A stretch of DNA of 64,000 nt, from positions 62,001-126,000 of the forward strand of contig NW_027142279.1 of the NCBI RefSeq assembly GCF_036365525.1. Reading direction: 5' to 3'. Source of the DNA: Heterodontus francisci. Taxonomy: Eukaryota. This document shows, piece after piece, positions 1-64,000 of this stretch (position 1 is its first letter; the number at the start of each line of letters is the position of its first letter). The notes beneath the pieces were generated by a model. It had not been told where the DNA came from, did no database searches, and saw only the letters and a list, made by a program, of their open reading frames with translations. Position numbers and translations under genes: made by a program.

Positions 1-954
1 ATCTGCTTTCAGTCACAGGATGTGGTTGTGCCTCTGATGTGCAGCATTCAGTGCCCACCACCTCACTGCCCTTGAGAAGGCGGCGATGAGCCCACCCCCA
101 TTGCTGTCTGTGCCCATCACAGCTTTTGTACGAGCGACTGTCTTGCCCGGCCAATTCAGAGGGCCCTTTAAGAATCAACCATATTGTTGTGGGACTGGAG
201 TCACCTCTTCAGCCAGACCGGATAAGGATGGCAGGTATCCCTCTCTCTGTGACAGATGAGGTTTTAGTCCAAGACAGTAGGTTAATGTTCACCGTGACTG
301 AGAGCAGCTTTTCATCAATTCCAGCTTTATCTAATGAAGGGAATAGAAATAATCTAGCATGCTGGGATTTGAATTCACATCTCCAGGATATCAGCCCAGG
401 CCCTTATATTACTAGCCCAGTAACATAACACTTTGCTACCTTACCCTTTAACCTACTGTTTTGCCTCAGCCCTAGGAGTGGAAAAATACAAATGTGTGTA
501 GGGTAAACCCACAGAACAGGCTGTTTCTCTTTCTTGCTGCATCCGTGAACATGTTGAAACATTTACAGCTGCACTCTGATAACCACACATCCTGACGGTG
601 CCTTTCCTGTCTCTGTGTCTCTCTGTACAATGCGATTCTGTTGCTGTATTGTGCTGACAAAGTCCTTCCACAACAGCATGCAAAGGAAACAGTGCAGAGG
701 AACTTACAGGTGGTTAAGGCGACAAATTGAATGAACAGGGGAGATAGGAGGAGTTGCACTAGCTGGGTTGATCTTGCAGAGAGCTAGCAAAGACTCGATG
801 GGCCGAATGGCCTCCTTCTATACTGTAACCAGTCTCTGATTCTATGATCGATTTCCTGTGGTCGGAGAATCTGAAAATATCTTTGATCAGTCAATCAAGT
901 GTGAAGGAAATGCAACACCCAACATGTTTACATTGCTTGTTCTTTATTCCCTCA

Positions 955-1830
955 GGTAGAGAAGATTAAACGGTGATCTGACTGAGGTGTTTAAAACGAT
1001 TGAATGGGTTGACAGGGTAGATAGAGATAAACTGCTTCCTCTTGTTGGGGGCGGGGTACGAGGGCAGAACAGCAGAGAAGGAGCCTGTTCGGCCCTTCGA
1101 GTCCATGCGGGCTCTCTGTACAGAAATCCAGTTTGTCCCATTCCTCAAGCAAGTTTATTTCTCTCCAAGTTCCTGTCTATTTTCATATTGAAATCATTCA
1201 TTCTCTCTGATTCCACCACCCTGGTAGGCAGTGAGTTCCAGGTCATTACACCTCACTGCGTAAACAAGATATTCCTCACCTCGCCCCTGTATCTCTTGCC
1301 CAAAACCGTACATCTGTGTCCCCGAGCCCTTGTACCCATCAGCTCATGGGAACAGCTTTTCATTGTCTACTTTACCTAAACCTCTCTTCATTTTGTACAC
1401 TTCTATCAAATCTCCCCTCAATTTCCTTTGCTCCAAGGAGAACAACCCCAGCTTCAACAACCGAATCATGCAGCTAAAATCTCTCATCCCTGGAACCATC
1501 CCAATCCATCTCCTTTACACCCTCTCAAGGACCCTACAACCTTCCTCAAGTGTAGTGACCAGAACTGGACTCAATACTCAAGTTGGGGCTGAACAAGAGC
1601 CTTATAAATGTTTCGCTCAATCTCTCTGCTTTTGAACTCTACACCTCTATTTATAAATCTCGAGATCCCATAAGCTTTGTGAACCTCTCTCTCCATATGT
1701 CCTGCCACCTTCAAAGATCTATGCACATTAACCCCCAGGTCCCTCTGTCCTTGAACACTCTTCAGGCCTGTGTCATTAAGTCTGTATTTCCTCTCTGTCT
1801 CCCTTCTGCCAAAATGAATCACCTGATAGC
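955..1830 (-). mobile_element. CR1-type LINE 3' fragments
   Basis: RDLGVNVHRSLKV...YKALVQPQLEY. Confidence 0.75.
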
Positions 1831-4695
1831 AATGTAGTTCACTGTTAACTGCCTCTGAGATGGGCTAGCAAGTCATTCAGTTCAGGGCAATTCGGCATAG
1901 GTAATGAATTCTGACCTTGTCAGTGATGTGCACATCCCTGAATATGTGCTTCTTTATATAAAATTCCTCCTTCTCCATTTTTCTTTCACTGTTTTCTGAC
2001 TTTGCTTCCCCTCTTTACTTCCTTCAGATTATCTGTTTTAGTATATCACAAGTGTTGGTCAAACCAGTCACTATGAACGAGCAGACTTGGGGAAATCCAG
2101 TTGTCTATTTTGTGTGGAATGGTTATGATTTTAATCTGTTTCAGAGTTAGTGGAATTGACTATTAGGTAGATGGGTCAAGTCACTGCTGCATTGCTCGCT
2201 CAGTCTCTCCAGAAGCAAGTGGGACTCAGGCTGCGGTGGAGCTCCATCCCCATCTCGTGGCTGTAATGTGTAACTACAGGCACCTGAGATTTGCAAAGTG
2301 CAATTGATAAAATAGGCATTATGAAGACATGCTTTGAAATTGCTCCGTCTTCCCATTTTTTATCCATTGCTTCAGCTGGTGACGCTAGTGACATCGAATT
2401 AGATAGAAATTGCAGCACAGATTCAGGCTATTCGGCCCGATGGCCCCACGTTCCAGACTAGCCTGGGGCAGATGGTGGTGTAGTTGTCATGTCACTGAGC
2501 TGGTGTACCAGAGGCGGGGGTGAATCTCCAGGGGACATGCGTTAGAATCCCACCAGGTCAGATGGTGGAATTTAAATTCAATTAATGAATAAATGCAATT
2601 ATTTCATCAGAAAATCTGCAATTGAAAACTAGTCTCAGTTAAGGTGTCCTGACACCCAGCTGGCTCACTCATGTCTTTTCGGGAAGGAAATCATCCGTCC
2701 AAACCCGCTCTGAAAACCTCAACAAACTGAGTTTCACCTCCTCAATGAACAGACCTGATTAATACAGCCCCTCCACCAGCGCAGTGAGGCTATCACAACA
2801 TGTCAGTGTGAAGCCTTCTGTTCTGAAAACTGTCTCTCACTTGATCACATGAAGTGAGCACCAGATCTCCCGTTATTCCACCTGGAAACAGGGAGCACGG
2901 GAGTGGGGGGCGGGGGGAATGTTACTTTAGACTTGGCACGATAGATGTGGGAGTTGTGCTAAAGTCACGATGGAAATTCAGGCTCTCTCCTAGTTTCCTA
3001 CAAACACCTGGGCCAATGTAATTGCAAAATAGAACCTGGAAATCTACAAACTGGCATCTGGGTGCAAATATTTCAAGTTTGGAATGATATAAATGTCACT
3101 TAATGCCCCCTAAACAATCATATTAAAGGCTCATCTACGGGATATCAAATCATTGAGGTTTTTTTTCGCATTGCCGGAATATATTGTGTGAAATAGGTGA
3201 GAAGTGAAAAATTTCAGAAGCAGCCAAGTTGACCTGTGGAGCTGCTGTGGGGAAAGCTCACTCTGTCTGAGCATGTTCTCGGCAGCGGCGACAGTGGAGT
3301 AACACTGGCACCTAGTGGCTCCAGGTGCAACTGCAAGCTCCGATTCTGCAGGCGTTTCAGTGTCAGACCCTGAACCTGTTTCAGTCATTAGTTATCTTCT
3401 CCTACTCGACTCGTTTTGGCGCTTGTGGCACAGAACTAGATGGAAGTTAGTGCACAGATCCGCGCCATTCGGCCTGACAGCTCCCTGCTTCACTCAAGCC
3501 TCAGCCAGTCAAATACATATTGAAGTGCACTGTTGTCATGTCGGTAAGGAGGCAGACAAGCTGCAAGATCAAGTGCAGCGTTATTCATAAAGAAAAGGGA
3601 GTGGGAGTAATTGGACAGGGAGGGTGAAAACCAGGGATCATAAATGTAAGGTAGTCCTTAATAAATCCAATTCGGAATTCAGGAGGAGGTTCTTTAACCC
3701 AGGGAACGTTGAGAATGTAGAATTGGCGACCAAATGGAATGGGTTGAGATCGAATAGAGACGATGCAGTTAAGGGGGGAGCTGATTAAATACATGAGTGA
3801 GAAAGGAATAGAAGAATCTGCTGATGGTGCAAGATAGAGAGAGATGGGAGGAGGTCGCTCTTTCGAACAGCCAGGCCAGGATCGTTGGGCTGAATGGCCT
3901 GGATCTATCCTGCATGATTCTATGATCCAATAAGACCCGTCAACCTGCTGCCTTGTTTCAGGGCCAAGCCAGTTTCATTTCCCCCCTTGTGCTAAACGGG
4001 AGTTAAAGGGTTAAGTTCTTCACCGCACTGAACTCCAGTCACTGTGAAAATTCTTCAAAAGACCCCGAGAGACTGAGAGACAAATGGGTTAACAGTTTTG
4101 AACAGATGCTGAAGCCGCCGTCTGGAGGCAGGTGTTCCAGTCAGAGACGGATCTGGAGAGGTGTTTCGCCTTTGCACTGTATGAATCATCAGAGACATGA
4201 TTAAAGGTTCCAAGATCAACCATTTCCTATTTGTATGGACTTGTGTCCATTAGAGTAATGAGGGTAAGGGGAGATTTGAAAGATGTGGTCAGAAGTGTCT
4301 TGATAGAGAAACTGTATCCAGATGGCTGTATCTACTGTCAGGAGGGTCGATAAACCAGGAACCAAGAATTGAAGGTAATTGGGAAAGGAACCAGAGTGGG
4401 AGATGAGTGGAATCTTTCTCCTCAGTGAATTGTTATCATGTGGAGGGCACTGACTGAAAGGGCGGTGGAAGACCATCCAATAGTAACTTCCAGATGTCAA
4501 TTGGAGAAGTAGATGAAGGGGAGATTTATTAGTGCAATGGAGAACTAGTCAGTGAATGGGAACTAGTTAGACAACTCTGTCAAAGAGCCAGTTCATTCAA
4601 CAGTAGACATAGAAACTGACAGATAGTCAGAGTGATAGAATGACAGCCCAGATAGACAGGTCTATCTCCCATAAGTGAGTTCTGCCAATGTTTAG

Positions 4696-4734
4696 AGTTT
4701 TTGCTGAACTCCGGCGCCTTTCTGAGTCACTGTG
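4696..4734 (-). other. 23-RSS of V1 (CACAGTG-23 bp-GCAAAAACT)
   Basis: Heptamer 4728-4734, nonamer 4696-4704, spacer counted as 23. Confidence 0.95.
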
Positions 4735-5348
4735 CTGACTCCAGGCACAGTAATGCACGGCTGATTGATTCGCCAACAGGCTGGAGGACTCCAGGTAAAA
4801 ATGGGTGTTGTCGGGTATCCTAGCGGTGAAACCGTCCACCTCACCGGCGGGGTTGACCGTTCCGGCGGGGTAGGAATAGAAAAGATTCTCGGGCTCACGG
4901 TCCGGATGCCACCGGTACCAGTAGAAATAGGACGTAGCAGTTGCTTCAGTGTAAATACACTGGATCCTGACTGGAGATCCTGGGGAATGGGATATGGAAG
5001 CAGGAGTCTGTTGGATCAACACGGCCCCCACTTCTGTAAAACAGAGAGGGAACGAGGGAGATAAACCCAAGGACAATGTCAATAAAGATATCAACAAGAA
5101 GAGGTAGAGGCGGGCAGACAGAGAGATAAAGAGAGAGGTGGGGACCAGTTGGAGGCAGAGATAAAGGCAGAGAGAGAGATAGAGAGAGAATGAGAGACAG
5201 AGAAAGAATTATAGAGGGAGAAGGAGAGAGACAAAGACAGACAGAGACTGAGAAGCAGAGACACATGTACATCATTGTCACCTCACAGTTCAGACACCTC
5301 CTTACCCGTTAACACCAACAACACAACCCAGAGCTGAGACAAAGACAT
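4735..5348 (-). CDS. TRBV: TCR beta V segment V1 (family A, ends CAWS): leader exon 5306-5348, V exon 4735-5033; open
   Basis: Leader MSVSQLWVVLLVLT with GT-AG phase-1 intron. V exon ...AVLIQQTPASISHSPGSPVRIQC...YFYWYRW...SAVHYCAWS has both Ig Cys and the Trp. Abuts a 23-RSS. Confidence 0.9.
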
Positions 5349-6599
5349 CTCTGGAGGGTGAAGGATCCGTGTGGTTTTATATGAAATGACTGAGCACTTT
5401 TATTGTCGAGTATCTCAAAGTTCTGGGCACTGACTGAAATTCACAGCTTCCTTCTCCATCACTTTATCATTCGGATAAGCGGGACCCAGTTTTCTTTCAT
5501 TTCCGGGGAGGGACCAATGTTAGACTCCTGGTAATCGCTTTCTGGAACTGCAGTTCTGTGTCATTGACATCTGCAGCCCGATCATTCGGAGCTCTCTCCA
5601 AATATGTGCACCTAGTACTACAGGTGTGTTCTCACCAAGACCCAATACAAGTGTAATACGACTTCCTTATTCTTGTACTCCCATCCCCCTTGCAATAAAG
5701 ACCAACATGCCTGAAATTCAACAGAAGCACTTCATTGGCTGTAGAACTCCTTGGGAAGTTCCAGATCGGCTTTCCAACTTTCTCCCCTCTTTCAGATACT
5801 GACGTTGACTATATAGAATTGCAGACAATATAGAACACAGCATCAGGTGAACGGATCTATACAGGTGTTGATGTTCCACAGATACATCCTTTCATCCCTC
5901 TTTATCTCATCTTCTCAGCATCTCCTGTCAATCCTTTCTGCCTCGTATGTCTACTAGTATCCCACTGAATACTATTTGCCTCCACCACTGCCTATGGTGG
6001 TTCGTTCCCCATTCTCACCAATCTCTGGGTAATGAAGTTTGTCCTGAATTCACGTCTGGATTTGTACTGAGTATTTTATACCTTATAGTTCTGGTCTTGG
6101 GCCTCAAGTGAAAATATCTTCTCTACGACTATCCTATCAAACCTATTAATAATATTAAAGACTTCTTATCTGGGCACCCCTCATTTCTAGAGAAGGACCC
6201 CTGCCTGTTCGATCTCTACTGTTATGTATAATTATACCGTGATCTAAATGTGGTCTAACCAATGTATGTAGACGCCAGAACTGTGCTCAGTGCTCCAGTT
6301 GTGATCTAACCAATGTATAATGAGAATGGAACAGTGCACAGTTCTCCAAATGAAGTCTAACCAAGGAATGAGGAGTCCTGAAATGTTCACAGTGCACCCA
6401 GTGTGTTTTAACCAAGGAGGTTGGAGGCCAAACATGTGCAAATTCCAATTTTGGAACCCAGGTACATGATGATAAAACTGTGGATCAGGCCCTGCTCTTT
6501 GAGTTCGTGGAAAAATTACGTGAGTTTGAGGTCAGTCTGTATGTGGTTCTTTGTCTAGACAGTGGATAACTCTGAACTGCTTTGTCCTGTCAGTCACTG

Positions 6600-7230
6600 T
6601 AAATAAATGCACCTCCACATTGACCTTACCTTGGAGAACCTACAGTCGACACCTCAAAGCACAAGAGAAGTAACACCAGAGGTGCCTCCGCATTAACCTC
6701 CAAATCCAGTGGCAAAACAGGTAGTCCAACAGCATCGTCCTCTCCCAAACCAATCTGTCTAGTGTCAGGGTTCGAGTCACCCAAAACCAGCTCCACTGGC
6801 TGGGACATGTCATTCACATTCCTGCCACCAGACTCCCCAAAGAAGCAGTTCTACTCAGAACTTAGCCGTGTCAGGAGACTCCCAGGAGGACAGCGGAAAC
6901 GTTTTAGAGATGTCCTCACAGCATCCCTGGAGAGATGAAACATCCGCATTGACTCCTGGGAGAACATGGCTCCTGAACATCCCAGTTGGAGAAAGGACAT
7001 ACGGGAAGGCATTGGACACCTCGAGGAACTTAAGGAACATGCAGAGGTAAGGCCGAGGCATCGGAGGGAGCGCACAAACCTGAAAACTACTCACCTGCCT
7101 GATCCTCAAAGCACCGCCTGCCCCTCATGCGACAGAGTCTGCAGATCATACACTGGACTCATCAGCCATCTCAGAACCCATTGAACCGGAGTGGAAGCAA
7201 GTCATCCTCAATGCAGGGGGAACTGCCTAA
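6600..7230 (+). mobile_element. RTE-clade LINE 3' fragment
   Basis: C-terminal CPSCDRVCRSYTGLISHLRTH zinc finger and preceding RT-tail motifs. Confidence 0.75.
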
Positions 7231-9303
7231 GAAGGTGAACTCTCTCCAGCTTCCGGGTTAATTTATTATTTTGCACCATTCTGCAAAAGCAAACCCGCTG
7301 TTAAAACCTCAACATACTGAGTTTCACCTCCTCAAAGAACAGACCTGATTAATACAGCACCTCCACCAGCGGTGTGAGGATATCACAACATGTCATTGTG
7401 AAGCCTTCTGTTCTGAAAACTGTCCCTCACTTGATCACATGAAGTGAGCACCAGATCTGCCGTTTTCCACCAGGAAACAGGGAACATGGGGGGCAAATGT
7501 TACTTTACACTTGGCACGATACATGTGGGAGTTGTGCTAAAGTCAGGATGGACATTCAGGCTCTCTCCTAGTTTCCTACAAACACCTGGGACTATGTAAT
7601 TGTAAAATAGAAACTGGAAATCTACAAACTGGCATCTGGCTGCAACTATTTCAAGGTTGGACTGATATTAATGTCACTTAATGACCCCAAAAGGATCAGA
7701 TTTAAAGATCATCTACCTGATATCAAATCATTGATTTGTTTGACATTGCCAGAATATTTTGTGTGAAATAGTTGAGAAGTGAAACATTTCAGAAGCAGCC
7801 AAGTTGACCTGCAGAGCTGCTGTGGGGAAAGCTCACTCTGTCTGAGCATGTTCTGGGCAGCGGCGACAGTAGAGTAACACTGGCACCTAGTGGCTCCACG
7901 TGCAACTGCAAGCACCGATTCTGCAGGCGTTTCAGTCTCAGACTCTAAAATTGTATCAGTCATTGGCTTTATTATCCTACTCGACTCCCGTTTGCGCTTG
8001 TGGCATAGAACCAGATGGAAGTTAATGCACTCTTCCGCGCCATTCGGCCCGACAGCTCTCTGCTTCACTCAATCCGCAATCAGTCAAATACATTTTGAAG
8101 TGCAGTCACTGTTGTAATGTCGGGAAGGAGGCAGACAAGCTGCAAGATCAAGTGCAGGGATATTCAGAAAGAACAGGGAGTGGGAGTAATTGGACAGGGA
8201 AGATGAAAACGAGGGATCATAAATGTAAGGTTGTCCTTAATAAATCCAATTGGGAATTCAGAAGGAGGTTCTTTAACCAAGGGAGCGGTCAGAATGTGGA
8301 ATTAGCGACCAACTGGAATGGGTTGAGGTCGAATAGAGACAATACTGTTAAGGGGGGAGCTCAATAAATACATGAGTGAGAAAGGAATAGGAGAATCTGT
8401 TGATAGGGTAGGATGAAGAGAGATGGGAGGAGGTCGCTCTTTCGAACAGCCAGGCCAGGATCGATGGGCTGAATGGCCTGGATTTGTCCTGCATGATTCT
8501 ATGATCCAATAAGATCCATCAACCTGCTGCCTTGTTTCAGGGCCAAGACAGTTTCATTTCCCCGCCCACACCTCCCCCCCCCCTCTTCCCCCACTTGTAC
8601 TAAACGGGAGCTAAAGGGTTAAGTTCTTCACCGCACTGAACTCCAGTCATTGTGAAAATTCTTCAAAAGACACCGAGAGACTGAGAGACAAGTGGGTTAA
8701 CAGTTTTGAACAGATGCTGAAGCTGCCGTCTGGAGGCAGGTGTTCCAGTCAGAGACGGATCTGGAGAGGTGTTTCGCCTTTGCACTTTATGAATCATCAG
8801 GGACATGATTAAAGGTTCCAAGATCAACCATTTCCTATTTGTATAGACTTGTGTCCATTAGAGTAATGAGGGTAAGGGGAGATTTTAAAGATGTTGTCAG
8901 AAGTGTCTTGATAGAGAAACTGTATCCAGAGGGTCGTATCTACTGTCAGGAGGGTCGATAAACCAGGGACCAAGAATTGAAGGTAATTGGGAAAGGAACC
9001 AGAGTGGGAGATGAGTGGAATCTTTCTCCTCAGTGAATTGTTATCATGTGGAGGACACTGACTGAAAGGGCGGTGGAAGACCATCCAATCGTAACTTCCA
9101 GATGTCAATTGGAGAAGTAGATGAAGGGGAGATTTCTTAATGTAATGGAGAACTGGTCAGTGAATGGGAACTGGTCAGACAACTCTGTCAAAGAGCCAGT
9201 TCATTCAACAGTAGACATAGAAACTGACAGATCGTCAGAGTGTTAGAATGACACCCCAGATAGACAGGTCTATCTCCCACAAGTGAGCTCTGACAATGTC
9301 TAG

Positions 9304-9342
9304 AGTTTTTGCTGAACTCCGGCGCCTTTCTGAATCACTGTG
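9304..9342 (-). other. 23-RSS of V2 (CACAGTG-23-GCAAAAACT)
   Basis: Heptamer 9336-9342, nonamer 9304-9312. Confidence 0.95.
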
Positions 9343-9963
9343 CTGACTCCAGGCACAGTAATACACGGCTGATTGATTCACCCACAGGCTGGAGGACTCC
9401 AGGTAAAAATGGGTGCTTTCGGGTCTCCTGGCGGTGAAACCGTCCACCTCACCTGAGGGGTTGACCGTTCCGGCGTAGCTGGAATAGAATAGGTCCTGAG
9501 GCTCACGGTCCAGATGCCATCGGTACCAGTAGAAATAGGAGCCTGCTGTTGCTTCTGTGTAAATACATTGGATCCTGACTGGAGAGCCTGGGGAATGGGA
9601 TATGGAAGCGGGAGTCTGTTGGATCAACACAGCCCCCACATCTGTAAAACAGAGAGGGAGAGAGAGAGAGAGAGAAATAGAGAGATAAACCCAGGGACAA
9701 TGTCCATATCGTTACCAACAAGAAGAGGTAGAAGTGGGCAGACAGACAGAGATAGAGAGAGAGCGGTGGGGACCAGTTAGAGGCAGAGAGGCAGAGAGAG
9801 AGAGATGAGAGACAGAGAACGAAATATGGAGGGAGAAGGAGAGAGACAAAGACAGCCAGAGACTGAGAAGCAGAGACACATGTACATCATTGTAACCTCA
9901 CAGTTCAGGCACCTCCTTACCGGTTAACACCAACAACACAACCCAGAGCTGAGACACAGCCAT
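9343..9963 (-). CDS. TRBV: TCR beta V segment V2 (family A): leader 9921-9963, V exon 9343-9641; open
   Basis: Leader MAVSQLWVVLLVLT; V exon ...IQQTPASISHSPGSPVRIQC...WYRW...SAVYYCAWS; paralog of V1. Confidence 0.92.
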
Positions 9964-11236
9964 CTCTGGAGGGTGAAGGATCCGTGTGGTTTTATATGAA
10001 ATGACTGAGCACTTGTATTGTCGAGTACCCCAAAGTTCTGGGTACTGACTGGAATTTATAGCTTCCGTCTCCATCATCTTCAACACTTGCCTATGCGGAG
10101 CCAAGCTTTCTTTCTTTGCTCATGGGCTCACCGAGGACTCGTCATTTCTGGGGAGGGACCAATGTTTGACCCTCAGCTCATCGGTTTCTGGGCCTGCAGT
10201 TCTGTTTCATGTCTTTGATAGTTGCAGAAGGGAAGGGAGCAAATGTGATTTAAACTATCTTCTGTGGTGGAGAGGTGATTAAATGAGCGGGTGTGTTGGG
10301 ATCATCAATACCTTCAATACTCCCCTGATCATAACCACATTCATCCTGACACCATCCTCACACTCATCATTACCATCTGAGGCCACATTGTCACCCTCCT
10401 CCCGACCGCCAGCATCTGTGTCAGCCTCACCCTCAGCAGCCTCATAACCATGAAAAGATGCTCACTCCACCATCATTATCAAGCTTGTTCTCTTCCAATT
10501 GTATCTGAATGTATTCAGTGATGGGATGTGTGCATTGCTGGGAGGGTCATTTCAGAAAAGCTGAGATGTTACAAGAGTAAATGTTCACTTTCTTTCTTAA
10601 ATATCCATCAGGACTCGGTAACAATGGAAATGTTAAAGGTTAGACCAGGAGTGGGGTGACAAGTTAACTATTCCATAGATGCACTTGACATGAAGTGAGG
10701 AGACCATGGATGGAATGGGAAACATTCCAATGTGTGTGGATTGAATGAGCAGTGGTGTGGTCCAGCATCGCACCCCTAACCTTCTGGATAGGGTTCTGGG
10801 ACTTTTTGGAACCTTGTGTGTTACAATGAACAGCTTCTCCCACACCTCCACATAGCTGAAATCCCTCACGCCCGGTCACCTCCTTGTAAATCTCCTTTGC
10901 ACCCTCTGCATCCTCCCAACAATGTCATGTACAGAAGTGGACGTAGCACACCGGTTGAAGCCAAAACAGGCTTTTTATAAAGGGTTGAGCATCAATTTGT
11001 TGCGTTTGTGTTGCATTCAAAATTGTGTGTGTTAATTCTGCTTAATCAGGGAAAATAGTATGAAACATGCATTTCGGTACGACATTTTTGCTCGGTGGAT
11101 TTGTTTTGACTTACCTGCAGTTTTTTGGCACTAAAGTGTCAGCCTTTTTCTTGGCTCCAGTCTGTGGAGTGGGTCCTTCTAACTCAGAGAGGACAGTTCT
11201 ACCCACTCAGGCAGCGCACGTTGAGTCTTGAGTACC

Positions 11237-11790
11237 TCACCTCCTGACTCCCCAAAGCCTGTCCACCATCTATAAGGTACAAGTCAGGAGTGTGTTGGAA
11301 TACTCTCCACTAGAGTGTGGCTCCAACAACACTGAAGAAGCTCGATACCATCCAGGACAAAACAGCCCGCTTGATTGGCACCCCATTCACAAACATTCAC
11401 CCCTCCACCACCGACGCACAGTGGCAGCAGTGTGTACTATATAGAAAATGCACTGCAGCAATGCACCAAGGCTCCTTCGACAACACCTTCCAAAACCACG
11501 ACCTCCAACACCTAGAAGGACAAGGACAGCAGATGCACGGGAACATCACCAACTGCAGGTTCTCCTTCAAGCCACATGCCATCCTGACTTGGAACTATAT
11601 CGCCGTTCCTTAGCTGTCGTTGATTCAAAATCCTGGAACTCCATTCCTAACAGGACCGTGGGTGGACCTACCCCACATGGACTGCAGTGGTTCAAGAAGG
11701 CAGCTCACCACCACCTTCTCAAGGGCAATTTGGGATGGATAGCAAATGTTGGACTGGTCAGCGATGCTCACATCTCAATAAATAATTATT
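11237..11790 (+). mobile_element. LINE RT 3' fragment (same family at 40890-41280, 43930-45035, 51540-52850 on minus)
   Basis: APTTLKKLDTIQDKTARLIG; MHCSNAPRLLRQHLP. Confidence 0.75.
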
Positions 11791-12168
11791 TTAAAACTAT
11801 AAATGAACAGAAGCTGCTTCTTTCGGCAGAAGGCAACCAGGAGACATTGATTAAATGTAACTGGCAGATGAATAAGTGGGGGGAGGGGGGAGATGTGATG
11901 ATTTGTTTAAGCAGCGAGTTGTTATGATGTGGCTAGCACTGTCTGAAAGGGTGTTGGAAGCACCTTGAACATGAACATTCAAAAGGCAATGGATTGCACA
12001 CGTGAATGGAATCAATGTGCATGGCTATGGGGAAGTAGCAGGGGGGAAGAGCATAAACTGGACAGTTCTTTCAAATAAGCCAGTACGGGGGAGATGGGCC
12101 GAATGGTCTCCTTCTGTTCTGTTATCCAAGATGATTCCATGAACTGGTTGCAGAAAATGAGCAGTCAG

Positions 12169-12750
12169 TCTACTGCTGCCCCCTGCCGGTGGAAGATGAG
12201 CACTGAGATTCAATCTACTGCTGCCCCCTGCCGGTGGAAGATGAGCACTGAGATTCAATCTACTGCTGCCCCCTGCCGGTGGAAGATGAGCACTGAGATT
12301 CAATCTACTGCTGCCCCCTGCCGGTGGAAGATGAGCACTGAGATTCAATCAACTGCTGCTCCCTGCCGGTGGAGGATGAGCACTGAGATTCAATCTGCTG
12401 CTGCCTCCTGCCGGTGGAAGTTGAGCACTGAGATTCAATCCACTGCTGCCCCCTGCAGGGGGAAGATGAGCACTGAGATTCAATCTACTGCTGCCCCCTG
12501 CCGGTGGAAGATGATAACTGAGATTCAATCTACTGCTGCCCCTCTGCCGTTGGAAGATGATAACTGAGATTCAATCTACTGCTGCCCCCTGCCGGTGGAA
12601 GATGATAACTGAGATTCAATCTACTGCTGCCCCCTGCCGGTGGAAGATGATAACTGAGATTCAATCTACTGCTGCCCCTCTGCCGTTGGAAGATGAGCAC
12701 TGAGATTCAATCTACTGCTGCCCCTCTGCCGTTGGAAGATGAGCACTGAA
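12169..12750. repeat. 45-bp minisatellite, ~13 copies, abutting the V3 RSS
   Basis: Unit tctactgctgccccctgccggtggaagatgagcactgagattcaa. Confidence 0.95.
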
Positions 12751-12769
12751 CTCCTGTTCATCCGCTGCA

Positions 12770-12808
12770 GGTTTTTGCAGCTGAGTATCCGCTTTCTCAA
12801 ACACTGTG
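12770..12808 (-). other. 23-RSS of V3 (CACAGTG-23-GCAAAAACC)
   Basis: Heptamer 12802-12808, nonamer 12770-12778. Confidence 0.95.
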
Positions 12809-13675
12809 CAATACTACAAGCGCAGAAATAGACAGCGGTGTGAGATGGAGCGGCGTCTCTCAGTGCCAAAGTAAACAGCGTATCGCTGGCTCTGACTGCC
12901 TTAAATGACTCGGACGTGTAATTGGTAACAGACCCTTCTGTAGCAGAATAGAACAGAGCTTCCAGTGCCCTGTCTGGTTGTTGTCTGTACCAGTACATAT
13001 AGGAATTGGCAGTATTGGTCAGCGTGCATCTCAGTGTTGTCGACTCTCCTGCTGCAATCGATAGGATCGAGGGTGACTGTTCCACATAGGAGGAGAGTAT
13101 TCCTGTGGAATGGAACATCGATTAGATTATTATTTCAGTCAATAGTGGATTGGAGCAGGGGCTGCATTGCAAGAAAGAAAGGGCTTACATTAATATAGCG
13201 CCGTTCAGGACCTCCGGACATCAGAAAGTGCTTTGCAACAAATGCAGTTACTCCATCAGTACTGCCTATTCGACAGTGCAGCAGTCCCTCAGTACTGCCT
13301 CTGCGACAGTGCAGCAGTCCCTCAGTACTGCCTCTGCGACAGTGCAGAACTCACTCTGTACTGCCTCTGCGACAGTGCAGCACTCCCTCAGTACTGCCTC
13401 TGTGACAGTGCAGCACTCCCTCAGTACTGCCTCTGTGAAAGTGCAGCACTCCCTCAGTACTGCCTCTGCGACAGTGCAGCACTCCCTCAGTCCTGACACG
13501 TGGTTTGTGAGCCTTGACTTTGAGCTCAAGTGTTCTGGAGTGAGACTCAGACACAGGAGTGTTCCGGACAGAATCACCCCTAACATTACAATACATTATT
13601 CGACTCTGTTTCTGACTTTGACTTACGTGGGAACAGGGCAGGCATCAAGATTAGACAGAGAACTTCGTGCAACAT
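12809..13675 (-). CDS. TRBV: TCR beta V segment V3 (family B, ends CACS; resembles mouse TRBV1): leader 13627-13675, V exon 12809-13102; open
   Basis: Leader MLHEVLCLILMPALFP; V exon SYVEQSPSILSIAAGESTTLRCTLTNTANSYMYWYRQQP...HTAVYFCACS. Confidence 0.9.
13250..13490. repeat. 33-bp tandem repeat in the V3 intron (paralogous copy 15530-15740; related array 30190-30370)
   Basis: Unit cagtactgcctctgcgacagtgcagcactccct. Confidence 0.9.
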
Positions 13676-15049
13676 GATTTCTTCATTCGATACTAACTCG
13701 ATGTGTGAACGTGTGGAGTTTTCAACAACACACTTGCAGGCGGTTTCTTTATTGTATCCAATCAAATACCCAGCATCCGGTTGTCATTGTGATTGGCAGT
13801 CACTTACTGTGACACTCTGCTCCACCCCATTACTTTACATAGCAATGTTGTAGAATGATACAACACAGGAGGATAGGGGGACATTGAATAGAGGTGTTCA
13901 CATTTCAGAAAGGGATTTGATAGAGTACAATTCAGGGAAGCAACCCTCTATACCCAGAGAGTGTGCCCATCCCTTATTGCCCCTGAGGAGGTGATGGTGA
14001 ACCATCTTCGGGAATACCTGCTGGGCCATATCAGAGGGCAGTTAACAGTCAACCTCATTGCTGTGGGTCTGCAGTCACATATAGGCCAGACCGGGTAAGA
14101 ATGGCAGATTTCCTTCCCTGAAGGTAATCAATGAAGACGTTGGGTTTTTAAGACACTCCATGTTCAGGATTACTCATACTTTCCATGACAAATTTTTATT
14201 TATTTAATTAATTGAATTTAAATTGCATTTCTGCCCCGGTGGGAATTGAACTCAAGTCTGGGGATCATTAGTCCAGGCCTCTGGATTACTAGCCCAGTAA
14301 CATAACTGCTCTGCTGCCGAACCTCCGTGGTGAATGGGAGTTAAATGGTTAAATTGTTCACTGGTCTGAACTGCTGGTTTCTTTGAAGAACAGATTAAAT
14401 GTGACTCGAGTCTGAGGTGAAAGTGGGTAAAGAGTTTTCAGCAGCTTCTGAACTCGCTGTCAGGAGGCAGGTGTCCCAGAGATGAAGTTATCTGGAGAGG
14501 GGTTTCGCCTTTGAACAGTGTGAAACAGCGCTCAGATGGTTCAGGGTTCTGAGCTGAGATAGTTTCTGTGCATTGGGGAGTTGTTCACCTCTGTGTAGTG
14601 AAGGTTAGAGGGAGATTAACAAGACTGGTACCAGGGATGAGGGACTTCAGTTACTGTGGAGAGACTGGAGAAGCTGGGGGTTTCTGCCCTCAGAGCAGAG
14701 AAGGTTAATGGCAGATGTGATACAGATATTGAAGATCATAGAGGATTTTGATAGATAATTGATGACTAACCACATCATCTACTGGTCAATATATAGAAAA
14801 TCTATGAAAAGATGGTCATTCATTACATTACTGCAGTCTGTTTAATTAGTTCTCACAAACTGTAATTACCTAACGATAGAGTTAGATAGATAGAGAGACA
14901 GAGATGGATAACCAGGTAAAGAGATAGATAGATAGAGAGACAGAGAGATGAACAATCAGGTGGACAGATAGATCTGAACAATCAGCTTCAATCTACTGCT
15001 GCCCCCTGCCAGTTGAAGATGAGCACTGAACTCCCGTTCATCCGCTGCA

Positions 15050-15088
15050 GGTTTTTGCAGCTGCGGATCCGCTTTCTCAAACACTGTG
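15050..15088 (-). other. 23-RSS of V4 (CACAGTG-23-GCAAAAACC)
   Basis: Heptamer 15082-15088, nonamer 15050-15058. Confidence 0.95.
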
Positions 15089-15922
15089 CGATACTACAAG
15101 CGCAGAAATAGACAGCGGTGTGAGATGGAGCGGCGTCTCTCAGTGCCAAAGTAAACAGTGTATTGCTGGCTCTGTCTGCCTTAAATGACTCGGATGTGTA
15201 ATTGGTGACAAACCCTGTTCCAGCAGAATAGAACAGAGCTTCCAGTGCCCTGTCCGGTTGTTACTGTACCAGTACATGAATGTATAGCCAGTATTCTTCA
15301 GCGTGCATCTGAGTGTTGTCGACTCTCCTGCGGAAATCGATAGGATGGAGGGTGACTGTTCCACATAGGAGGAGAGTATTCCTGTGGGGCGGAACATCGA
15401 TTAGATTATTATTTCAGTCAATAATGGATTGGAAGAGGGGCTGCATTGCAAGAAAGAGAGGGCTTACATTAATATATCGCCGTTCAGGACCTCAGGACAT
15501 CAGAAAGGGCTTTGCAACCAATGTAGTTACTCCCTCAGTACTGCCTCTGCGACAGTGCGGCACTCCCTCAGTACTGCCTCCGCAACAGTGCAGCACTCCC
15601 TCAGTACTGCCTCTGTGACAGTGCTGCACTCCCTCAGTACTGCCTCTGCGACAGTGCAGCACACCCTCAGTACTGCCTCTGCGACAGTGCAGCACACCCG
15701 CAGTACTGCCTCTGCGACAGTCCAGCACTCCCTCAGCCCTGACACCTGGGGTGTTAGTTTTGACTTTGAGCTCAAGTGTTCTGGAGTGAGACTCTGACAC
15801 AGCAGTGTTATGGAACAGAATCACCGCTGACATTACAATACATTATTCGACACAGTTTCTGACTTTGACTTACGTGGGAAGAGTGCAGCCATCAAGATTA
15901 GACAGAGAACCTCATGCAACAT
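15089..15922 (-). pseudogene. TRBV: TCR beta V pseudogene V4 (family B): leader 15874-15922, V exon 15089-15381 with 1-bp frameshift just after WY
   Basis: V3 TGG TAC AGA CAA CAA vs V4 TGG TAC AGT AAC AAC; exon 293 vs 294 nt; downstream frame still reads LFYSAGTGFV...AVYFCACS. Confidence 0.85.
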
Positions 15923-17505
15923 GATTTCTTCATTCGATACTAACTCGATGTGTGAACGTGTGAAGTTTTCAACAACGCACTTGCAGGCGGTTTCTATATT
16001 GTATCCAATTAAATACCCAGCATCCGGTTGTCATTGTGATTGGCAGTCACTTACTGTGACACTCTGCTGCACCCCATTACTTTACATAGCAATGTTGTAG
16101 AATGATACAACACAGGAGGATAGGGGGAGATTGAATAGAGGTGTTCACATTTCAGGAAGGGATTCGATAGAGTAGAATTCAGGGAAACAACCCTCTGTAC
16201 CTGGAGAGTGTGCCCATCCCTTATTGCCCTTGAGTTGGTGGTGGTGAACCATCTTCGGGAATGCCTGCAGGGCAGTTAATAGTCAACAACATTGCTGTTG
16301 GTCTGGAGGCACATATAGGCCAGACCGTGTAAGAACGGCATATTTCACTATGTTCACTATGGAGAAGGATGATGTAGGTGTAGATATCAGGGAGGGGGGT
16401 TGTGATATACTTGAACATATTAGCTTTTAAAGGGAGGAGTATTAGCTGTTTTAGCAGTCTTAAAAGTGGATAAGACCGCAGCCCGGATGAGACATATCCC
16501 AGGCTGTTATGTGAGGCAAGGGAGGAGATTTCAGGGCCTCTGACACAAATTTTCAATTCTCTCTGGCCACAGGAGTGGTCTCAGAGGACTGGAGGACAGC
16601 GAATGTTGTACCATTATTCAAGAAGGACACTTGTGCTCTTCTGAACTCGCTGTCAGGAGGCAGGTGTCCCAGAGATGAAGTTATCTGGAGAGGGATCTCG
16701 CCTTTCAACAGTGTGAAACAGCGCTCAGATGGTTAAGGGTTCCGAGCTGAGTTAGTTCCTGTTCATTGGGGGGTTGTTCGCCTCTGTGTAGTGAAGGTTA
16801 GAGGGAGATTAACAAGACTGGTACCAGGGATGAGGGAGCTCAATTACTGTGGAGAGACTGGAGAAGCTGGGGGTTTCTCTCCTGAGAGCAGAGAAGGTTA
16901 ATGGTAGATGTGATACAGATATTGAAGATGATAAAAGATTTTGATAGATAATTGATGACAAACCACATCATCTACTGGTCAATGTATAGAAAATCCCGGA
17001 AAAGATGGTCATTCATTATATTGGTGCAGCATGTTTAATTAGTTCATACAAAGTGTAATCACCCAAAGATAGAGTTGGATAGATAGAGAGACAGAGAGAT
17101 AGATCACCAGGGAGAGAGATAGATTGATATCGAGAGAGGTAGAGAAATAGAGAGTTGGAGGGAAAGTCAGACAGGTAGAGAAATAGCGAGCTGCATGGAG
17201 AGACAGTCACTGCTCCTGTAAAAGACAGGAATGTTAATTCGCATTCTACCATTTTACGCCAGCTTTGCAGCCAGTGGTAGAGTGGGGAATAGAGAGAGGG
17301 AGCGAGAGAGATGGAGAGAGTGGGATGGAGAGAGAGGGATGGAGACAGAGGGATGGTTAGAGAGGAATGGAGACAGAGGGATGGAGAGAGGGAGCGACAG
17401 AAAGTTATTGATAAGTCATGAACTCATTGAAGGGCGGAGTGTTTTCGAGGTGATGAATGTTCTCCTTGTGTTCCCAGGTCACTGTTAAAGTGTGTTCCAG
17501 ACTCT

Positions 17506-17652
17506 GATGGAGAGAGGAGGAGATCAGTAAACAGGGAACTTCTGGGAATGAAAGGGAGACAGGGAGAGTAAAGGAAAGTTATTAACGATAATCTTTGTAT
17601 TTCACACTCACTTACAATGAAACAGGATTATCAGAACCAGTAACTGATGCAT
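17506..17652 (-). pseudogene. Orphan V leader exon (17616-17652, MHQLLVLIILFH) plus intron; V exon and RSS absent
   Basis: Near-identical to V8 intron/leader 26230-26375; homology stops just before the splice acceptor. Confidence 0.8.
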
Positions 17653-18748
17653 CTTTCACATCGACCTGTTCCCTTAATAGACACAGGAGTGAGATCAGGA
17701 GCTTCGAGTCTTGTGAGGGTCCAAATTCACTCTTTACAAATCATTGGGAGCAACATGAAGAACGTCAGGAAGTGATACAATGTTGGAGACGCCCATTCCC
17801 CAGGTCAACAAATAACAATCGAATTCGTTGCCAATCTCCTTCTCTCTCTCCATATATATATATATATATATATATATACGTATATCTTTTTACCTTCAGC
17901 TCTTTTGCTCTCTCTTCCTGTGTCTGTCACCTCATGTGTCAAGGGTTCTGTCTTCCACTCTCTCCTACTCTCTCTCGCTATCTCAGTCTATTTTTACTCT
18001 CTTTCTCTCTCTGTCTTTCTCTCTCTCTCATCGTGTATCCAGGGTTCTGTCTCCCACTCTCTCCTTCTTTCTGACTCTCCCTTTCTCTTACTCTCGCTTT
18101 CTCTTTAGTTCTTTCCCTGTCTTTGTCTCTCTCTAGATCTATCTCCCTAGATGTCGCAGGCTCTTTGTCTCAGTCTCTCTTTCTCTCCTTCTCTCTCTCA
18201 GTGTCGCACTCTCTCTCTCTCTCTTGCTGTCTCGCTGTCTTTGCCTCGATTTCTGTCTCCCTCTCTATCTCAGTCTCTTTAACTCTATCTGTCGTTTTCT
18301 CTCTCTCTCACCAGATCTCTCTGTCACACACATACACGCTCTTTCTCTCTCTATCGAAGTAGGTGTCCTTGTCCTGTTGATGTGTATCAAGCTGGATCTA
18401 CATGGATCTCCTGCTCTTTCAGTTTTCTCACTGAATCCTTCTCAAAGCCATTGTCCGTTCCATGGTCCTGGATCCCCCTCTGCTGTCCCTGTGGAGAAGG
18501 TAAACACAGGGTCAGTGCATAAAAACCCAGATTATTGTCATTGATTCCTGATAGTTACATTCTGAGATCTCGTGACATCTTTATTAATCGTTCATTGCAC
18601 CCTCGGCAGTACCTGTAAATCTAGTGTGTCACTACAACCATAACTCAACTCTTTTTATTGTAACAAACACTTTCACTCTGCATAAGGGAACAGGAGGTCG
18701 AGGCACCGAACGATATTATCCTCCACAGGTGTTTCCTGCTGCCTTTGG

Positions 18749-18787
18749 GGTTTTTGTTGAACTGCTCCATCTCTCTGAGTCACTGTG
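18749..18787 (-). other. 23-RSS of V5 (consensus CACAGTG-23-ACAAAAACC)
   Basis: Heptamer 18781-18787, nonamer 18749-18757. Confidence 0.95.
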
Positions 18788-19309
18788 AAGACTCCAGGCA
18801 CAGACATACACGGCCGAGTGATTCTCCTACAGGCTGGAGGACTCCAGGTTGAACTTGGAGTTACTCGGTCTCTCGGCAGTGAAACTCTCCACCTAACGTT
18901 CTGAGTTCACCCTTTGTGCAGTTAGGGAGTAAAACATCAGCTGCGGCTCCTTCCCCGAGTATTGTCTGTACCAGTACATGTAAGGGTTGCTGGTACCATC
19001 CACGGTGCATTTCAGCTTCACCTGCTCCCCAGAAAAGTTGGCGACAGTGGCGGGAGTCTGGTTTATAGTCTGTGAGTTCACATCTCGGAAAGAGACAGGG
19101 AGAGGAGGAGATCAGTAAACAGACAACTTCAGTCCAGTGGGGAGAAAGAGGAGAGAGAGAGAAAATCAGTCCAGGAGGGAGAGAGAAAGAGAGAGAAGGA
19201 GAGAACGAAATAAATAAAAACATATCCTAAAGAAATGTTAAGCGGAATTATTGTTTCAATAAAATCCCTTACGGTGAAACAGGGTGATCAGAGTCTGTAA
19301 CAGATACAT
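18788..19309 (-). pseudogene. TRBV: TCR beta V pseudogene V5 (family C, TRBV30-like): leader 19273-19309, V exon 18788-19083
   Basis: VNSQTINQTPATV...KCTVDGTSNPYMYWYRQ; in-frame TAG at 18893-18895 and 18827-18829; 2-bp deletion before the second Cys. Confidence 0.88.
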
Positions 19310-19383
19310 CTTTTCCTTTAAGCTGCCCTCTGAATCTGCAAAGGGGAGAGAGCAGGAATGATGAGTGTTGTTAATAACCAACC

Positions 19384-19432
19384 CACTCTTTACAAATCAT
19401 TGGGAGGAACAGGGAGAGCATTAGGAAGTGAT
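19384..19432 (-). promoter_or_regulatory. Conserved family-C V promoter block (ACTTCCT ETS-like, CCAAT, TTTGTAAA); also at ~17728, 21530, 24435, 26451
   Basis: Same ~50-bp block ~75-125 bp upstream of each family-C leader ATG; function inferred from position. Confidence 0.5.
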
Positions 19433-19476
19433 CAACTCATCAACAAATGAGAATCGAGTTGGTTGCCAATGTCCCA

Positions 19477-19518
<42 letters not shown>

Positions 19519-20539
19519 GTCTCTTACCTGCGCTGTTTCTTTCTTTCGCTCTGTCTCTGTCTCTCATTCTCTACCTCCCTATAGGTTTCAGTCTCTTTAT
19601 CTCAGTCTCTCTCTCTCGCACACACACTAGGTCTCTCTCTCTCTCAGTCTCTCTCTTTGTCTCTCCCTCTATCTCTCTTTCTCTCTAAGGAGGTGGGTGT
19701 CCTTCTCCTGGTCATGTATATCAACCTGGAGGACTGTATGATCTCCCACTGTTTGAGTTATCCTATGAACTCCTTCTCAAAGCCATTGTGCATCACATGG
19801 TCCTCGAGCGTCCTCAGCTATCCCTGTGGTGAAAATATACACAGTGTCAGTCTATAACAGCCCCACTCCTTTCATTGTTATTCTTCCCTGACAGTTACTA
19901 TCCTGAGATCACGGATATTCTAATTCAATGAGCTGGAAGATGAATGGGCACGAATACAAAGCTGTGCGTGTGTGTGTGTGTTTTTCACTCGCTCTGTCTT
20001 TAGTTCACTGTCCCTCTCTGTTTTACTGCTCTTTGTCTTTCTGTCCCTCTCTCTTTCTTTGTGTGTGTGTGTGTGTGTGTGTGTGTCTGTCTGTCTGTCT
20101 GCCAATATGTCTCAGTCTCTTCATCTGTGTTTTCTTTTTTTTCTCTCAGTCTCTGTCGCTCGGTCTTTCTTGTTTTCTCTCTCAGTTCTCTGGATCTTTG
20201 TTCTCTCTTTCTATCGCTCTCGCTCTCTCTCAACCTTTCTTGGTCCCTTTCTCTGTCCTCCTCTCTGTCACCGTCTCTGTCTCCCTCTCTGTCCTCTTCT
20301 CTGTTTCAGTTTCTTGGTCTCATTCTCTCAGTATCATTCTCTCTTTCTCTCAGACTTTTTCTCTCAGTCTCTCTGTCTCAGTCTCTCTGTTCCCCTCTCT
20401 GTCTCAGTCTCTCTGTCTCAGTCTCTCTTTTTCAGTCTGTTGTCTCTGTCAGTTTTCCTCTAAATCTCGTTCTGACCCTCTCTCACACTCGGTCTCCCTC
20501 TCTTTGTCTCTCTCACTGTGTGTGTGTATCCCTCTCTAA

Positions 20540-20780
20540 GGTGATGAATGTCCTTCTCCTGTCCATGTGTATGAAGCTGGAGGGCTGGATGACCTCTGCC
20601 TCTTTCTGTTTTCCTATTAAATGTTTTGCAGGCCATTGTGTATTCATGGTCCTGGAGCACCCTCCGTTAACAATATAGAGGAAGAAAACTCAGTGTCAGT
20701 GCAGTAAAACTCAGTCGTTTTATAGTTAATTCTTCCTGATAGTTACAACCTCAGATCTGGTGTTATTCTTGTTAATTGTT
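20540..20780. repeat. ~250-bp local repeat between family-C V genes (copies near 18357, 19690, 20540, 23408, 24730, 25490, 26877)
   Basis: Recurring gtcctt(c/g)tcctg...atgtgtat(g/c)aagctgg...gtcagtgca...cctgatagttaca...agatc. Confidence 0.75.
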
Positions 20781-20934
20781 CTTTGCGCATTCTCCATTAC
20801 CTGTATATCTAATCTCTCACTACCACTCAAACCCATCTCTTCTTGTTATCATAAACACTTTCTCTCTGCAAAACGAAAGAAGTTCGAGGCTCCGAGCTGT
20901 TTTATCCTCCACAGGTGTTTCCTGCTGCCTTTGG

Positions 20935-20973
20935 TGTTGTTGTTGAACTTCTCCATCTCTCTGAGTCACTGTG
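20935..20973 (-). other. 23-RSS of V6 (CACAGTG-23-ACAACAACA, degenerate nonamer)
   Basis: Heptamer 20967-20973, nonamer 20935-20943. Confidence 0.85.
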
Positions 20974-21455
20974 AAGACTCCAGGCACAGAAATACACGGC
21001 CCAGTGATTCTCCCGGAGGCTGGAGGACTCCAGGTTGAAGTCGGAGTTGCTCGGTCTCTCGGCGGTGAAACCCTCCAACGCCTCCTCCGGATTTATGTGA
21101 TTAGTATCCGTGGAATAAAACATAAACTAGTCTCCTTCCCCGGGTATTGTCTGTACCAGAACATCTCAGGGTTACTGCTGCCCTGCACAGTGCATTTCAG
21201 CTTCACCTTCTCCCCAGAATATTTGGAGACAGCGGCGGGAGTCTGGTGGATAGTCTGTGAGTTCACATCTGGGAAAGAGACAGGGAGAGGAGGAGATCAA
21301 TAAACAGGAACATTCAGTCAGTGGGGGAGAGAGAAAGAGAGAAAGAGAGAGAGAAATAAATAAAAACATAACCTCCAGAAATGTGAAGTAGAATTATTGT
21401 TTCAATGAAGTCCCTTACGGTGAATCAGAGTGATCAGAGTCAGTAACAGATACAT
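20974..21455 (-). pseudogene. TRBV: TCR beta V pseudogene V6 (family C): leader 21419-21455, V exon 20974-21268, 1-bp deletion in FR2
   Basis: VNSQTIHQTPAAVSKYSGEKVKLKCTVQGSSNPEMFWYRQYPGKE, then frameshift (GAG ACTAG TTT ATG); 3' frame MFYSTDTNH...AVYFCAWS. Confidence 0.85.
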
Positions 21456-21625
21456 CTTTTACTTTAAATTGCCCTCTGAATCAGCAAAGGGGAGGGAGCA
21501 GGAGTGATTAGTGTTGTCAACAACCAACCCACTCTTTACAAATCATTGGGAGGAACAGGGAGAGCGTTAGGAAGTGATGCAGAGATGGTGACATTCATTT
21601 CCCACATCAACAAATGAGAATCGAG

Positions 21626-21789
21626 NNNNNNNNNNNNNNNNNNNNNNNNNNNNNNNNNNNNNNNNNNNNNNNNNNNNNNNNNNNNNNNNNNNNNNNNNNN
21701 NNNNNNNNNNNNNNNNNNNNNNNNNNNNNNNNNNNNNNNNNNNNNNNNNNNNNNNNNNNNNNNNNNNNNNNNNNNNNNNNNNNNNNNNN
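21626..21789. other. Assembly gap (N run)
   Basis: Run of N. Confidence 1.
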
Positions 21790-22452
21790 CAATCTCTCTC
21801 TCTCAATCTCTTTGTGTCAACCTCTCTGTCTCTGACTCTTTGTTTCAGTCTCTCTCTTTCTCAGTCTCTCTGTCTCAGTCTCTTTGTCTCAGTCTCTCTC
21901 TCAGTCTCTCTCTCTCTCTCATTATCTCTCTCTCAGTCTCCCTCTCACAGACTCTCCCTCTCTCAGACTCTCTGTCTCAGTCTCTTTGTCTGAGTCTCTC
22001 TGTCTCAGAGTCTCTGTCTCAGTCTCTCTCTCATAGTCTCTCTCTCACAGTCTCTTTGACTCAGTCTTTTTGTCTCAGTCTCCCTCTCTCTCTCTCAGTA
22101 TCTCTCTCTCAGTCTCTTTGTCTCAGTCTCTCTCTCTCAGTCTCTCTCTCTCTCTCTCAAGTCTCTCTCTCAGTCTCTCTCTCAGTCTCTCTCTCACAGT
22201 CTCTTCGTCTCAATCTCTCTGTCTCAATCTCTTTGTGTCAGCCTCTCCATCTCTGACTCTTTGTCTCAGTCTCTCTCTCACTCAGTCTCTCTGACTCAGT
22301 CTCTCTCTTTCAGTCTCCCTCTCTCCTTTTCTCAGAGTCTCTGTCTCAGTCTCTCTCTTTCAGTCTCCCATTCTCCTTCTCTCAGACTCTCTGTCTCAGT
22401 CTCTTTGTCCCAGGCTCTCTTGCACAGTTTCTTTTTCTCAGTCTCTTTGTCT

Positions 22453-22487
<35 letters not shown>

Positions 22488-23196
22488 CTCTCTCTCAGTC
22501 TCTCTCTCACAGTCTCTTCGTCTCAATCTCTCTGTCTCAATCTCTTTGTGTCAGCCTCTCCATCTCTGACTCTTTGTCTCAGTCTCTCTCTCTCTCAGCC
22601 TCTCTGTCTCAGTCTCTCTCTTTCAGTCTCCCTCTCTCCTTTTCTCAGAGTCTCTGTCTCAGTCTCTCTCTTTCAGTCTCCCATTCTCCTTCTCTCAGAC
22701 TCTCTGTCTCAGTCTCTTTGTCCCAGGCTCTCTTGCACAGTTTCTTTTTCTCAGTCTCTTTGTCTCAGTCTCTCTCTCTCAGTATCTCTCTCTCAGTCTC
22801 TTTGTCTCATTCTCTTTGTCATGCTCTTTGTCTCAGTCTCTCTCTCTCTCAGCCTCTCTCTCTCAGTCTCTCTCTCTCTCAGTCTCTCTCTCTCAGTCTC
22901 TCTGTCTCAGTCTCTCTCTGTCTCAGTCTCTCTCTCTCAGTCTCTCTGTCTCAGTCTCTCTCTGTCTCAGTCTCAGTCTCTCTCTCTCTCAGCCTCTCTC
23001 TCTCTCAGTCTCTTTGTGTCAGTCTCTCACTCTCAGTCTCTCTCTCTCTCTGTCTCTCTCTGTCTCTCAGTCAGACTCTCACTCCCTATCTCTCAGTCTC
23101 TCTCGCTCTCAGTCTCTCTCTCTCGGTCTCTCTGTTTCAGTCTCTCTCTGTCTCAGTCTCTCACTCTCAGTCTCTCTCTCTGTCTCTCTGTCTCAG

Positions 23197-23229
<33 letters not shown>

Positions 23230-23400
23230 GTCAGACACTCTCTCCCTCTCAGTCTCTATCTCTCAGTCTCTCTCACTCTCAGTCTCTCTGTCTCAGTCTC
23301 TTTATCTCTGTCAGTTTTCCTCTCAATCTCGTTCTCACCCTCTCTCTCACACTCGCTCTCTCTCTATCTTTGTCTCTCCCGCTATCTGTGTGTATATCCG
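21790..23400. repeat. CT/ctcagt-rich simple repeat tract
   Basis: (CT)n interspersed with ctcagt; source of the Leu/Ser ORFs. Confidence 0.95.
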
Positions 23401-23840
23401 TCTCTAAGGTGATGAATGTCTTTCTCCTGTCCACGTGGATGAAGCTCGACCACTGTATGATCTCTGCCTCTTTCTGTTTTCCTATTAAATGCTTTCTCGT
23501 CCATTGTGTATTCATGGTCCTAGAGCACCCTCTGTTAACCCTATAGAGGAGGAAAACTCAATGTCAGTGCAGAAAAACTCAAGTCGTTTTATTGTTAATC
23601 TTTCCTGATCGTTACAACCTCAGATCTGGTGTTATCCTTGTTAATCATTCAGAGAGAGATAGAAAGTTTTACCGCACAGGTGAGTCCGTTCATTGTCACT
23701 TCGTCAGTGCCTGTACATTTATTATCTCACTTTTATTCTCATTTGTCTTCTTATCGTCACAAACACAATCGCCCTGCACAAAAAAAAAGCGGGAACACCG
23801 TGCAATTTTATCTCCCAGAGGTGTTTCCTGCTGCCTTTGG

Positions 23841-23879
23841 GGTTTTTGTTGAACTGCTCCATCTCTCTGAGTCACTGTG
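23841..23879 (-). other. 23-RSS of V7 (consensus CACAGTG-23-ACAAAAACC)
   Basis: Heptamer 23873-23879, nonamer 23841-23849. Confidence 0.95.
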
Positions 23880-24360
23880 AAGAATCCAGGCACAGAAATA
23901 CACGGCCGAGTGATCCTCCCGCAGGCTGGAGGTCTCCAGGTTGAACTCGGAGTTACTCGGTCTCTCGGTGGTGAAACCATCCCCCGCCTCCTCTGGAGAT
24001 ACGATATTGGCACCCGTGGAGTAAAACATAAACTGCGGTTCCTTCCCCGGGTATTGTCAGTACCAGAACATGTTAGGGTTACTGGTGCTGCTGCCCAGCA
24101 CGGTGCATTTCAGCTTCACCTGCTCCCCAGGAATTTTGGAGACAGTGGTGGGAGTCTGGCGGATAGTCTGTGAGTTCACATCTGGGAAAGAGACAGGGAG
24201 AGGAGGAGATCAGTAAACAGGAACATTCAGTCCAGTGGGGAGAGAGAAAGAGAGAGATAAATAAATAAAAGCATAACCAAAAGAAATGTTAAGTGGACTT
24301 ATTGTTTCAATAAAATCCCTTACGGTGAAACAGGGTGATCAGAGTCAGTAACAGATACAT
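23880..24360 (-). pseudogene. TRBV: TCR beta V pseudogene V7 (family C): leader 24324-24360, V exon 23880-24181, single nonsense codon
   Basis: ...KCTVLGSSTSNPNMFWY*QYPGKEPQFMFY...DHSAVYFCAWI; TGA at 24057-24059 is the only lesion. Confidence 0.87.
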
Positions 24361-25094
24361 CTTTTACTTTAAGCTGCCCTCTGAATCAGCAAAGGGGAGA
24401 AAGCAGGATTCATGAGTGTTGTCAATAACCAACCCACTCTTTACAAATCATTGGGAGGAACAGGGAGAGCATTAGGAAGTGATGCAGAGATGGTGACACT
24501 TATTTTCAAGATCAACAAATGAGAATCGAGTTGGTTGTCAATGTTCCACTTTCTCTCTCTCTCTCTCCCTTTCTCTAACTTGTGCTGTGTTTTTCTCTCT
24601 GTCTCTGTCTCTCATTCTCTGCCTCCCTGTATGTCTCAGTCTCTTTATCTCGATCTCTCTCTCACAGATACAAACACACAAGGTCCCTTTCTCTCTTTGT
24701 CTCTCTCGCTGTGTGTCTCTCTCTCGAAGGAGGTGGGTGTCCTTCTCCTGGTCATGCATATCAACCTGGAGGACTGTATGATCTCTCACTGTTTCAGTTT
24801 TCCTATGAACTCCTTCTCAATGCCATTGTGCATCACATGGTCCTCGAGCGTCCTCAGCTGTCCCTGTGGTGAACATATACACAGTGTCAGTCTATAACAG
24901 CCCCAGTCCTTTTATTGTTATTCTTTCCTGACAGTTACTATCCTGAGATCACGGGATATTCTGATTCAATGAGCTGCAAGATGAATGGGCACGGATACAA
25001 AGCTGTGCATGTGTGTGTGTGTGTTTTTCACTCGCTCTGTCTTTAGTTCACTGTCCCTGTCTGTTTTACTGCTCTCTGTCTTTCTGTCCCTCTC

Positions 25095-25161
<67 letters not shown>

Positions 25162-25884
25162 TTCTCCCAATCTGTCTCAGTCTCTTGATCCATGTTTCCT
25201 TTTTTTTCTCTCACTCGGTCTCTCGGTCTTTCTTGTTTTCTCTGTCGCTCTCTCGACCTTTCTTGATCCTCGTCTCCCTCCTCCTCTCTGCCACCCTCTC
25301 TGACCTCCTCTATGTCACCCTCTGTCCTCCTTTCTGTCCTCCTCTCTGTCCTCTTCTCTCTTTCCTCTCTCTGTCTCTGTCTCTCTGTCTCTGTCAGTTT
25401 TCCTCTCAATCTTGTTCTCTCCCTCTCTCACACATTCGGTCTCCCTCTCTTTGTCTCTCTCACTGTGTGTGTGTATATCCCTCTCTAATGTGATGAATGT
25501 CCTTCTCCTGTCCATGTGTATGAAGCCTGAGGGTTGTATGACCTCTGCCTCTTTCTGTTTTCCTATTAAATGTTTTACAGACCATTGCATATTCATGGTC
25601 CGAGAGCACCCTCTGTTAATCATATAGAGGAAGAAAACTCAGTGTCAGTGCAGTAAAACTCAAGTCGTTTTATAGTTAATTCTTCCTGATAGTTACAACC
25701 TCAGATCTGGTGTTATCCTTGTTAATTGTTCTTTACACATTCTCCACTATCTGTATATCTAATCTCTCACTCCCACTCTAACCCATCTCTTCGTGTTATC
25801 ATAAACACTTTCGCTCTGCAAAACGAAACAAGTTCGAGGCTCCGAGCAGTTTTATCCTCCACAGATTCTTCCTGCTGCCTTTGG

Positions 25885-25923
25885 TGTTGTTGTTGAACTG
25901 CTCCATCTCTCTGAGTCACTGTG
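25885..25923 (-). other. 23-RSS of V8 (CACAGTG-23-ACAACAACA, degenerate nonamer)
   Basis: Heptamer 25917-25923, nonamer 25885-25893. Confidence 0.85.
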
Positions 25924-26375
25924 ATCTCTCCAGGCACAGAAATACACGACCGAGTGATTCTCCCACAGGCTGGAGGACTCCTGGTTGAACTCGGAATTCC
26001 TCTGTCTCCCGGCGGTGAAACCATCCACCGTCCCCTCTGGATCCACATGGTTAGCAGTATTGGAATAAAACATCAACAGCGGCTCCTTCCCCAGGTATTG
26101 TCTGTACCAGCACATTCTATCAGTACTGGTGCCCTGCACGGTGCACCTCAGTTCCACTGCTTCTCCACGCAATCTGGAGACAGCGGCACGAATCTGGTGG
26201 ATTGTCTGTGAGTTCACATCTGGGAGAGAGATGGAGAGAGGAGGAGATCATTAAATAGGGAACTTCTTGGAATGAAAGGGAGATAGAGAGAGGAAAGGAA
26301 AGTTATTAACGATATATTTGTATTTCACACTCACTTACAATGAAACAGGATTATCAGACCCAGTAACTGATACAT
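25924..26375 (-). CDS. TRBV: TCR beta V segment V8 (family C, TRBV30-like): leader 26339-26375, V exon 25924-26219; open reading frame
   Basis: Leader MYQLLGLIILFH; VNSQTIHQIRAAVSRLRGEAVELRCTVQGTSTDRMCWYRQ...VVYFCAWR. Some atypical residues (QTP to QIR, FNL to FNQ). Confidence 0.8.
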
Positions 26376-26686
26376 CTTTCACTACAACTTGTTCTCTTAC
26401 TAGACACAGGAGTGAGAGCAGGAGGTTAAAGTCTTGTGAGGGTCCAAATTCACTCTTTGCAAATCATTGGGAGGAACATGAAGAGCATTAGGAAGTGATA
26501 GAATGTTGGAGACGCCCATTCCCCAGGTCAACAAATCACAATCAAATTGGTTGCCAATGTCTTTCTCTCTCTCTCTTTGTCTCTCAGTCTACCTTCACTC
26601 TCTTTCTCTATCACTCCATCTCTCTCTCTCGAGCACTGTCTCCCTATCTGTCTCAGTCTCTTTGTCTCAGTCTCTCCTCAGTGTCC

Positions 26687-26717
<31 letters not shown>

Positions 26718-27040
26718 TATGTGTCTCTTGCTGTCTCGCTGTCTTTGCCTCTATCTCTGTCTACCTTTCTGTCTCAGTCTCTTTAACTCTGTCTGTCATT
26801 TTTCCTCTCTCTATCCACTCTCTCACTACATCTCTCTCTCTGTCACACACACACACTCTCTTTCTCACTCTAATTAAGTGGGTGTCCTTGTCCTGTTGAT
26901 GTGTATCAAGCTGGATCGGCGTGGTCTCCTGCTCTTTCAGTTTTCTCACTAAATCCTTCTCAAAGCCATTGTCTGTTACATGGTCCTGCAGCCCTCCGGT
27001 CCCACTTCCTCTGCTGTCCCTGTGGAGAAGGTAAACACAG

Positions 27041-27391
27041 GGGCAGCACAGTGGCTCAGTGGTCAGCACCACAGCCTCACAGCTCCAGCGACCCGGGTTC
27101 AATTCTGGGTACTGCCTGTATGGAGTTTGCAAGTTCTCCCTCTGTCTGCGTGGGTTTCCTCCGGGTGCTCCGGTTTCCTCCCACATGCCAAAGACTTGCA
27201 GGTTGATAGGTTAATTGGCCATTATAAATTGCCCCTAGTATAGGTAGGTGGTAGGGAAATATAGGGACAGGTGGGGATGTGGCAGGGATATGGGATTAGT
27301 GTAGGATTAGTATAAGTGGGTGGTTGATGGTCGGCACAGACTCGGTGGGCCGAAGGGCCTGTTTCAGTGCTGTATCTCTAAACTAAACTAA
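27041..27391 (+). mobile_element. Full-length tRNA-derived shark SINE (HE1/V-SINE type)
   Basis: tRNA-like head (gtggctcagtggtcagcac...gggttcaattc), V-SINE core, CR1-like tail ending (ctaaa)n; empty site seen in the paralog at ~18500. Confidence 0.85.
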
Positions 27392-30300
27392 ACAGGTTCA
27401 GTGCATAAAAACCCAGCTTATTGTCATTGATTCCTGATAGTGAATAGTTGCAGTGAATCTCAGTTCTGGTGACATCGTGATTAATCGTCCTTTGCCCCTT
27501 TCTCCAGTGCCTGTATCTCTAATCTCTCACTGTCACTGTAACCTGTCTTTTCTTAGGAATGTCGTCCTGCAGTTCCCTCCTACATCCCTTCCCCCCTCAC
27601 TATATGTAAAAACAAGACCCCCCCCCACCCCCACACCCCCGCCTCCCCACATTAGAAAACGGACAGCTCGTTTCAGCTTTACCTCGATGGGAGGGTGCAG
27701 GGAACATTTGTCTGGTGGATAGGAGAAATGTGTGGGTGTGTTGGATCCAGAGGGGCTGAATGGCCTCCTCCTGTTTATTGTGTTCCTGATAAACATTTTC
27801 CTCATCCCAGGGAAAGAAGACACTCTGAACGTGGTTAAAACCTGTATCTTTTTACTGATATTCTCTTCTGATAATTACAACCTTTCAGTTCCAGTATCAT
27901 CCATGTTAATCATTAATAGAAAGATAGAAAGCTTTCCAATACAGAAGGAGGGCATTCCTTGCATCTTCGCCAGTGTCTCTACATTTCGTTTCGAAGTTTT
28001 ATTCTAAGCGTCTCTTATTGTCCCAAAAAACGGTCACCCTGCAGCTCCCAGTCCACTGCTGGCTCGGGTGTAGATTTCTCAACCTCAGACTCAAATCCCT
28101 CATTGGCTTCGGCCTTCACTGGCTCTGAACCACCTCCAGCCCAACACCCCTCTGAGATATTGTCTGCATGTTTGTTGGTGTGTCTCTGTGTGTGTGTATA
28201 TCTGCATGTTTGTGTCTGTTTTTGTGTATCTGTACTGAGGGAGCGCTTCACTTTAATATGTTGGCACTTTTCCAACGACTTTCCAAAGTTTATTTGCACC
28301 ACATGTAAACGCCTCTCATTGAACCAATCAGACACCAGGTAAATAAAACCTCAGTGCTGTCAGCAAAATACAATTGACCCTTTTACCCCTTCTTGTTTGC
28401 TGTCACCAATTAACTCAGGCCTTGTTAACTGTTCAGGGGCCATACATAGAGACACATCACTCTCGGAGAGACAATACTGAATGAACACTGTGTTGTGAGG
28501 GGCACTCTAAGGGGGCCTGGGGAATAAAGGCCCCCTCGACAAATAATATATAAAAGGGGCCTGGGGTATAAAGGCTTCCTTTAAAAACAAACGGAGTTAG
28601 ATACAGAATAAAGCTCCCTCTCCGCTGTTCCCATAAAAAAAGAAGAGAAAGCGGGGTTGGTTGTTGCTTGATTGGAGGTGCTGCCTGCTGGTTGCAGCAA
28701 CGAACCCCAGCTAAAGAAAAAATAAAGGGGCGCTATATTAACCTGGAGCGGGGCCCTACTGGGAGATTACAGCACCATCGGAGGTGCAGTAAGGAGAGGG
28801 TGATGTACTCTCGGGAAGCAGTGCTGAGGGAGAGCTTCACTATCGGAGCATCATTCTTCCCACACTGCAGTTGTACAGGTTCCGGGAGTACTGTGTACAG
28901 TTTTGGTCTCCTTATTTGAGGAATGCTATACATACATTTGAGTGAGTTCAATGAAGGTTCACTCGGATGATTCCTGGGATTTCGGGATTATTTTATGAGC
29001 AGTGGTTGAGAGGTCTGGGTTTATGTTCCCCATAGTTTAAAACAATGCGAGGATATCTCTTTGAAACATAGACAATTGTTAGGGTGTGGTGGATGCTAAG
29101 AGTACCTTTTCCCTGGGATAGAGAGTCACAATTTCAGGATAAGGGGTTGGCCATTTGGGAATGAGATGAGTAGAAATGTCTTCACTCAGTGGGTTGTGAA
29201 TCTTTGGAATTCTCTACCCCTGAGAACTGTGGATGCTCACTCGTTGAGTAAAGTGAAGACCGAGATTGATAGATTTTTGGATTCAGAGAGAATCCAGGGA
29301 TATGAGGATTGGGTAAGAAGGTAGAGTCGAGGTTGAGGATTAGCTGTGATCCTATTGAATGGTGAAGCAGGCTCGAGGGGCTGAATGGCCTGCTCCTGCA
29401 GCTATTTAATGGATTCTGTGTTCCCCTGCCCATCCTGTTCTCCCTTTCTCTACTACCCTCCGCCTTTCCATTCCCCCTCCTTCTCTCACTCCTCCCTCTG
29501 CTCTGTGTATGGACAGTGAGGGGGTTCAGTGACAGAGCCATTCCTGACATCATTGCTGAATGGCCGTGCTCAAATGGTGAGCTTAACCTTATATGATCTG
29601 TAAACGGCACGAGAGCCAATAGTTTCTCCATATCTGCTGAAATAAATTAGATGACACTTTATTGTTTTATACTGAAGGGAATGCCAGTCTAGTTTCTCCA
29701 AAATGTCCTGATCATTGAACTCCTTCTGCTCAGGTATCATTGTAGTGATCCTGAGCATCACCCCTCCAAGGACGATGCTTACTGAGCTTTGGTTCACAGA
29801 ACTGAATGTAGTTACTCCACATGGGGTTTAGTCAGAGTTTCCCAGAATTGTGGTATATCCTTGACCCCTTTTCATCACAGCCCACTTGTGATTTAGAAAG
29901 CATCTGGTGGATCTGCTTAGGTTTGTTTTGGCAGCGGTTAATTCAACAGGAGTTGAACTTAAATCGCAGTGTGTTTGTCATCCTGTCAGACAGACATTGT
30001 GAACATTAGACTGCCAACTGTTGGTGTTCGAAGCAGCAGAGACTGATCGAAGGTAAAGTATAAATTATAATCACAGAGAAAATAGGTGAAATGTTTCATG
30101 GTGCCAGCTGATCGTAGATGACATTGTACAAGGACATGTAGAGAATTGTAAAATGTATTCTTGGGATGTGGGCATCGCTGGCATGGGGCAGCACTCTCTC
30201 AGTACTGACCCTCCGAAAGTGCAGCACTCCCTCAGTACTGACCCTCCGACAATGGAGCATTCCATCAGTACTGACCCTCCGACAGTGCGGCACTCCCTCA

Positions 30301-30409
30301 GTACTGACCCTCCAACAGTGCGGCACTCCCTCAGTACTGACCCTCCGACAGTGCAGCACTCCCTCAGTATAAACTCTTTGACAGAGAATCACTGCCTCTG
30401 TACTAACTG

Positions 30410-31120
30410 TGCGGCAATCTCCCCCAGCCCCTTCAATCCTCCCATTCTCTGTAACTTCCCCCAGCCCCTGCAACCCTTCCTGCCTCTGTAATCTCCTCCA
30501 GCGCCGACAAGCTTTCCTGTCTCTGGAACCTCCTCCAGCCCCTACATTCCTCCCTATCTCTGTAACCTCCTCCAGTCCATACAACCCTCCCTATCTCTGT
30601 AACCTCCTCCAGTCCCTGGAACTATCACTCTCTTTTGTAATCGCCTCCAGCCCCTACAATCCACCCTATCTCTGTTACCTCCTCCAGTGCCTACAACCAT
30701 CACTCTCTCTGTAATCGCCTCCAGCCCCTGCAACCCACCCTATCTCTGTAACCTCTTCCAGTGCCTACAACCATCACTCTCTCTGTAATCGCCTCCAGCC
30801 GATACATCCCACCCTATCTCCGTAACCTCCTCCAGCCCCGACAACCATCACTCTCTCTGTAACCTCCTCCAGCCCCTACAACTCTCCCTATCTCTGTAAC
30901 CTCCTCCAGTCCCTACAACCATCACTCTCTCTGTAATCGCCTCCAGCCGATACATCCCACCCTATCTCCGTAACCTCCTCCAGCCCCTACAACCATCACT
31001 CTCTCTGTAACCTCCTCCAGCCCCTACAACTCTCCCTATCTCTGTATATCCTCCAGCACCTTCAACAATCCCTGCCTTGGTAACCTCTTCCAGGCCCTAC
31101 AACGCTCCCTATCTCTATAA
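30410..31120. repeat. ~37-bp minisatellite (reverse-complement family copy at 45280-45600)
   Basis: taacctcctccagcccctacaaccctccctatctctg. Confidence 0.9.
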
Positions 31121-31354
31121 AGCATTCCAGAATTGAATGGGTTCTACAGAAATAAAGAAGGTGTGCAGTAGTCATTGCCGGTCACTACAGTGCAGAAAAT
31201 CCCTCTTTCCCCGCAGAGGCGGGAGGTAATAAACATTTATCTTAAGAAGGCAGCTCTAGAAAGAATCGACCACTGTCACTTTTGTCTGTCTCTCTCTCTC
31301 CCTCTTTCTCTCTCTCTGTCCGTCTCTCTCTCTGTCCTTCTTTCTCTCTGTCCG

Positions 31355-31389
<35 letters not shown>

Positions 31390-31510
31390 CCCTTGCTCTC
31401 TCTCTGTCGCTCTCTGTCGCTCTCTCTCAGTCTGTCGATGTATTTCTCTGTCTCTGTCGCGCTTGCTATCTCTCTCTCTTTGCCTCTCTCTCCCTCTATC
31501 TTTCTATCTT

Positions 31511-31673
31511 NNNNNNNNNNNNNNNNNNNNNNNNNNNNNNNNNNNNNNNNNNNNNNNNNNNNNNNNNNNNNNNNNNNNNNNNNNNNNNNNNNNNNNNNNN
31601 NNNNNNNNNNNNNNNNNNNNNNNNNNNNNNNNNNNNNNNNNNNNNNNNNNNNNNNNNNNNNNNNNNNNNNNNN
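31511..31673. other. Assembly gap (N run)
   Basis: Run of N. Confidence 1.
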
Positions 31674-31865
31674 CTCTCTATCTATCTCTCTCTCCGTCTC
31701 TCTCACTTGCTCTCTATCTATCGCTCTCTATCTTTGTCACCCTCTCTCTCTCTCGCTCTGTCTCTCTCACACTGACTGGGTCTTCGATTGGAAATTCTGT
31801 CCCATTGATGACCACCTCCCTTTGTTCCCTCATTCAGGATTTGGAGTGGGCAGGAAGATCCCACG

Positions 31866-33972
31866 ATGCGGACTCTCTGCTTGTTCCTGTTGGTGCTGTT
31901 CTGGGTCCCCGAGTCAGATGCGGTTGCACTAAATGACAATGTCTTGGCTGGAATTGTCTCACAGTAAGTGTTCATCCTGCCCAGGCCTTTCACCATTCAC
32001 TGACAGGGTTAGGCTGTGAGAATGGCCCAGGTATGAGGCTCCGCTCTGTCAAAGTGATGAGGGGGAGCAGGGCAGAGTCCAGTTAAATTAAAATAACATG
32101 GAACCACAGAGAGGGGAAGGTGAGCAAGAAAGGACTCAGAGTGAGACATGTCACTTCATCAGTAATCTGACTCACTGACCCCACTCACTGACCCCACTTA
32201 CTGACCCCACTCACTGACCCCACTCACTGACCCCTCTCACTGAACCCACTCACTGACCGCACTCACTGACCCCGCTCACTGACCCCACTTACTGACCCCA
32301 CTCACTGACCCCTCTCACTGACCCCACTGACTGACCCCACTGACTGACCCCAATCACTGACCCCTCTCATTGACCCCTCTCACTGACCCCACTCACTGAC
32401 CACACTCACTGACCCCTCTCACTGACCCCACTCACTGTCCCCACGCACTGACCCCTCTCACTGACCCCACTAACTGACCCCACTCACTGACCCCGCTCAC
32501 TGACCTCGCTCACTGACCTCGCTCCTCTCCCCTCCCGCTCTCTCTCCCTGTTGCCCTGTGTCTATCTCTTTCTCTCTCTATGTCTTCCATTCTATTTATC
32601 TCTTGGTTTGTGTTGCTGTTAATCTCTCACTGTATTTCTCCTGTCACTTGTCCCTCTCCATGCTCGACGGCCTGTCTATCTCTCTCATCTCTGTCTCTAT
32701 TACTTTATCCTTTTTCAGTTTATCACTGCCTCTGTTCCCTCTCTCTGTCTCTATCTGTATCTGTCTCCATCTTGTTCTTCCTTTTTCTGTCTCTATCTGT
32801 TTCTATGTACTTGTCTCCAGAACTCTTCCTTTCCCTGGCTTTGTTTCTTCTCTCCATCTCTGTCTCTCCTGCTGTCTTCTACCCTCCCTCTATCACATTC
32901 TCTGTCTCCCTCCCTCCATCCATCTCTCCACCTCTTTGTTTCTCCCTTGCTCTTGTTCCAATCACTCTTTCCATCTCTGTTTCATTGGAATGAGTTCATT
33001 CGGTCCCGTCCTTTCCAATGTCGTAAATTAATGACCAAATTTATTGAAATGCCACAGCATACAAGACTACGGGCCAAGTGCTGGGAAATAGGATTAGAAT
33101 AGTTAGGTGCTTGATGGCTGGCACAGACACGATGGGCCGAAGGGCCTGTTTCTGTGCTGTGTAACTCTTTGACTCTCTGACTCAAACTCCCAGTTTCCCT
33201 CCTTCCATCATGAGGTATGGTATTAAATAGGCAGGTGACCATAATCCACATCATACTGACCTGGCACAAGGAGAATTTCATTCACAATTCCTACCTTGAC
33301 TCTCACTTTGTGTTTGTCCCTTTCAGATTCCGACAAGTGTCTGGCCACCAGCCCAGCAGTACGACTGGGGGAGGACAGTTCGCCTTCCTGATGGTGTTAA
33401 CTCCTCAACAATGCACCGGTGCCAATATCAATCAGAATGTACAATTCAGACCCTCTGATTCAGGAAGACCGGTTATTCGTGGCGGTGTGAATTACTTCCT
33501 GAACAGTCGATCAGTAAACTACATCGCAGTTTACCCCAACACAGGAAGTCGCTGCTCAGAGAATAAACTGTTACACTTCACTCAGGAGGATCAACGCTAT
33601 GGGCAGACTGACAGTGCAGCTCGGCTGCTTCAGAATAGCATCAATAACCAGGGGCTGCAGGTTGGCTGTGTCATTCTCTACACCACCTACACCCCCTGCA
33701 TCCAGAGCTGCTTCAGTGGCAATGAGAATTGTGACATCCTCGCCGCGTTAGGCCAGGCACCCTTTAGCCACCCATGGGCTGGCCCGCAGGTTCAGAAGTA
33801 TTTTGTCTTCAGTACATTGTACCGATACGACAATAATAGAAATAAGATCCCCACAGTTCGAAACAAGCTGGGACAAGTTACCCAGGCAGGCTTTCACATC
33901 AGAAAGTGTGATGGGACCAACAGCCAAATACAGTGTCAGGACTGCACCCACCCTGGGGGCTACTGTATCTAG
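31866..33972 (+). CDS. SNAD1: Secreted AID/APOBEC-like deaminase (SNAD family), ~247 aa; coding exons 31866-31963 and 33327-33972
   Basis: Signal exon MRTLCLFLLVLFWVPESDA-VALNDNVLAGIVS splices in phase 2 (CA|gtaagt...tttcag|A) to FRQVSG...QFAFL...QQC...NYIAVYP...RCSENKLL...CVILYTTYTPCIQSC...FVFSTLYRYD...IRKC...CQDC...C*. This matches the SNAD motif order. Subfamily number not verified. Confidence 0.82.
32175..32520. repeat. 13-bp minisatellite in the SNAD intron
   Basis: (cactgaccccact)n. Confidence 0.95.
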
Positions 33973-34094
33973 TAAACAGTCTCACTACAGGAGGCAATAG
34001 CAGATCAGAGAGTCCCAGGAAAACAGTGCAAATCATTCTATTACTCTAGAAATCTATCTACTTCCATTTTATTCTGTTAATAATGCAGCTTTCC

Positions 34095-34690
34095 CCAGAT
34101 CACTCTCTATAATAATCCCTCATTCTCCAGATCACTCTCTATAACAATCCCTCATTCTCCAGATCAATCTCTATAACAATCCCTCATTCCCCAGATCACT
34201 CTCTATAACAATCCCTCATTCTCCAGATCACTCTCTATAATAATCCCTCATTCCCCAGACAACTCTCTACAATAATCCCTCATTCCCCAGGTCACTCTCT
34301 ATAATAATCCCTCATTCTCCAGATCACTCTCTAAAATAATCCCTCATTCTCCAGATCACTCTCTATTAAAATCCCACATACTCCAGATCACTCCCTATAA
34401 TAATCCCTCATTCTCCTGATCACTCTCTATAAAAATCCCTCATTCTCCAGATCACTCTCTATAATAATCCCTCATTCTCCAGATCACTCTCTATAATAAT
34501 CCCTCATTCTCTGGATCACTCTCGATAATAATCCCTCATTCTCCAGATCACTCCCTATAATAATCCCTCATTCTCCAGATCTCTCTCTATAAAAATCCCT
34601 CATTCTCCAGATCACTCCCTATAATAATCCCTCATTGTCCAGGTCACTCTCTATAATAATGCTTCATTCTCCAGGTCACTCCCTACAATG
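34095..34690. repeat. 32-bp minisatellite downstream of the SNAD stop
   Basis: (tcactctctataataatccctcattctccaga)n. Confidence 0.95.
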
Positions 34691-36349
34691 ATGCAGAACA
34701 ACAGTGAGAAGGATTTCAAACATTGAGCTGGAAAATTGTGTTTCACTTCAAACCAAGAGCACACTAATTCCCTAATGGGACACTGTGGATGAATAAAGAC
34801 ATGAGGGTGTTGGGGAAGGGGAGGAAGGAGTGTACACTCTGTCCATGGGTGGCAGGTGGCAGCACGCCAAGAGAGAAAGTGAAGGGAAGTCAAGTCCAAC
34901 AATTAGGAAGTCAGATTTGATCGGACAGTAGGGAGTGAATTTACTGATTATATAATTCATCTTGTAATTGATCTGGGAGATGTGTTAAACACATTGCTAT
35001 ATATTCTCAGTCATGCTCTGTAATCTTCCTCCAATCATTGAACACTGCAGTTTATGGATCATTTCACTAATCGCTGTTGAGCTGATGAAATTGTTTGATT
35101 GGCAGTGATAATATTTTTGGACCATTGTATCGAGTCCAATGGGTTGCAACCGTGATTACTGAGTGATTTCTCTCTGCAACTTTTAATCTTTAATAAAGCA
35201 TGTCTGGGCATTAACCTGCACTCTGTGTTTGTATGTGTGACTCCACTCATTTTTCTGGGGTTAAAGTTACTTTTGTTAAAATTAAACGACTGTTTGATCT
35301 CTTTCGCACACACACACAATCTCTCTTTCTCTCACTCTCTCTCGCTTTCTGTCTTTCTCTCTGTCCCAGGCTTTCCTTATCTTGGGCACTCTACCTCTCA
35401 TTCATTTTTCTCACTTTCTGTACACCCTCTTTTCCTCTAATTTCTCATTTTCCTTCTTACTCTGTCTCCATCACCCATTATCTCGTAGTCTCTCCGTCTC
35501 TCTATTTTCCTTTCCATTTCGTTCCCCCCCACATCCCCCCTCTCTCTCTTCTCTATTTCCCTCTCTGTTACTTGCTCTCGAACACTCTTGCTCTTTGTGG
35601 TTGGTTTATCTCCGACTTCTCCAATCGATCTTCAATAACTGAAATTCCTCATCCCTGGAACCATACTCGTGAATCTTTTCCGTTCTCTCTCCCTATGACT
35701 TATCAACAGGGTAGATGCAGGTAAGATGTTTCCCTTGGTTGGGGAGTCTACAACCAAGGTGCACAATTTCAAAATAAGGGGGAAGCCACTTGGGACTGAG
35801 ATGAGGAGAAATTTCTTTACTCAGAGGGTTGTGAATCTTTGGAATTCTCTATCCCAGAGGGCTGTGGAAGCTCAGTCATTGAGTATGTTTAAAGCAGAGA
35901 TTAACAGATTTCTAAATACCAATGACATAAAGGGATATGAGGATAGTCTGGAGAAAAGGCATTGATGTGGATGATCAGCCATGATAGTATTGAATGGCAG
36001 AGCAGTCTCAATGGGCTGAATGGCCTAATCCTGCTCCCTGTCTCACTGCAGTTACTGTTCCCTCTCACCATCTTAAATCCTTAAAAAAATTAAACACCTC
36101 CATTAGATTCCCCTGTCAATATTCTCATGTCGGGACTGCAAGCCTTGTCTATGCAACATTTCTTCATAATTTAACAGACTGGATGCTGGTGAAGTTAATG
36201 CATGGTTTCGGTTCTGGGAGCTGTGTCACTTTATTGCTGCTGGCTGAGCCTGTGAATTATAAATAGACAAGCTTGGATATAGTTAACAGATCAGACAGCC
36301 TCTGTGGGGAGTGAAAAGGAGTTAACATCATCAGCGAGAGAGGGACCAA

Positions 36350-37480
36350 TAACTGCAGTGAGATAGAGACACCAGCAGATGGAGATGGTGAGAGGGGGAG
36401 TAACTGCAGTGAGACAGGGCCACCAGTAGATGGAGATGGTGAGAAGTGGGGACATTAACTGCAGTGAGAGAGGGACATCAGCAGATGGAGATGGTGGGAG
36501 GGGGACAGTAACTGCAGTGAGAGAGGGACACCAGCAGATGGCGATGGTGAGAGGGGGAGTAACTGCAGTGAGGCAGGGACACCAGCAGATGGAGATGGTG
36601 GGAGGGGGAGTAACTGCAGTGAGAGAGGGACACCAGCAGATGGAGATGGTGAGAGGGGGAGTAACTGCAGTGAGACAGGGTCACCAGCAGATGGAGGTGG
36701 TCAGAGGGGGGACAGTAACTGCAGTGAGAGAGGGACACCAGCAGATGAAGATGGTGGGAGGGGGACCGTAACTGCAGTGAGAGAGTGTCACCAGCAGATG
36801 GAGATGGTGAGAGGGGGCAGTGGCTGCAGTGAGAGAGGGACACCAGCAGATGGAGATGGTGGGAGGGGGACAGTAACTGCAGTGAGAGAGTGTCACCAGC
36901 AGATGGAGATGGTGAGAGGGGGAGTAACTGCAGTGAGGCAGATGGAGATGGTCAGAGGGGTGACAGTAACTGCAGTGAGAGAGGGTCACCAGCAGATGGA
37001 GATGGTGAGAGGGGGGCAGTGACTGCAGTGAGAGAGGGACACCAGCAGATGGAGATGGTCAGAGGGGGGCAGTGACTGCAGTGAGAGAGGGACACCAGCA
37101 GATGGAGATGGTCAGAGGGGGGCAGTGACTGCAGTGAGAGAGGGAAACCAGCAGATGGAGATGGTGGGAGGGGGACAGGAACTGCAGTGAGAGAGTGTCA
37201 CCAGCAGATGGGGATGGTGAGTGGGGGAGTAACTGCAGTGAGGCAGATGGAGATGGTCAGAGGGGTGACAGCAACTGCAGTGAGAGAGGGTCACCAGCAG
37301 ATGGAGATGGTGAGAGGGGGGCAGTGACTGCATCGAGAGAGGGACACCAGCAGATGGAGATGGTCAGAGGGGGGCAGTGACTGCAGTGAGAGAGGGACAC
37401 CAGCAGATGGGGATGGTGGGAGGGGGACAGTAACTGCAGTGAGACAGGGTCACCAGCAGATGGAGATGGTGAGAGGGGGA
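36350..37480. repeat. ~51-54-bp minisatellite, ~21 copies
   Basis: gtaactgcagtgagagagggacaccagcagatggagatggtgagaggggga. Confidence 0.95.
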
Positions 37481-38142
37481 GTATGCCGTCCAGTTGTGGT
37501 CACCACACTTTCGGAAGGATGAGTGTCCTTGACAGGCTGCAGAGGAGATTTACCAGAATGGTTCCAGGGATGTTACATGGTTAGATTGGAGAATATGGGG
37601 TGGTTTTCCTTTGAGCAAAGGCGATTGAGGGGAGATCGGATAGGAGATGTACACGATTGTGACAGTGTTAGATAAAGTAGACAGAGTAAACCTGTTCCCA
37701 TTAGTGGATGGTGCAAGGACTATTGGTCACAGGTTGATGATTTTGGACAATAGATACTGGGGTATTTGAGGAAGAACCTCTATACACAGTGAGTGGTAAC
37801 AACAGGGAATTCACTGCCTACCAGGGTGGTGGAAGTGGAGACAATGAATGATTTCAAAAGGAAATTGAATGGACACTTGAAGGGGATAATCTTGCTAGAC
37901 CGCAGGGATAGAGAGGTGGAATGGAATTGACTAGATTGCATGGACTCGATGGGCCGAATGGCCTCCTTCTGTACCATACTGGCTGTATGACTTTCTGGCT
38001 AACTGGCTGTAAAGTGTTTTCAAATGACATGGTGTTGCAAAGGTCACCAATAGAGATACACAGGGGCTCGTTGGTTTGCTGAGCTTTCCAGATGCTGCTG
38101 CTCACAGGTGGGTGTTTTAGGGGCAGGTTGGGAGGGTGGGGA

Positions 38143-38181
38143 TGTTTTTGTCTCACTCTGCTGCAGGGTTGTATCGCTGTG
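38143..38181 (-). other. 23-RSS of V9 (CACAGCG-23-ACAAAAACA)
   Basis: Heptamer 38175-38181, nonamer 38143-38151. Confidence 0.9.
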
Positions 38182-38807
38182 CCCAATCTTGCTGCACAGT
38201 AGTAGGTCGCAGTGTCTGTCGGCTGGGGGTCGCCCAGCTGCAGGGAGAATCGGTTGCTTGCAGAGTCATGTTGCACAGTGAACCGCTTCTCAAAGCCTGG
38301 CCCACAGCTGCCGTGCTCATTGCACATCCACTCTACTGCCTTCCCCTCCTGCCTGTACCAGTGCATGGTGTAGCTGCCCATGCTGGCTCCCTCCAAGCTG
38401 CAGCCGAGGGCGAGGGGCTTCCCCGGTCGAATAGAAGCCGCGGCTGGAGTCTGGACCACAGTGGGTGCAGACTGAACCCCTGGAACACATTCCATAAAAG
38501 AAAGTAATTCAGAATCATGGAAGGAAAATGGTAGCATAAATCATAAAATCTAACAGAATAGAAAGAGGCCGTTCTGCCCATCGTATCTGCGCTGGCTGTT
38601 TGAAAGAGCAATCGAGTTAGTCGCACTTGCCCCTGCTCCTACCCCATTGCCCTCCCAATTTCCCCGCTCCAAGCACTGATCCAATAGCCATTTGGGAGAT
38701 TACTATTGAATCTACTTCCTCCTGCTGAAGGGATAGCACTTACAAAAAATCCAATGTCCAAGCAATAAGATGACCAAGATTGAGATGTTTTTAGCTGAGA
38801 CTGCCAT
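38182..38807 (-). CDS. Antigen-receptor V segment V9, TCR-delta-like: leader 38744-38807, V exon 38182-38479; open
   Basis: Leader MAVSAKNISILVILLLGHWIF|WVQS; VVQTPAAASIRPGKPLALGCSLEGASMGSYTMHWYRQEGKAVEWM...GPGFEKRF...DSASNRFSLQL...DTATYYCAAR. Confidence 0.85.
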
Positions 38808-39089
38808 CGCCCTTCTCAGAAGCAGAGAGGCAGCCCTTACTGAGCAACAAGCCAGCGCCTGGTAAATGGAAATGCCACCGGTTGTGATGAAGAGAGTGGA
38901 ACGATTGGCCGCCCATCCTGTACCTCGACTACGCCTGTCAGCAGAGTGAACAAATGAGGAGCACTTCCCTCGGCAGCATTGCTGTTATTTTTGCAGATTC
39001 CTGCAAGCCCCTTAGCCCGACTTTCTCTCTTCCCTTCCCAACATTCCCACCTTTCCTTCCATGGAATATTGCCTTATTTTTTGATTGGT

Positions 39090-40545
39090 CAGGAACGTGC
39101 TGACCATGTGAAAGATAGGTAGGAAAACAAATTGTGAGGAGGGCACAAAGAGTCTGCAGAGGGATATAGATAGGTTAAGTGAGTGGGCAAAAAATTGGCA
39201 GATGGAGCATACTGTGGACAAATGTGAGCTTGCCCACTTTGGCAGGAAGAATGGGAATTCAGAATATTATTTAAATAGAGAGAGACTGCATGTCTCGACA
39301 GGACAGAGGGATCTGGGGTCCTGGTACGTGAATCACAAAAAGTCAACATGCAAGTACAGCGAGTGATTAGGGCGGCAAATGAAATGTTGTTGTTTATTGC
39401 AAAGGGAATAGAATATAAAAGTAGGGAAGTGTTGCTACAGCTGTACAGGGCCTTAGTTAGACCACATCTGGAGTACTGAGTAAAGTATTGGTCTACGTAA
39501 TTAAGAAAGGACATAAATGCATTGGAATTAGTTCAGAGAAGGTTCACTCGGCTGATACCTGGAATGAAGGGGTTGTCTTATGAGGAAATGTTGAGCAGTT
39601 TGAGCCGATACCCACTGGAGTTTAGAAGAATGAGAGGTGATCTTACTGAGACATGTAATAATTTAAGGGTGATTGACAGCTTGGAAGCCGAGAGGATGTT
39701 TCCCCCTGGTGGGCGAATCTAGAACTAGGCAGCATAATTTCAAAATAAGTGATTGGCAGATGGAGTAAAATGTGGGGAAGAATGAGGTTGTTCACTTTGG
39801 TTGTAAGAATATAATTTTTTACAAGGCGCGAATCTTCCCGATGTTGATGTTCAGAGAGGCTTGGGTGTCCCCGTACATGAGACTCAGTAAGTTCACATGC
39901 AGGTGCAGCAAGAAATGAGCAAGGCAAATGGCCTGTTGGCCTTTATTGCAAGTGGGATTGGAGTACAGGAATAAGGAAGTCTTGTTACAATTGGCCAGCG
40001 CTTTGGTAAGATCACACCTGCTTTACTGTACACAGTTGTGGTCTCCATATCCGAGGAAGGCTACACTTGCCTTGGTGGCAGTACAACGAAGGGTCACTCC
40101 ATTGGTTCCTGGGATGAGAGGTTTGTCCTATGATGAGAGAGCCTGTAGTCTATGGAGTTTAGAAGAATGAAAGGTGATCTCAGTGAAACATACAAGATTC
40201 TGAAGGTGCTTGACTGGGTAAACACTGAGAAGTTGCTTCCCCTGGCTGGGGAATCTATTTCAGCCTCAGGATAAGGGGCCAAGCATTTGGGACTGAGATA
40301 AGGAGAGGTTTCTTCACTCAAAGGGTGGTAAATCTTTGGAATTCTCTACCCTCGGGGGTGGTGGATGCTCCATTATTGAATATATTTCAGGTTGTGATAG
40401 ACAGATATGTGGTCACTCAGGGACTGAAGGGATATGGGGAGCGGGTGGAAAAGTGGAGTTGAGTTCGAGGATCAGTCATGATGGAATTGAATGACAGAGC
40501 AGGATCGACGGGCCGAATAGTCCACTCCTGCTCCGATTTCTCATG
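39090..40545 (+). mobile_element. Two tandem CR1 LINE 3' fragments
   Basis: ELVQRRFTRLIPGMKGLSYEE...RRMRGDL; LEYRNKEVLLQL..ALVRSHL. Confidence 0.8.
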
Positions 40546-41443
40546 TTATTCTAAAATCTAGTCATTTGATTCATGATGATTCCATTAACACAATCGAAAA
40601 ACCCGTTAACTTTTACTGCAGGCTCTTTACATCAGTCTTCACCCTTCAATGATCTGACCAGAATAATTCTCTGCTGACCTTTTTCAGTGTCTTCCCTGCA
40701 AGTGATACTTGGATTCATTTCTGGCCCCATCAACGTACATAACACAACATTTGCCTAAATTTAATGCCAGTTGCCATTGTGTGGCCTAATCCCCTGCCAC
40801 AGGTAAATCACTTTGGATTCCACAGGACCCCTCTACTGTCTTAACCCGTGCACAGATTTTAGTGACATCTGCAAACATTCTTTTATTACTTCATTGGACG
40901 TGGGAGTCACTGGCCAGGCCAGCAATTATTGCCCATCCCTAATCGCCCTTGAGAAGGTGGTGGTGAGCTGCCTTCTTGAACCGCTGCAGTCCATGTGAGG
41001 TGGGTACACCCACAGTGCTGTTAGGAAGGGAGTTCCAGGATTTTGACCCAGCGACAGTGAAGGTACAGCAATATAGTTCCAAGTCAGGATGGTGTGTGAC
41101 TTGGAGGGGAACTTGCAGGTGGTGGTGTTCCCATGCATTTGCTGCACTTGTCCTTCCAGATTGAGGTCGCGGGTTTGGAAGGTGCTGTCGAAGGAGCCTT
41201 GGTGCGTTACTGCAGTGCATTGTGAAGCTGGTACACACTGCTGCCACTGTGCGTCTGTGGCGGAGGGAGTGAATATTTAAGGTGGTGTTTGTTTAGTTAG
41301 ATTCCCCCAGCTGCTGTGGTGGGATTTGAACTCTTGTGCTCTGGATCATTCGGTCGAAGCCTCAGGATTACTAGTCCCAGTAACATAACAGCAATGCTAC
41401 CATACCCCCAGAGACTGGGGTAAGGTGTATTACACAATTCCCA

Positions 41444-41482
41444 AGTTTTTGCCGTGTTTCCTTGCATTCTAGTTGCACTGTG
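41444..41482 (-). other. 23-RSS of V10 (CACAGTG-23-GCAAAAACT)
   Basis: Heptamer 41476-41482, nonamer 41444-41452. Confidence 0.9.
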
Positions 41483-41764
41483 TGTATCCTAGTGAGCCCC
41501 GCAGTAGTAAGTGCTGTTGTCTTGGAGCCAGGAGCTTTTCAAGGACAGAGGGAAAGTGTTGGCCTGAGTCTCGTGCTGGGTTTCAATCCTTTTCCTGTAG
41601 TTCGATGCAGAAAGTACACTCTATCTGATCCATTCCAGGCAGTCACCAATCTGCAATTACCAGTCCAAACAACACTCAGTCATGTTGCCCTGCCCAATGC
41701 TTCTGTGGAACGTGGGTTCCTCCACGGGAACCAGAGCATTGACCACTGGGGACTGGAGAACCAT
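41483..41764 (-). pseudogene. Decayed V pseudogene V10, related to V9
   Basis: Single frame MVLQSPVV...GNMTECCLDW*LQIGDCLEWIR*...RKRIETQHETQANTFPLSLKSSWLQDNSTYYCGAH*; three stops; first Ig Cys lost. Confidence 0.78.
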
Positions 41765-43261
41765 CTAACATCTAACAAGATTCTTCACACAGTATGGCAG
41801 ATCAATGGGGAGAGAACGACAGTGGGCCACAGGGAGGGACAGAGGCAAAAGCAGAAGAGAGGGAATAAGAAGGAGACAAATTATTCTTCTAGAGTCACGC
41901 TGCTACATTCACACTTATATTTGCTCCACAGGTTAAGCCCAATTATAAATCAGATTTATTACATTGATAAAACTATAAATGCACCAAACTCGGAAGGATG
42001 AATACAAACCAATTCAGTCTGCATCTGAGAAAAAAGAAAATTGGTAATGTTTAATGATGATACTCTGTCAGAATAATCCGAACTGCTGTTCACATCAAGG
42101 AACAGTAAATTATTTCAATTTGGTTGACGAGGAGATTATGTATAGCAATGCATAAAGTAACTATTACGAACATTAATGTCATCAACAATGGGACCAAATG
42201 GGGACAGTGGCGTTTCCTGTCTTAAAACTGGAAAGCAGGAATATGGAAAGCAGATCTCAAAATACTTTGAGATTCTTTTCAGAGGTGGAGGCTCGTTATA
42301 AGCAGTGTGATCAAACCGCCCCTGCTGCTGTGGAAACTGCAGATAGGTCAAATAACCAGTGTCACTGGCGTTGTATTCCTTGCAGAGCACCCTCTGACCA
42401 CATCATACCAACAAAACCTTAGAGGGGAACAGAGCCGGACAGGCAGAGGCCATCCCGGGGAACCCCACATAGGGAGAAATAAAGAGAGAATGAGAGAGAG
42501 AGAACAACTGGGAGGGAGCAAGGGAGAGGTAGACTGAGGCAAAGACAGAGAGAGAGAGACTGACTGATCAACAAAGCCACTGAGAGATGGAATGATTCAG
42601 GGAAAATTAGTTCGAAAGAGAGAGAGAGAGAGAGATTGAGAGAACGAGTGACAGATAGAGAGAATGAGGCAATAGGAGGTGTAGAGACAGACAGGGAGAG
42701 ACAGAGACAGAGCGAAACAGAGACAGGAAATGAGAGGAGATAGGCAGAATTAATTAGAGACAGAGAGACAGAATGAGACTGAGTGCGTGTGAGAGAGAAA
42801 TAGAGACAGACAGCAAGAGAAAGCGTGGAAATGAGAGGCGAGAAAGAGAGGGGAAGGAAAGAAGAGAGTGAGATAAAGAGGGAGAATGAGAATGGGTGTG
42901 TGTGTGAGAGACAGAAAGAGCAACAGAGCTGAGAGGAAATGAGAGAAGGAAAGAGAGACAGGGATAAAGAAAGAGAATGAGAGTGAGTGTGTGTGAGAGA
43001 GGAAAGATAACAAGAGCAACAGAGACAGAGAAACAGGCATGAAGAGAGAGAGAAAGGAAACAATTTTACAGAACAATGTAAACGATGTTTTTTATAATCA
43101 ATATTGGTGAAGTCTGATGTGTTTCCTGGTCCTAGCTCGCCATCTGCTGTCCCCCTGGAGGAGAAAACACCCCAAAAATACAAAAACAACTGCAGCAGAA
43201 AAAAACACTAACAATTTCAACAATAACTTCAACAGTAAAAATAAAAGCACCAATGAAAAGG

Positions 43262-43530
43262 ATGGTACAGTGGCCCAGTTGTTAGCACCGCAGCCTCATA
43301 GCTCCAGCGACCCAGGTTCAATTCTGGGGACTGCCTGTGTGGAGTTTGCAAGTTCTTCCTGTGTCTGCGTACTTTCCTCTGGGTGCTCCGGTTTCCTCCC
43401 ACATGCCATTATAAATTGCCCGTGGTATAGGTAGGTGGGAGGGAAATACAGGGACAGGTGGGGATGTGGTAGGAATATGGAATGAGTGTAGGATTAGTAT
43501 AAATGGGTGGTTGGTGGTCGGCACTGACTT
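43262..43530 (+). mobile_element. Same SINE family, 3'-truncated
   Basis: High similarity to 27041-27340. Confidence 0.8.
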
Positions 43531-43929
43531 GTCGACTCAAGCAAGTGATTCAGGTTTGCACAACGCCTCCCTCCCTGATGGGGAACCCACGCCCCTCTCT
43601 CTACCATTGGCTGCCAGTAGTTGCTGTTGCAAATGTTGGTATCATTCTGCTGCTGAGGTTGTTGTTGTATTTGCTGGTGTTTTCCTCCGGCTGAGGTTGT
43701 TGAATTTGTTGGTGTTTGAATCTCCTGCTGATCTGTTGTTGAATTTGTTGGCCTTGTTCTCCTGCTGAGGTAGTTGTTGTGTTGGTTGGTGTTTTCCCTG
43801 CTGAGGTTTTTGTTGTACTTGTTGTTTTCTTCCCTGCTTAAATTGTTGTTCAATTCGGTTTTTGCATGCTGAGGTTGTTGTTGTATTTTTGGTGTTTTTC
43901 TTTCCCTGCTGAGGTTATTTTCTCTTTTT

Positions 43930-45035
43930 TAATTCATTCATGGGATTTTGGGCGATGCTGGTTGAGGTCAGCATTTATTGTCCATCCCTAATTGCCCCTT
44001 CAGAAGGTGGTGGTGAGCTGCCTTCTTGAACCACTGCAGTCCATGTAGTGTAGGTACACCCACAGTGCTGTTAGGAAGGGAGTTTCAGGATTTTGACCCA
44101 CAGTTAGTGAAGGAACAGCCGATATAGTTCCAAGTCACGATGGTGTGTGACTTGGAGGAGAACCTGCAAGTGGTGGTGTTCCCATGCATCTGCTGCCCTT
44201 GTCCTTCGAGGTGGTAGAGGTTGCGGGTTTGGAAGGTGTTGACGGAGGGAGCCTTGGTAATTGCTGCAGTGCATCTTGCAGATGGTACACACTGCTGACA
44301 CTGAGCATCAGTGGTGGAGGGAGTGAATGTTTGTAGATGGGGTGCCAATCAAGCGGGCTGCTTTGTCCTCGACGGTGTCGAGCTTCTTGAGTGTTGTTGG
44401 AGCTGCACCCATCCAGGCAAATGGACAGTATTCCATCACACTCCTGACTTGTGCCTTGTAGATGGTTAACAGGCTTTGGGGAGTCAGGAGGTGAGTTACT
44501 GGTTGCAGGATTCCTAGCCTCTGACCTGCTCTTGTAGCCACAGTATTTATATGGCTACTCCAGTTCAGATTCTGTTCAATGGCAATCCCCAGGATGTTGA
44601 TAGTGGGGGATTCAGCGATGGTAATGCCATTGAATGTCAAAGGGAGATGGTTATATTCTCTCTTGTTGTAGATGGTCAATGCGTGGCACTTGTGTGGCAC
44701 GAATGTTACTTGCCACTTATCAGCCCAAGCCTGGATGTTGTCCAGGTCTTGCTACATCTGAACACAGGCTGCTTCAGAATCTGAGCTGTCACGAATGATG
44801 CTGAACATTGTGAAGTCATCAGTGAACATCCCCACTCTGACCTAATGATTGAAGGGAATTTCATTTATGAAGCCGTTGGAGATGGTGGAACAGGACGTAC
44901 CCGGGGATGGCGATAGCGAGGTCTGCGACATTGTCTGTAAGGCATGATTCCCTGAGTTTGACTATGTCAGGTTGTTGCTTGACAGCTCTCCCAACCTTGG
45001 CACAAGGCCCGAAATGTTGGTAAGGAGGACCGTGC
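43930..45035 (-). mobile_element. LINE RT fragment
   Basis: HLPLTFNGITIAESPTINILG...IYKAQVRSVMEY. Confidence 0.8.
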
Positions 45036-48024
45036 AGATTCAACATGTTGTTGCATCTGCTGCTGTGTTTCACCTGCTGAAGTTGTCTTTGTTGCTTTTC
45101 TCCTCCTGACGCACTTCTTGAATTCTGTTGGTGTTTTTTTCTCCTCCTGACATTGGTTGGTGAGCTTTTTTTTGCCAACGTTGCTTCTGAATTTGTTGGT
45201 GTTTTCCCTCGCTGAGGCTGTTGTTGCATTTGTTGATGCTTTTCGTGCTGAGGTTTTTATTGCATTTGTTGTATTGCCCAGAGGAGGTTACAGAGATAAG
45301 GAGGGTTGTTGGGCTGGAGGAGGTTACAGTGATAGGGAGTATTGTAGGGGCTGGAGGAGGTTACAGTGATAGGGAGTATTGTAGGGGCTGGAGGAAGTGA
45401 CAGAGAGAGGGAGGGATGTAGGGCTCGAGGAGGTTTCAGAGATAGAGAGGATTGTCGGGGCTGGAGGAGGTTACAGAAATAGGGAAGCTTGTCGGGGGCT
45501 GGAGGGGGTTACGGAGATAGGGAGGGTTGCATTACCTTAAGCAGGATACAGACATAGGGAGGATTGGAGGGGCTGGAGGAGGTTACAGAGACAGGGATAA
45601 TTGTCACTGTTCATCGAGTGTACTCAGTGTTAACCCCAGTATCATTCTGGTGAATCTCAGCTGTATCTGGACTCAGGCAAACAGCTGCTTGTTGAGGAAG
45701 GTGCCCAGACTGTGTGCAATATTCCAGATGTAGTCGAACCAGAGCCTCCTACAACTGTGGCATTACCTCCAAACCCTTTGTATTGTAGCTTCTTCCATTA
45801 ATCACACGTTCCACAATGCATGACTGGATGCACGCATACACCACACACACACTCCCAACTCTCTCTCTCTCCCACCCCCTCTCTCTCCTCAGTTTGTTTG
45901 ACTATGTTGTTAGTTGTGCATCTTTGTCCTTCAGCTGATCTTATCTGTGCCTCTGATATGAAGAGTCTATTGTTCTCAGTCCTTGACAAACACAACAGCT
46001 TCCTGCTTTGCAAAAGTTGACATTTACCTAGTTGACACACGGCACAACATTCAAATCTGTTAGTCCCAGGGAATGCAAATATCAAAGCCGGCTCAGAAGT
46101 GTTAATGAGTCCATTGTGGGACTGAATGAATATCTGACAACCTGGCATGGACACAGGGGCACTGACAGAATCAGCAATCCAGAGAGAATGGAAACTGTGG
46201 AAACTATCAAGGACTAGGCGTTGGACATGGGCTGGTTGGAACTGAGATGCACATTCAGACGCCCCTTTTCACAGGCAGTGTAACATTGAGTAACAATGTG
46301 CTTCAAGGTGATTGTGATTACTGAGGGGACAGTGACATTGTGAATCTGTCACAGGAATATTATCTGGAGCCCTGGACTGACTGCACTGCCCAATGTGCTA
46401 ATGATCTAACAGAGAAATGTGGGGACAGACGAATCCTACCCCATCAGAAACAAATCCTAGAATAGTACAACAGAGGGAGGCCATTCGGCCCATCGAGGGT
46501 TTGTCATCTCTTTCGAAAATCAACCCAGTTAATCCAACTCCGCTCTCTTTCACCATTTCCCTCAATTAATTCCCCTTCAAGTATTGAGCCAATTCCCTTT
46601 TTGAATAATACCATTGAATTTCCACCACCCTATCAGACATTGCCCTCCAAATCCAAACCACTCATGATATTAAAAAACATTTATCCTCATGTCACCTCTG
46701 GTACCTTTGCCCATCACATTAAAGCTGTGCCCTCTGGTGATCTATCGAATCTCCCCTTAACCTTCTCTGCTCTCAGGAGAAAGTCCCTTTCTAGCCCAGT
46801 CTTTTTACTTGACTGAATTTCCTCACCAACTGAACCATCCGAGAAAATCTCTTCTGCACCCTCTCCAAAGCCTACAGGTGTTTCCTAAAGTGTGGTGCCC
46901 AGAATTGTTCCAACAGGGACCGAACTGGTGTTTTATACAGGTTTGGCATGACTCCCGGAGTTTTGTACTCGACCTCTCTATTTACAAAGCCCAGACTGTA
47001 ATATGATTTATTAATCGCTTTCTCAACCTACCCTGTCACCTTTAAATATTCCTGCACAAGCACCCCCAGGTCTCTCTGTTCTTGCACCACTTCACAAATT
47101 GTTTTGTTTCATCTCTCCTCATTCTTGCAGTCAAAATCAAACATATCAAAGACTAATCCCACCCATATCTGGGACAAATTACCTGCTTATTATTATTCGG
47201 TCAGTCATGGACAATGGTCTGCCAGTAACTCTATAAAGTTTACATGCAACACTTTTCCTTCCAAAAAACAACATCCTCGGTGGTTCTTGTATTGGAGTTT
47301 ATACCTGAAGCCCACTGCTATCTCAATGTTGGCAGTTGAGGAGCAGTCAGTGACTGAGACATTAACATCTGGTCAGGGACCCCTCACAATATCCCATGTC
47401 CTGAATACTCAAACACTCTCTCACTGAGAAATTTATGTCCTCCTCATTCTGGTTTGTATGTGTTACTAACGCTGTATCTGTGCTATTTCGGAGATGGTAT
47501 CACTGTCGCTGATGTGAGGATTTCATTGTTCTCATTCTGTGACTATATTCTGAAAAACACAATCATTTACTTTAACCCCATCGACCTCAAGGAGGAAAAT
47601 GGAAGTCCGATCATTTGTCTCTCTGGAACATCTTGTTTCTCTGCCCCCTCTCATCATCCCCCCAATACTGACCCACTACTGATAAGAGAGGCATGTCTCC
47701 TGTGAATATTCTCTCCCTAATACTTAGTGCCTATGAAAGATCAAATATACACAGCCAACTGGCAAATACTAACTTTAATATTCAGAGTCCCTGTCCCAGG
47801 CTCCAATCTCCCTCCACCCTCCCTGTTGGGTAACTGAAGACAAGTTATGTTACAATAACAAAGCTCCGTGGGTTAGCATGGGCCCAGGAGAAATATTAAT
47901 GTTGTTTAGTAAGGCAGATAGTTTCACCAAAAGGCCTTCGTTTGCATAGATTATGTCATATCATTCATCATGACTAAATGTAAATATTTCAGCCAACCAG
48001 CACTGCAGTCAATCCGCCGTGGTG

Positions 48025-48154
48025 TATATAGGGGTTGGAGCTGTCACTGAGATTGACACTGTTCACAGCAGAGTGGACCCGAGACTGAGGAGCAAGCAGC
48101 TGGAATTGAACCGACAGCATCTCCCACCCAGCGACATCTACTTTGGAGACTTTG
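48025..48154 (+). promoter_or_regulatory. Candidate TATA box (TATATA 48025-48030) and non-coding first exon ending at donor 48154|gtaagc of the D8C gene
   Basis: TATA-like element followed by a strong donor; the ATG exon has an acceptor at 48601. Confidence 0.4.
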
Positions 48155-48617
48155 GTAAGCAGTCGGGTATGGGAGGCCTGTCAGAAAAAGCAAAGGAGTT
48201 TGTCACTTGCTAGGTGTTGACCCAGGGGGTGTGTGTCCTGCTTCTCCTGAAACAACACCATCTTCAGTCATAACCTTTGCCAGAAATTCAAAGAGGTTTG
48301 TTACAGGGATGCAGGAGACAGACCTGGAGGAGAGAGTCAGGAACACATGCAATTATTCATAAAAGCTTTGGAGAGTGGAAAGGGTGAAGGATTGGAGTCA
48401 AGTTCCTGATGTTTAACAAGAACATGTAGCTGAGCTCACCTCTGTCTGTAAGAGTCCCAGTGAGAGAGAGATAATTAGATGGAGCTCACCACTCTGAACA
48501 GATATACTGACGAACTCCTCGGCAACTCCCTATTTAATATTCCCTCCAATTCCCTACTCGGTAATCTCTCTCAAATGTTTGTCTTGTGTTTCCCTTTCCA
48601 GAATCTCAGCCAGTAAG

Positions 48618-51600
48618 ATGTGGACTCTGCTGATCATTCTGGGTTACCTGAGTGAGTAACTTTCATTCTCGACAAAGTTCACCCCCAGTACAACTAGAAC
48701 AAGCTGTGTTTATTCAAACCGTTACATAGAATAATATCCCAAGATGTTCCACAGAAATCTGATTGAAGAAATGTCTGACACGGCAGGGAAGGAGATGATT
48801 GGAGGTCTGACTGTTAGTTTAAAAGAGCAGACGGAGGTGGAGAGGCAGAAAGGTTTAGGAGGCTGGACATCTTGAAGCCACATCAGACACTGCTGGAGGA
48901 AAGGGAGTGGAGGGAAGTTCTACAGGAGGCTTGGGTCAGAGAAACAGAGAGTTGGTGAAGATTACAGAAATGTGGTGGGAGAGGGCGGGAGAGGTCATGA
49001 GAGAATTTGAACAGGAAGATGGAAATTGTACATCAAAGGCGTTTGCAGCTGTGAACCAATGTGGGTCAGAGAGCACAGGGGTGATGTGTGACTTAAACTT
49101 TCTGCAAGATAACATACAACAAGCAGTGTGTTGGAGGAGACCTGACTTCTGGAAAGTGGAAGCTGGGAGGCTGGCCAGGAGTGGATTAGAAGATTTGATT
49201 CTCCAGAAGGTAGAGGGTTTTTGGTAGAGGATTGGCTGAGGCAAAATCTGTGATGGTGGATATTAAGGAGGTTGTAATTGGATGTCCTTGTGATGAGGAG
49301 GCGACAGGGAAGGAAGCTGGGCACAGTCAGAAGCTGATGAGAAATTGGAGAGGGACAAGATAGATTCTCGGGATACGCTAGAGGTAGCAGTGCTGGAGTG
49401 GGTAGGGAAGACACTGCAGGAGATTCTCTGGCTGAGACTAGACTGGGTTGAGTGGAAATAGGCCAGAGCAGTTCCACCCAGCTGGACATGGAAGGAGAGG
49501 TGTTGGCGATGGATAGTGTGGTGAATTGTGTCAAAGACTGCCGACAATTCGAGAAGGATGATCAGAAACAGTATTCCTGACTTGGCTCTTGCAGCTTCTC
49601 TGCTGCTCAAACCCTTTAGCAGTACTTTGGTACCTCTAGACTTGACTATTCCAAAGATCTCCTGGCTGATCTCTCACATTCCACCTTCTGTACATTTTGG
49701 TCATCCAGTATGATACTGCCCAAGTCCAGTTCACCTTTCATCTCCGTGCTCACTGACCTACACTGGCTCCCGGTTCAGCAAGGCCTGGATTTCAATATTC
49801 TCACAATCGTTTCCAGATCCTTCTATCACCTCGCCGTTCCCTACCGCTGAAATCATCTCCAGCCCCACAACCCTCGGAGATCTCTGCGCTCCTCTAATTC
49901 AGGCCTCTTGAGTATTCCCGATTCGAATCCCTTCCACCATTGGCAGCTGTGCCTTCACCTGCCGAGGCTTAACGCTATGGAATTCTCTCCCTCAACTTCT
50001 CCGTCTCTCCACCTCTCTTTCCTCCTTTCAGACACTCCTTAAAACGTACCTATTTGACATAGCATTTGGCCACCTGCCCAACCAGCTGCTTCTGTGGATT
50101 GGTGTCAGTTCGGGATGGTAACACACCGATGAAGTGCTTTGGGACATTTTATTACATCAAAGGCAGTACATAAACGCAGGTTGTTGTTGGTTTTGAGACT
50201 ACACGTTCCCTCTGCAGGACCCACCAGTCACACTGGGTCGCTTGTGCTCCACCTGGCAGTTCTCGCTCCTCCTCCACTTTACATCTTTCCTACTGGGATG
50301 AAGTGAAGCTGAGATATTTACTGCTTTCTGTTACCTGAGAGCTGGTGGTTAATCTAGAATAGGGAGGACTGTCTGTGAGCAGTGAGTTAGAGGGGGAGGC
50401 TGAGCTGGGAGACAGATGGAAACCCAGTTTAGAGAAGGAGGACATTTTCCAGCTTTAATCTGGGGGGTTTTGACCAGGGCAGAGGGTGAAACTGAGATTA
50501 TTGGTATTTCGGGAGGGTACAAGGCGCTGTGTAACATTAACTGCACTTTATATTAACATTAAACATCTTTCTGTCACTCAGTCACAGACTCCACACTCAC
50601 TGACCCGTGTGTAAATCACACAGTCCTGGACCAGCCCTGGAGGAGCATCGATTGTGATGTCACTGTGGGCTCCGGTCAGGAGAAGTGTGATGATAATCTT
50701 GCTCAAGGATGGTACAGATTTAAAAGGTAATGTAAAGGAACAAATTCTGGGTAAATCAGTTAATGAGGGAGGAGTAATGGATTTCCCCCAGTTTCTGGCA
50801 CTATCTGTTGTTACCAGTCTCTCTAACAGTTAATATTTACCATCAGTTCAGGGACTGACTCTGTGATTAACTGTTTCAGTTCTGGTGGATGGAAGATTCC
50901 GGACACTGTTGTCCCAGATTTTCACTGCTCCACACGTGCCACAGGCTGGTTACAGGGTAATTTCCGTCTTAAAAATATCAGATTTACATTCACTGTCCAG
51001 CACTGTTCACGTGGGTTACCTTCTTCAATATTTATAAACTCTCATTTCAGGTTCCCATCCTAGTGTGGGACAGGGGGAAGTAACGAGGACAGTTTGTTTT
51101 AACAAGGCTGGAAATCGCTGTCACTGGACCCAGGAAATAAAGATCATAAACTGCAGCAGTTATTTTGTTTATGAGTTGAAGCCTCCACCCGACTGTAACG
51201 CTGCTTATTGTACAGGTAGATTGCTGTTTGTATATGGTGCAGATGGGTGATTCTGGGATGTCCCGTGTCACCCATGGGAATGAGACAGTTTACTCACTGC
51301 CCTCCTTTTTGTAAGGGACACAGTGAATAAAGGATCTGTAAAACAGAGTGAACTCTTCACTAAAACTCTAGGGAACTGAACCAGACGCTCGCTGTCTGGA
51401 GAGAGGGCTGGCATGTCTGGGTAGTATTCTGTCAGGTCTGCAATTGAGGAGATTCAGGTTTTCTGGTGAGTGTCAGACACAGCAGCAGGATCCTGACAGA
51501 CTCTATGTGAAGGGCAGTCACTCTCACCTCACCTCTTGAGTTCAGCTCTTTTGTCCATGTTTGAACCACACTGTAATGAGGTCAGGAGCTAAGTGACCCT

Positions 51601-54600
51601 GGCGGAACCCAAACTGACCATCACTGAACAGGTAACTGCTGAGTAAGTGCCGCTTGATAGCACTGTCAACGACACCTTCCATCATCTTACTGATGATAGA
51701 GAGTAGACTGATGGGACGGTAATTGGGTGGGTTGAACTTGCCCTGCTTTGACTTGTCCTGCTTTTTATGCACAGGACATGCCTGGGCAGTTTTCCACATT
51801 GCAGGGTAGATGCCAGTGTTGTAGCTGTACTGGAACAGCTTGGCTAAGGATGCAACAAGTTCTGGAGCACAGGTCTTCAGTACTACTTCCGGGATATTGT
51901 CAGGGCCCATAGCCTTTGCAGTATCCAGTGCCTTCAGTCATTTCTTGATATCAAGCGGAGTGAATCGAATTGACTGAAGACTGACATCTGTGATGCTGGG
52001 GATTGCAGGAGAAGGCCGAGATGGATCATCAACTCAGCACTTCTGGCTGAAGATTTTTGCAAATGCTTCAGCCTTATCTTTTGCACTGATGTGCTGGGCT
52101 CCCTGATCATTGAGGATGGGGATATTTGTGGGGCCACCTCCTCCAGTTAGTTGTTTAATTGTCTACTACCATTCACGACTGGATGTGGCAGGACAAGAAA
52201 TACTGGAATCACTCAGCGGGTCTGGCAGCATCTGTGGAAAGAGAAGCAAAGTTAACGTTTCGGGTCAGCGACCCTTCTTCGGAACTCATTTGATCCGTTG
52301 GTTATGGGATCGCTTAGCTCTGTCCATCGCATGCTAATTATGCTGTTTGGCATGCAGATAGTCCTGTGTTGTAGCTTCACCAGGCTGACACCTCATTTTG
52401 AGGTATGCCTTGTGCTGCACTTTGCATGCCCTCCTGCACTCTTCATGGAACCAGGTTTGGTCTCCTGGCTTGATGGTCATGATCGAGTGGGGGATATACC
52501 GGACCATGAGGTTACAGATTGTAGTTGAGTACAATTCTGCTGCTGCTGTTGTTCCCACAGCACCTCATGGATGCCCATTGTTACATTGCTAGATTTGTTT
52601 GAATCTATCCCATTTAGCATGGTGATAGTGCCACACAACACGATGGACGGTATCCTCAATGTGAAGGTGGGACTTTGGCTCCACAAGGACTGTGCGGTGG
52701 TCACGCCCACCAAGACTGTCATGGACAGATGGATATGTGGCAGGCAGATTGGTGAGGATGAAGTCAAGTATATTTTCTCCTCTTGTTGGTTCTGTCATCA
52801 CCTACCGCAGTCCCAGACTAGCAGCTTTGTCTTTTAGGACACGGCTAGCTCGGTAAGGAGTGGGCTGCAGTGACTGAGAGGAGTGGTCTGCAGAGACTGA
52901 GGGGAGTGGGATGTAGTGACTGAGCGAATGAGATGCGGTGACTAGGTGGAGTAGGATACAGTGAATGTGGGGAGTGGGATGTAGTGACTGAGGGGAGTGG
53001 GGTGGAGTGACAGGGGAGTGGGAGGTAGTGACTAAGGGGTGTGGGATGCAGTGATTGAGTGGAGTGGGAAGTAGCGACTGAGGGGAGTGGGATGCAGAGA
53101 CTGAGGGGAGTGGGATACAGTGACTGAGCGAATGAGATGCGGTGACTAGGTGGAGTAGGATACAGTGAATGTGGGGAGTGGGATGTAGTGACTGAGGGGA
53201 GTGGGATGTAGTGACTGAGGGGAGTGGGATGTAGTGACTGAGGAGAGTGGGGTGTAGTGACTGAGGAGAGTGGGGTGTAGTGACAGGGGAGTGGGAAGTA
53301 GCGACTGAGGGGAGTGGGATACAGAGACTGAGGGGAGTGGGATACAGTGACTGACGGGAGTGGGATGTAGTGACTAAGGGGAGTGGGATGCTGTAATTGA
53401 GGGAAGTGGGATGTAGTGACTACTGAGTGTGATGTGGTAACTGAGGGGAGTAGGATGTAGAGAAGCGGGGAGTGAGGTGCAGTGACTGAAGGGAATGGTA
53501 TAGAGTGATTCGGTGGAGTGGGTACAGTGACATAGAGAAGTGGGATGCAGTGATTGAGGGGAGTGGGATGCAGTAATTGAGGGGAGTGGGATGCAGCGAC
53601 TAAGGGGAGAGGGATGCAGTGACTGAGGGCAGTGAGATGTAGTGACTGAGGGGAGTGGGATGTAGTGACTGTGGGGAGTGGGATGTAGCGACTGATGGGA
53701 GTGGGTGCACTGACTGAGGGGAGTGGGTGCAGTGAGTGAGGGGAGTGGGATGCTGTAATTGAGGGAAGTGGGTGTAGTGACTGAGGGGAGTGGCATGCAG
53801 TGACTCAGGGGAGTGTGATTCAGTGACTGTGGGGATTGGGATACAGTGACTGTGGGGAGTGGGATACAGTGACTGAGGAGAGTGTGATACGGTAACTGAG
53901 GGGAGTGTGTTCCCTTCCATTTATCATCACATCCTCCCCGGTTTCACTTGTCACTAGAACTTTTCCCAGTTCTGATGTAAGGTCACATATTAACATTAAA
54001 CATCTTTCTGTCACTCAGTCACAGACTCTGCACTCACTGACCCGTGTGTAAATCACACAGTCCTGGACCAGCCCTGGAGGAGCAGCGATTGTGATGTCAC
54101 TGGGTGCTCCGGTCAGGAGAAGTGTGATGATAACCTTGCTCAAGGATGGTACAGATTTAAAAGGTAATGTAAAGGAACAATTTCAGGGTAATCTAGTCAA
54201 TATGGGCAGAGTAAGGGATTTCCCCCAGTTTCTGGTACTATCTGCTGGTACCAGTCTCTCTAACAGTTAATATTTGCCATCAGTTCAGGGACTGACTCTG
54301 TGATTTTTGTTTCAGTTCTGGTGGATGGAAGATTCCGGAGACTGCTGTCCCAGATTTTCACTGTTCCACACATGTTACAGGCTGGTTAAATGGTAATTTC
54401 AGCCTTGAGAATATCAGATTTACATTCACTGTACAGCACTGTTCACATGGGTTACAGTCTTCAATATTTATAAACTCTCATTTCAGGTTCCCATCCCAGC
54501 GTGGGACAGGGGGAAGTAACACGGACAGTTTGTTTATCCTGGGGTAGAAAACACTGCGACAAGGTCCATGAGATAAAGATCAAAAACTGCAGCAGTTACT

Positions 54601-57600
54601 TCGTTTATGAGTTGAAGTCCTTGTTTTATTGCGCTGCGTATTGTACAGGTACATTGATGCTTCTATATCATCCAGAGGGTGATTCTGGGATGTCCCGTGT
54701 CACCCACAGAAATGAGACGGTTTACTCACTCCCCTCCTTATTGTCAGGGACACAGTGAATAAAGGATCTGAAACACAAAGTGTACTTCACTGAAACTCTA
54801 GGGAACTGAACCAGACTCTGCTGTCTCTGTCTATCAGGCACTCTGATCCCTGCAGTGTTCATGGCTCACGTCAGGTCCCCACTGCAGTGCTGGGCACCTC
54901 ACACTCCCTCTCCAGGAAGCAATGTTCACGAGGAGTTGGATAGGATCTTCGAGGGTTTGATAAAGATGAAAATCTGACACTGTCTGGACTAGAGAACTAA
55001 ATAAACGAGATCTTCGGGTTTTCTCCACTCTGCCCTCTTCCTTTATTACAGATCCAGAGACTGTCGCAACTGAGGAACCCGAGGAACAAACAACTCGAGA
55101 ATCCACTAGGGGATCATCGTCTACCCCAGCGGTGTCTGGAACATCAGGTATCCCCCTTGTGGGGTGCATTTGAAACAGATTCCACACCCAATGTTGCACC
55201 ATAGAAGATCAGTCCTCGAGATCATCCAGTCTCTTACTGAGGGAAGTGGGATGGAGTGACTGCGGGAAGTGGAAGGGAGTGAATGAGGGAAGTTGGATGG
55301 AGTGACTGAGGGGAGTGGGATGGGGTGACTGAGGGAAGTGGGATGGAGTGACTGAGGTGAGTGGGATGGGGTGACTGAGGGGAGAGGGATGTGGTGACTG
55401 AGGAGACTGGGATGGAGTGACTAAGGAGAGTGGGATTATGTAATTGAGGGGAGTGGAATACATAGACTGAGGGGAGTGGGATGTAGTGACTGAGGGGAGT
55501 GGGATGTAGTGACTGAGAGGAGTGGGATGCACTGACTGAGGGGAGTGGGATGCAGTGACGGAGGGGAATGGGATGCAGTGGACTGAGGGCAGTGGGATGC
55601 AGTAATTGAGGGGAGTGGGATGTAGTGACGGAAGGGAGTGGGATGCAGAGGCTGAGGGGATTGGGATGCAGTGACTGGGGAGTGGAATGCACTGATTGAG
55701 GGGTGTGGGATGCAGTGACTGAGGGGAGTGGGATGCAGTGACTGAGGGGAGTGGGATGCACTGATTGAGGGGAGTGGGATGCAGTGACTGAGAGGAGTGG
55801 GATGCAGTGGCTGAGGGGAGTGGGATGGGGTGACTGAGGGGAGTGGGATGTGGTGATTGAGGGGAGTGGGAAGCAGTGACTGAGGGGAGTGGGATGCAGT
55901 GACTGAGGGGAGTTCTTTTGGGCCTCCTTATCTCGAGAGACAGTGGATACGCGCCTGGAGGTAGTCAGTGGTTTGTGAAGCAGCGCCTGGAGTGGCTATA
56001 AAGGACTGAGGGGAGTGGGATGATGTAATTGAGCGGAGTGGGATGCAGTAATTGAGGGAAGTGGGATGTAGAGACTGAGTGGAGTGGAATGCACTGATTG
56101 AGGGGTGTGGGATGCACCGATTGAGGGGAGTGGGATGCAGTGCCTGAGAGGAGTGGGATGCAGTGGCTGAGGGGAGCGGGTTGCAGTGACTGAGAGGAGT
56201 GTGATGCACTGATTGAGGGGAGAGAGATGCAGTGACTGAGAGGAGTAGGATGCAGTGGCTGAGGGGTGTGGGTTGCAGTGACTGAGGGGAGTGGGATGGG
56301 GTGACTGAGGGGAGTGGGATGTGGTGACTGAGGAGAGTGGGATGCAGTGACTGAGAGGAATGGGATGGAGGGACTGAGGGGAGTGGCATGATGTAATTGA
56401 GGGGAGTGGGATGCAGTGATTGAGGGGAGTGGGATGATGTAATTGAGTGGTGTGGGATGTCGTGACATGGGCAGTGCGATGCATGGACTGAGTGGAGTGG
56501 GATGCAGTGACTGAGGGAAGTGGGATGCAGTGACTGAGGGGTGTGGGATTTAGAGACTTAGGGGAGTGGGATGTAGAGACTGTGGGGAGTTGAATGTGGT
56601 GACTGAGGGGAGTGGGATGGGGTGACTGAGGGGAGTGGGATGTAGAGTCTGAGGGGAGTGGGATGTAGTGACTGAGGGGAGTGGGATGCAGTGACTGAGG
56701 GGAGTTAGATGCAGTGACTGAGGGGAGTGGGATGATGTAATTAAGGGGAGTGGGATTAAGTGACTGAGGGGAGTGGGATGCATTGACTAAGGGGACTGGG
56801 AAGTAATGATTGAGGGCAGTGGGAAGAAGTGATTAGGGGAGTGGCATGTAGTGGGTGAAGGGAGTGGGAAGTAGTGAGTGAGGGGAGTGGCATGTAGTGA
56901 GTGAGGGGAGTGGGATGTAGAGACTGAGAGGAGTGGGATGCAGTGACTGAGGGGAGTGGGATGTAATGACTGAGGGGAGTGCGATGTAGAGACTGAGGGG
57001 AGTGGGATGTACTGGCTGAGGGGAGTGGGATGTAGTGACTGAGGGGAGTGGGATGCAGTGACTGAGGGGAGTGGGATGTAATGACTGAGGGGAGTGCGAT
57101 GTTGAGACTGAGGGGAGTGGGATGTAGAAACTGAGGGGAGTGCGATGTAGAGACTGAGGGGAGTGGGATGTAGTGGCTGAGGGGAGTGGGATGTAGTGAC
57201 TGAGGGGAGTTGGATGCTGTGACTGAGGGGAGTGGGATGGAGAGACTGAGAGGATTGGGATGTAGTGATTGAGAGGAGTTGGATGCCGTGAATGAGGGGA
57301 ATGGGATGTAGAGACTGAAGGGAGTGCGATGTAGAGACTGAGGGGAGTTGGATGCCGTTACCGAGGGGAGTGAGATGTAGAGACTGAGAGGAGTGGGATG
57401 AGGTGACAGAGGGGAGTGGGATACAGCGTCTGAGGGTAGTATGATACAGTGACTGAGGGGTGTGATACAGTCACTCAGGGAGTGTGATACAGTGACTGAG
57501 GGGAGTGTGATACACTGACTGAGGTGAGTGGGACACAGTGACTGAGGGGAGTGTGATACACTGACTGAGGTGAGTGGGACACAGTGACTGAGGGGAGTGT

Positions 57601-60600
57601 GATACAGTGTCTGAGGTGAGTGGGACACAGTGACTGAGGGGAGTGTGATACAGTGTCTGAGGGTAGTATGATGCAGTCACTGAGGGGAGTGTGATACAGT
57701 GACAGAGGGTAGTGTGATACAGTGTCTGAGGGGGATGTGATACAGTGACTGAGGGGAGTGTGATACAGTGACTGAGGGGGATGTGATACAGTGACTGAGG
57801 GGAGTGTGATACAGTGACTGAGGGAGTGTGATACAGTGACTGAGGGGAGTGTGATACAGTGACTGAGGGAGTGTGATACAGTGACTGAGGGGAGTGTGAT
57901 ACAGTGACTGAGGGAGTGTGTTACAGTGACTGAGGGGAGTGTGATACAGCGACTGAGGGGAGTGTGATACAGCGACTGAGGGGAGTGTGATACAGTGACT
58001 GAGGGGAGTGTGATACAGTCACTGAGGGGAGTGTGATACAGCGACTGAGGGGAGTGTGATACAGTGACTGAGGGAAGTGTGATACAGCGACTGAGGGGAG
58101 TGTGATACAGTGACTGAGGGGAGTGTGATGCAGAGACTGAGGGGAGTGTGATACAGTGACTGAGGGGAGTGTGATACAGTGACTGAGGGGGATGTGATAC
58201 AGTGACTGAGGGGAGTGTGATGCAGAGACTGAGGGGAGTGTGATACAGTGACTGAGGGGAGTGTGATACAGTGACTGAGGGGAGTGTGATGCAGAGACTG
58301 AGGGGAGTGTGATACAGTGACTGAGGGGAGTGTGATACAGTGACTGAGGGGAGTGTGATACAGCGACTGAGGGGAGTGTGATACAGTGACTGAGGGGAGT
58401 GTGATGCAGAGACTGAGGGGAGTGTGATACTGTGACTGAGGGGAGTGTGATACTGTGACTGAGGGGAGTGTGATACAGTGACTGAGGGGGATGTGATACA
58501 GTGACAGAGGGTAGTGTGATACAGTCACTGAGGGGAGTGTGATACAGTGACTGAGGGGAGTGTGATACAGTGACAGAGGGTAGTGTGATACAGTCACTGA
58601 GGGGAGTGTGATACAGTGACTGAGGGGAGTGTGATACAGAGACTGAGGGGAGTGTGATACAGTGACTGAGGGGAGTGTGATACAGAGACTGAGGGGAGTG
58701 TGATACAGAGACTGAGGGGAGTGTGATACAGTGACTGAGGGCAGTGTGATACAGTTACGGAGGGGAGTGTGATACACTGACTGAGGTGAGTGGGACACAG
58801 TGTCTGAGGGGGATGTGATACAGTGACAGAGGGTAGTGTGATACAGTGACTGAGGGGAATGTGATACAGCGACTGAGGGGAGTGTGATACAGCGACTGAG
58901 GGGAGTGTGATACAGTGACTGAGGGGAGTGTGATACAGTGACAGAGGGTAGTGTGATACAGTGACTCAGGGAGTGTGATACAGTGACTGAGGGGAGTGTG
59001 ATACAGTGTCTGAGGTTAGTATGATACAATGACAGAGGAAGTGTGATACAGTGACAGAGGGGAGTGTGATGCAGTGACTGAGGGGTGTGTGATACAGTCA
59101 CTCAGGGAGTGTGATGCAGTGACTGAGGGGAGTGTGATACAGTTACGGAGGGGAGAGTGATACACTGACTGAGGGGAGTGGGATACAGTGACTGAAGGGA
59201 GTGTGGTACAGTGACTGAGGGGTGTGGGATGCAGTGACTGAGGGGAGTGTGATACACTGACTGAGGGGAGTGGGATACAGTGACTGAAGGGAGTGCGATA
59301 CAGTGTCTGAGGGGAGTGCGATACAGTGTCTGAGGGGAGTGTGATACACTGACTGAGGGGAGTGGGATACAGTGACTGAAGGGAGTGTGATACAGTGACT
59401 GAGGGGACTGCGCTACAGTGTCTGAGGGGAGTGTGAGACACTGTCTGTGGGGAGTGGGATACAGTGACTGAGGGGAGTGTGATACACTGTCTGAGGGGAG
59501 TGTGAGACACTGTCTGAGGGGAGTGGGATACGGTGAACTGAAGGGTGTGTGATACAGTGTTTGGGGGAGTGTGATACAGTGACTGAGTCGAGTGTGATAC
59601 ACTGTCTGAGGAGAGTGGAATGCAGTGACTGAAGGGAATATAATGCAGTGACTGAGGGGATTGTGATACAGTGAGCTGAAGGGAGTGTGAGACAGCGACT
59701 GAGGAGAGTGTGATACAGCGACTGACGGGACAGGGATACAGCGACTGAGGAGAGTGTGATACAGTGACTGAGGGGAATGTGATAAAGTGACTGAGGTGAG
59801 TGTAATGCAGTGACTGAGGGGTGTGTGATAGAGACTGAGGGCAGCATGATGCTCAAACTCAGGAATCCGAGGAACAATCGACTAGAGAATCTACTGAGGT
59901 TTCATCCACTACCCCAGCGGGCTCTAGAAGCTAAGGTATCTGCTTTGTGGGGTTATCATCGCAGAATCATGGAATCAAAGACTGGTTACGGCACAGAAAG
60001 TTTCTGTTCAGCCCATCTTCACTGAGCCAGCTCTCTGGCAGTGCAACTCACCTACTCCCACTCCTGCCATTTTCCTGTCGCCCTGCAGATTATATCTCCA
60101 ATGACAATTATCCAATTCCCTTTTGAAAGCCTCAATTAAACCTGCCTCCAGCACACTCTCATGCAGTGCATTTCAGATCCTAACCACTCACTGTGTGAAA
60201 AGGTTTCCCTGTCTCTGTTGTGACTTTTACCACTCACCTAAAACCGTTGCTCTCTAGTTCTGGATCCTCCCACCAAGAGGAACAGTTTTTCCCTGACTAC
60301 TCTGTCCAGTTCCCTCTTGATTATGAACATCTTGCTCAAATCTCGTCTTAATCGTCTCTTCTCCAGGGAGAACAGCCCCAGCTTCTCCGATCTATTCATG
60401 TCACTGACGTCCCTCATCCCGGGAGCCATTCTGGTAAATCTTCTCTGCACCCTCTCGAATACCTTAACATCCTTCCTAAGTATTGACAGCTCTCTCGACC
60501 TGTCTTGCCACCTTCAATGATTTGTGCACATGTCCCCCCAGGTCCCACTGCCCCAGCATCTCCTTTAGAATTGTATCCTTTATTTTATATTGCCTCTCGT

Positions 60601-63399
60601 TCGTCTGACCAAAAATGAATCACTTCACAATTCTCTGTGATAAATTTCATTTGCCAGTGTCTGCCCATCCCACCAGCCTGTCTATAACCTCCTGACGTCT
60701 ATTGCTATCCTCCTCACAGTTCACAATACTTCCACGTTTTGTGTCATCTGCAGATTTTGAAAGTGTGCCCTGTCCGCCCCAGTCTATGTCATTAATATAC
60801 ATCAGGAAAAACAGTGGTCTGAGCAATATTAGAGAGCAAAACATAGATGCACAGAGAATTAGGAGGGACAGATAACAAAGGAGTCGATAAGAGTATCGTA
60901 TGAGACGGGGACAGTGTAAGAGGAAAGGTGATGAGCTGTAAATTCAGTTTAATGTGTGTGTATGTGAATGCAATGAGAGTGGTAAATAAGGTTGTTGAGC
61001 TTCAGGCGCAGATAGCCACGTGGAAATATGATGTTGTGGCAATTACAGGGTCCTGGCTCGAAGAGGGGCAGGACTGGGTAGTGAATATTCCTGACTACAA
61101 GGTGTTCAGGAAAGAGAGGGGAGGAAGGAAAGGAGGAGGGGTATCAGTATTGATTAAGGGGAACATTACAGTGCTGTTTTCTTTTCTCACTCTTGTTCAC
61201 ACTCATTCCAGATCTCCCTTACTCTTTTCTGTCTCACACCTGTCGCCTTCCCTCCTTTTCTCTCACTCCTGCTCTCTGTTGTTCTCTGACTCCACTTTCC
61301 CCCTGTCGTTTCGCTGATCATTTTGATAATCTCCTGAGTTTTCTCTGTTAGTTTTTGTTTCTTGTTGGAGTAGTAACTGATTCTGCAGCCGATGATATCT
61401 TGTGTCCCCCCTCAGTAAAGGCTGGTATACATTGATTCAGTGTGTCGAGGGAGTTAGATTACATACGAGAGGAGGTTCTGTGTTGAAACACTTCTGTCCA
61501 CTCATCCAGCGTTCTGAATCCCAGTGAAATTCCTCTTGTCTTTATTTGACCCTCACAGACTCGGGGATTCCGTCTACTCCCGAGGAACCTCCCGACTCCC
61601 AGCCTGTTTCTGATGATGGTGGGAACATTTCAGATTCTCCACATTTCAGGAATATTAAATCCCTCCTCCTGTCTCAGTCTGGCACAAATATATCAGGACC
61701 GAGGGCCTCCAAACAGCTGTGTGATCGTTCTGTGTAGGGAAACCCATCGTTCTCACTCTCTCTCTCTCTGCCTAGTCTGTGCTGTCAGACAAGAGTTGCA
61801 GTCGCTTGTGTTCAGTATGACTGGATACATTGGGAAACACAGAAACGTAAACGTCCAGAAATTCCTTCAGAAATATCTTTGAGCTTCTATCTCACATCGC
61901 TCTCTCTGTAACTCTCAGTTTTATCTCTGTCTCTCTGTTTCTCCTTTATCTGCCTTTCACACGCATATATAAATATATTTCATTTCTGTAACCGCCTCTC
62001 TCCTATGTGGTTCTCAGTTTCTCCAGCTCCCTCTTTCACCTCACTCTGTCTCCCACTCTCTCTGATGTTCTGTCTCCCTGTCTGTCTCTCTGACTCTCAC
62101 TTTCTCTTTCTCTGTCTCTCTCACAGATGCTCTTTGTCTGTCTCTCTGTCTTTGTCTTTGTCAGAGGGACAGAGAGCATCAGAGAGAGAGAGAGAGTGAG
62201 AGTGATCGACAGAGACAGAGAAAAGGGCAGTGAGACCGGAGTAAACACGGAATGCAAATGATCCTGGGAGATGGAACAAGAGGCAACAGAGAAGAGAGTG
62301 CAGGATAGAGGATGATAACACAGGGAGGGCAGATTAGAGGCAAGACGAGTTGAGATAGAGAGAATAACAGAGACTGATGAACAAACGAGTGGATGACAAA
62401 CTGGAGGAAAGAGAGTTTAAATTAGAGAGGAGAGATCATTCGAAATACGTCCCGTGCCCTGTGCTAAACTCTGGGTGTGTTCAACCTGTTGATGTTGTGA
62501 CTGTTGTGTTTAGATACCAAATACAAGAGGATTAATGTGAAGATCACTTCAATGACTGATCTGGATGATGAAACTGCAAAGAGAATCGTTGTGGAGAGGG
62601 TAAGAGACTGCACTGTACTGAGGAGAAACACGGGAGACAACAGATCCTCCCTCTCACTGTCTGTATTCACTGAATGGGAACTCCAGGTCATTATTTAAAC
62701 AGCTCTAATTCCCCCTCTGCTTATCTTCTGGTCCCCCAGATCAGGCTTGTGAGGGGTTGAATGGGCTTCCTCCTGAGCCTGTGTGAAAGGCTGGAGAGGG
62801 GGTGAGGGGGCTGAATGGCCTTCTCCTGTTCCTGTGCATTAACTCGAAAGAGGGGCTGAATGGCCTCCTCCTGTTCCTGTGTAACAGACTCGAGGGGATG
62901 AATGGCCTCCTCGTTGTACGGTAACCTCTCTCTGGTCTTCCCTCTCACTCTCCCCATTCTCTCTTTATGTCCTTTCTATCTCTGTCTCTTTCTCTGCCTC
63001 GCTCACCCACTCTGTATTTCTCTTTCTTTGTCTTTCTTTCTGTCTGTGTCTGTCTCTCCCTCACTGCATCTCTGACGACCTCTCGCTCTCACGCACTCTG
63101 TTTCTCTACCTCTGTCTCAATCCCTGTAGCTCTCCCACCCTCTCTCTCCTTCTCTCCCTCTATCTGAGTATCTTTGCCTCACCCTGTCTCTCACTGTCTT
63201 GCCCCCACCCTCTCTCCCGATCTCTGTCTGTATCCTCTCTGTCTCTTTCTATTCACTCCTCCCTTTGCAGTAATACTCATCGTTTCTCCTCTCTGTGATG
63301 CAGATGAAGCACATGTTCCAGGATCAGTGTCCACACACGAAGCTCGAATTGGATCCAGAAGACGTTCAGTGCTCGGCTAGTGAGCCTGTGGAAGTGTGA
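48618..63399 (+). CDS. Secreted GP2/uromodulin/OIT3-like protein: two D8C domains, S/T/P/E linker and short C-terminal domain, no ZP module (~380 aa). Exons: 48618-48651, 50582-50726, 50880-50956, 51051-51215, 54019-54163, 54316-54392, 54487-54648, 55052-55147, 61559-61618, 62514-62599, 63304-63399
   Basis: DPCVNHTVLDQPWRS...CD..L..GWYRF...C.T...GWL.GSHP....G.VTRTVC...C...I.I.NCSSYFVYELK...C.AYCT occurs twice. All junctions are GT-AG with compatible phases (1143 nt total). D8C exons are solid; linker and tail exons are less certain. Confidence 0.78.
48710..50190. mobile_element. L2-clade LINE fragments (both orientations) in a D8C gene intron
   Basis: LIILLELSAVFDTIHH (LLDLSAAFDTVDH-like) and HITPVL.DLHW-like motifs. 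Confidence 0.65.
51540..52850 (-). mobile_element. LINE EN/RT fragment between the D8C repeats
   Basis: PTRGENILDFILTN; GPDNIP..VLK.CAPEL...NYRPISLLSIISK.MEG...QFGFR. Confidence 0.85.
52855..53910. repeat. ~22-23-bp G-rich minisatellite
   Basis: (gtgactgaggggagtgggatgca)n. Confidence 0.95.
55235..59830. repeat. ~4.6-kb ~22-23-bp G-rich minisatellite (unit drifts from gtgggatgca to gtgtgataca)
   Basis: Tandem array; source of the His/Pro/Ser ORFs. Confidence 0.95.
59856..59935 (+). pseudogene. Degenerate duplicate of linker exon 55052-55147 (5' part lost to minisatellite, TCA to TAA)
   Basis: actcaggaatccgaggaacaatcgactagagaatct...accccagcg...taag|gtatct aligns to the 55052 exon and its donor. 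Confidence 0.6.
59965..61175. mobile_element. CR1 LINE fragments: RT 3' part on minus (to ~60830) and endonuclease start on plus (~60900-61175)
   Basis: FLMYINDID...SKSADDTK; YVNA...NKVVEL...YDVVAITGSWL...RKGGGV. Confidence 0.8.
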
Positions 63400-64000
63400 A
63401 GGTGTTTGGACATGTCAACAAGCACCCGACACGTGTGATCCAGTCTCTGTGTGTTTTACATCCTCACTCAATCACTGTACCATCTTATCTTCACCTTGTT
63501 TAACTCAAGGAAATTGTCAGCAAAGGGTTAATCTCCGACTAGAAGTATGCTAATGTTAAACTGTAATTGGTCTGTCTTTATACTGCAGGGGTGTGGGAGC
63601 TTTACGCTATTGCTTTGTTAAATAGAGAACTACGATCCCATTTGTGTACAGTGACCACTGGTCAGCTGAACCCAGACTAACCTGACAGCTCTGGCCAGTT
63701 TCAGGATGAAGTGATCTCAGGTTTAATGAGGGAGTTTCTTTAAAGATCTACCATTGAGTAGAGGTCCCTAAACTTCATGGAGCTGTCAGCACTGAGAATA
63801 GGGGCAAGGAAAACAGTTGGTCCTTGTCCAAGGAGGACCTCAGGGTAGATAACATCTTTTAAATTGAGGGTTCATGCAGAATGGGGGATTGGTTGATGCT
63901 GAACTTTGCAGAATCAAAATATATTGAAAAGGAAAGCTTTCATTGAGTACAAAGCATTTATGTGTGGCATATGTCAAATGTTTAATAACAAAGGAAGGGA

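What the first reader, a model, noticed from the sequence alone, without database searches (positions are those of the whole stretch)
31866..33972. Secreted AID/APOBEC-like deaminase (SNAD) embedded inside a TCR V-segment cluster
Seen: an intact two-exon gene with a signal peptide and the SNAD motif series, antisense to and lying between V8 (26.4 kb) and V9/V10 (38-42 kb). The signal exon at 31866 is absent from the ORF track. Known: SNADs are a secreted, poorly characterised branch of the AID/APOBEC superfamily, and sharks hypermutate TCR genes. Inference: the gene sits within the recombining interval, so deletional joining of V9 to D/J at lower coordinates would excise it, and it may share T-lineage regulation. 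I do not know of a described deaminase gene inside a TCR locus. Secretion argues against a direct role in hypermutation.
Basis: partly seen in the sequence, partly recalled or inferred. Interest (0 to 1): 0.9.

Follow-up and report, generated by a model that had tools for sequence, protein, structure and literature searches.

The report
Shark SNAD1 deaminase gene among TCR V segments
An intact, spliced and transcribed horn-shark gene for a secreted AID/APOBEC-like deaminase (SNAD1 family) lies on the opposite strand between T-cell-receptor V segments; family and shark membership are known, so only the address is new.

Summary
The window is Heterodontus francisci. Exon 31866-31963 and exon 33327-33972 (+) encode a 247-aa protein identical to an NCBI-predicted "uncharacterized protein". 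The large exon matches Pfam SNAD1 above its cut-off. An AlphaFold model (pLDDT 86) finds AID/APOBEC3 structures first. Public RNA-type contigs carry the exact GT..AG junction 31963>33327. They also show a further, unplaced 5' non-coding exon, so the gene has at least three exons.

Eight V-beta-like segments with 23-bp RSSs lie at 4.7-26.2 kb on the minus strand. On the other side are two VH-like V segments: V9 intact at 38.1-38.8 kb, V10 a pseudogene at 41.5 kb. So the far flank is not V-beta.

SNAD1 proteins are already known from nurse-shark plasma. Secreted-protein genes inside TRB loci have a precedent in the trypsinogens. The most likely reading is an ordinary plasma-type SNAD1 paralogue carried as a passenger in a duplicating V array. 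Nothing ties it to T-cell function.

The scan found the same arrangement on other pieces of this genome; I did not check those notes. The assembly gap 193 bp upstream of the start codon and synteny in other sharks could not be tested.

The parts
31838..31865 (+). 5' untranslated part of the signal-peptide exon. It follows a pyrimidine tract and the acceptor AG at 31836-31837. An upstream non-coding exon exists but was not placed.
   Evidence: the X1 contig aligns from 31835 with 26 unplaced letters before it. The paralogue contig of X3 aligns from 31838 with 36 unplaced letters. Depth is 0 over 31700-31780. Sequence.
31866..31963 (+). Coding part of the signal-peptide exon: M1 to the first two bases of codon 33. 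Hydrophobic core at residues 3-14; likely cleavage after S-D-A19.
   Evidence: 100% to P0001 residues 1-33; mean Kyte-Doolittle about 3.0 over residues 3-12.
31964..33326 (+). Intron of 1363 nt, GT..AG. It holds a roughly 10-nt tandem repeat (32160-32520), CT-rich simple sequence and a dispersed repeat (about 33045-33180).
   Evidence: joint 31963>33327 'skips 1363, GT..AG' in X1, X2 and X4.
33327..33972 (+). Last coding exon (third base of codon 33 to the stop). It holds the whole SNAD1 deaminase domain.
   Evidence: Pfam SNAD1; 100% identity to P0001; deaminase fold.
33553..33711 (+). Predicted zinc and catalytic site: C109-S-E111 ... P156-C157-x3-C161.
   Evidence: E111 is invariant; C109, P156, C157 and C161 are at least 90% conserved in 21 relatives. 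Coordinates computed from the exon frame.
33907..33966 (+). SNAD1/2-type four-cysteine cluster: C227, C236-x2-C239, C246.
   Evidence: One search places C227 in strand 222-228 and C236-C239 on strand 235-238, as described for SNAD1 in PMC5889660.
33973..34100 (+). 3' UTR, at least to 34100. The contig runs 24 letters further, into a 32-bp tandem repeat, so the true 3' end is not defined.
   Evidence: table 8, record 1.
31511..31673 (.). Assembly gap (163 N) inside CT-rich simple sequence, 193 bp upstream of the ATG. It was neither filled nor bridged.
4696..26217 (-). Array of eight V-beta-like segments with 23-bp RSSs. Heptamers at 4734, 9342, 12808, 15088, 18787, 20973, 23879 and 25923. V1, V2, V3 and V8 have open V exons. 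V4-V7 carry frameshifts or stops.
   Evidence: Best single-domain PDB matches are TCR beta chains. Pfam V-set for V8.
38143..38807 (-). V9: intact VH-like V segment. Leader 38807-38744, V exon 38479-38182, RSS CACAGCG-23-ACAAAAACA.
   Evidence: best PDB matches are all antibody VH or nanobody domains. V-set, E 1e-10.
41444..41800 (-). V10: VH-like V pseudogene (in-frame stops) with an RSS CACAGTG-23-GCAAAAACT.

Best explanation
This is a working gene for a SNAD1-family protein, a secreted member of the AID/APOBEC-like zinc-deaminase fold. It is one of at least three horn-shark paralogues.

Shown: the gene is intact, it is spliced exactly as modelled, and it is transcribed. One of three runs from the same sample has far more exon depth than the other two. 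The product has an N-terminal signal peptide, a conserved C-x-E ... P-C-x3-C zinc and catalytic motif, the four-cysteine cluster of SNAD1, and a confidently predicted fold closest to APOBEC3/AID.

Inferred: the protein enters the ER, its signal peptide is cleaved after Ala19, and it is released into plasma, as its nurse-shark and carp relatives are. There or in endocytic compartments it deaminates cytosine in single-stranded nucleic acid of pathogens. This is the published hypothesis for the family, and no enzymatic proof exists.

Its place, antisense in a 12-kb V-free interval between the last V-beta-like segment and two VH-like V segments, is most likely that of a passenger. The gene would have been copied along with V segments by block duplication, as the trypsinogen genes were in tetrapod TRB loci. 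The paralogues appear to be partly homogenised by gene conversion. Deletional joining of a distal V would remove it from that chromosome in that T cell, with no expected consequence.
For: Gene model and identity. Splicing and transcription. The X1 contig covers both exons with 0 mismatches. The GT..AG joint is in X1, X2 and X4. X2 exon word depth is 1.5-4x10^5 against 19 in X1. X3 carries a paralogue contig matching P0002's substitutions. Fold: model pLDDT 85.8, pTM 0.86. All top Foldseek hits are APOBEC3/AID with probability 0.9-0.99. VIA-align gives Z 7.2-7.7 over about 140 residues. Motifs. Secretion of relatives: two SNAD1 proteins were found in nurse-shark plasma by LC-MS/MS (PMC9207270). 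Carp SNAD1 is found in blood and seminal plasma and is highest in liver (PMC11004436). Paralogues P0002 (86%) and P0003 (72%) are in the same species. In the P0001/P0002 mosaic, only 5 of 41 differences fall in residues 34-171, and 0 of 300 permutations reach this. Precedent for passenger genes in TRB: PMC12698447. Unchecked scan notes report SNAD genes in V arrays on other pieces and 489 kb further along this piece.
Against: No deaminase activity has been shown for any SNAD. The first zinc ligand is Cys, not the His of classical AID/APOBECs. The profile of this family finds no solved APOBEC by sequence, and the structural Z-scores are middling. The tissues of the RNA runs are hidden, so liver expression is inferred from other species. 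Recurrence of SNAD genes in V arrays on several scaffolds could mean more than chance hitch-hiking. The 'passenger' reading is a default, not a tested result.
Confidence: 0.75

Rival explanations
1. The position is functional. The SNAD gene would share the chromatin or enhancer control of the TCR locus, be expressed in the T lineage, or have its dosage altered by V(D)J deletion. It would then contribute to T-cell biology or to diversification of receptor genes.
For: It lies between V segments with same-orientation 23-RSSs. Unchecked scan notes report other SNAD copies in V arrays of the same genome. Sharks are known to hypermutate TCR genes (general knowledge).
Against: It has a signal peptide and a disulfide cluster and no nuclear features. 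Relatives are plasma and liver proteins (PMC9207270, PMC11004436). Zebrafish and carp SNAD1 genes are scattered over other chromosomes with no TCR link reported (PMC11004436). Trypsinogens show that unrelated genes can live inside TRB loci (PMC12698447). The gene is on the opposite strand with its own splice structure.
Confidence: 0.07
2. Assembly artefact: the scaffold is mis-joined at the N gap (31511-31673), so the SNAD gene is not physically next to the V-beta array.
For: A 163-N gap sits in simple CT-rich sequence 193 bp upstream of the ATG. The 5' non-coding exon was not found in the 135 bp between the gap and the coding exon.
Against: Even with a break at the gap, the gene would stay 4.2 kb from V9 and 7.5 kb from V10, with no gap between. 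The identical protein is recorded on two contigs. Scan notes describe the same arrangement on another piece (unchecked).
Confidence: 0.08
3. It is secreted but not an enzyme: a pseudo-deaminase that only binds nucleic acid or another ligand, with the Cys-for-His change reflecting loss or change of catalysis.
For: C-S-E stands in place of H-x-E. No SNAD has a demonstrated activity (PMC11004436, PMC5889660).
Against: The catalytic Glu is invariant and all three predicted zinc ligands are at least 90% conserved across 21 relatives, including an amphibian and a bowfin. Cys-x-Glu is the normal first motif of cytidine and dCMP deaminases (established knowledge). Such conservation argues for retained zinc chemistry.
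Confidence: 0.15

Closest known systems
[quoted passage not shown] 2018, PMC5889660), including the nurse-shark plasma SNAD1 proteins (PMC9207270) and carp SNAD1/Cap31 (PMC11004436)
   Same: [quoted passage not shown] It shares a gene of 2-3 exons and lineage-specific paralogues with rapidly varying loops.
   Different: The first zinc ligand is Cys (C-S-E), where the carp paper describes H-x-E. This Cys form is shared by the shark, Pleurodeles and Amia relatives seen here. The gene lies among TCR V segments, which is not reported for any SNAD.
Classical AID/APOBEC deaminases (AID, APOBEC3A/B/G/H)
   Same: They are the closest solved folds (Foldseek probability 0.9-0.99; Z 7.2-7.7 over about 140 residues). 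Both have a zinc motif of the [HC]-x-E ... P-C-x(2-4)-C type.
   Different: There is no detectable sequence similarity to solved APOBECs. The shark protein is secreted and disulfide-rich, and its C-terminal helices are replaced by strands. AID and APOBECs are intracellular.
Trypsinogen (PRSS) gene cluster embedded in tetrapod TRB loci
   Same: It is a multi-copy family of secreted-protein genes, unrelated to T-cell function, lying between TRB V segments and therefore inside the recombining interval.
   Different: It is a different protein family. The trypsinogen-TRB linkage is conserved from amphibians to mammals, whereas conservation of SNAD-TRBV linkage is unknown.

Membership tests
SNAD1 (PF18744) | Match to the family profile above its curated threshold | tested here: met
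   E 2.2e-15, 57.6 bits against a cut-off of 25, profile positions 14-200 of 213. SNAD2 scores only 14.5 bits, below its cut-off.
SNAD1 (PF18744) | N-terminal signal peptide (predicted secretion) | tested here: met
   M-R, then a hydrophobic core at residues 3-14 (mean hydropathy about 3), then S-D-A at -3 to -1. Judged by rule, as no dedicated predictor was available. Actual secretion was not tested.
SNAD1 (PF18744) | Zinc and catalytic motif [H/C]-x-E ... P-C-x-x-x-C | tested here: met
   C109-S-E111 and P156-C157-I-Q-S-C161. E111 is invariant and the ligands are at least 90% conserved. Cys replaces the His reported for teleost SNAD1 (PMC11004436).
SNAD1 (PF18744) | Four-cysteine cluster: end of strand 5, CxxC in strand 6, Cys in strand 7 | tested here: met
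   C227 in strand 222-228, C236-x2-C239 on strand 235-238, and C246 near the C-terminus. No strand was called by DSSP at C246.
SNAD1 (PF18744) | [quoted passage not shown] | tested here: met
   (a predicted model, not an experiment): short helices at 59-63, 67-70 and 88-91 lie between strands 52-57 and 98-101. After strand 222-228 there is only a strand, 235-238.
SNAD1 (PF18744) | Cytidine deaminase activity on nucleic acid | not testable with these tools
   This needs recombinant protein. It has not been demonstrated for any SNAD according to PMC11004436.
AID/APOBEC-like deaminase fold | Five-stranded sheet with the catalytic helices of the cytidine-deaminase fold | tested here: met
   all listed hits are APOBEC3/AID. 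Z 7.2-7.7, rmsd about 4.2 A, 125-147 aligned residues; RibD deaminase domains score similarly. The Z is middling, so the fold call rests on the consistency of the hits together with the Pfam match.
TCR beta V array (context) | V-set exons ending in a conserved Cys, followed by heptamer, 23-bp spacer and nonamer, all in one orientation; V-beta-like sequence | tested here: met
   for V1-V8. No D, J or C element lies in the window, and word-based database searches with V8 and V9 were blank. Assignment to TRB therefore rests on PDB similarity and unchecked scan notes.
TCR beta V array (context) | The segments distal to the SNAD gene are also V-beta | tested here: not met
   V9 matches antibody VH and nanobody domains best. 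V10 resembles V9 and is a pseudogene.

The most novel reading that the evidence does not exclude
SNAD1 genes are an integral, co-amplified component of the elasmobranch TRB region, with several copies among V arrays across more than 0.5 Mb. They would be under locus-level control, so that an AID/APOBEC-like deaminase family is physically and regulatorily coupled to an antigen-receptor locus in the oldest jawed vertebrates. This could be a relic of an ancestral deaminase and receptor gene neighbourhood.
Probability: 0.06. Interest if true: 0.75.

Novelty: new member of a known kind. Interest (0 to 1): 0.35.

Why it matters
SNADs are the least understood branch of the AID/APOBEC superfamily: no substrate, activity or structure is known. 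This horn-shark paralogue is a clean candidate for expression and assay, being intact, strongly transcribed in one run and confidently modelled. The Cys-x-Glu site, conserved from sharks to a salamander and a bowfin, shows that the family's zinc site differs from that of classical APOBECs. The address among TCR V segments has not been described in the literature searched. Its most likely value is as a marker of how the shark TRB region grew by block duplication and gene conversion, as the trypsinogens are for tetrapods. It is unlikely to be a clue to TCR hypermutation.

Tried and rejected
The genomic context of the paralogues P0002 and P0003 and of the orthologues in Stegostoma, Scyliorhinus, Mustelus and others could not be fetched, so synteny is untested.
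2. Word-based protein searches with the V8 and V9 exons found nothing.
3. phmmer of the large exon and hmmsearch of the 21-sequence profile against PDB sequences gave no deaminase. They gave only chance hits to E1 enzymes, a pilin and ribosomal protein L3. The link to AID/APOBEC therefore rests on fold and on Pfam.
4. Rfam found nothing in the window.
5. A search for the missing 5' exon using the N-terminal extensions of P0002 and P0005 gave only low-complexity chance matches.
6. Pfam on other large ORFs of the window gave only a reverse-transcriptase fragment.
8. I never joined the two exons. They were searched separately by reference, and full-length work used the database protein P0001, which equals their translations.
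9. The idea that C-x-E is a shark-specific oddity was rejected. It is the majority state among the relatives recovered.

Full report
**What is there**

The stretch holds a start codon at 31866 followed by 98 coding bases. It ends at a consensus donor (CA|GTAAGT, last exon base 31963). A pyrimidine tract and TTTCAG acceptor precede 33327, from which the frame runs open to a stop ending at 33972. The split codon is CA+A (Gln), and the two parts add up to 247 codons. The first part is a 33-aa ORF, which explains its absence from an ORF track.

The large exon retrieved a 247-aa protein of Heterodontus francisci, P0001, named only "uncharacterized protein". It is 100% identical over the whole exon. 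Its first 33 residues are 100% identical to the translation of 31866-31964. P0001 was used for all full-length work.

**Is it transcribed and spliced as modelled?**

Four public runs hold parts of 31700-34100. Laid on the stretch, a 953-nt contig of run X1 covers 31835-31963 and then 33327-34100 without a single mismatch or gap. The joint 31963>33327 (GT..AG, 1363 skipped) also stands in three contigs of X2 and one of X4, which comes from a second study and organism label.

- The runs are only guessed to be RNA. However, exon-only coverage, empty intron bins apart from dispersed repeats, and intron-less contigs are what RNA gives.
- Summed word depth over the exons is 1.5-4x10^5 in X2, against 19 in X1. 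X2 and X1 are runs of one sample. Depth from contigs is a poor measure, but a difference of four orders suggests strong tissue-restricted expression. The tissues are not disclosed.
- X3 carries a 957-nt contig with 59 differences whose positions fit the substitutions of paralogue P0002, so that paralogue is transcribed too.
- Both contigs carry 26-36 letters that do not lie on the stretch, just before an AG at 31836-31837. The gene therefore has a further non-coding 5' exon, which I could not place.
- The gene has at least three exons, not two. Its promoter lies at or beyond the assembly gap at 31511-31673.

**What the protein is**

- The large exon matches Pfam SNAD1 (PF18744) at E 2.2e-15 and 57.6 bits, against a curated cut-off of 25, over nearly the whole profile. 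SNAD2 is below threshold.
- An exhaustive HMMER search found only 20 relatives at E<=0.001 among 1.8 billion representatives. Named ones come from Pristiophorus, Stegostoma, Mustelus, Heptranchias, Scyliorhinus, Callorhinchus, Pleurodeles and Amia.
- In a 21-sequence alignment, E111 is invariant. C109, P156, C157 and C161 are at least 90% conserved, as are C227, C236, C239 and C246.
- This gives a zinc and catalytic motif C-S-E ... P-C-x3-C, plus the four-cysteine cluster that Krishnan et al. (PMC5889660) describe for SNAD1/2.
- The Cys in place of the classical His is the majority state among these relatives, including the salamander and the bowfin. It is not a peculiarity of this gene. The carp study describes H-x-E and a "CVxxC" context for teleost SNAD1 (PMC11004436).
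- An AlphaFold2 model built on the alignment is confident (mean pLDDT 85.8, pTM 0.86). [quoted passage not shown]
- Foldseek against the PDB lists only APOBEC3 and AID entries at the top (probability 0.9-0.99, E about 1e-3).
- VIA-align gives Z 7.2-7.7 over 125-147 residues at about 4.2 A for APOBEC3A/B/G/H and AID, and similar values for RibD deaminase domains. These Z values are middling on their own. Together with the Pfam match and the motif they settle the fold.
- Sequence and profile searches of the PDB find no deaminase.
- The N-terminus has a charged start, a hydrophobic core (residues 3-14) and S-D-A before the likely cleavage site. There is no retention signal at the C-terminus.
- Secretion is supported for relatives. 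Two SNAD1 proteins were identified by mass spectrometry in nurse-shark plasma (PMC9207270). Carp SNAD1 occurs in blood and seminal plasma and is expressed most in liver (PMC11004436).

**The surroundings**

A scan for heptamer-spacer-nonamer signals and translation of the upstream DNA finds ten V segments, all on the minus strand, each followed by a 23-bp-spacer RSS.

- Eight segments lie at 4.7-26.2 kb. V1, V2, V3 and V8 have open V exons. V4-V7 carry frameshifts or stops.
- Their best single-domain matches among solved structures are TCR beta chains. V8 scores as V-set.
- The two segments beyond the SNAD gene are different. V9 (38143-38807; leader, intron, V exon, CACAGCG-23-ACAAAAACA) is intact, but it matches antibody VH and nanobody domains best. 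V10 (heptamer at 41482) resembles V9 and has in-frame stops.
- No V-like sequence lies beyond 42 kb, and there is no second SNAD copy in the window.

So the gene sits antisense in a 12-kb V-free interval between the last V-beta-like segment and two VH-like segments. It is "between V segments", but at a change of V type rather than in the middle of a uniform array.

Two N gaps exist, at 21626-21789 and 31511-31673. The second lies 193 bp upstream of the ATG. A break there would still leave the gene 4.2 kb from V9 without a gap.

**Paralogues**

The horn shark has at least two further SNAD1 proteins, P0002 (86% identical) and P0003 (72%).

- P0001 and P0002 are mosaic. Of 41 differences, only 5 fall in residues 34-171, and residues 94-171 are identical. 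The flanks are 62-68% identical, and 0 of 300 permutations reach this contrast.
- The same central stretch is not especially conserved against other species. That argues for gene conversion rather than constraint.
- The low-difference tract begins at the start of the last exon.
- Krishnan et al. noted similar mosaics among paralogous deaminases (PMC5889660).

Notes of this scan, which I did not verify, report SNAD genes antisense in TCR V arrays on other pieces of this genome. These include one of the same 2107-letter length and one followed up with the same verdict as mine. They also report another SNAD 489 kb beyond this window, and a second TCR-beta-like sublocus 14 kb beyond it.

**Interpretation**

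The safest reading is a functional SNAD1 paralogue whose product is a secreted, probably liver-made plasma protein with zinc-deaminase chemistry. Its substrate is unknown. The published proposal is single-stranded nucleic acid of pathogens outside the cell or in vesicles.

Its address is best explained by hitch-hiking in a region that grows by block duplication. The standard precedent is the trypsinogen cluster inside the TRB locus of humans, axolotl and newt (PMC12698447). These are also genes for secreted proteins with no T-cell role, lying in the interval that V-to-DJ joining deletes.

It has no evident consequence for a gene expressed elsewhere.

Nothing supports T-lineage co-regulation, and secretion argues against a part in TCR hypermutation. 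Teleost SNAD1 genes are scattered over chromosomes with no reported TCR link. No paper in the held library connects SNAD1 with a TCR locus. The address is therefore new, but the kind of arrangement is not.

**What remains open**

- The tissue of expression.
- Continuity across the gap.
- The 5' exon and promoter.
- Whether SNAD-TRBV linkage is shared by other cartilaginous fishes.
- Any enzymatic activity.

Noticed in passing
window 38143-38807 (-) and 41444-41800 (-): Two VH-like V segments with 23-bp RSSs lie distal to a V-beta-like array, in the same orientation. V9 is intact with leader, intron and V exon. V10 is a pseudogene. No D, J or C element lies nearby, so they are not part of a shark IgH mini-cluster. 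They may be TCR-associated Ig-like V segments.
   Followed up: partly
P0001 vs P0002 (window 33327-33742 on the P0001 side): The paralogues are mosaic. Residues 34-171 are nearly identical (5 differences; residues 94-171 identical), while both flanks are only 62-68% identical, and 0 of 300 permutations reach this. This suggests a gene-conversion tract starting in or before the last exon.
   Followed up: partly
window 33553-33561: The first zinc ligand is Cys (C-S-E), not His. This is the majority state in the 21 relatives aligned, including Pleurodeles waltl and Amia ocellicauda proteins, so it is a family trait rather than a defect.
   Followed up: yes
window 31835-31838 and upstream: The transcript contigs carry 26-36 letters upstream of an acceptor at 31836-31837 that do not lie within 31700-31834. 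An unplaced 5' non-coding exon must exist, at or beyond the N gap. The frame between the acceptor and the ATG is open, which may explain the N-terminally extended predictions P0002 and P0005.
   Followed up: partly
window 33045-33180 (intron): A dispersed repeat is present at enormous summed depth (2-3x10^5) in all four runs, on both strands and with many different flanks. It looks like a transcribed SINE-like element of elasmobranch genomes.
   Followed up: no
window 15088-24179 (-): V4, V5, V6 and V7 carry frameshifts or in-frame stops but keep good RSSs. V5 and V7 have a perfect nonamer ACAAAAACC. So half of the local V-beta-like array is pseudogenes.
   Followed up: partly
window 53370-59880 (-): A long tandem array has units that read as an open frame on the minus strand (ORFs up to 360 aa of a repeating roughly 23-residue motif rich in S, P, H, T, L). 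No Pfam match was sought for it. It is probably a minisatellite rather than a gene.
   Followed up: no
window 12090-12570, 13150-13680, 15430-15830, 30100-30590, 36430-36990: Several other minisatellites with open reading frames on both strands flank the V segments. One lies directly downstream of the V3 RSS; another scan note calls it CTCF-like.
   Followed up: no

What the first reader, a model, noticed from the sequence alone, without database searches (positions are those of the whole stretch)
33553..33711. Zinc site reads CxE...PCxxxC instead of HxE...PCxxC
Seen: the first zinc-ligand position is TGC (R-C-S-E, 33553-33561), two substitutions away from CAC, so a single base error is unlikely. 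The catalytic Glu and PCIQSC are retained. Known: AID/APOBEC/SNAD use HxE, whereas tetrameric free-nucleoside cytidine deaminases use CxE with three Cys ligands. Inference: this is either an active three-Cys variant with altered substrate or a pseudo-enzyme whose Cys forms a disulfide in the oxidising secretory pathway.
Basis: partly seen in the sequence, partly recalled or inferred. Interest (0 to 1): 0.75.

Follow-up and report, generated by a model that had tools for sequence, protein, structure and literature searches.

The report
Three-cysteine zinc site, shark secreted deaminase
A horn-shark gene for a secreted AID/APOBEC-like deaminase has a cysteine where this enzyme group normally has its zinc-binding histidine, and this cysteine is conserved in a subfamily shared by sharks, primitive bony fishes, coelacanth and salamanders.

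Summary
Codon 33553-33555 is TGC (C109), E111 is at 33559-33561 and PCIQSC is at 33694-33711. They lie in exon 2 of an intact two-exon Heterodontus francisci gene (247 aa, signal peptide, Pfam SNAD1 at 57.6 bits). Contigs of one run show the gene spliced and deeply covered, with no other letter at the Cys codon.

The interpretation needs correcting in two ways.
- PCx3C is the SNAD1 norm, not a deviation. It occurs in 31 of 31 aligned relatives and is printed as CVxxC for fish SNAD1.
- CxE is not private to this gene. 30 of 32 aligned relatives carry it: 7 elasmobranch species, bowfin, gar, sturgeons, coelacanth and salamanders. The sample is biased because it was gathered with the shark query.

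The one HxE relative recovered scores 162 bits on Pfam SNAD1, against 22-58 bits for the eleven CxE proteins scored singly. A profile alignment places its His on C109. The AlphaFold model (pLDDT 86) is closest to AID/APOBEC structures, not to CDA.

Glu, Pro-Cys, the second Cys and the loop-7 aromatic are invariant across the CxE rows. An active Cys3-zinc site is therefore likelier than a pseudo-enzyme, but no activity is known for any SNAD. [quoted passage not shown] I rate this a new variant of a known kind, of moderate interest.

The parts
31866..31963 (+). Coding exon 1: ATG, signal peptide (residues 1-19, MRTLC...ESDA) and residues 20-32, plus the first two bases of codon 33. GT donor at 31964.
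   Evidence: tblastn of P0001 residues 1-33 at 31866-31964, 100%; sequence read; GT..AG joint 31963->33327 in 3 contigs of run X2 and 1 of X4. Signal peptide judged by eye; no predictor was run.
31964..33326 (+). Intron (1363 nt, GT..AG). It holds a 13-nt tandem array (32170-32518) and a dispersed repeat (about 33016-33243).
   Evidence: Joint; word depth is zero in bins 32028-32103 and 33244-33319 in X2 while both exons are deep; tandem repeat.
33327..33972 (+). Coding exon 2: last base of codon 33, residues 34-247 (whole deaminase domain) and stop TAG at 33970-33972.
   Evidence: Translation; Pfam SNAD1 57.6 bits; 100% identity to P0001.
33553..33561 (+). C109-S110-E111: first zinc ligand (Cys in place of His) and catalytic Glu, at the start of helix 2.
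   Evidence: C in 30 of 32 and E in 32 of 32 aligned relatives; aligned to H-S-E of P0023; model helix 110-115 follows strand 98-101.
33694..33711 (+). P156-C157-I-Q-S-C161: second and third zinc ligands, right after strand 3.
   Evidence: P, C and C in 31 of 31 rows that have the region; model strand 147-154 precedes it.
33820..33822 (+). Y198: aromatic residue at the start of loop 7 (after strand 4), the position that limits the pocket to a pyrimidine in AADs.
   Evidence: Y, F or W in 30 of 30 CxE rows; role taken from PMC5889660 section 8. The equivalence to APOBEC3A Y130 is inferred from position in the model, not from a residue-level superposition.
33907..33966 (+). C-terminal four-cysteine cluster C227, C236-x-x-C239, C246 (SNAD1/2 hallmark; presumed two disulfides).
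   Evidence: C227 and C236 in 32 of 32, C239 and C246 in 31 of 32 rows; strands 222-228 and 235-238 in the model; feature described in PMC5889660 section 7.
33412..33414 (+). [quoted passage not shown] Together with C147 (33667-33669) it is conserved in both CxE and HxE types; a candidate disulfide pair.
   Evidence: C62 and C147 in 31 of 32 rows.
34091..34689 (+). 32-nt minisatellite, 18.7 copies, starting 119 nt after the stop codon; probably in or just behind the 3' UTR.
   Evidence: X2 coverage continues to the end of the laid stretch at 34050.

Best explanation
The Cys is the normal, conserved first zinc ligand of an old subgroup of the SNAD1 family (secreted AID/APOBEC-like deaminases). 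This subgroup uses C-x-E ... P-C-x3-C instead of H-x-E ... P-C-V-x-x-C.

The window holds one intact, spliced, strongly expressed horn-shark member: signal peptide plus one deaminase domain.

Shown here:
- The residue is positionally homologous to the His of an HxE-type SNAD1.
- It is fixed from elasmobranchs to salamanders.
- The other active-site features are kept: catalytic Glu, Pro-Cys, second Cys and loop-7 aromatic.
- The predicted fold is of the AID/APOBEC type.

Inferred: C109, C157 and C161 hold one zinc ion through three thiolates. A zinc-bound water is activated by E111 and attacks C4 of a cytosine, as in other zinc deaminases. The protein acts after secretion; nurse-shark SNAD1 proteins were found in plasma.

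Losing the imidazole removes the pi-stacking contact that the His makes with the target base in APOBEC3A. The pocket, and possibly the substrate or the redox sensitivity, should therefore differ from classical AADs.
For: - Gene model and identity.
- Expression and splicing, with no variant at the Cys codon.
- CxE in 30 of 32 rows of alignment A2, and E111 in 32 of 32. Four further cluster members not in A2 (P0032, P0033, P0016, P0034) read as CxE by eye.
- Named species: 12 elasmobranch proteins from 7 species, and 14 proteins from 10 bony-vertebrate species.
- Invariant columns in the 30 CxE rows are C109, E111, L115, C147, P156, C157, C161, C227 and C236. With the HxE row P0023 added (31 rows), the most conserved 9-residue windows centre on 149-155.
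- Aromatic at 198 in 30 of 30 rows, P103 in 26 of 30, D201 in 24 of 30.
- A profile of the 30 CxE rows against the HxE protein P0023: probability 98.6, E 1.1e-15, with CSE aligned on HSE.
- No conserved His elsewhere could replace it.
- Model pLDDT 86.1, pTM 0.86. Helix 207-219 lies between strands 189-196 and 222-228.
- Foldseek's best listed matches are all APOBEC3 or AID chains. The Foldseek-independent search ranks AID Z 7.7, APOBEC3G 7.7, APOBEC3H 7.5 and APOBEC1 7.4 first, followed mostly by other deaminase-fold proteins down to rank 33.
- Nurse-shark SNAD1 proteins were detected in plasma by LC-MS/MS (PMC9207270, passages read).
Against: - No SNAD of any type has a demonstrated activity (PMC8201067 passage: catalytic activity unknown).
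[quoted passage not shown] By that rule, a Cys form would count as inactive.
- Three thiolates in an oxidising extracellular setting are prone to oxidation and zinc loss.
DSSP calls residues 155-164 coil, so helix 3 does not start at the first Cys as in textbook deaminases.
- Structural Z scores are below 8, the range the tool itself calls middling.
- The 30-of-32 figure comes from relatives found with the shark query. It says nothing about how common CxE is in SNAD1 at large. The large fish clusters seen in the Atlas (133, 64 and 85 members) were not sampled.
Confidence: 0.65

Rival explanations
1. Pseudo-enzyme: the protein is secreted and folded but does not catalyse deamination. C109 and the PCx3C cysteines form disulfides or a purely structural metal site. 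The protein would act as a binder or decoy, for example for nucleic acids or pathogen factors.
For: - Secretory route and 10 cysteines in the mature protein.
- No SNAD activity is known (PMC8201067 passage).
Against: - E111, which has no structural role in a disulfide scheme, is present in 32 of 32 rows. P156, C157 and C161 are in 31 of 31, and the pocket aromatic in 30 of 30, across a divergence as deep as shark versus salamander.
- Inactive AADs are described as losing such residues.
- Cysteine arithmetic fits a zinc site. In most rows, 10 Cys = 3 ligands + 4 in the C-terminal cluster + C62/C147 + one variable Cys (C168, present in only 12 of 32 rows).
Confidence: 0.2
2. Active Cys3 enzyme with a non-nucleic-acid substrate: like the three-Cys tetrameric cytidine deaminases and blasticidin-S deaminase, it would deaminate free nucleosides, nucleotides or another small amidine in plasma rather than polynucleotides.
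For: - The same ligand set as the CDD/CDA division (PMC3239186 passage: that division most commonly has CxE).
- Loss of the His that stacks on the target base in APOBEC3A (PMC5889660 section 8).
Against: - The fold is of the helix-4 (AID/APOBEC) type, and no CDA-type chain is in the best 50 structural matches.
- The loop-7 aromatic and the long variable loops typical of polynucleotide-binding AADs are kept (PMC5889660 sections 8-10).
- Lineage-specific expansion (three paralogues in this shark) fits a conflict protein rather than a metabolic one.
Confidence: 0.12
3. Artefact or private mutation: the TGC is an assembly or sequencing error, or a recent change in a decaying copy.
For: None found. 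The N run upstream of exon 1 shows only that the assembly is imperfect nearby.
Against: - Two substitutions would be needed to reach a His codon.
- No other letter is listed at the codon in deep contigs of run X2.
- The same Cys occurs in two paralogues and in all 12 named elasmobranch proteins.
- The reading frame is open and spliced.
Confidence: 0.01

Closest known systems
[quoted passage not shown] 2018, PMC5889660; fish members in Majewska et al. 2024, PMC11004436)
   Same: - Pfam match above the cut-off.
- N-terminal signal peptide.
[quoted passage not shown]
- Cx3C spacing of the second zinc motif.
- C-terminal cluster C...CxxC...C on extra strands.
- Lineage-specific paralogues.
   Different: - The first zinc ligand is Cys, not His.
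- The residue after the first Cys of PCx3C is T, L or I, never the V printed for fish SNAD1.
- The eleven CxE proteins scored singly reach only 22-58 bits on the Pfam model (one, Scleropages P0021, is below the 25-bit cut-off), against 162 bits for the HxE-type P0023. They form a divergent subgroup.
Nurse-shark plasma SNAD1 proteins (contigs Seq27503 and Seq44752; Bakke et al. 2022, PMC9207270)
   Same: Elasmobranch SNAD1-domain proteins. They were found as circulating plasma proteins, which supports secretion of this kind of protein.
   Different: Their sequences are in supplements that I could not see, so orthology to this gene and their residue at the ligand position were not checked. That paper's text does not discuss the zinc site (passages read).
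Classical AID/APOBEC deaminases (AID 5w0r, APOBEC3G 6p3x, APOBEC3H 5w3v, APOBEC1 6x91)
   Same: - Best structural matches: Z 7.4-7.7, 139-143 residues aligned; Foldseek probability 0.9-0.99.
- Helix 4 precedes strand 5.
- Glu, Pro-Cys, the second Cys and the loop-7 aromatic are kept.
   Different: - Intracellular enzymes with HxE.
- No helical insert, no C-terminal disulfide hairpin, no signal peptide.
- Sequence similarity is too low for HMMER to detect against PDB.
Tetrameric cytidine deaminase and blasticidin-S deaminase (CDD/CDA-like, C-terminal hairpin division)
   Same: Cys-x-Glu plus two Cys: three thiolate ligands to the catalytic zinc. The CxE signature of this division comes from a PMC3239186 passage; the structures are recalled.
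   Different: Strands 4 and 5 form a hairpin with no helix between them. In the model, helix 207-219 lies between strands 189-196 and 222-228. No such chain is among the 50 best structural matches. These enzymes act on free nucleosides.

Membership tests
SNAD1 (PF18744) | Match to the Pfam model above its gathering score | tested here: met
   57.6 bits for exon 2 and 58.5 bits for P0001, against a cut-off of 25. This is much weaker than the 162 bits of the HxE-type P0023.
SNAD1 (PF18744) | N-terminal signal peptide | tested here: inconclusive
   Exon 1 encodes MR, then a hydrophobic run, then S-D-A, which reads as a signal peptide by eye. The model has a low-confidence helix at 2-12. No signal-peptide predictor was available.
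SNAD1 (PF18744) | [quoted passage not shown] | tested here: met
   The model has strand 52-57, helices 59-63, 67-69 and 88-91, then strand 98-101.
SNAD1 (PF18744) | Four-cysteine cluster: end of strand 5, CxxC in strand 6, last Cys in strand 7 | tested here: met
   C227 ends strand 222-228, C236-x-x-C239 lies on strand 235-238, and C246 follows. These are conserved in 31-32 of 32 rows. DSSP did not call strand 7 as a strand.
SNAD1 (PF18744) | HxE first zinc motif, as printed for fish SNAD1 (PMC11004436 section 19) | tested here: not met
   The motif is C109-S-E111. The wider superfamily definition HxE/CxE/DxE (PMC5889660 introduction) is met.
AID/APOBEC-like clade, helix-4 division of the deaminase fold | Helix 4 before the last core strand, so that strands 4 and 5 are parallel | tested here: met
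   Strand 189-196, helix 207-219, strand 222-228 in the model. The top structural matches are AID and APOBEC chains.
AID/APOBEC-like clade, helix-4 division of the deaminase fold | Active-site His 'absolutely conserved in active AADs' (PMC5889660 section 8); HxE typifies the division (PMC3239186) | tested here: not met
   Cys in this protein and in 30 of 32 aligned relatives.
AID/APOBEC-like clade, helix-4 division of the deaminase fold | Aromatic residue in loop 7 limiting the pocket to pyrimidines | tested here: met
   Y, F or W at position 198 in 30 of 30 rows. Equivalence to APOBEC3A Y130 is by position in the model only.
AID/APOBEC-like clade, helix-4 division of the deaminase fold | Zinc binding and cytosine deamination | not testable with these tools
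   Needs protein chemistry. Model coordinates were not exposed, so even the ligand geometry was not measured.
CDD/CDA-like three-Cys cytidine deaminases | C-terminal beta-hairpin (strands 4 and 5 adjacent, antiparallel) | tested here: not met
   A helix lies between strands 4 and 5. No CDA-type chain is in the best 50 of 48,161 representatives.

The most novel reading that the evidence does not exclude
The CxE proteins are a distinct, ancient, gnathostome-wide subfamily of secreted AID/APOBEC-like enzymes that are catalytically active with an all-thiolate zinc site. That would overturn the printed rule that active AADs always keep the His. The thiolate-rich site would also make the enzyme redox-gated: silent or zinc-free in oxidising plasma, and switched on only in a reducing compartment of a target cell or parasite. 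This would be a built-in safety catch for a circulating mutator.
Probability: 0.2. Interest if true: 0.7.

Novelty: new variant of a known kind. Interest (0 to 1): 0.48.

Why it matters
AID/APOBEC enzymes are the vertebrate mutators of immunity and the parents of cytosine base editors. Their zinc site is taught as His-Cys-Cys, and the family's main survey says the His is absolutely conserved in active members.

A whole branch of the secreted relatives has kept Cys-Cys-Cys, with every other catalytic residue intact, since before sharks and bony vertebrates split. This bears on three points:
- Either that rule is too narrow, or this branch has a non-catalytic job.
- It gives a natural H-to-C 'experiment' for how the first ligand tunes zinc chemistry and base stacking in this fold.
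- It suggests that published SNAD1 datasets mix two site types. The coelacanth 'exception' would then be a member of this branch rather than a defective sequence.

The gene itself is ordinary in other respects: annotated, intact, and of a family already known in sharks.

Tried and rejected
- Sequence searches of PDB with exon 2 and with the family profile found no deaminase, only chance-level hits (pilin, ribosomal L3, NEDD8 E1). The link to AID/APOBEC rests on Pfam and on fold.
- The word-indexed homologue search with alignment A1 and with the sucker protein P0014 did not reach the HxE-type fish SNAD1s. The single all-against-all search reached only one, P0023. I therefore could not build a tree with enough HxE rows to say which state is ancestral. 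The tree is rooted on that one long branch and is used only for grouping.
- The Atlas gives cluster names only, no sequences.
- Pairwise BLASTP of P0001 against P0023 placed a gap across the motif and did not align CSE with HSE. MAFFT and the non-circular profile alignment do. One search is circular because P0023 is in A2, and I do not use it.
- I considered whether K113 (22 of 31 rows) plays the charge-balancing part that an Arg next to the Glu plays in three-Cys cytidine deaminases. That role is recalled, not tested, and I make no claim from it.
- I considered a replacement His ligand elsewhere. No His column is conserved.
They may already show the Cys in some SNAD1 rows. My statement that it is not described rests on text searches only: (SNAD + CxE + deaminase gave 1 paper, a generic sentence only; CxE + APOBEC + zinc gave 6 papers, none on SNAD sites by title or abstract), and the passages read.
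Searches were made with exon 2 alone. The full-length protein used for alignment, folding and the Atlas is the database record P0001 that one search returned.
Full report
WHAT IS THERE

The window is horn-shark DNA. The exon-2 translation is 100% identical to an NCBI protein of Heterodontus francisci, P0001, 247 aa.

The finding lies in exon 2 of a two-exon gene on the + strand.
- Exon 1 runs from 31866 to 31963: ATG, a hydrophobic leader ending S-D-A, then 13 more residues.
- A GT..AG intron runs from 31964 to 33326.
- Exon 2 runs from 33327 to 33972, with TAG at 33970-33972.

Exon 2 alone was used for the first searches. The full-length sequence used later is the database record returned.

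THE OBSERVATION

By hand, in the frame:
- CGC TGC TCA GAG is R108-C109-S110-E111, with TGC at 33553-33555.
- CCC TGC ATC CAG AGC TGC is P156-C157-I-Q-S-C161, at 33694-33711.
- TGC is two changes away from either His codon.

Exon 2 matches Pfam SNAD1 (PF18744) at E 2.2e-15, 57.6 bits against a cut-off of 25.

READS

Four coded runs were laid on 31800-34050. All are contigs, and their RNA status is a guess by the tool.
- Run X2 covers both exons at word depths of about 1e5 to 4e5, and has zero depth in intron bins 32028-32103 and 33244-33319.
- Three X2 contigs and one X4 contig carry the joint 31963->33327 (GT..AG). A spliced form therefore exists and is abundant in one run.
- X1 and X3, from the same sample, show nothing on the exons.
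- No other letter is listed for X2 between 33130 and 33923, so the Cys codon stands.

Caveats: contigs drop rare variants, and at 90% likeness paralogues may lie there too.

IS THE CYS AT THE HIS POSITION?

The all-against-all search returned 21 representatives at E <= 0.001, and the word-indexed searches added more.

In the 32-row alignment A2:

| Column | Count |
|---|---|
| C109 | C in 30, H in 1 (P0023), S in 1 (P0020, a truncated Callorhinchus model that lacks the PCx3C block) |
| E111 | 32 of 32 |
| P156, C157, C161 | 31 of 31 rows that have the region |

Four more cluster members not in A2 (P0032, P0033, P0016, P0034) read as CxE by eye.

A profile built from the 30 CxE rows only (A3) aligns to the HxE protein P0023 with probability 98.6 and E 1.1e-15. 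It puts C-S-E on H-S-E, followed by the shared x-x-L-L. Pairwise BLASTP failed to align that stretch. One search is circular and I do not use it.

No His column is conserved anywhere, so there is no substitute ligand.

WHO HAS IT?

- Twelve elasmobranch proteins from seven species: Heterodontus (3), Pristiophorus, Stegostoma, Mustelus (2), Heptranchias (2), Hemiscyllium (2) and Scyliorhinus.
- Fourteen proteins from ten bony vertebrates: Amia, Lepisosteus, Acipenser ruthenus, A. sinensis, Huso, Xyrauchen, Scleropages, Latimeria, Pleurodeles and Ambystoma.
- All of these are CxE.

The sample is biased. It is what a shark CxE query could reach, so 30 of 32 is not the frequency in SNAD1 at large.

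The one HxE protein, P0023, scores 162 bits on Pfam SNAD1. The ten CxE proteins tested score 22-54 bits, and P0001 scores 58.5 bits. P0023 also has P-C-V-x-x-C, while none of the 30 CxE rows has V there (T 11, L 9, I 6, S 2, Q 1, E 1).

PMC11004436 (section 19, read in full) says that almost all of its 38 fish SNAD1s have the His-Cys-Cys motif with CVxxC, 'except XP_042609327.1 and XP_014353512.1'. The second of these is P0033 of Latimeria, which reads C-S-E and P-C-T-G-K-C.

So the core Pfam and teleost type appears to be HxE + CVxxC. The shark gene belongs to a second, divergent type, CxE + C[TLI]xxC, and a published analysis met this type once and set it aside as an exception. That last link is my inference. 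The paper does not say why the sequence was an exception, and its supplementary figure was not available.

FOLD

AlphaFold2 on alignment A2 gives mean pLDDT 86.1 and pTM 0.86.
- The order is helix 24-38, strand 52-57, short helices, strand 98-101, helix 110-115, helix 130-141, strand 147-154, strand 189-196, helix 207-219, strand 222-228, strand 235-238.
- C109 sits just before helix 2, and P156-C157 sit just after strand 3, as the superfamily definition requires (PMC5889660 introduction).
- A helix lies between strands 4 and 5. This is the helix-4 division, not the CDA-type hairpin.

Foldseek against PDB lists only APOBEC3 and AID chains among its best matches (probability about 0.9-0.99, E from 1e-3, TM 0.27-0.44).

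The Foldseek-independent search of 48,161 representatives ranks AID 5w0r (Z 7.7, 143 aligned), APOBEC3G 6p3x (7.7), APOBEC3H 5w3v (7.5) and APOBEC1 6x91 (7.4) first. RibD, Rib2, ADAT2/3, FdhD, dCMP deaminases and TadA follow. No CDA or blasticidin-S deaminase chain is in the 50 shown.

The Z values are below 8, which the tool calls middling. The agreement of two search methods with Pfam is what carries the assignment.

Residues 155-164 are coil in the model.

ACTIVE OR DEAD?

Across the 30 CxE rows the invariant columns are C109, E111, L115, C147, P156, C157, C161, C227 and C236. With the HxE row P0023 added (31 rows), the most conserved 9-residue windows centre on 149-155, that is, strand 3 running into P-C.

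The aromatic after strand 4 (position 198) is Y, F or W in 30 of 30 rows. P103 is present in 26 of 30 and position 104 is D or N in 17 of 30. These fit the loop-3 and loop-7 contacts that PMC5889660 section 8 lists for cytosine-specific AADs. The residue equivalences are positional inference.

A Glu with no structural role, kept in every row since before the shark and bony-vertebrate split, while the loops vary and paralogues multiply (three in this shark), is what one expects of a working catalytic site.

Cysteine counts also fit. Most rows have 10 Cys in the mature part: three ligands, four in the C-terminal cluster, C62 and C147, and one variable Cys.

Against this:
- No SNAD has a shown activity (PMC8201067 passage).
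- PMC3239186 says the helix-4 division is typified by HxE.
- An all-thiolate zinc site outside the cell is exposed to oxidation.

I put an active Cys3 site at about 0.65, a pseudo-enzyme at 0.2, and an active enzyme with a small-molecule substrate at about 0.12.

WHAT IS KNOWN, WHAT IS NEW

Known:
- The SNAD1 family.
- Its presence in sharks, as plasma proteins (PMC9207270).
- The Cx3C spacing (PMC11004436).
- This gene as an annotated 'uncharacterized protein'.

Not found in searchable text: any statement that SNAD or other AID/APOBEC-like proteins use CxE. The searches were made, plus find-in-paper. Figures and supplements may show it.

I rate it a new variant of a known kind. The subfamily-wide pattern keeps it moderately interesting.

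EARLIER NOTES OF THIS SCAN

Searches show that the same gene, and a copy on another piece of this genome, were already noted as a SNAD among T-cell-receptor V segments. That agrees with what I see, but it is another finding.

Noticed in passing
window 25855-26217 (-) and 38140-38480 (-): Open frames with Ig V-set domains (Pfam PF07686, 37.5 and 42.6 bits) lie about 5.6 kb upstream and 4.2 kb downstream of the deaminase gene, on the opposite strand. The SNAD1 gene therefore sits inside an antigen-receptor V-segment array. Already noted by the scan (s1-873555, s1-873648).
   Followed up: partly
window 31924: In run X2, nearly all depth (171,824 of 174,914) reads C instead of T. This changes residue 20 (the first residue after the presumed signal cleavage) from Val to Ala. 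It is an allele or a near-identical second copy; one search lists P0001 on 2 contigs.
   Followed up: no
window 34091-34689: A 32-nt minisatellite, 18.7 copies at 90% match, begins 119 nt after the stop codon. X2 coverage is still deep at 34050, so the repeat may be in the 3' UTR.
   Followed up: no
window 32170-32518 and about 33016-33243 (intron): A 13-nt tandem array (26.8 copies) lies in the intron, along with a dispersed repeat that is very deeply covered in all four runs with many variant letters. The repeat is presumably a transcribed interspersed element unrelated to the gene.
   Followed up: no
window about 31510-31673: A run of N between TC-rich simple repeats lies about 200-350 nt upstream of the start codon, so part of the promoter region is not assembled. 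Left untouched.
   Followed up: no
P0014 and P0043 (Xyrauchen texanus) in the tree: The two proteins of this teleost sit inside the sturgeon group on short branches (76% identity to Acipenser ruthenus P0044). That does not fit the species tree. Contamination, mislabelling or transfer are possible causes.
   Followed up: no
P0011, P0012, P0014, P0043-P0046 (bowfin, coelacanth, sucker, sturgeons, gar): These CxE members carry a C-terminal extension of about 110-130 residues made of repeated CxxC-type cysteine motifs. The shark and salamander proteins lack it.
   Followed up: no
P0022 (bacterial, 3617 aa, Echinicola): A giant bacterial 'MBG domain' protein matched query residues 118-170 in five stretches at E 1.6e-4. 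This may be chance or a repeat with a similar Cys pattern.
   Followed up: no
P0020 (Callorhinchus milii): The only holocephalan relative recovered has Ser-Ala-Glu at the motif and lacks the PCx3C block in the gene model. It is either a decayed copy or a faulty model.
   Followed up: no
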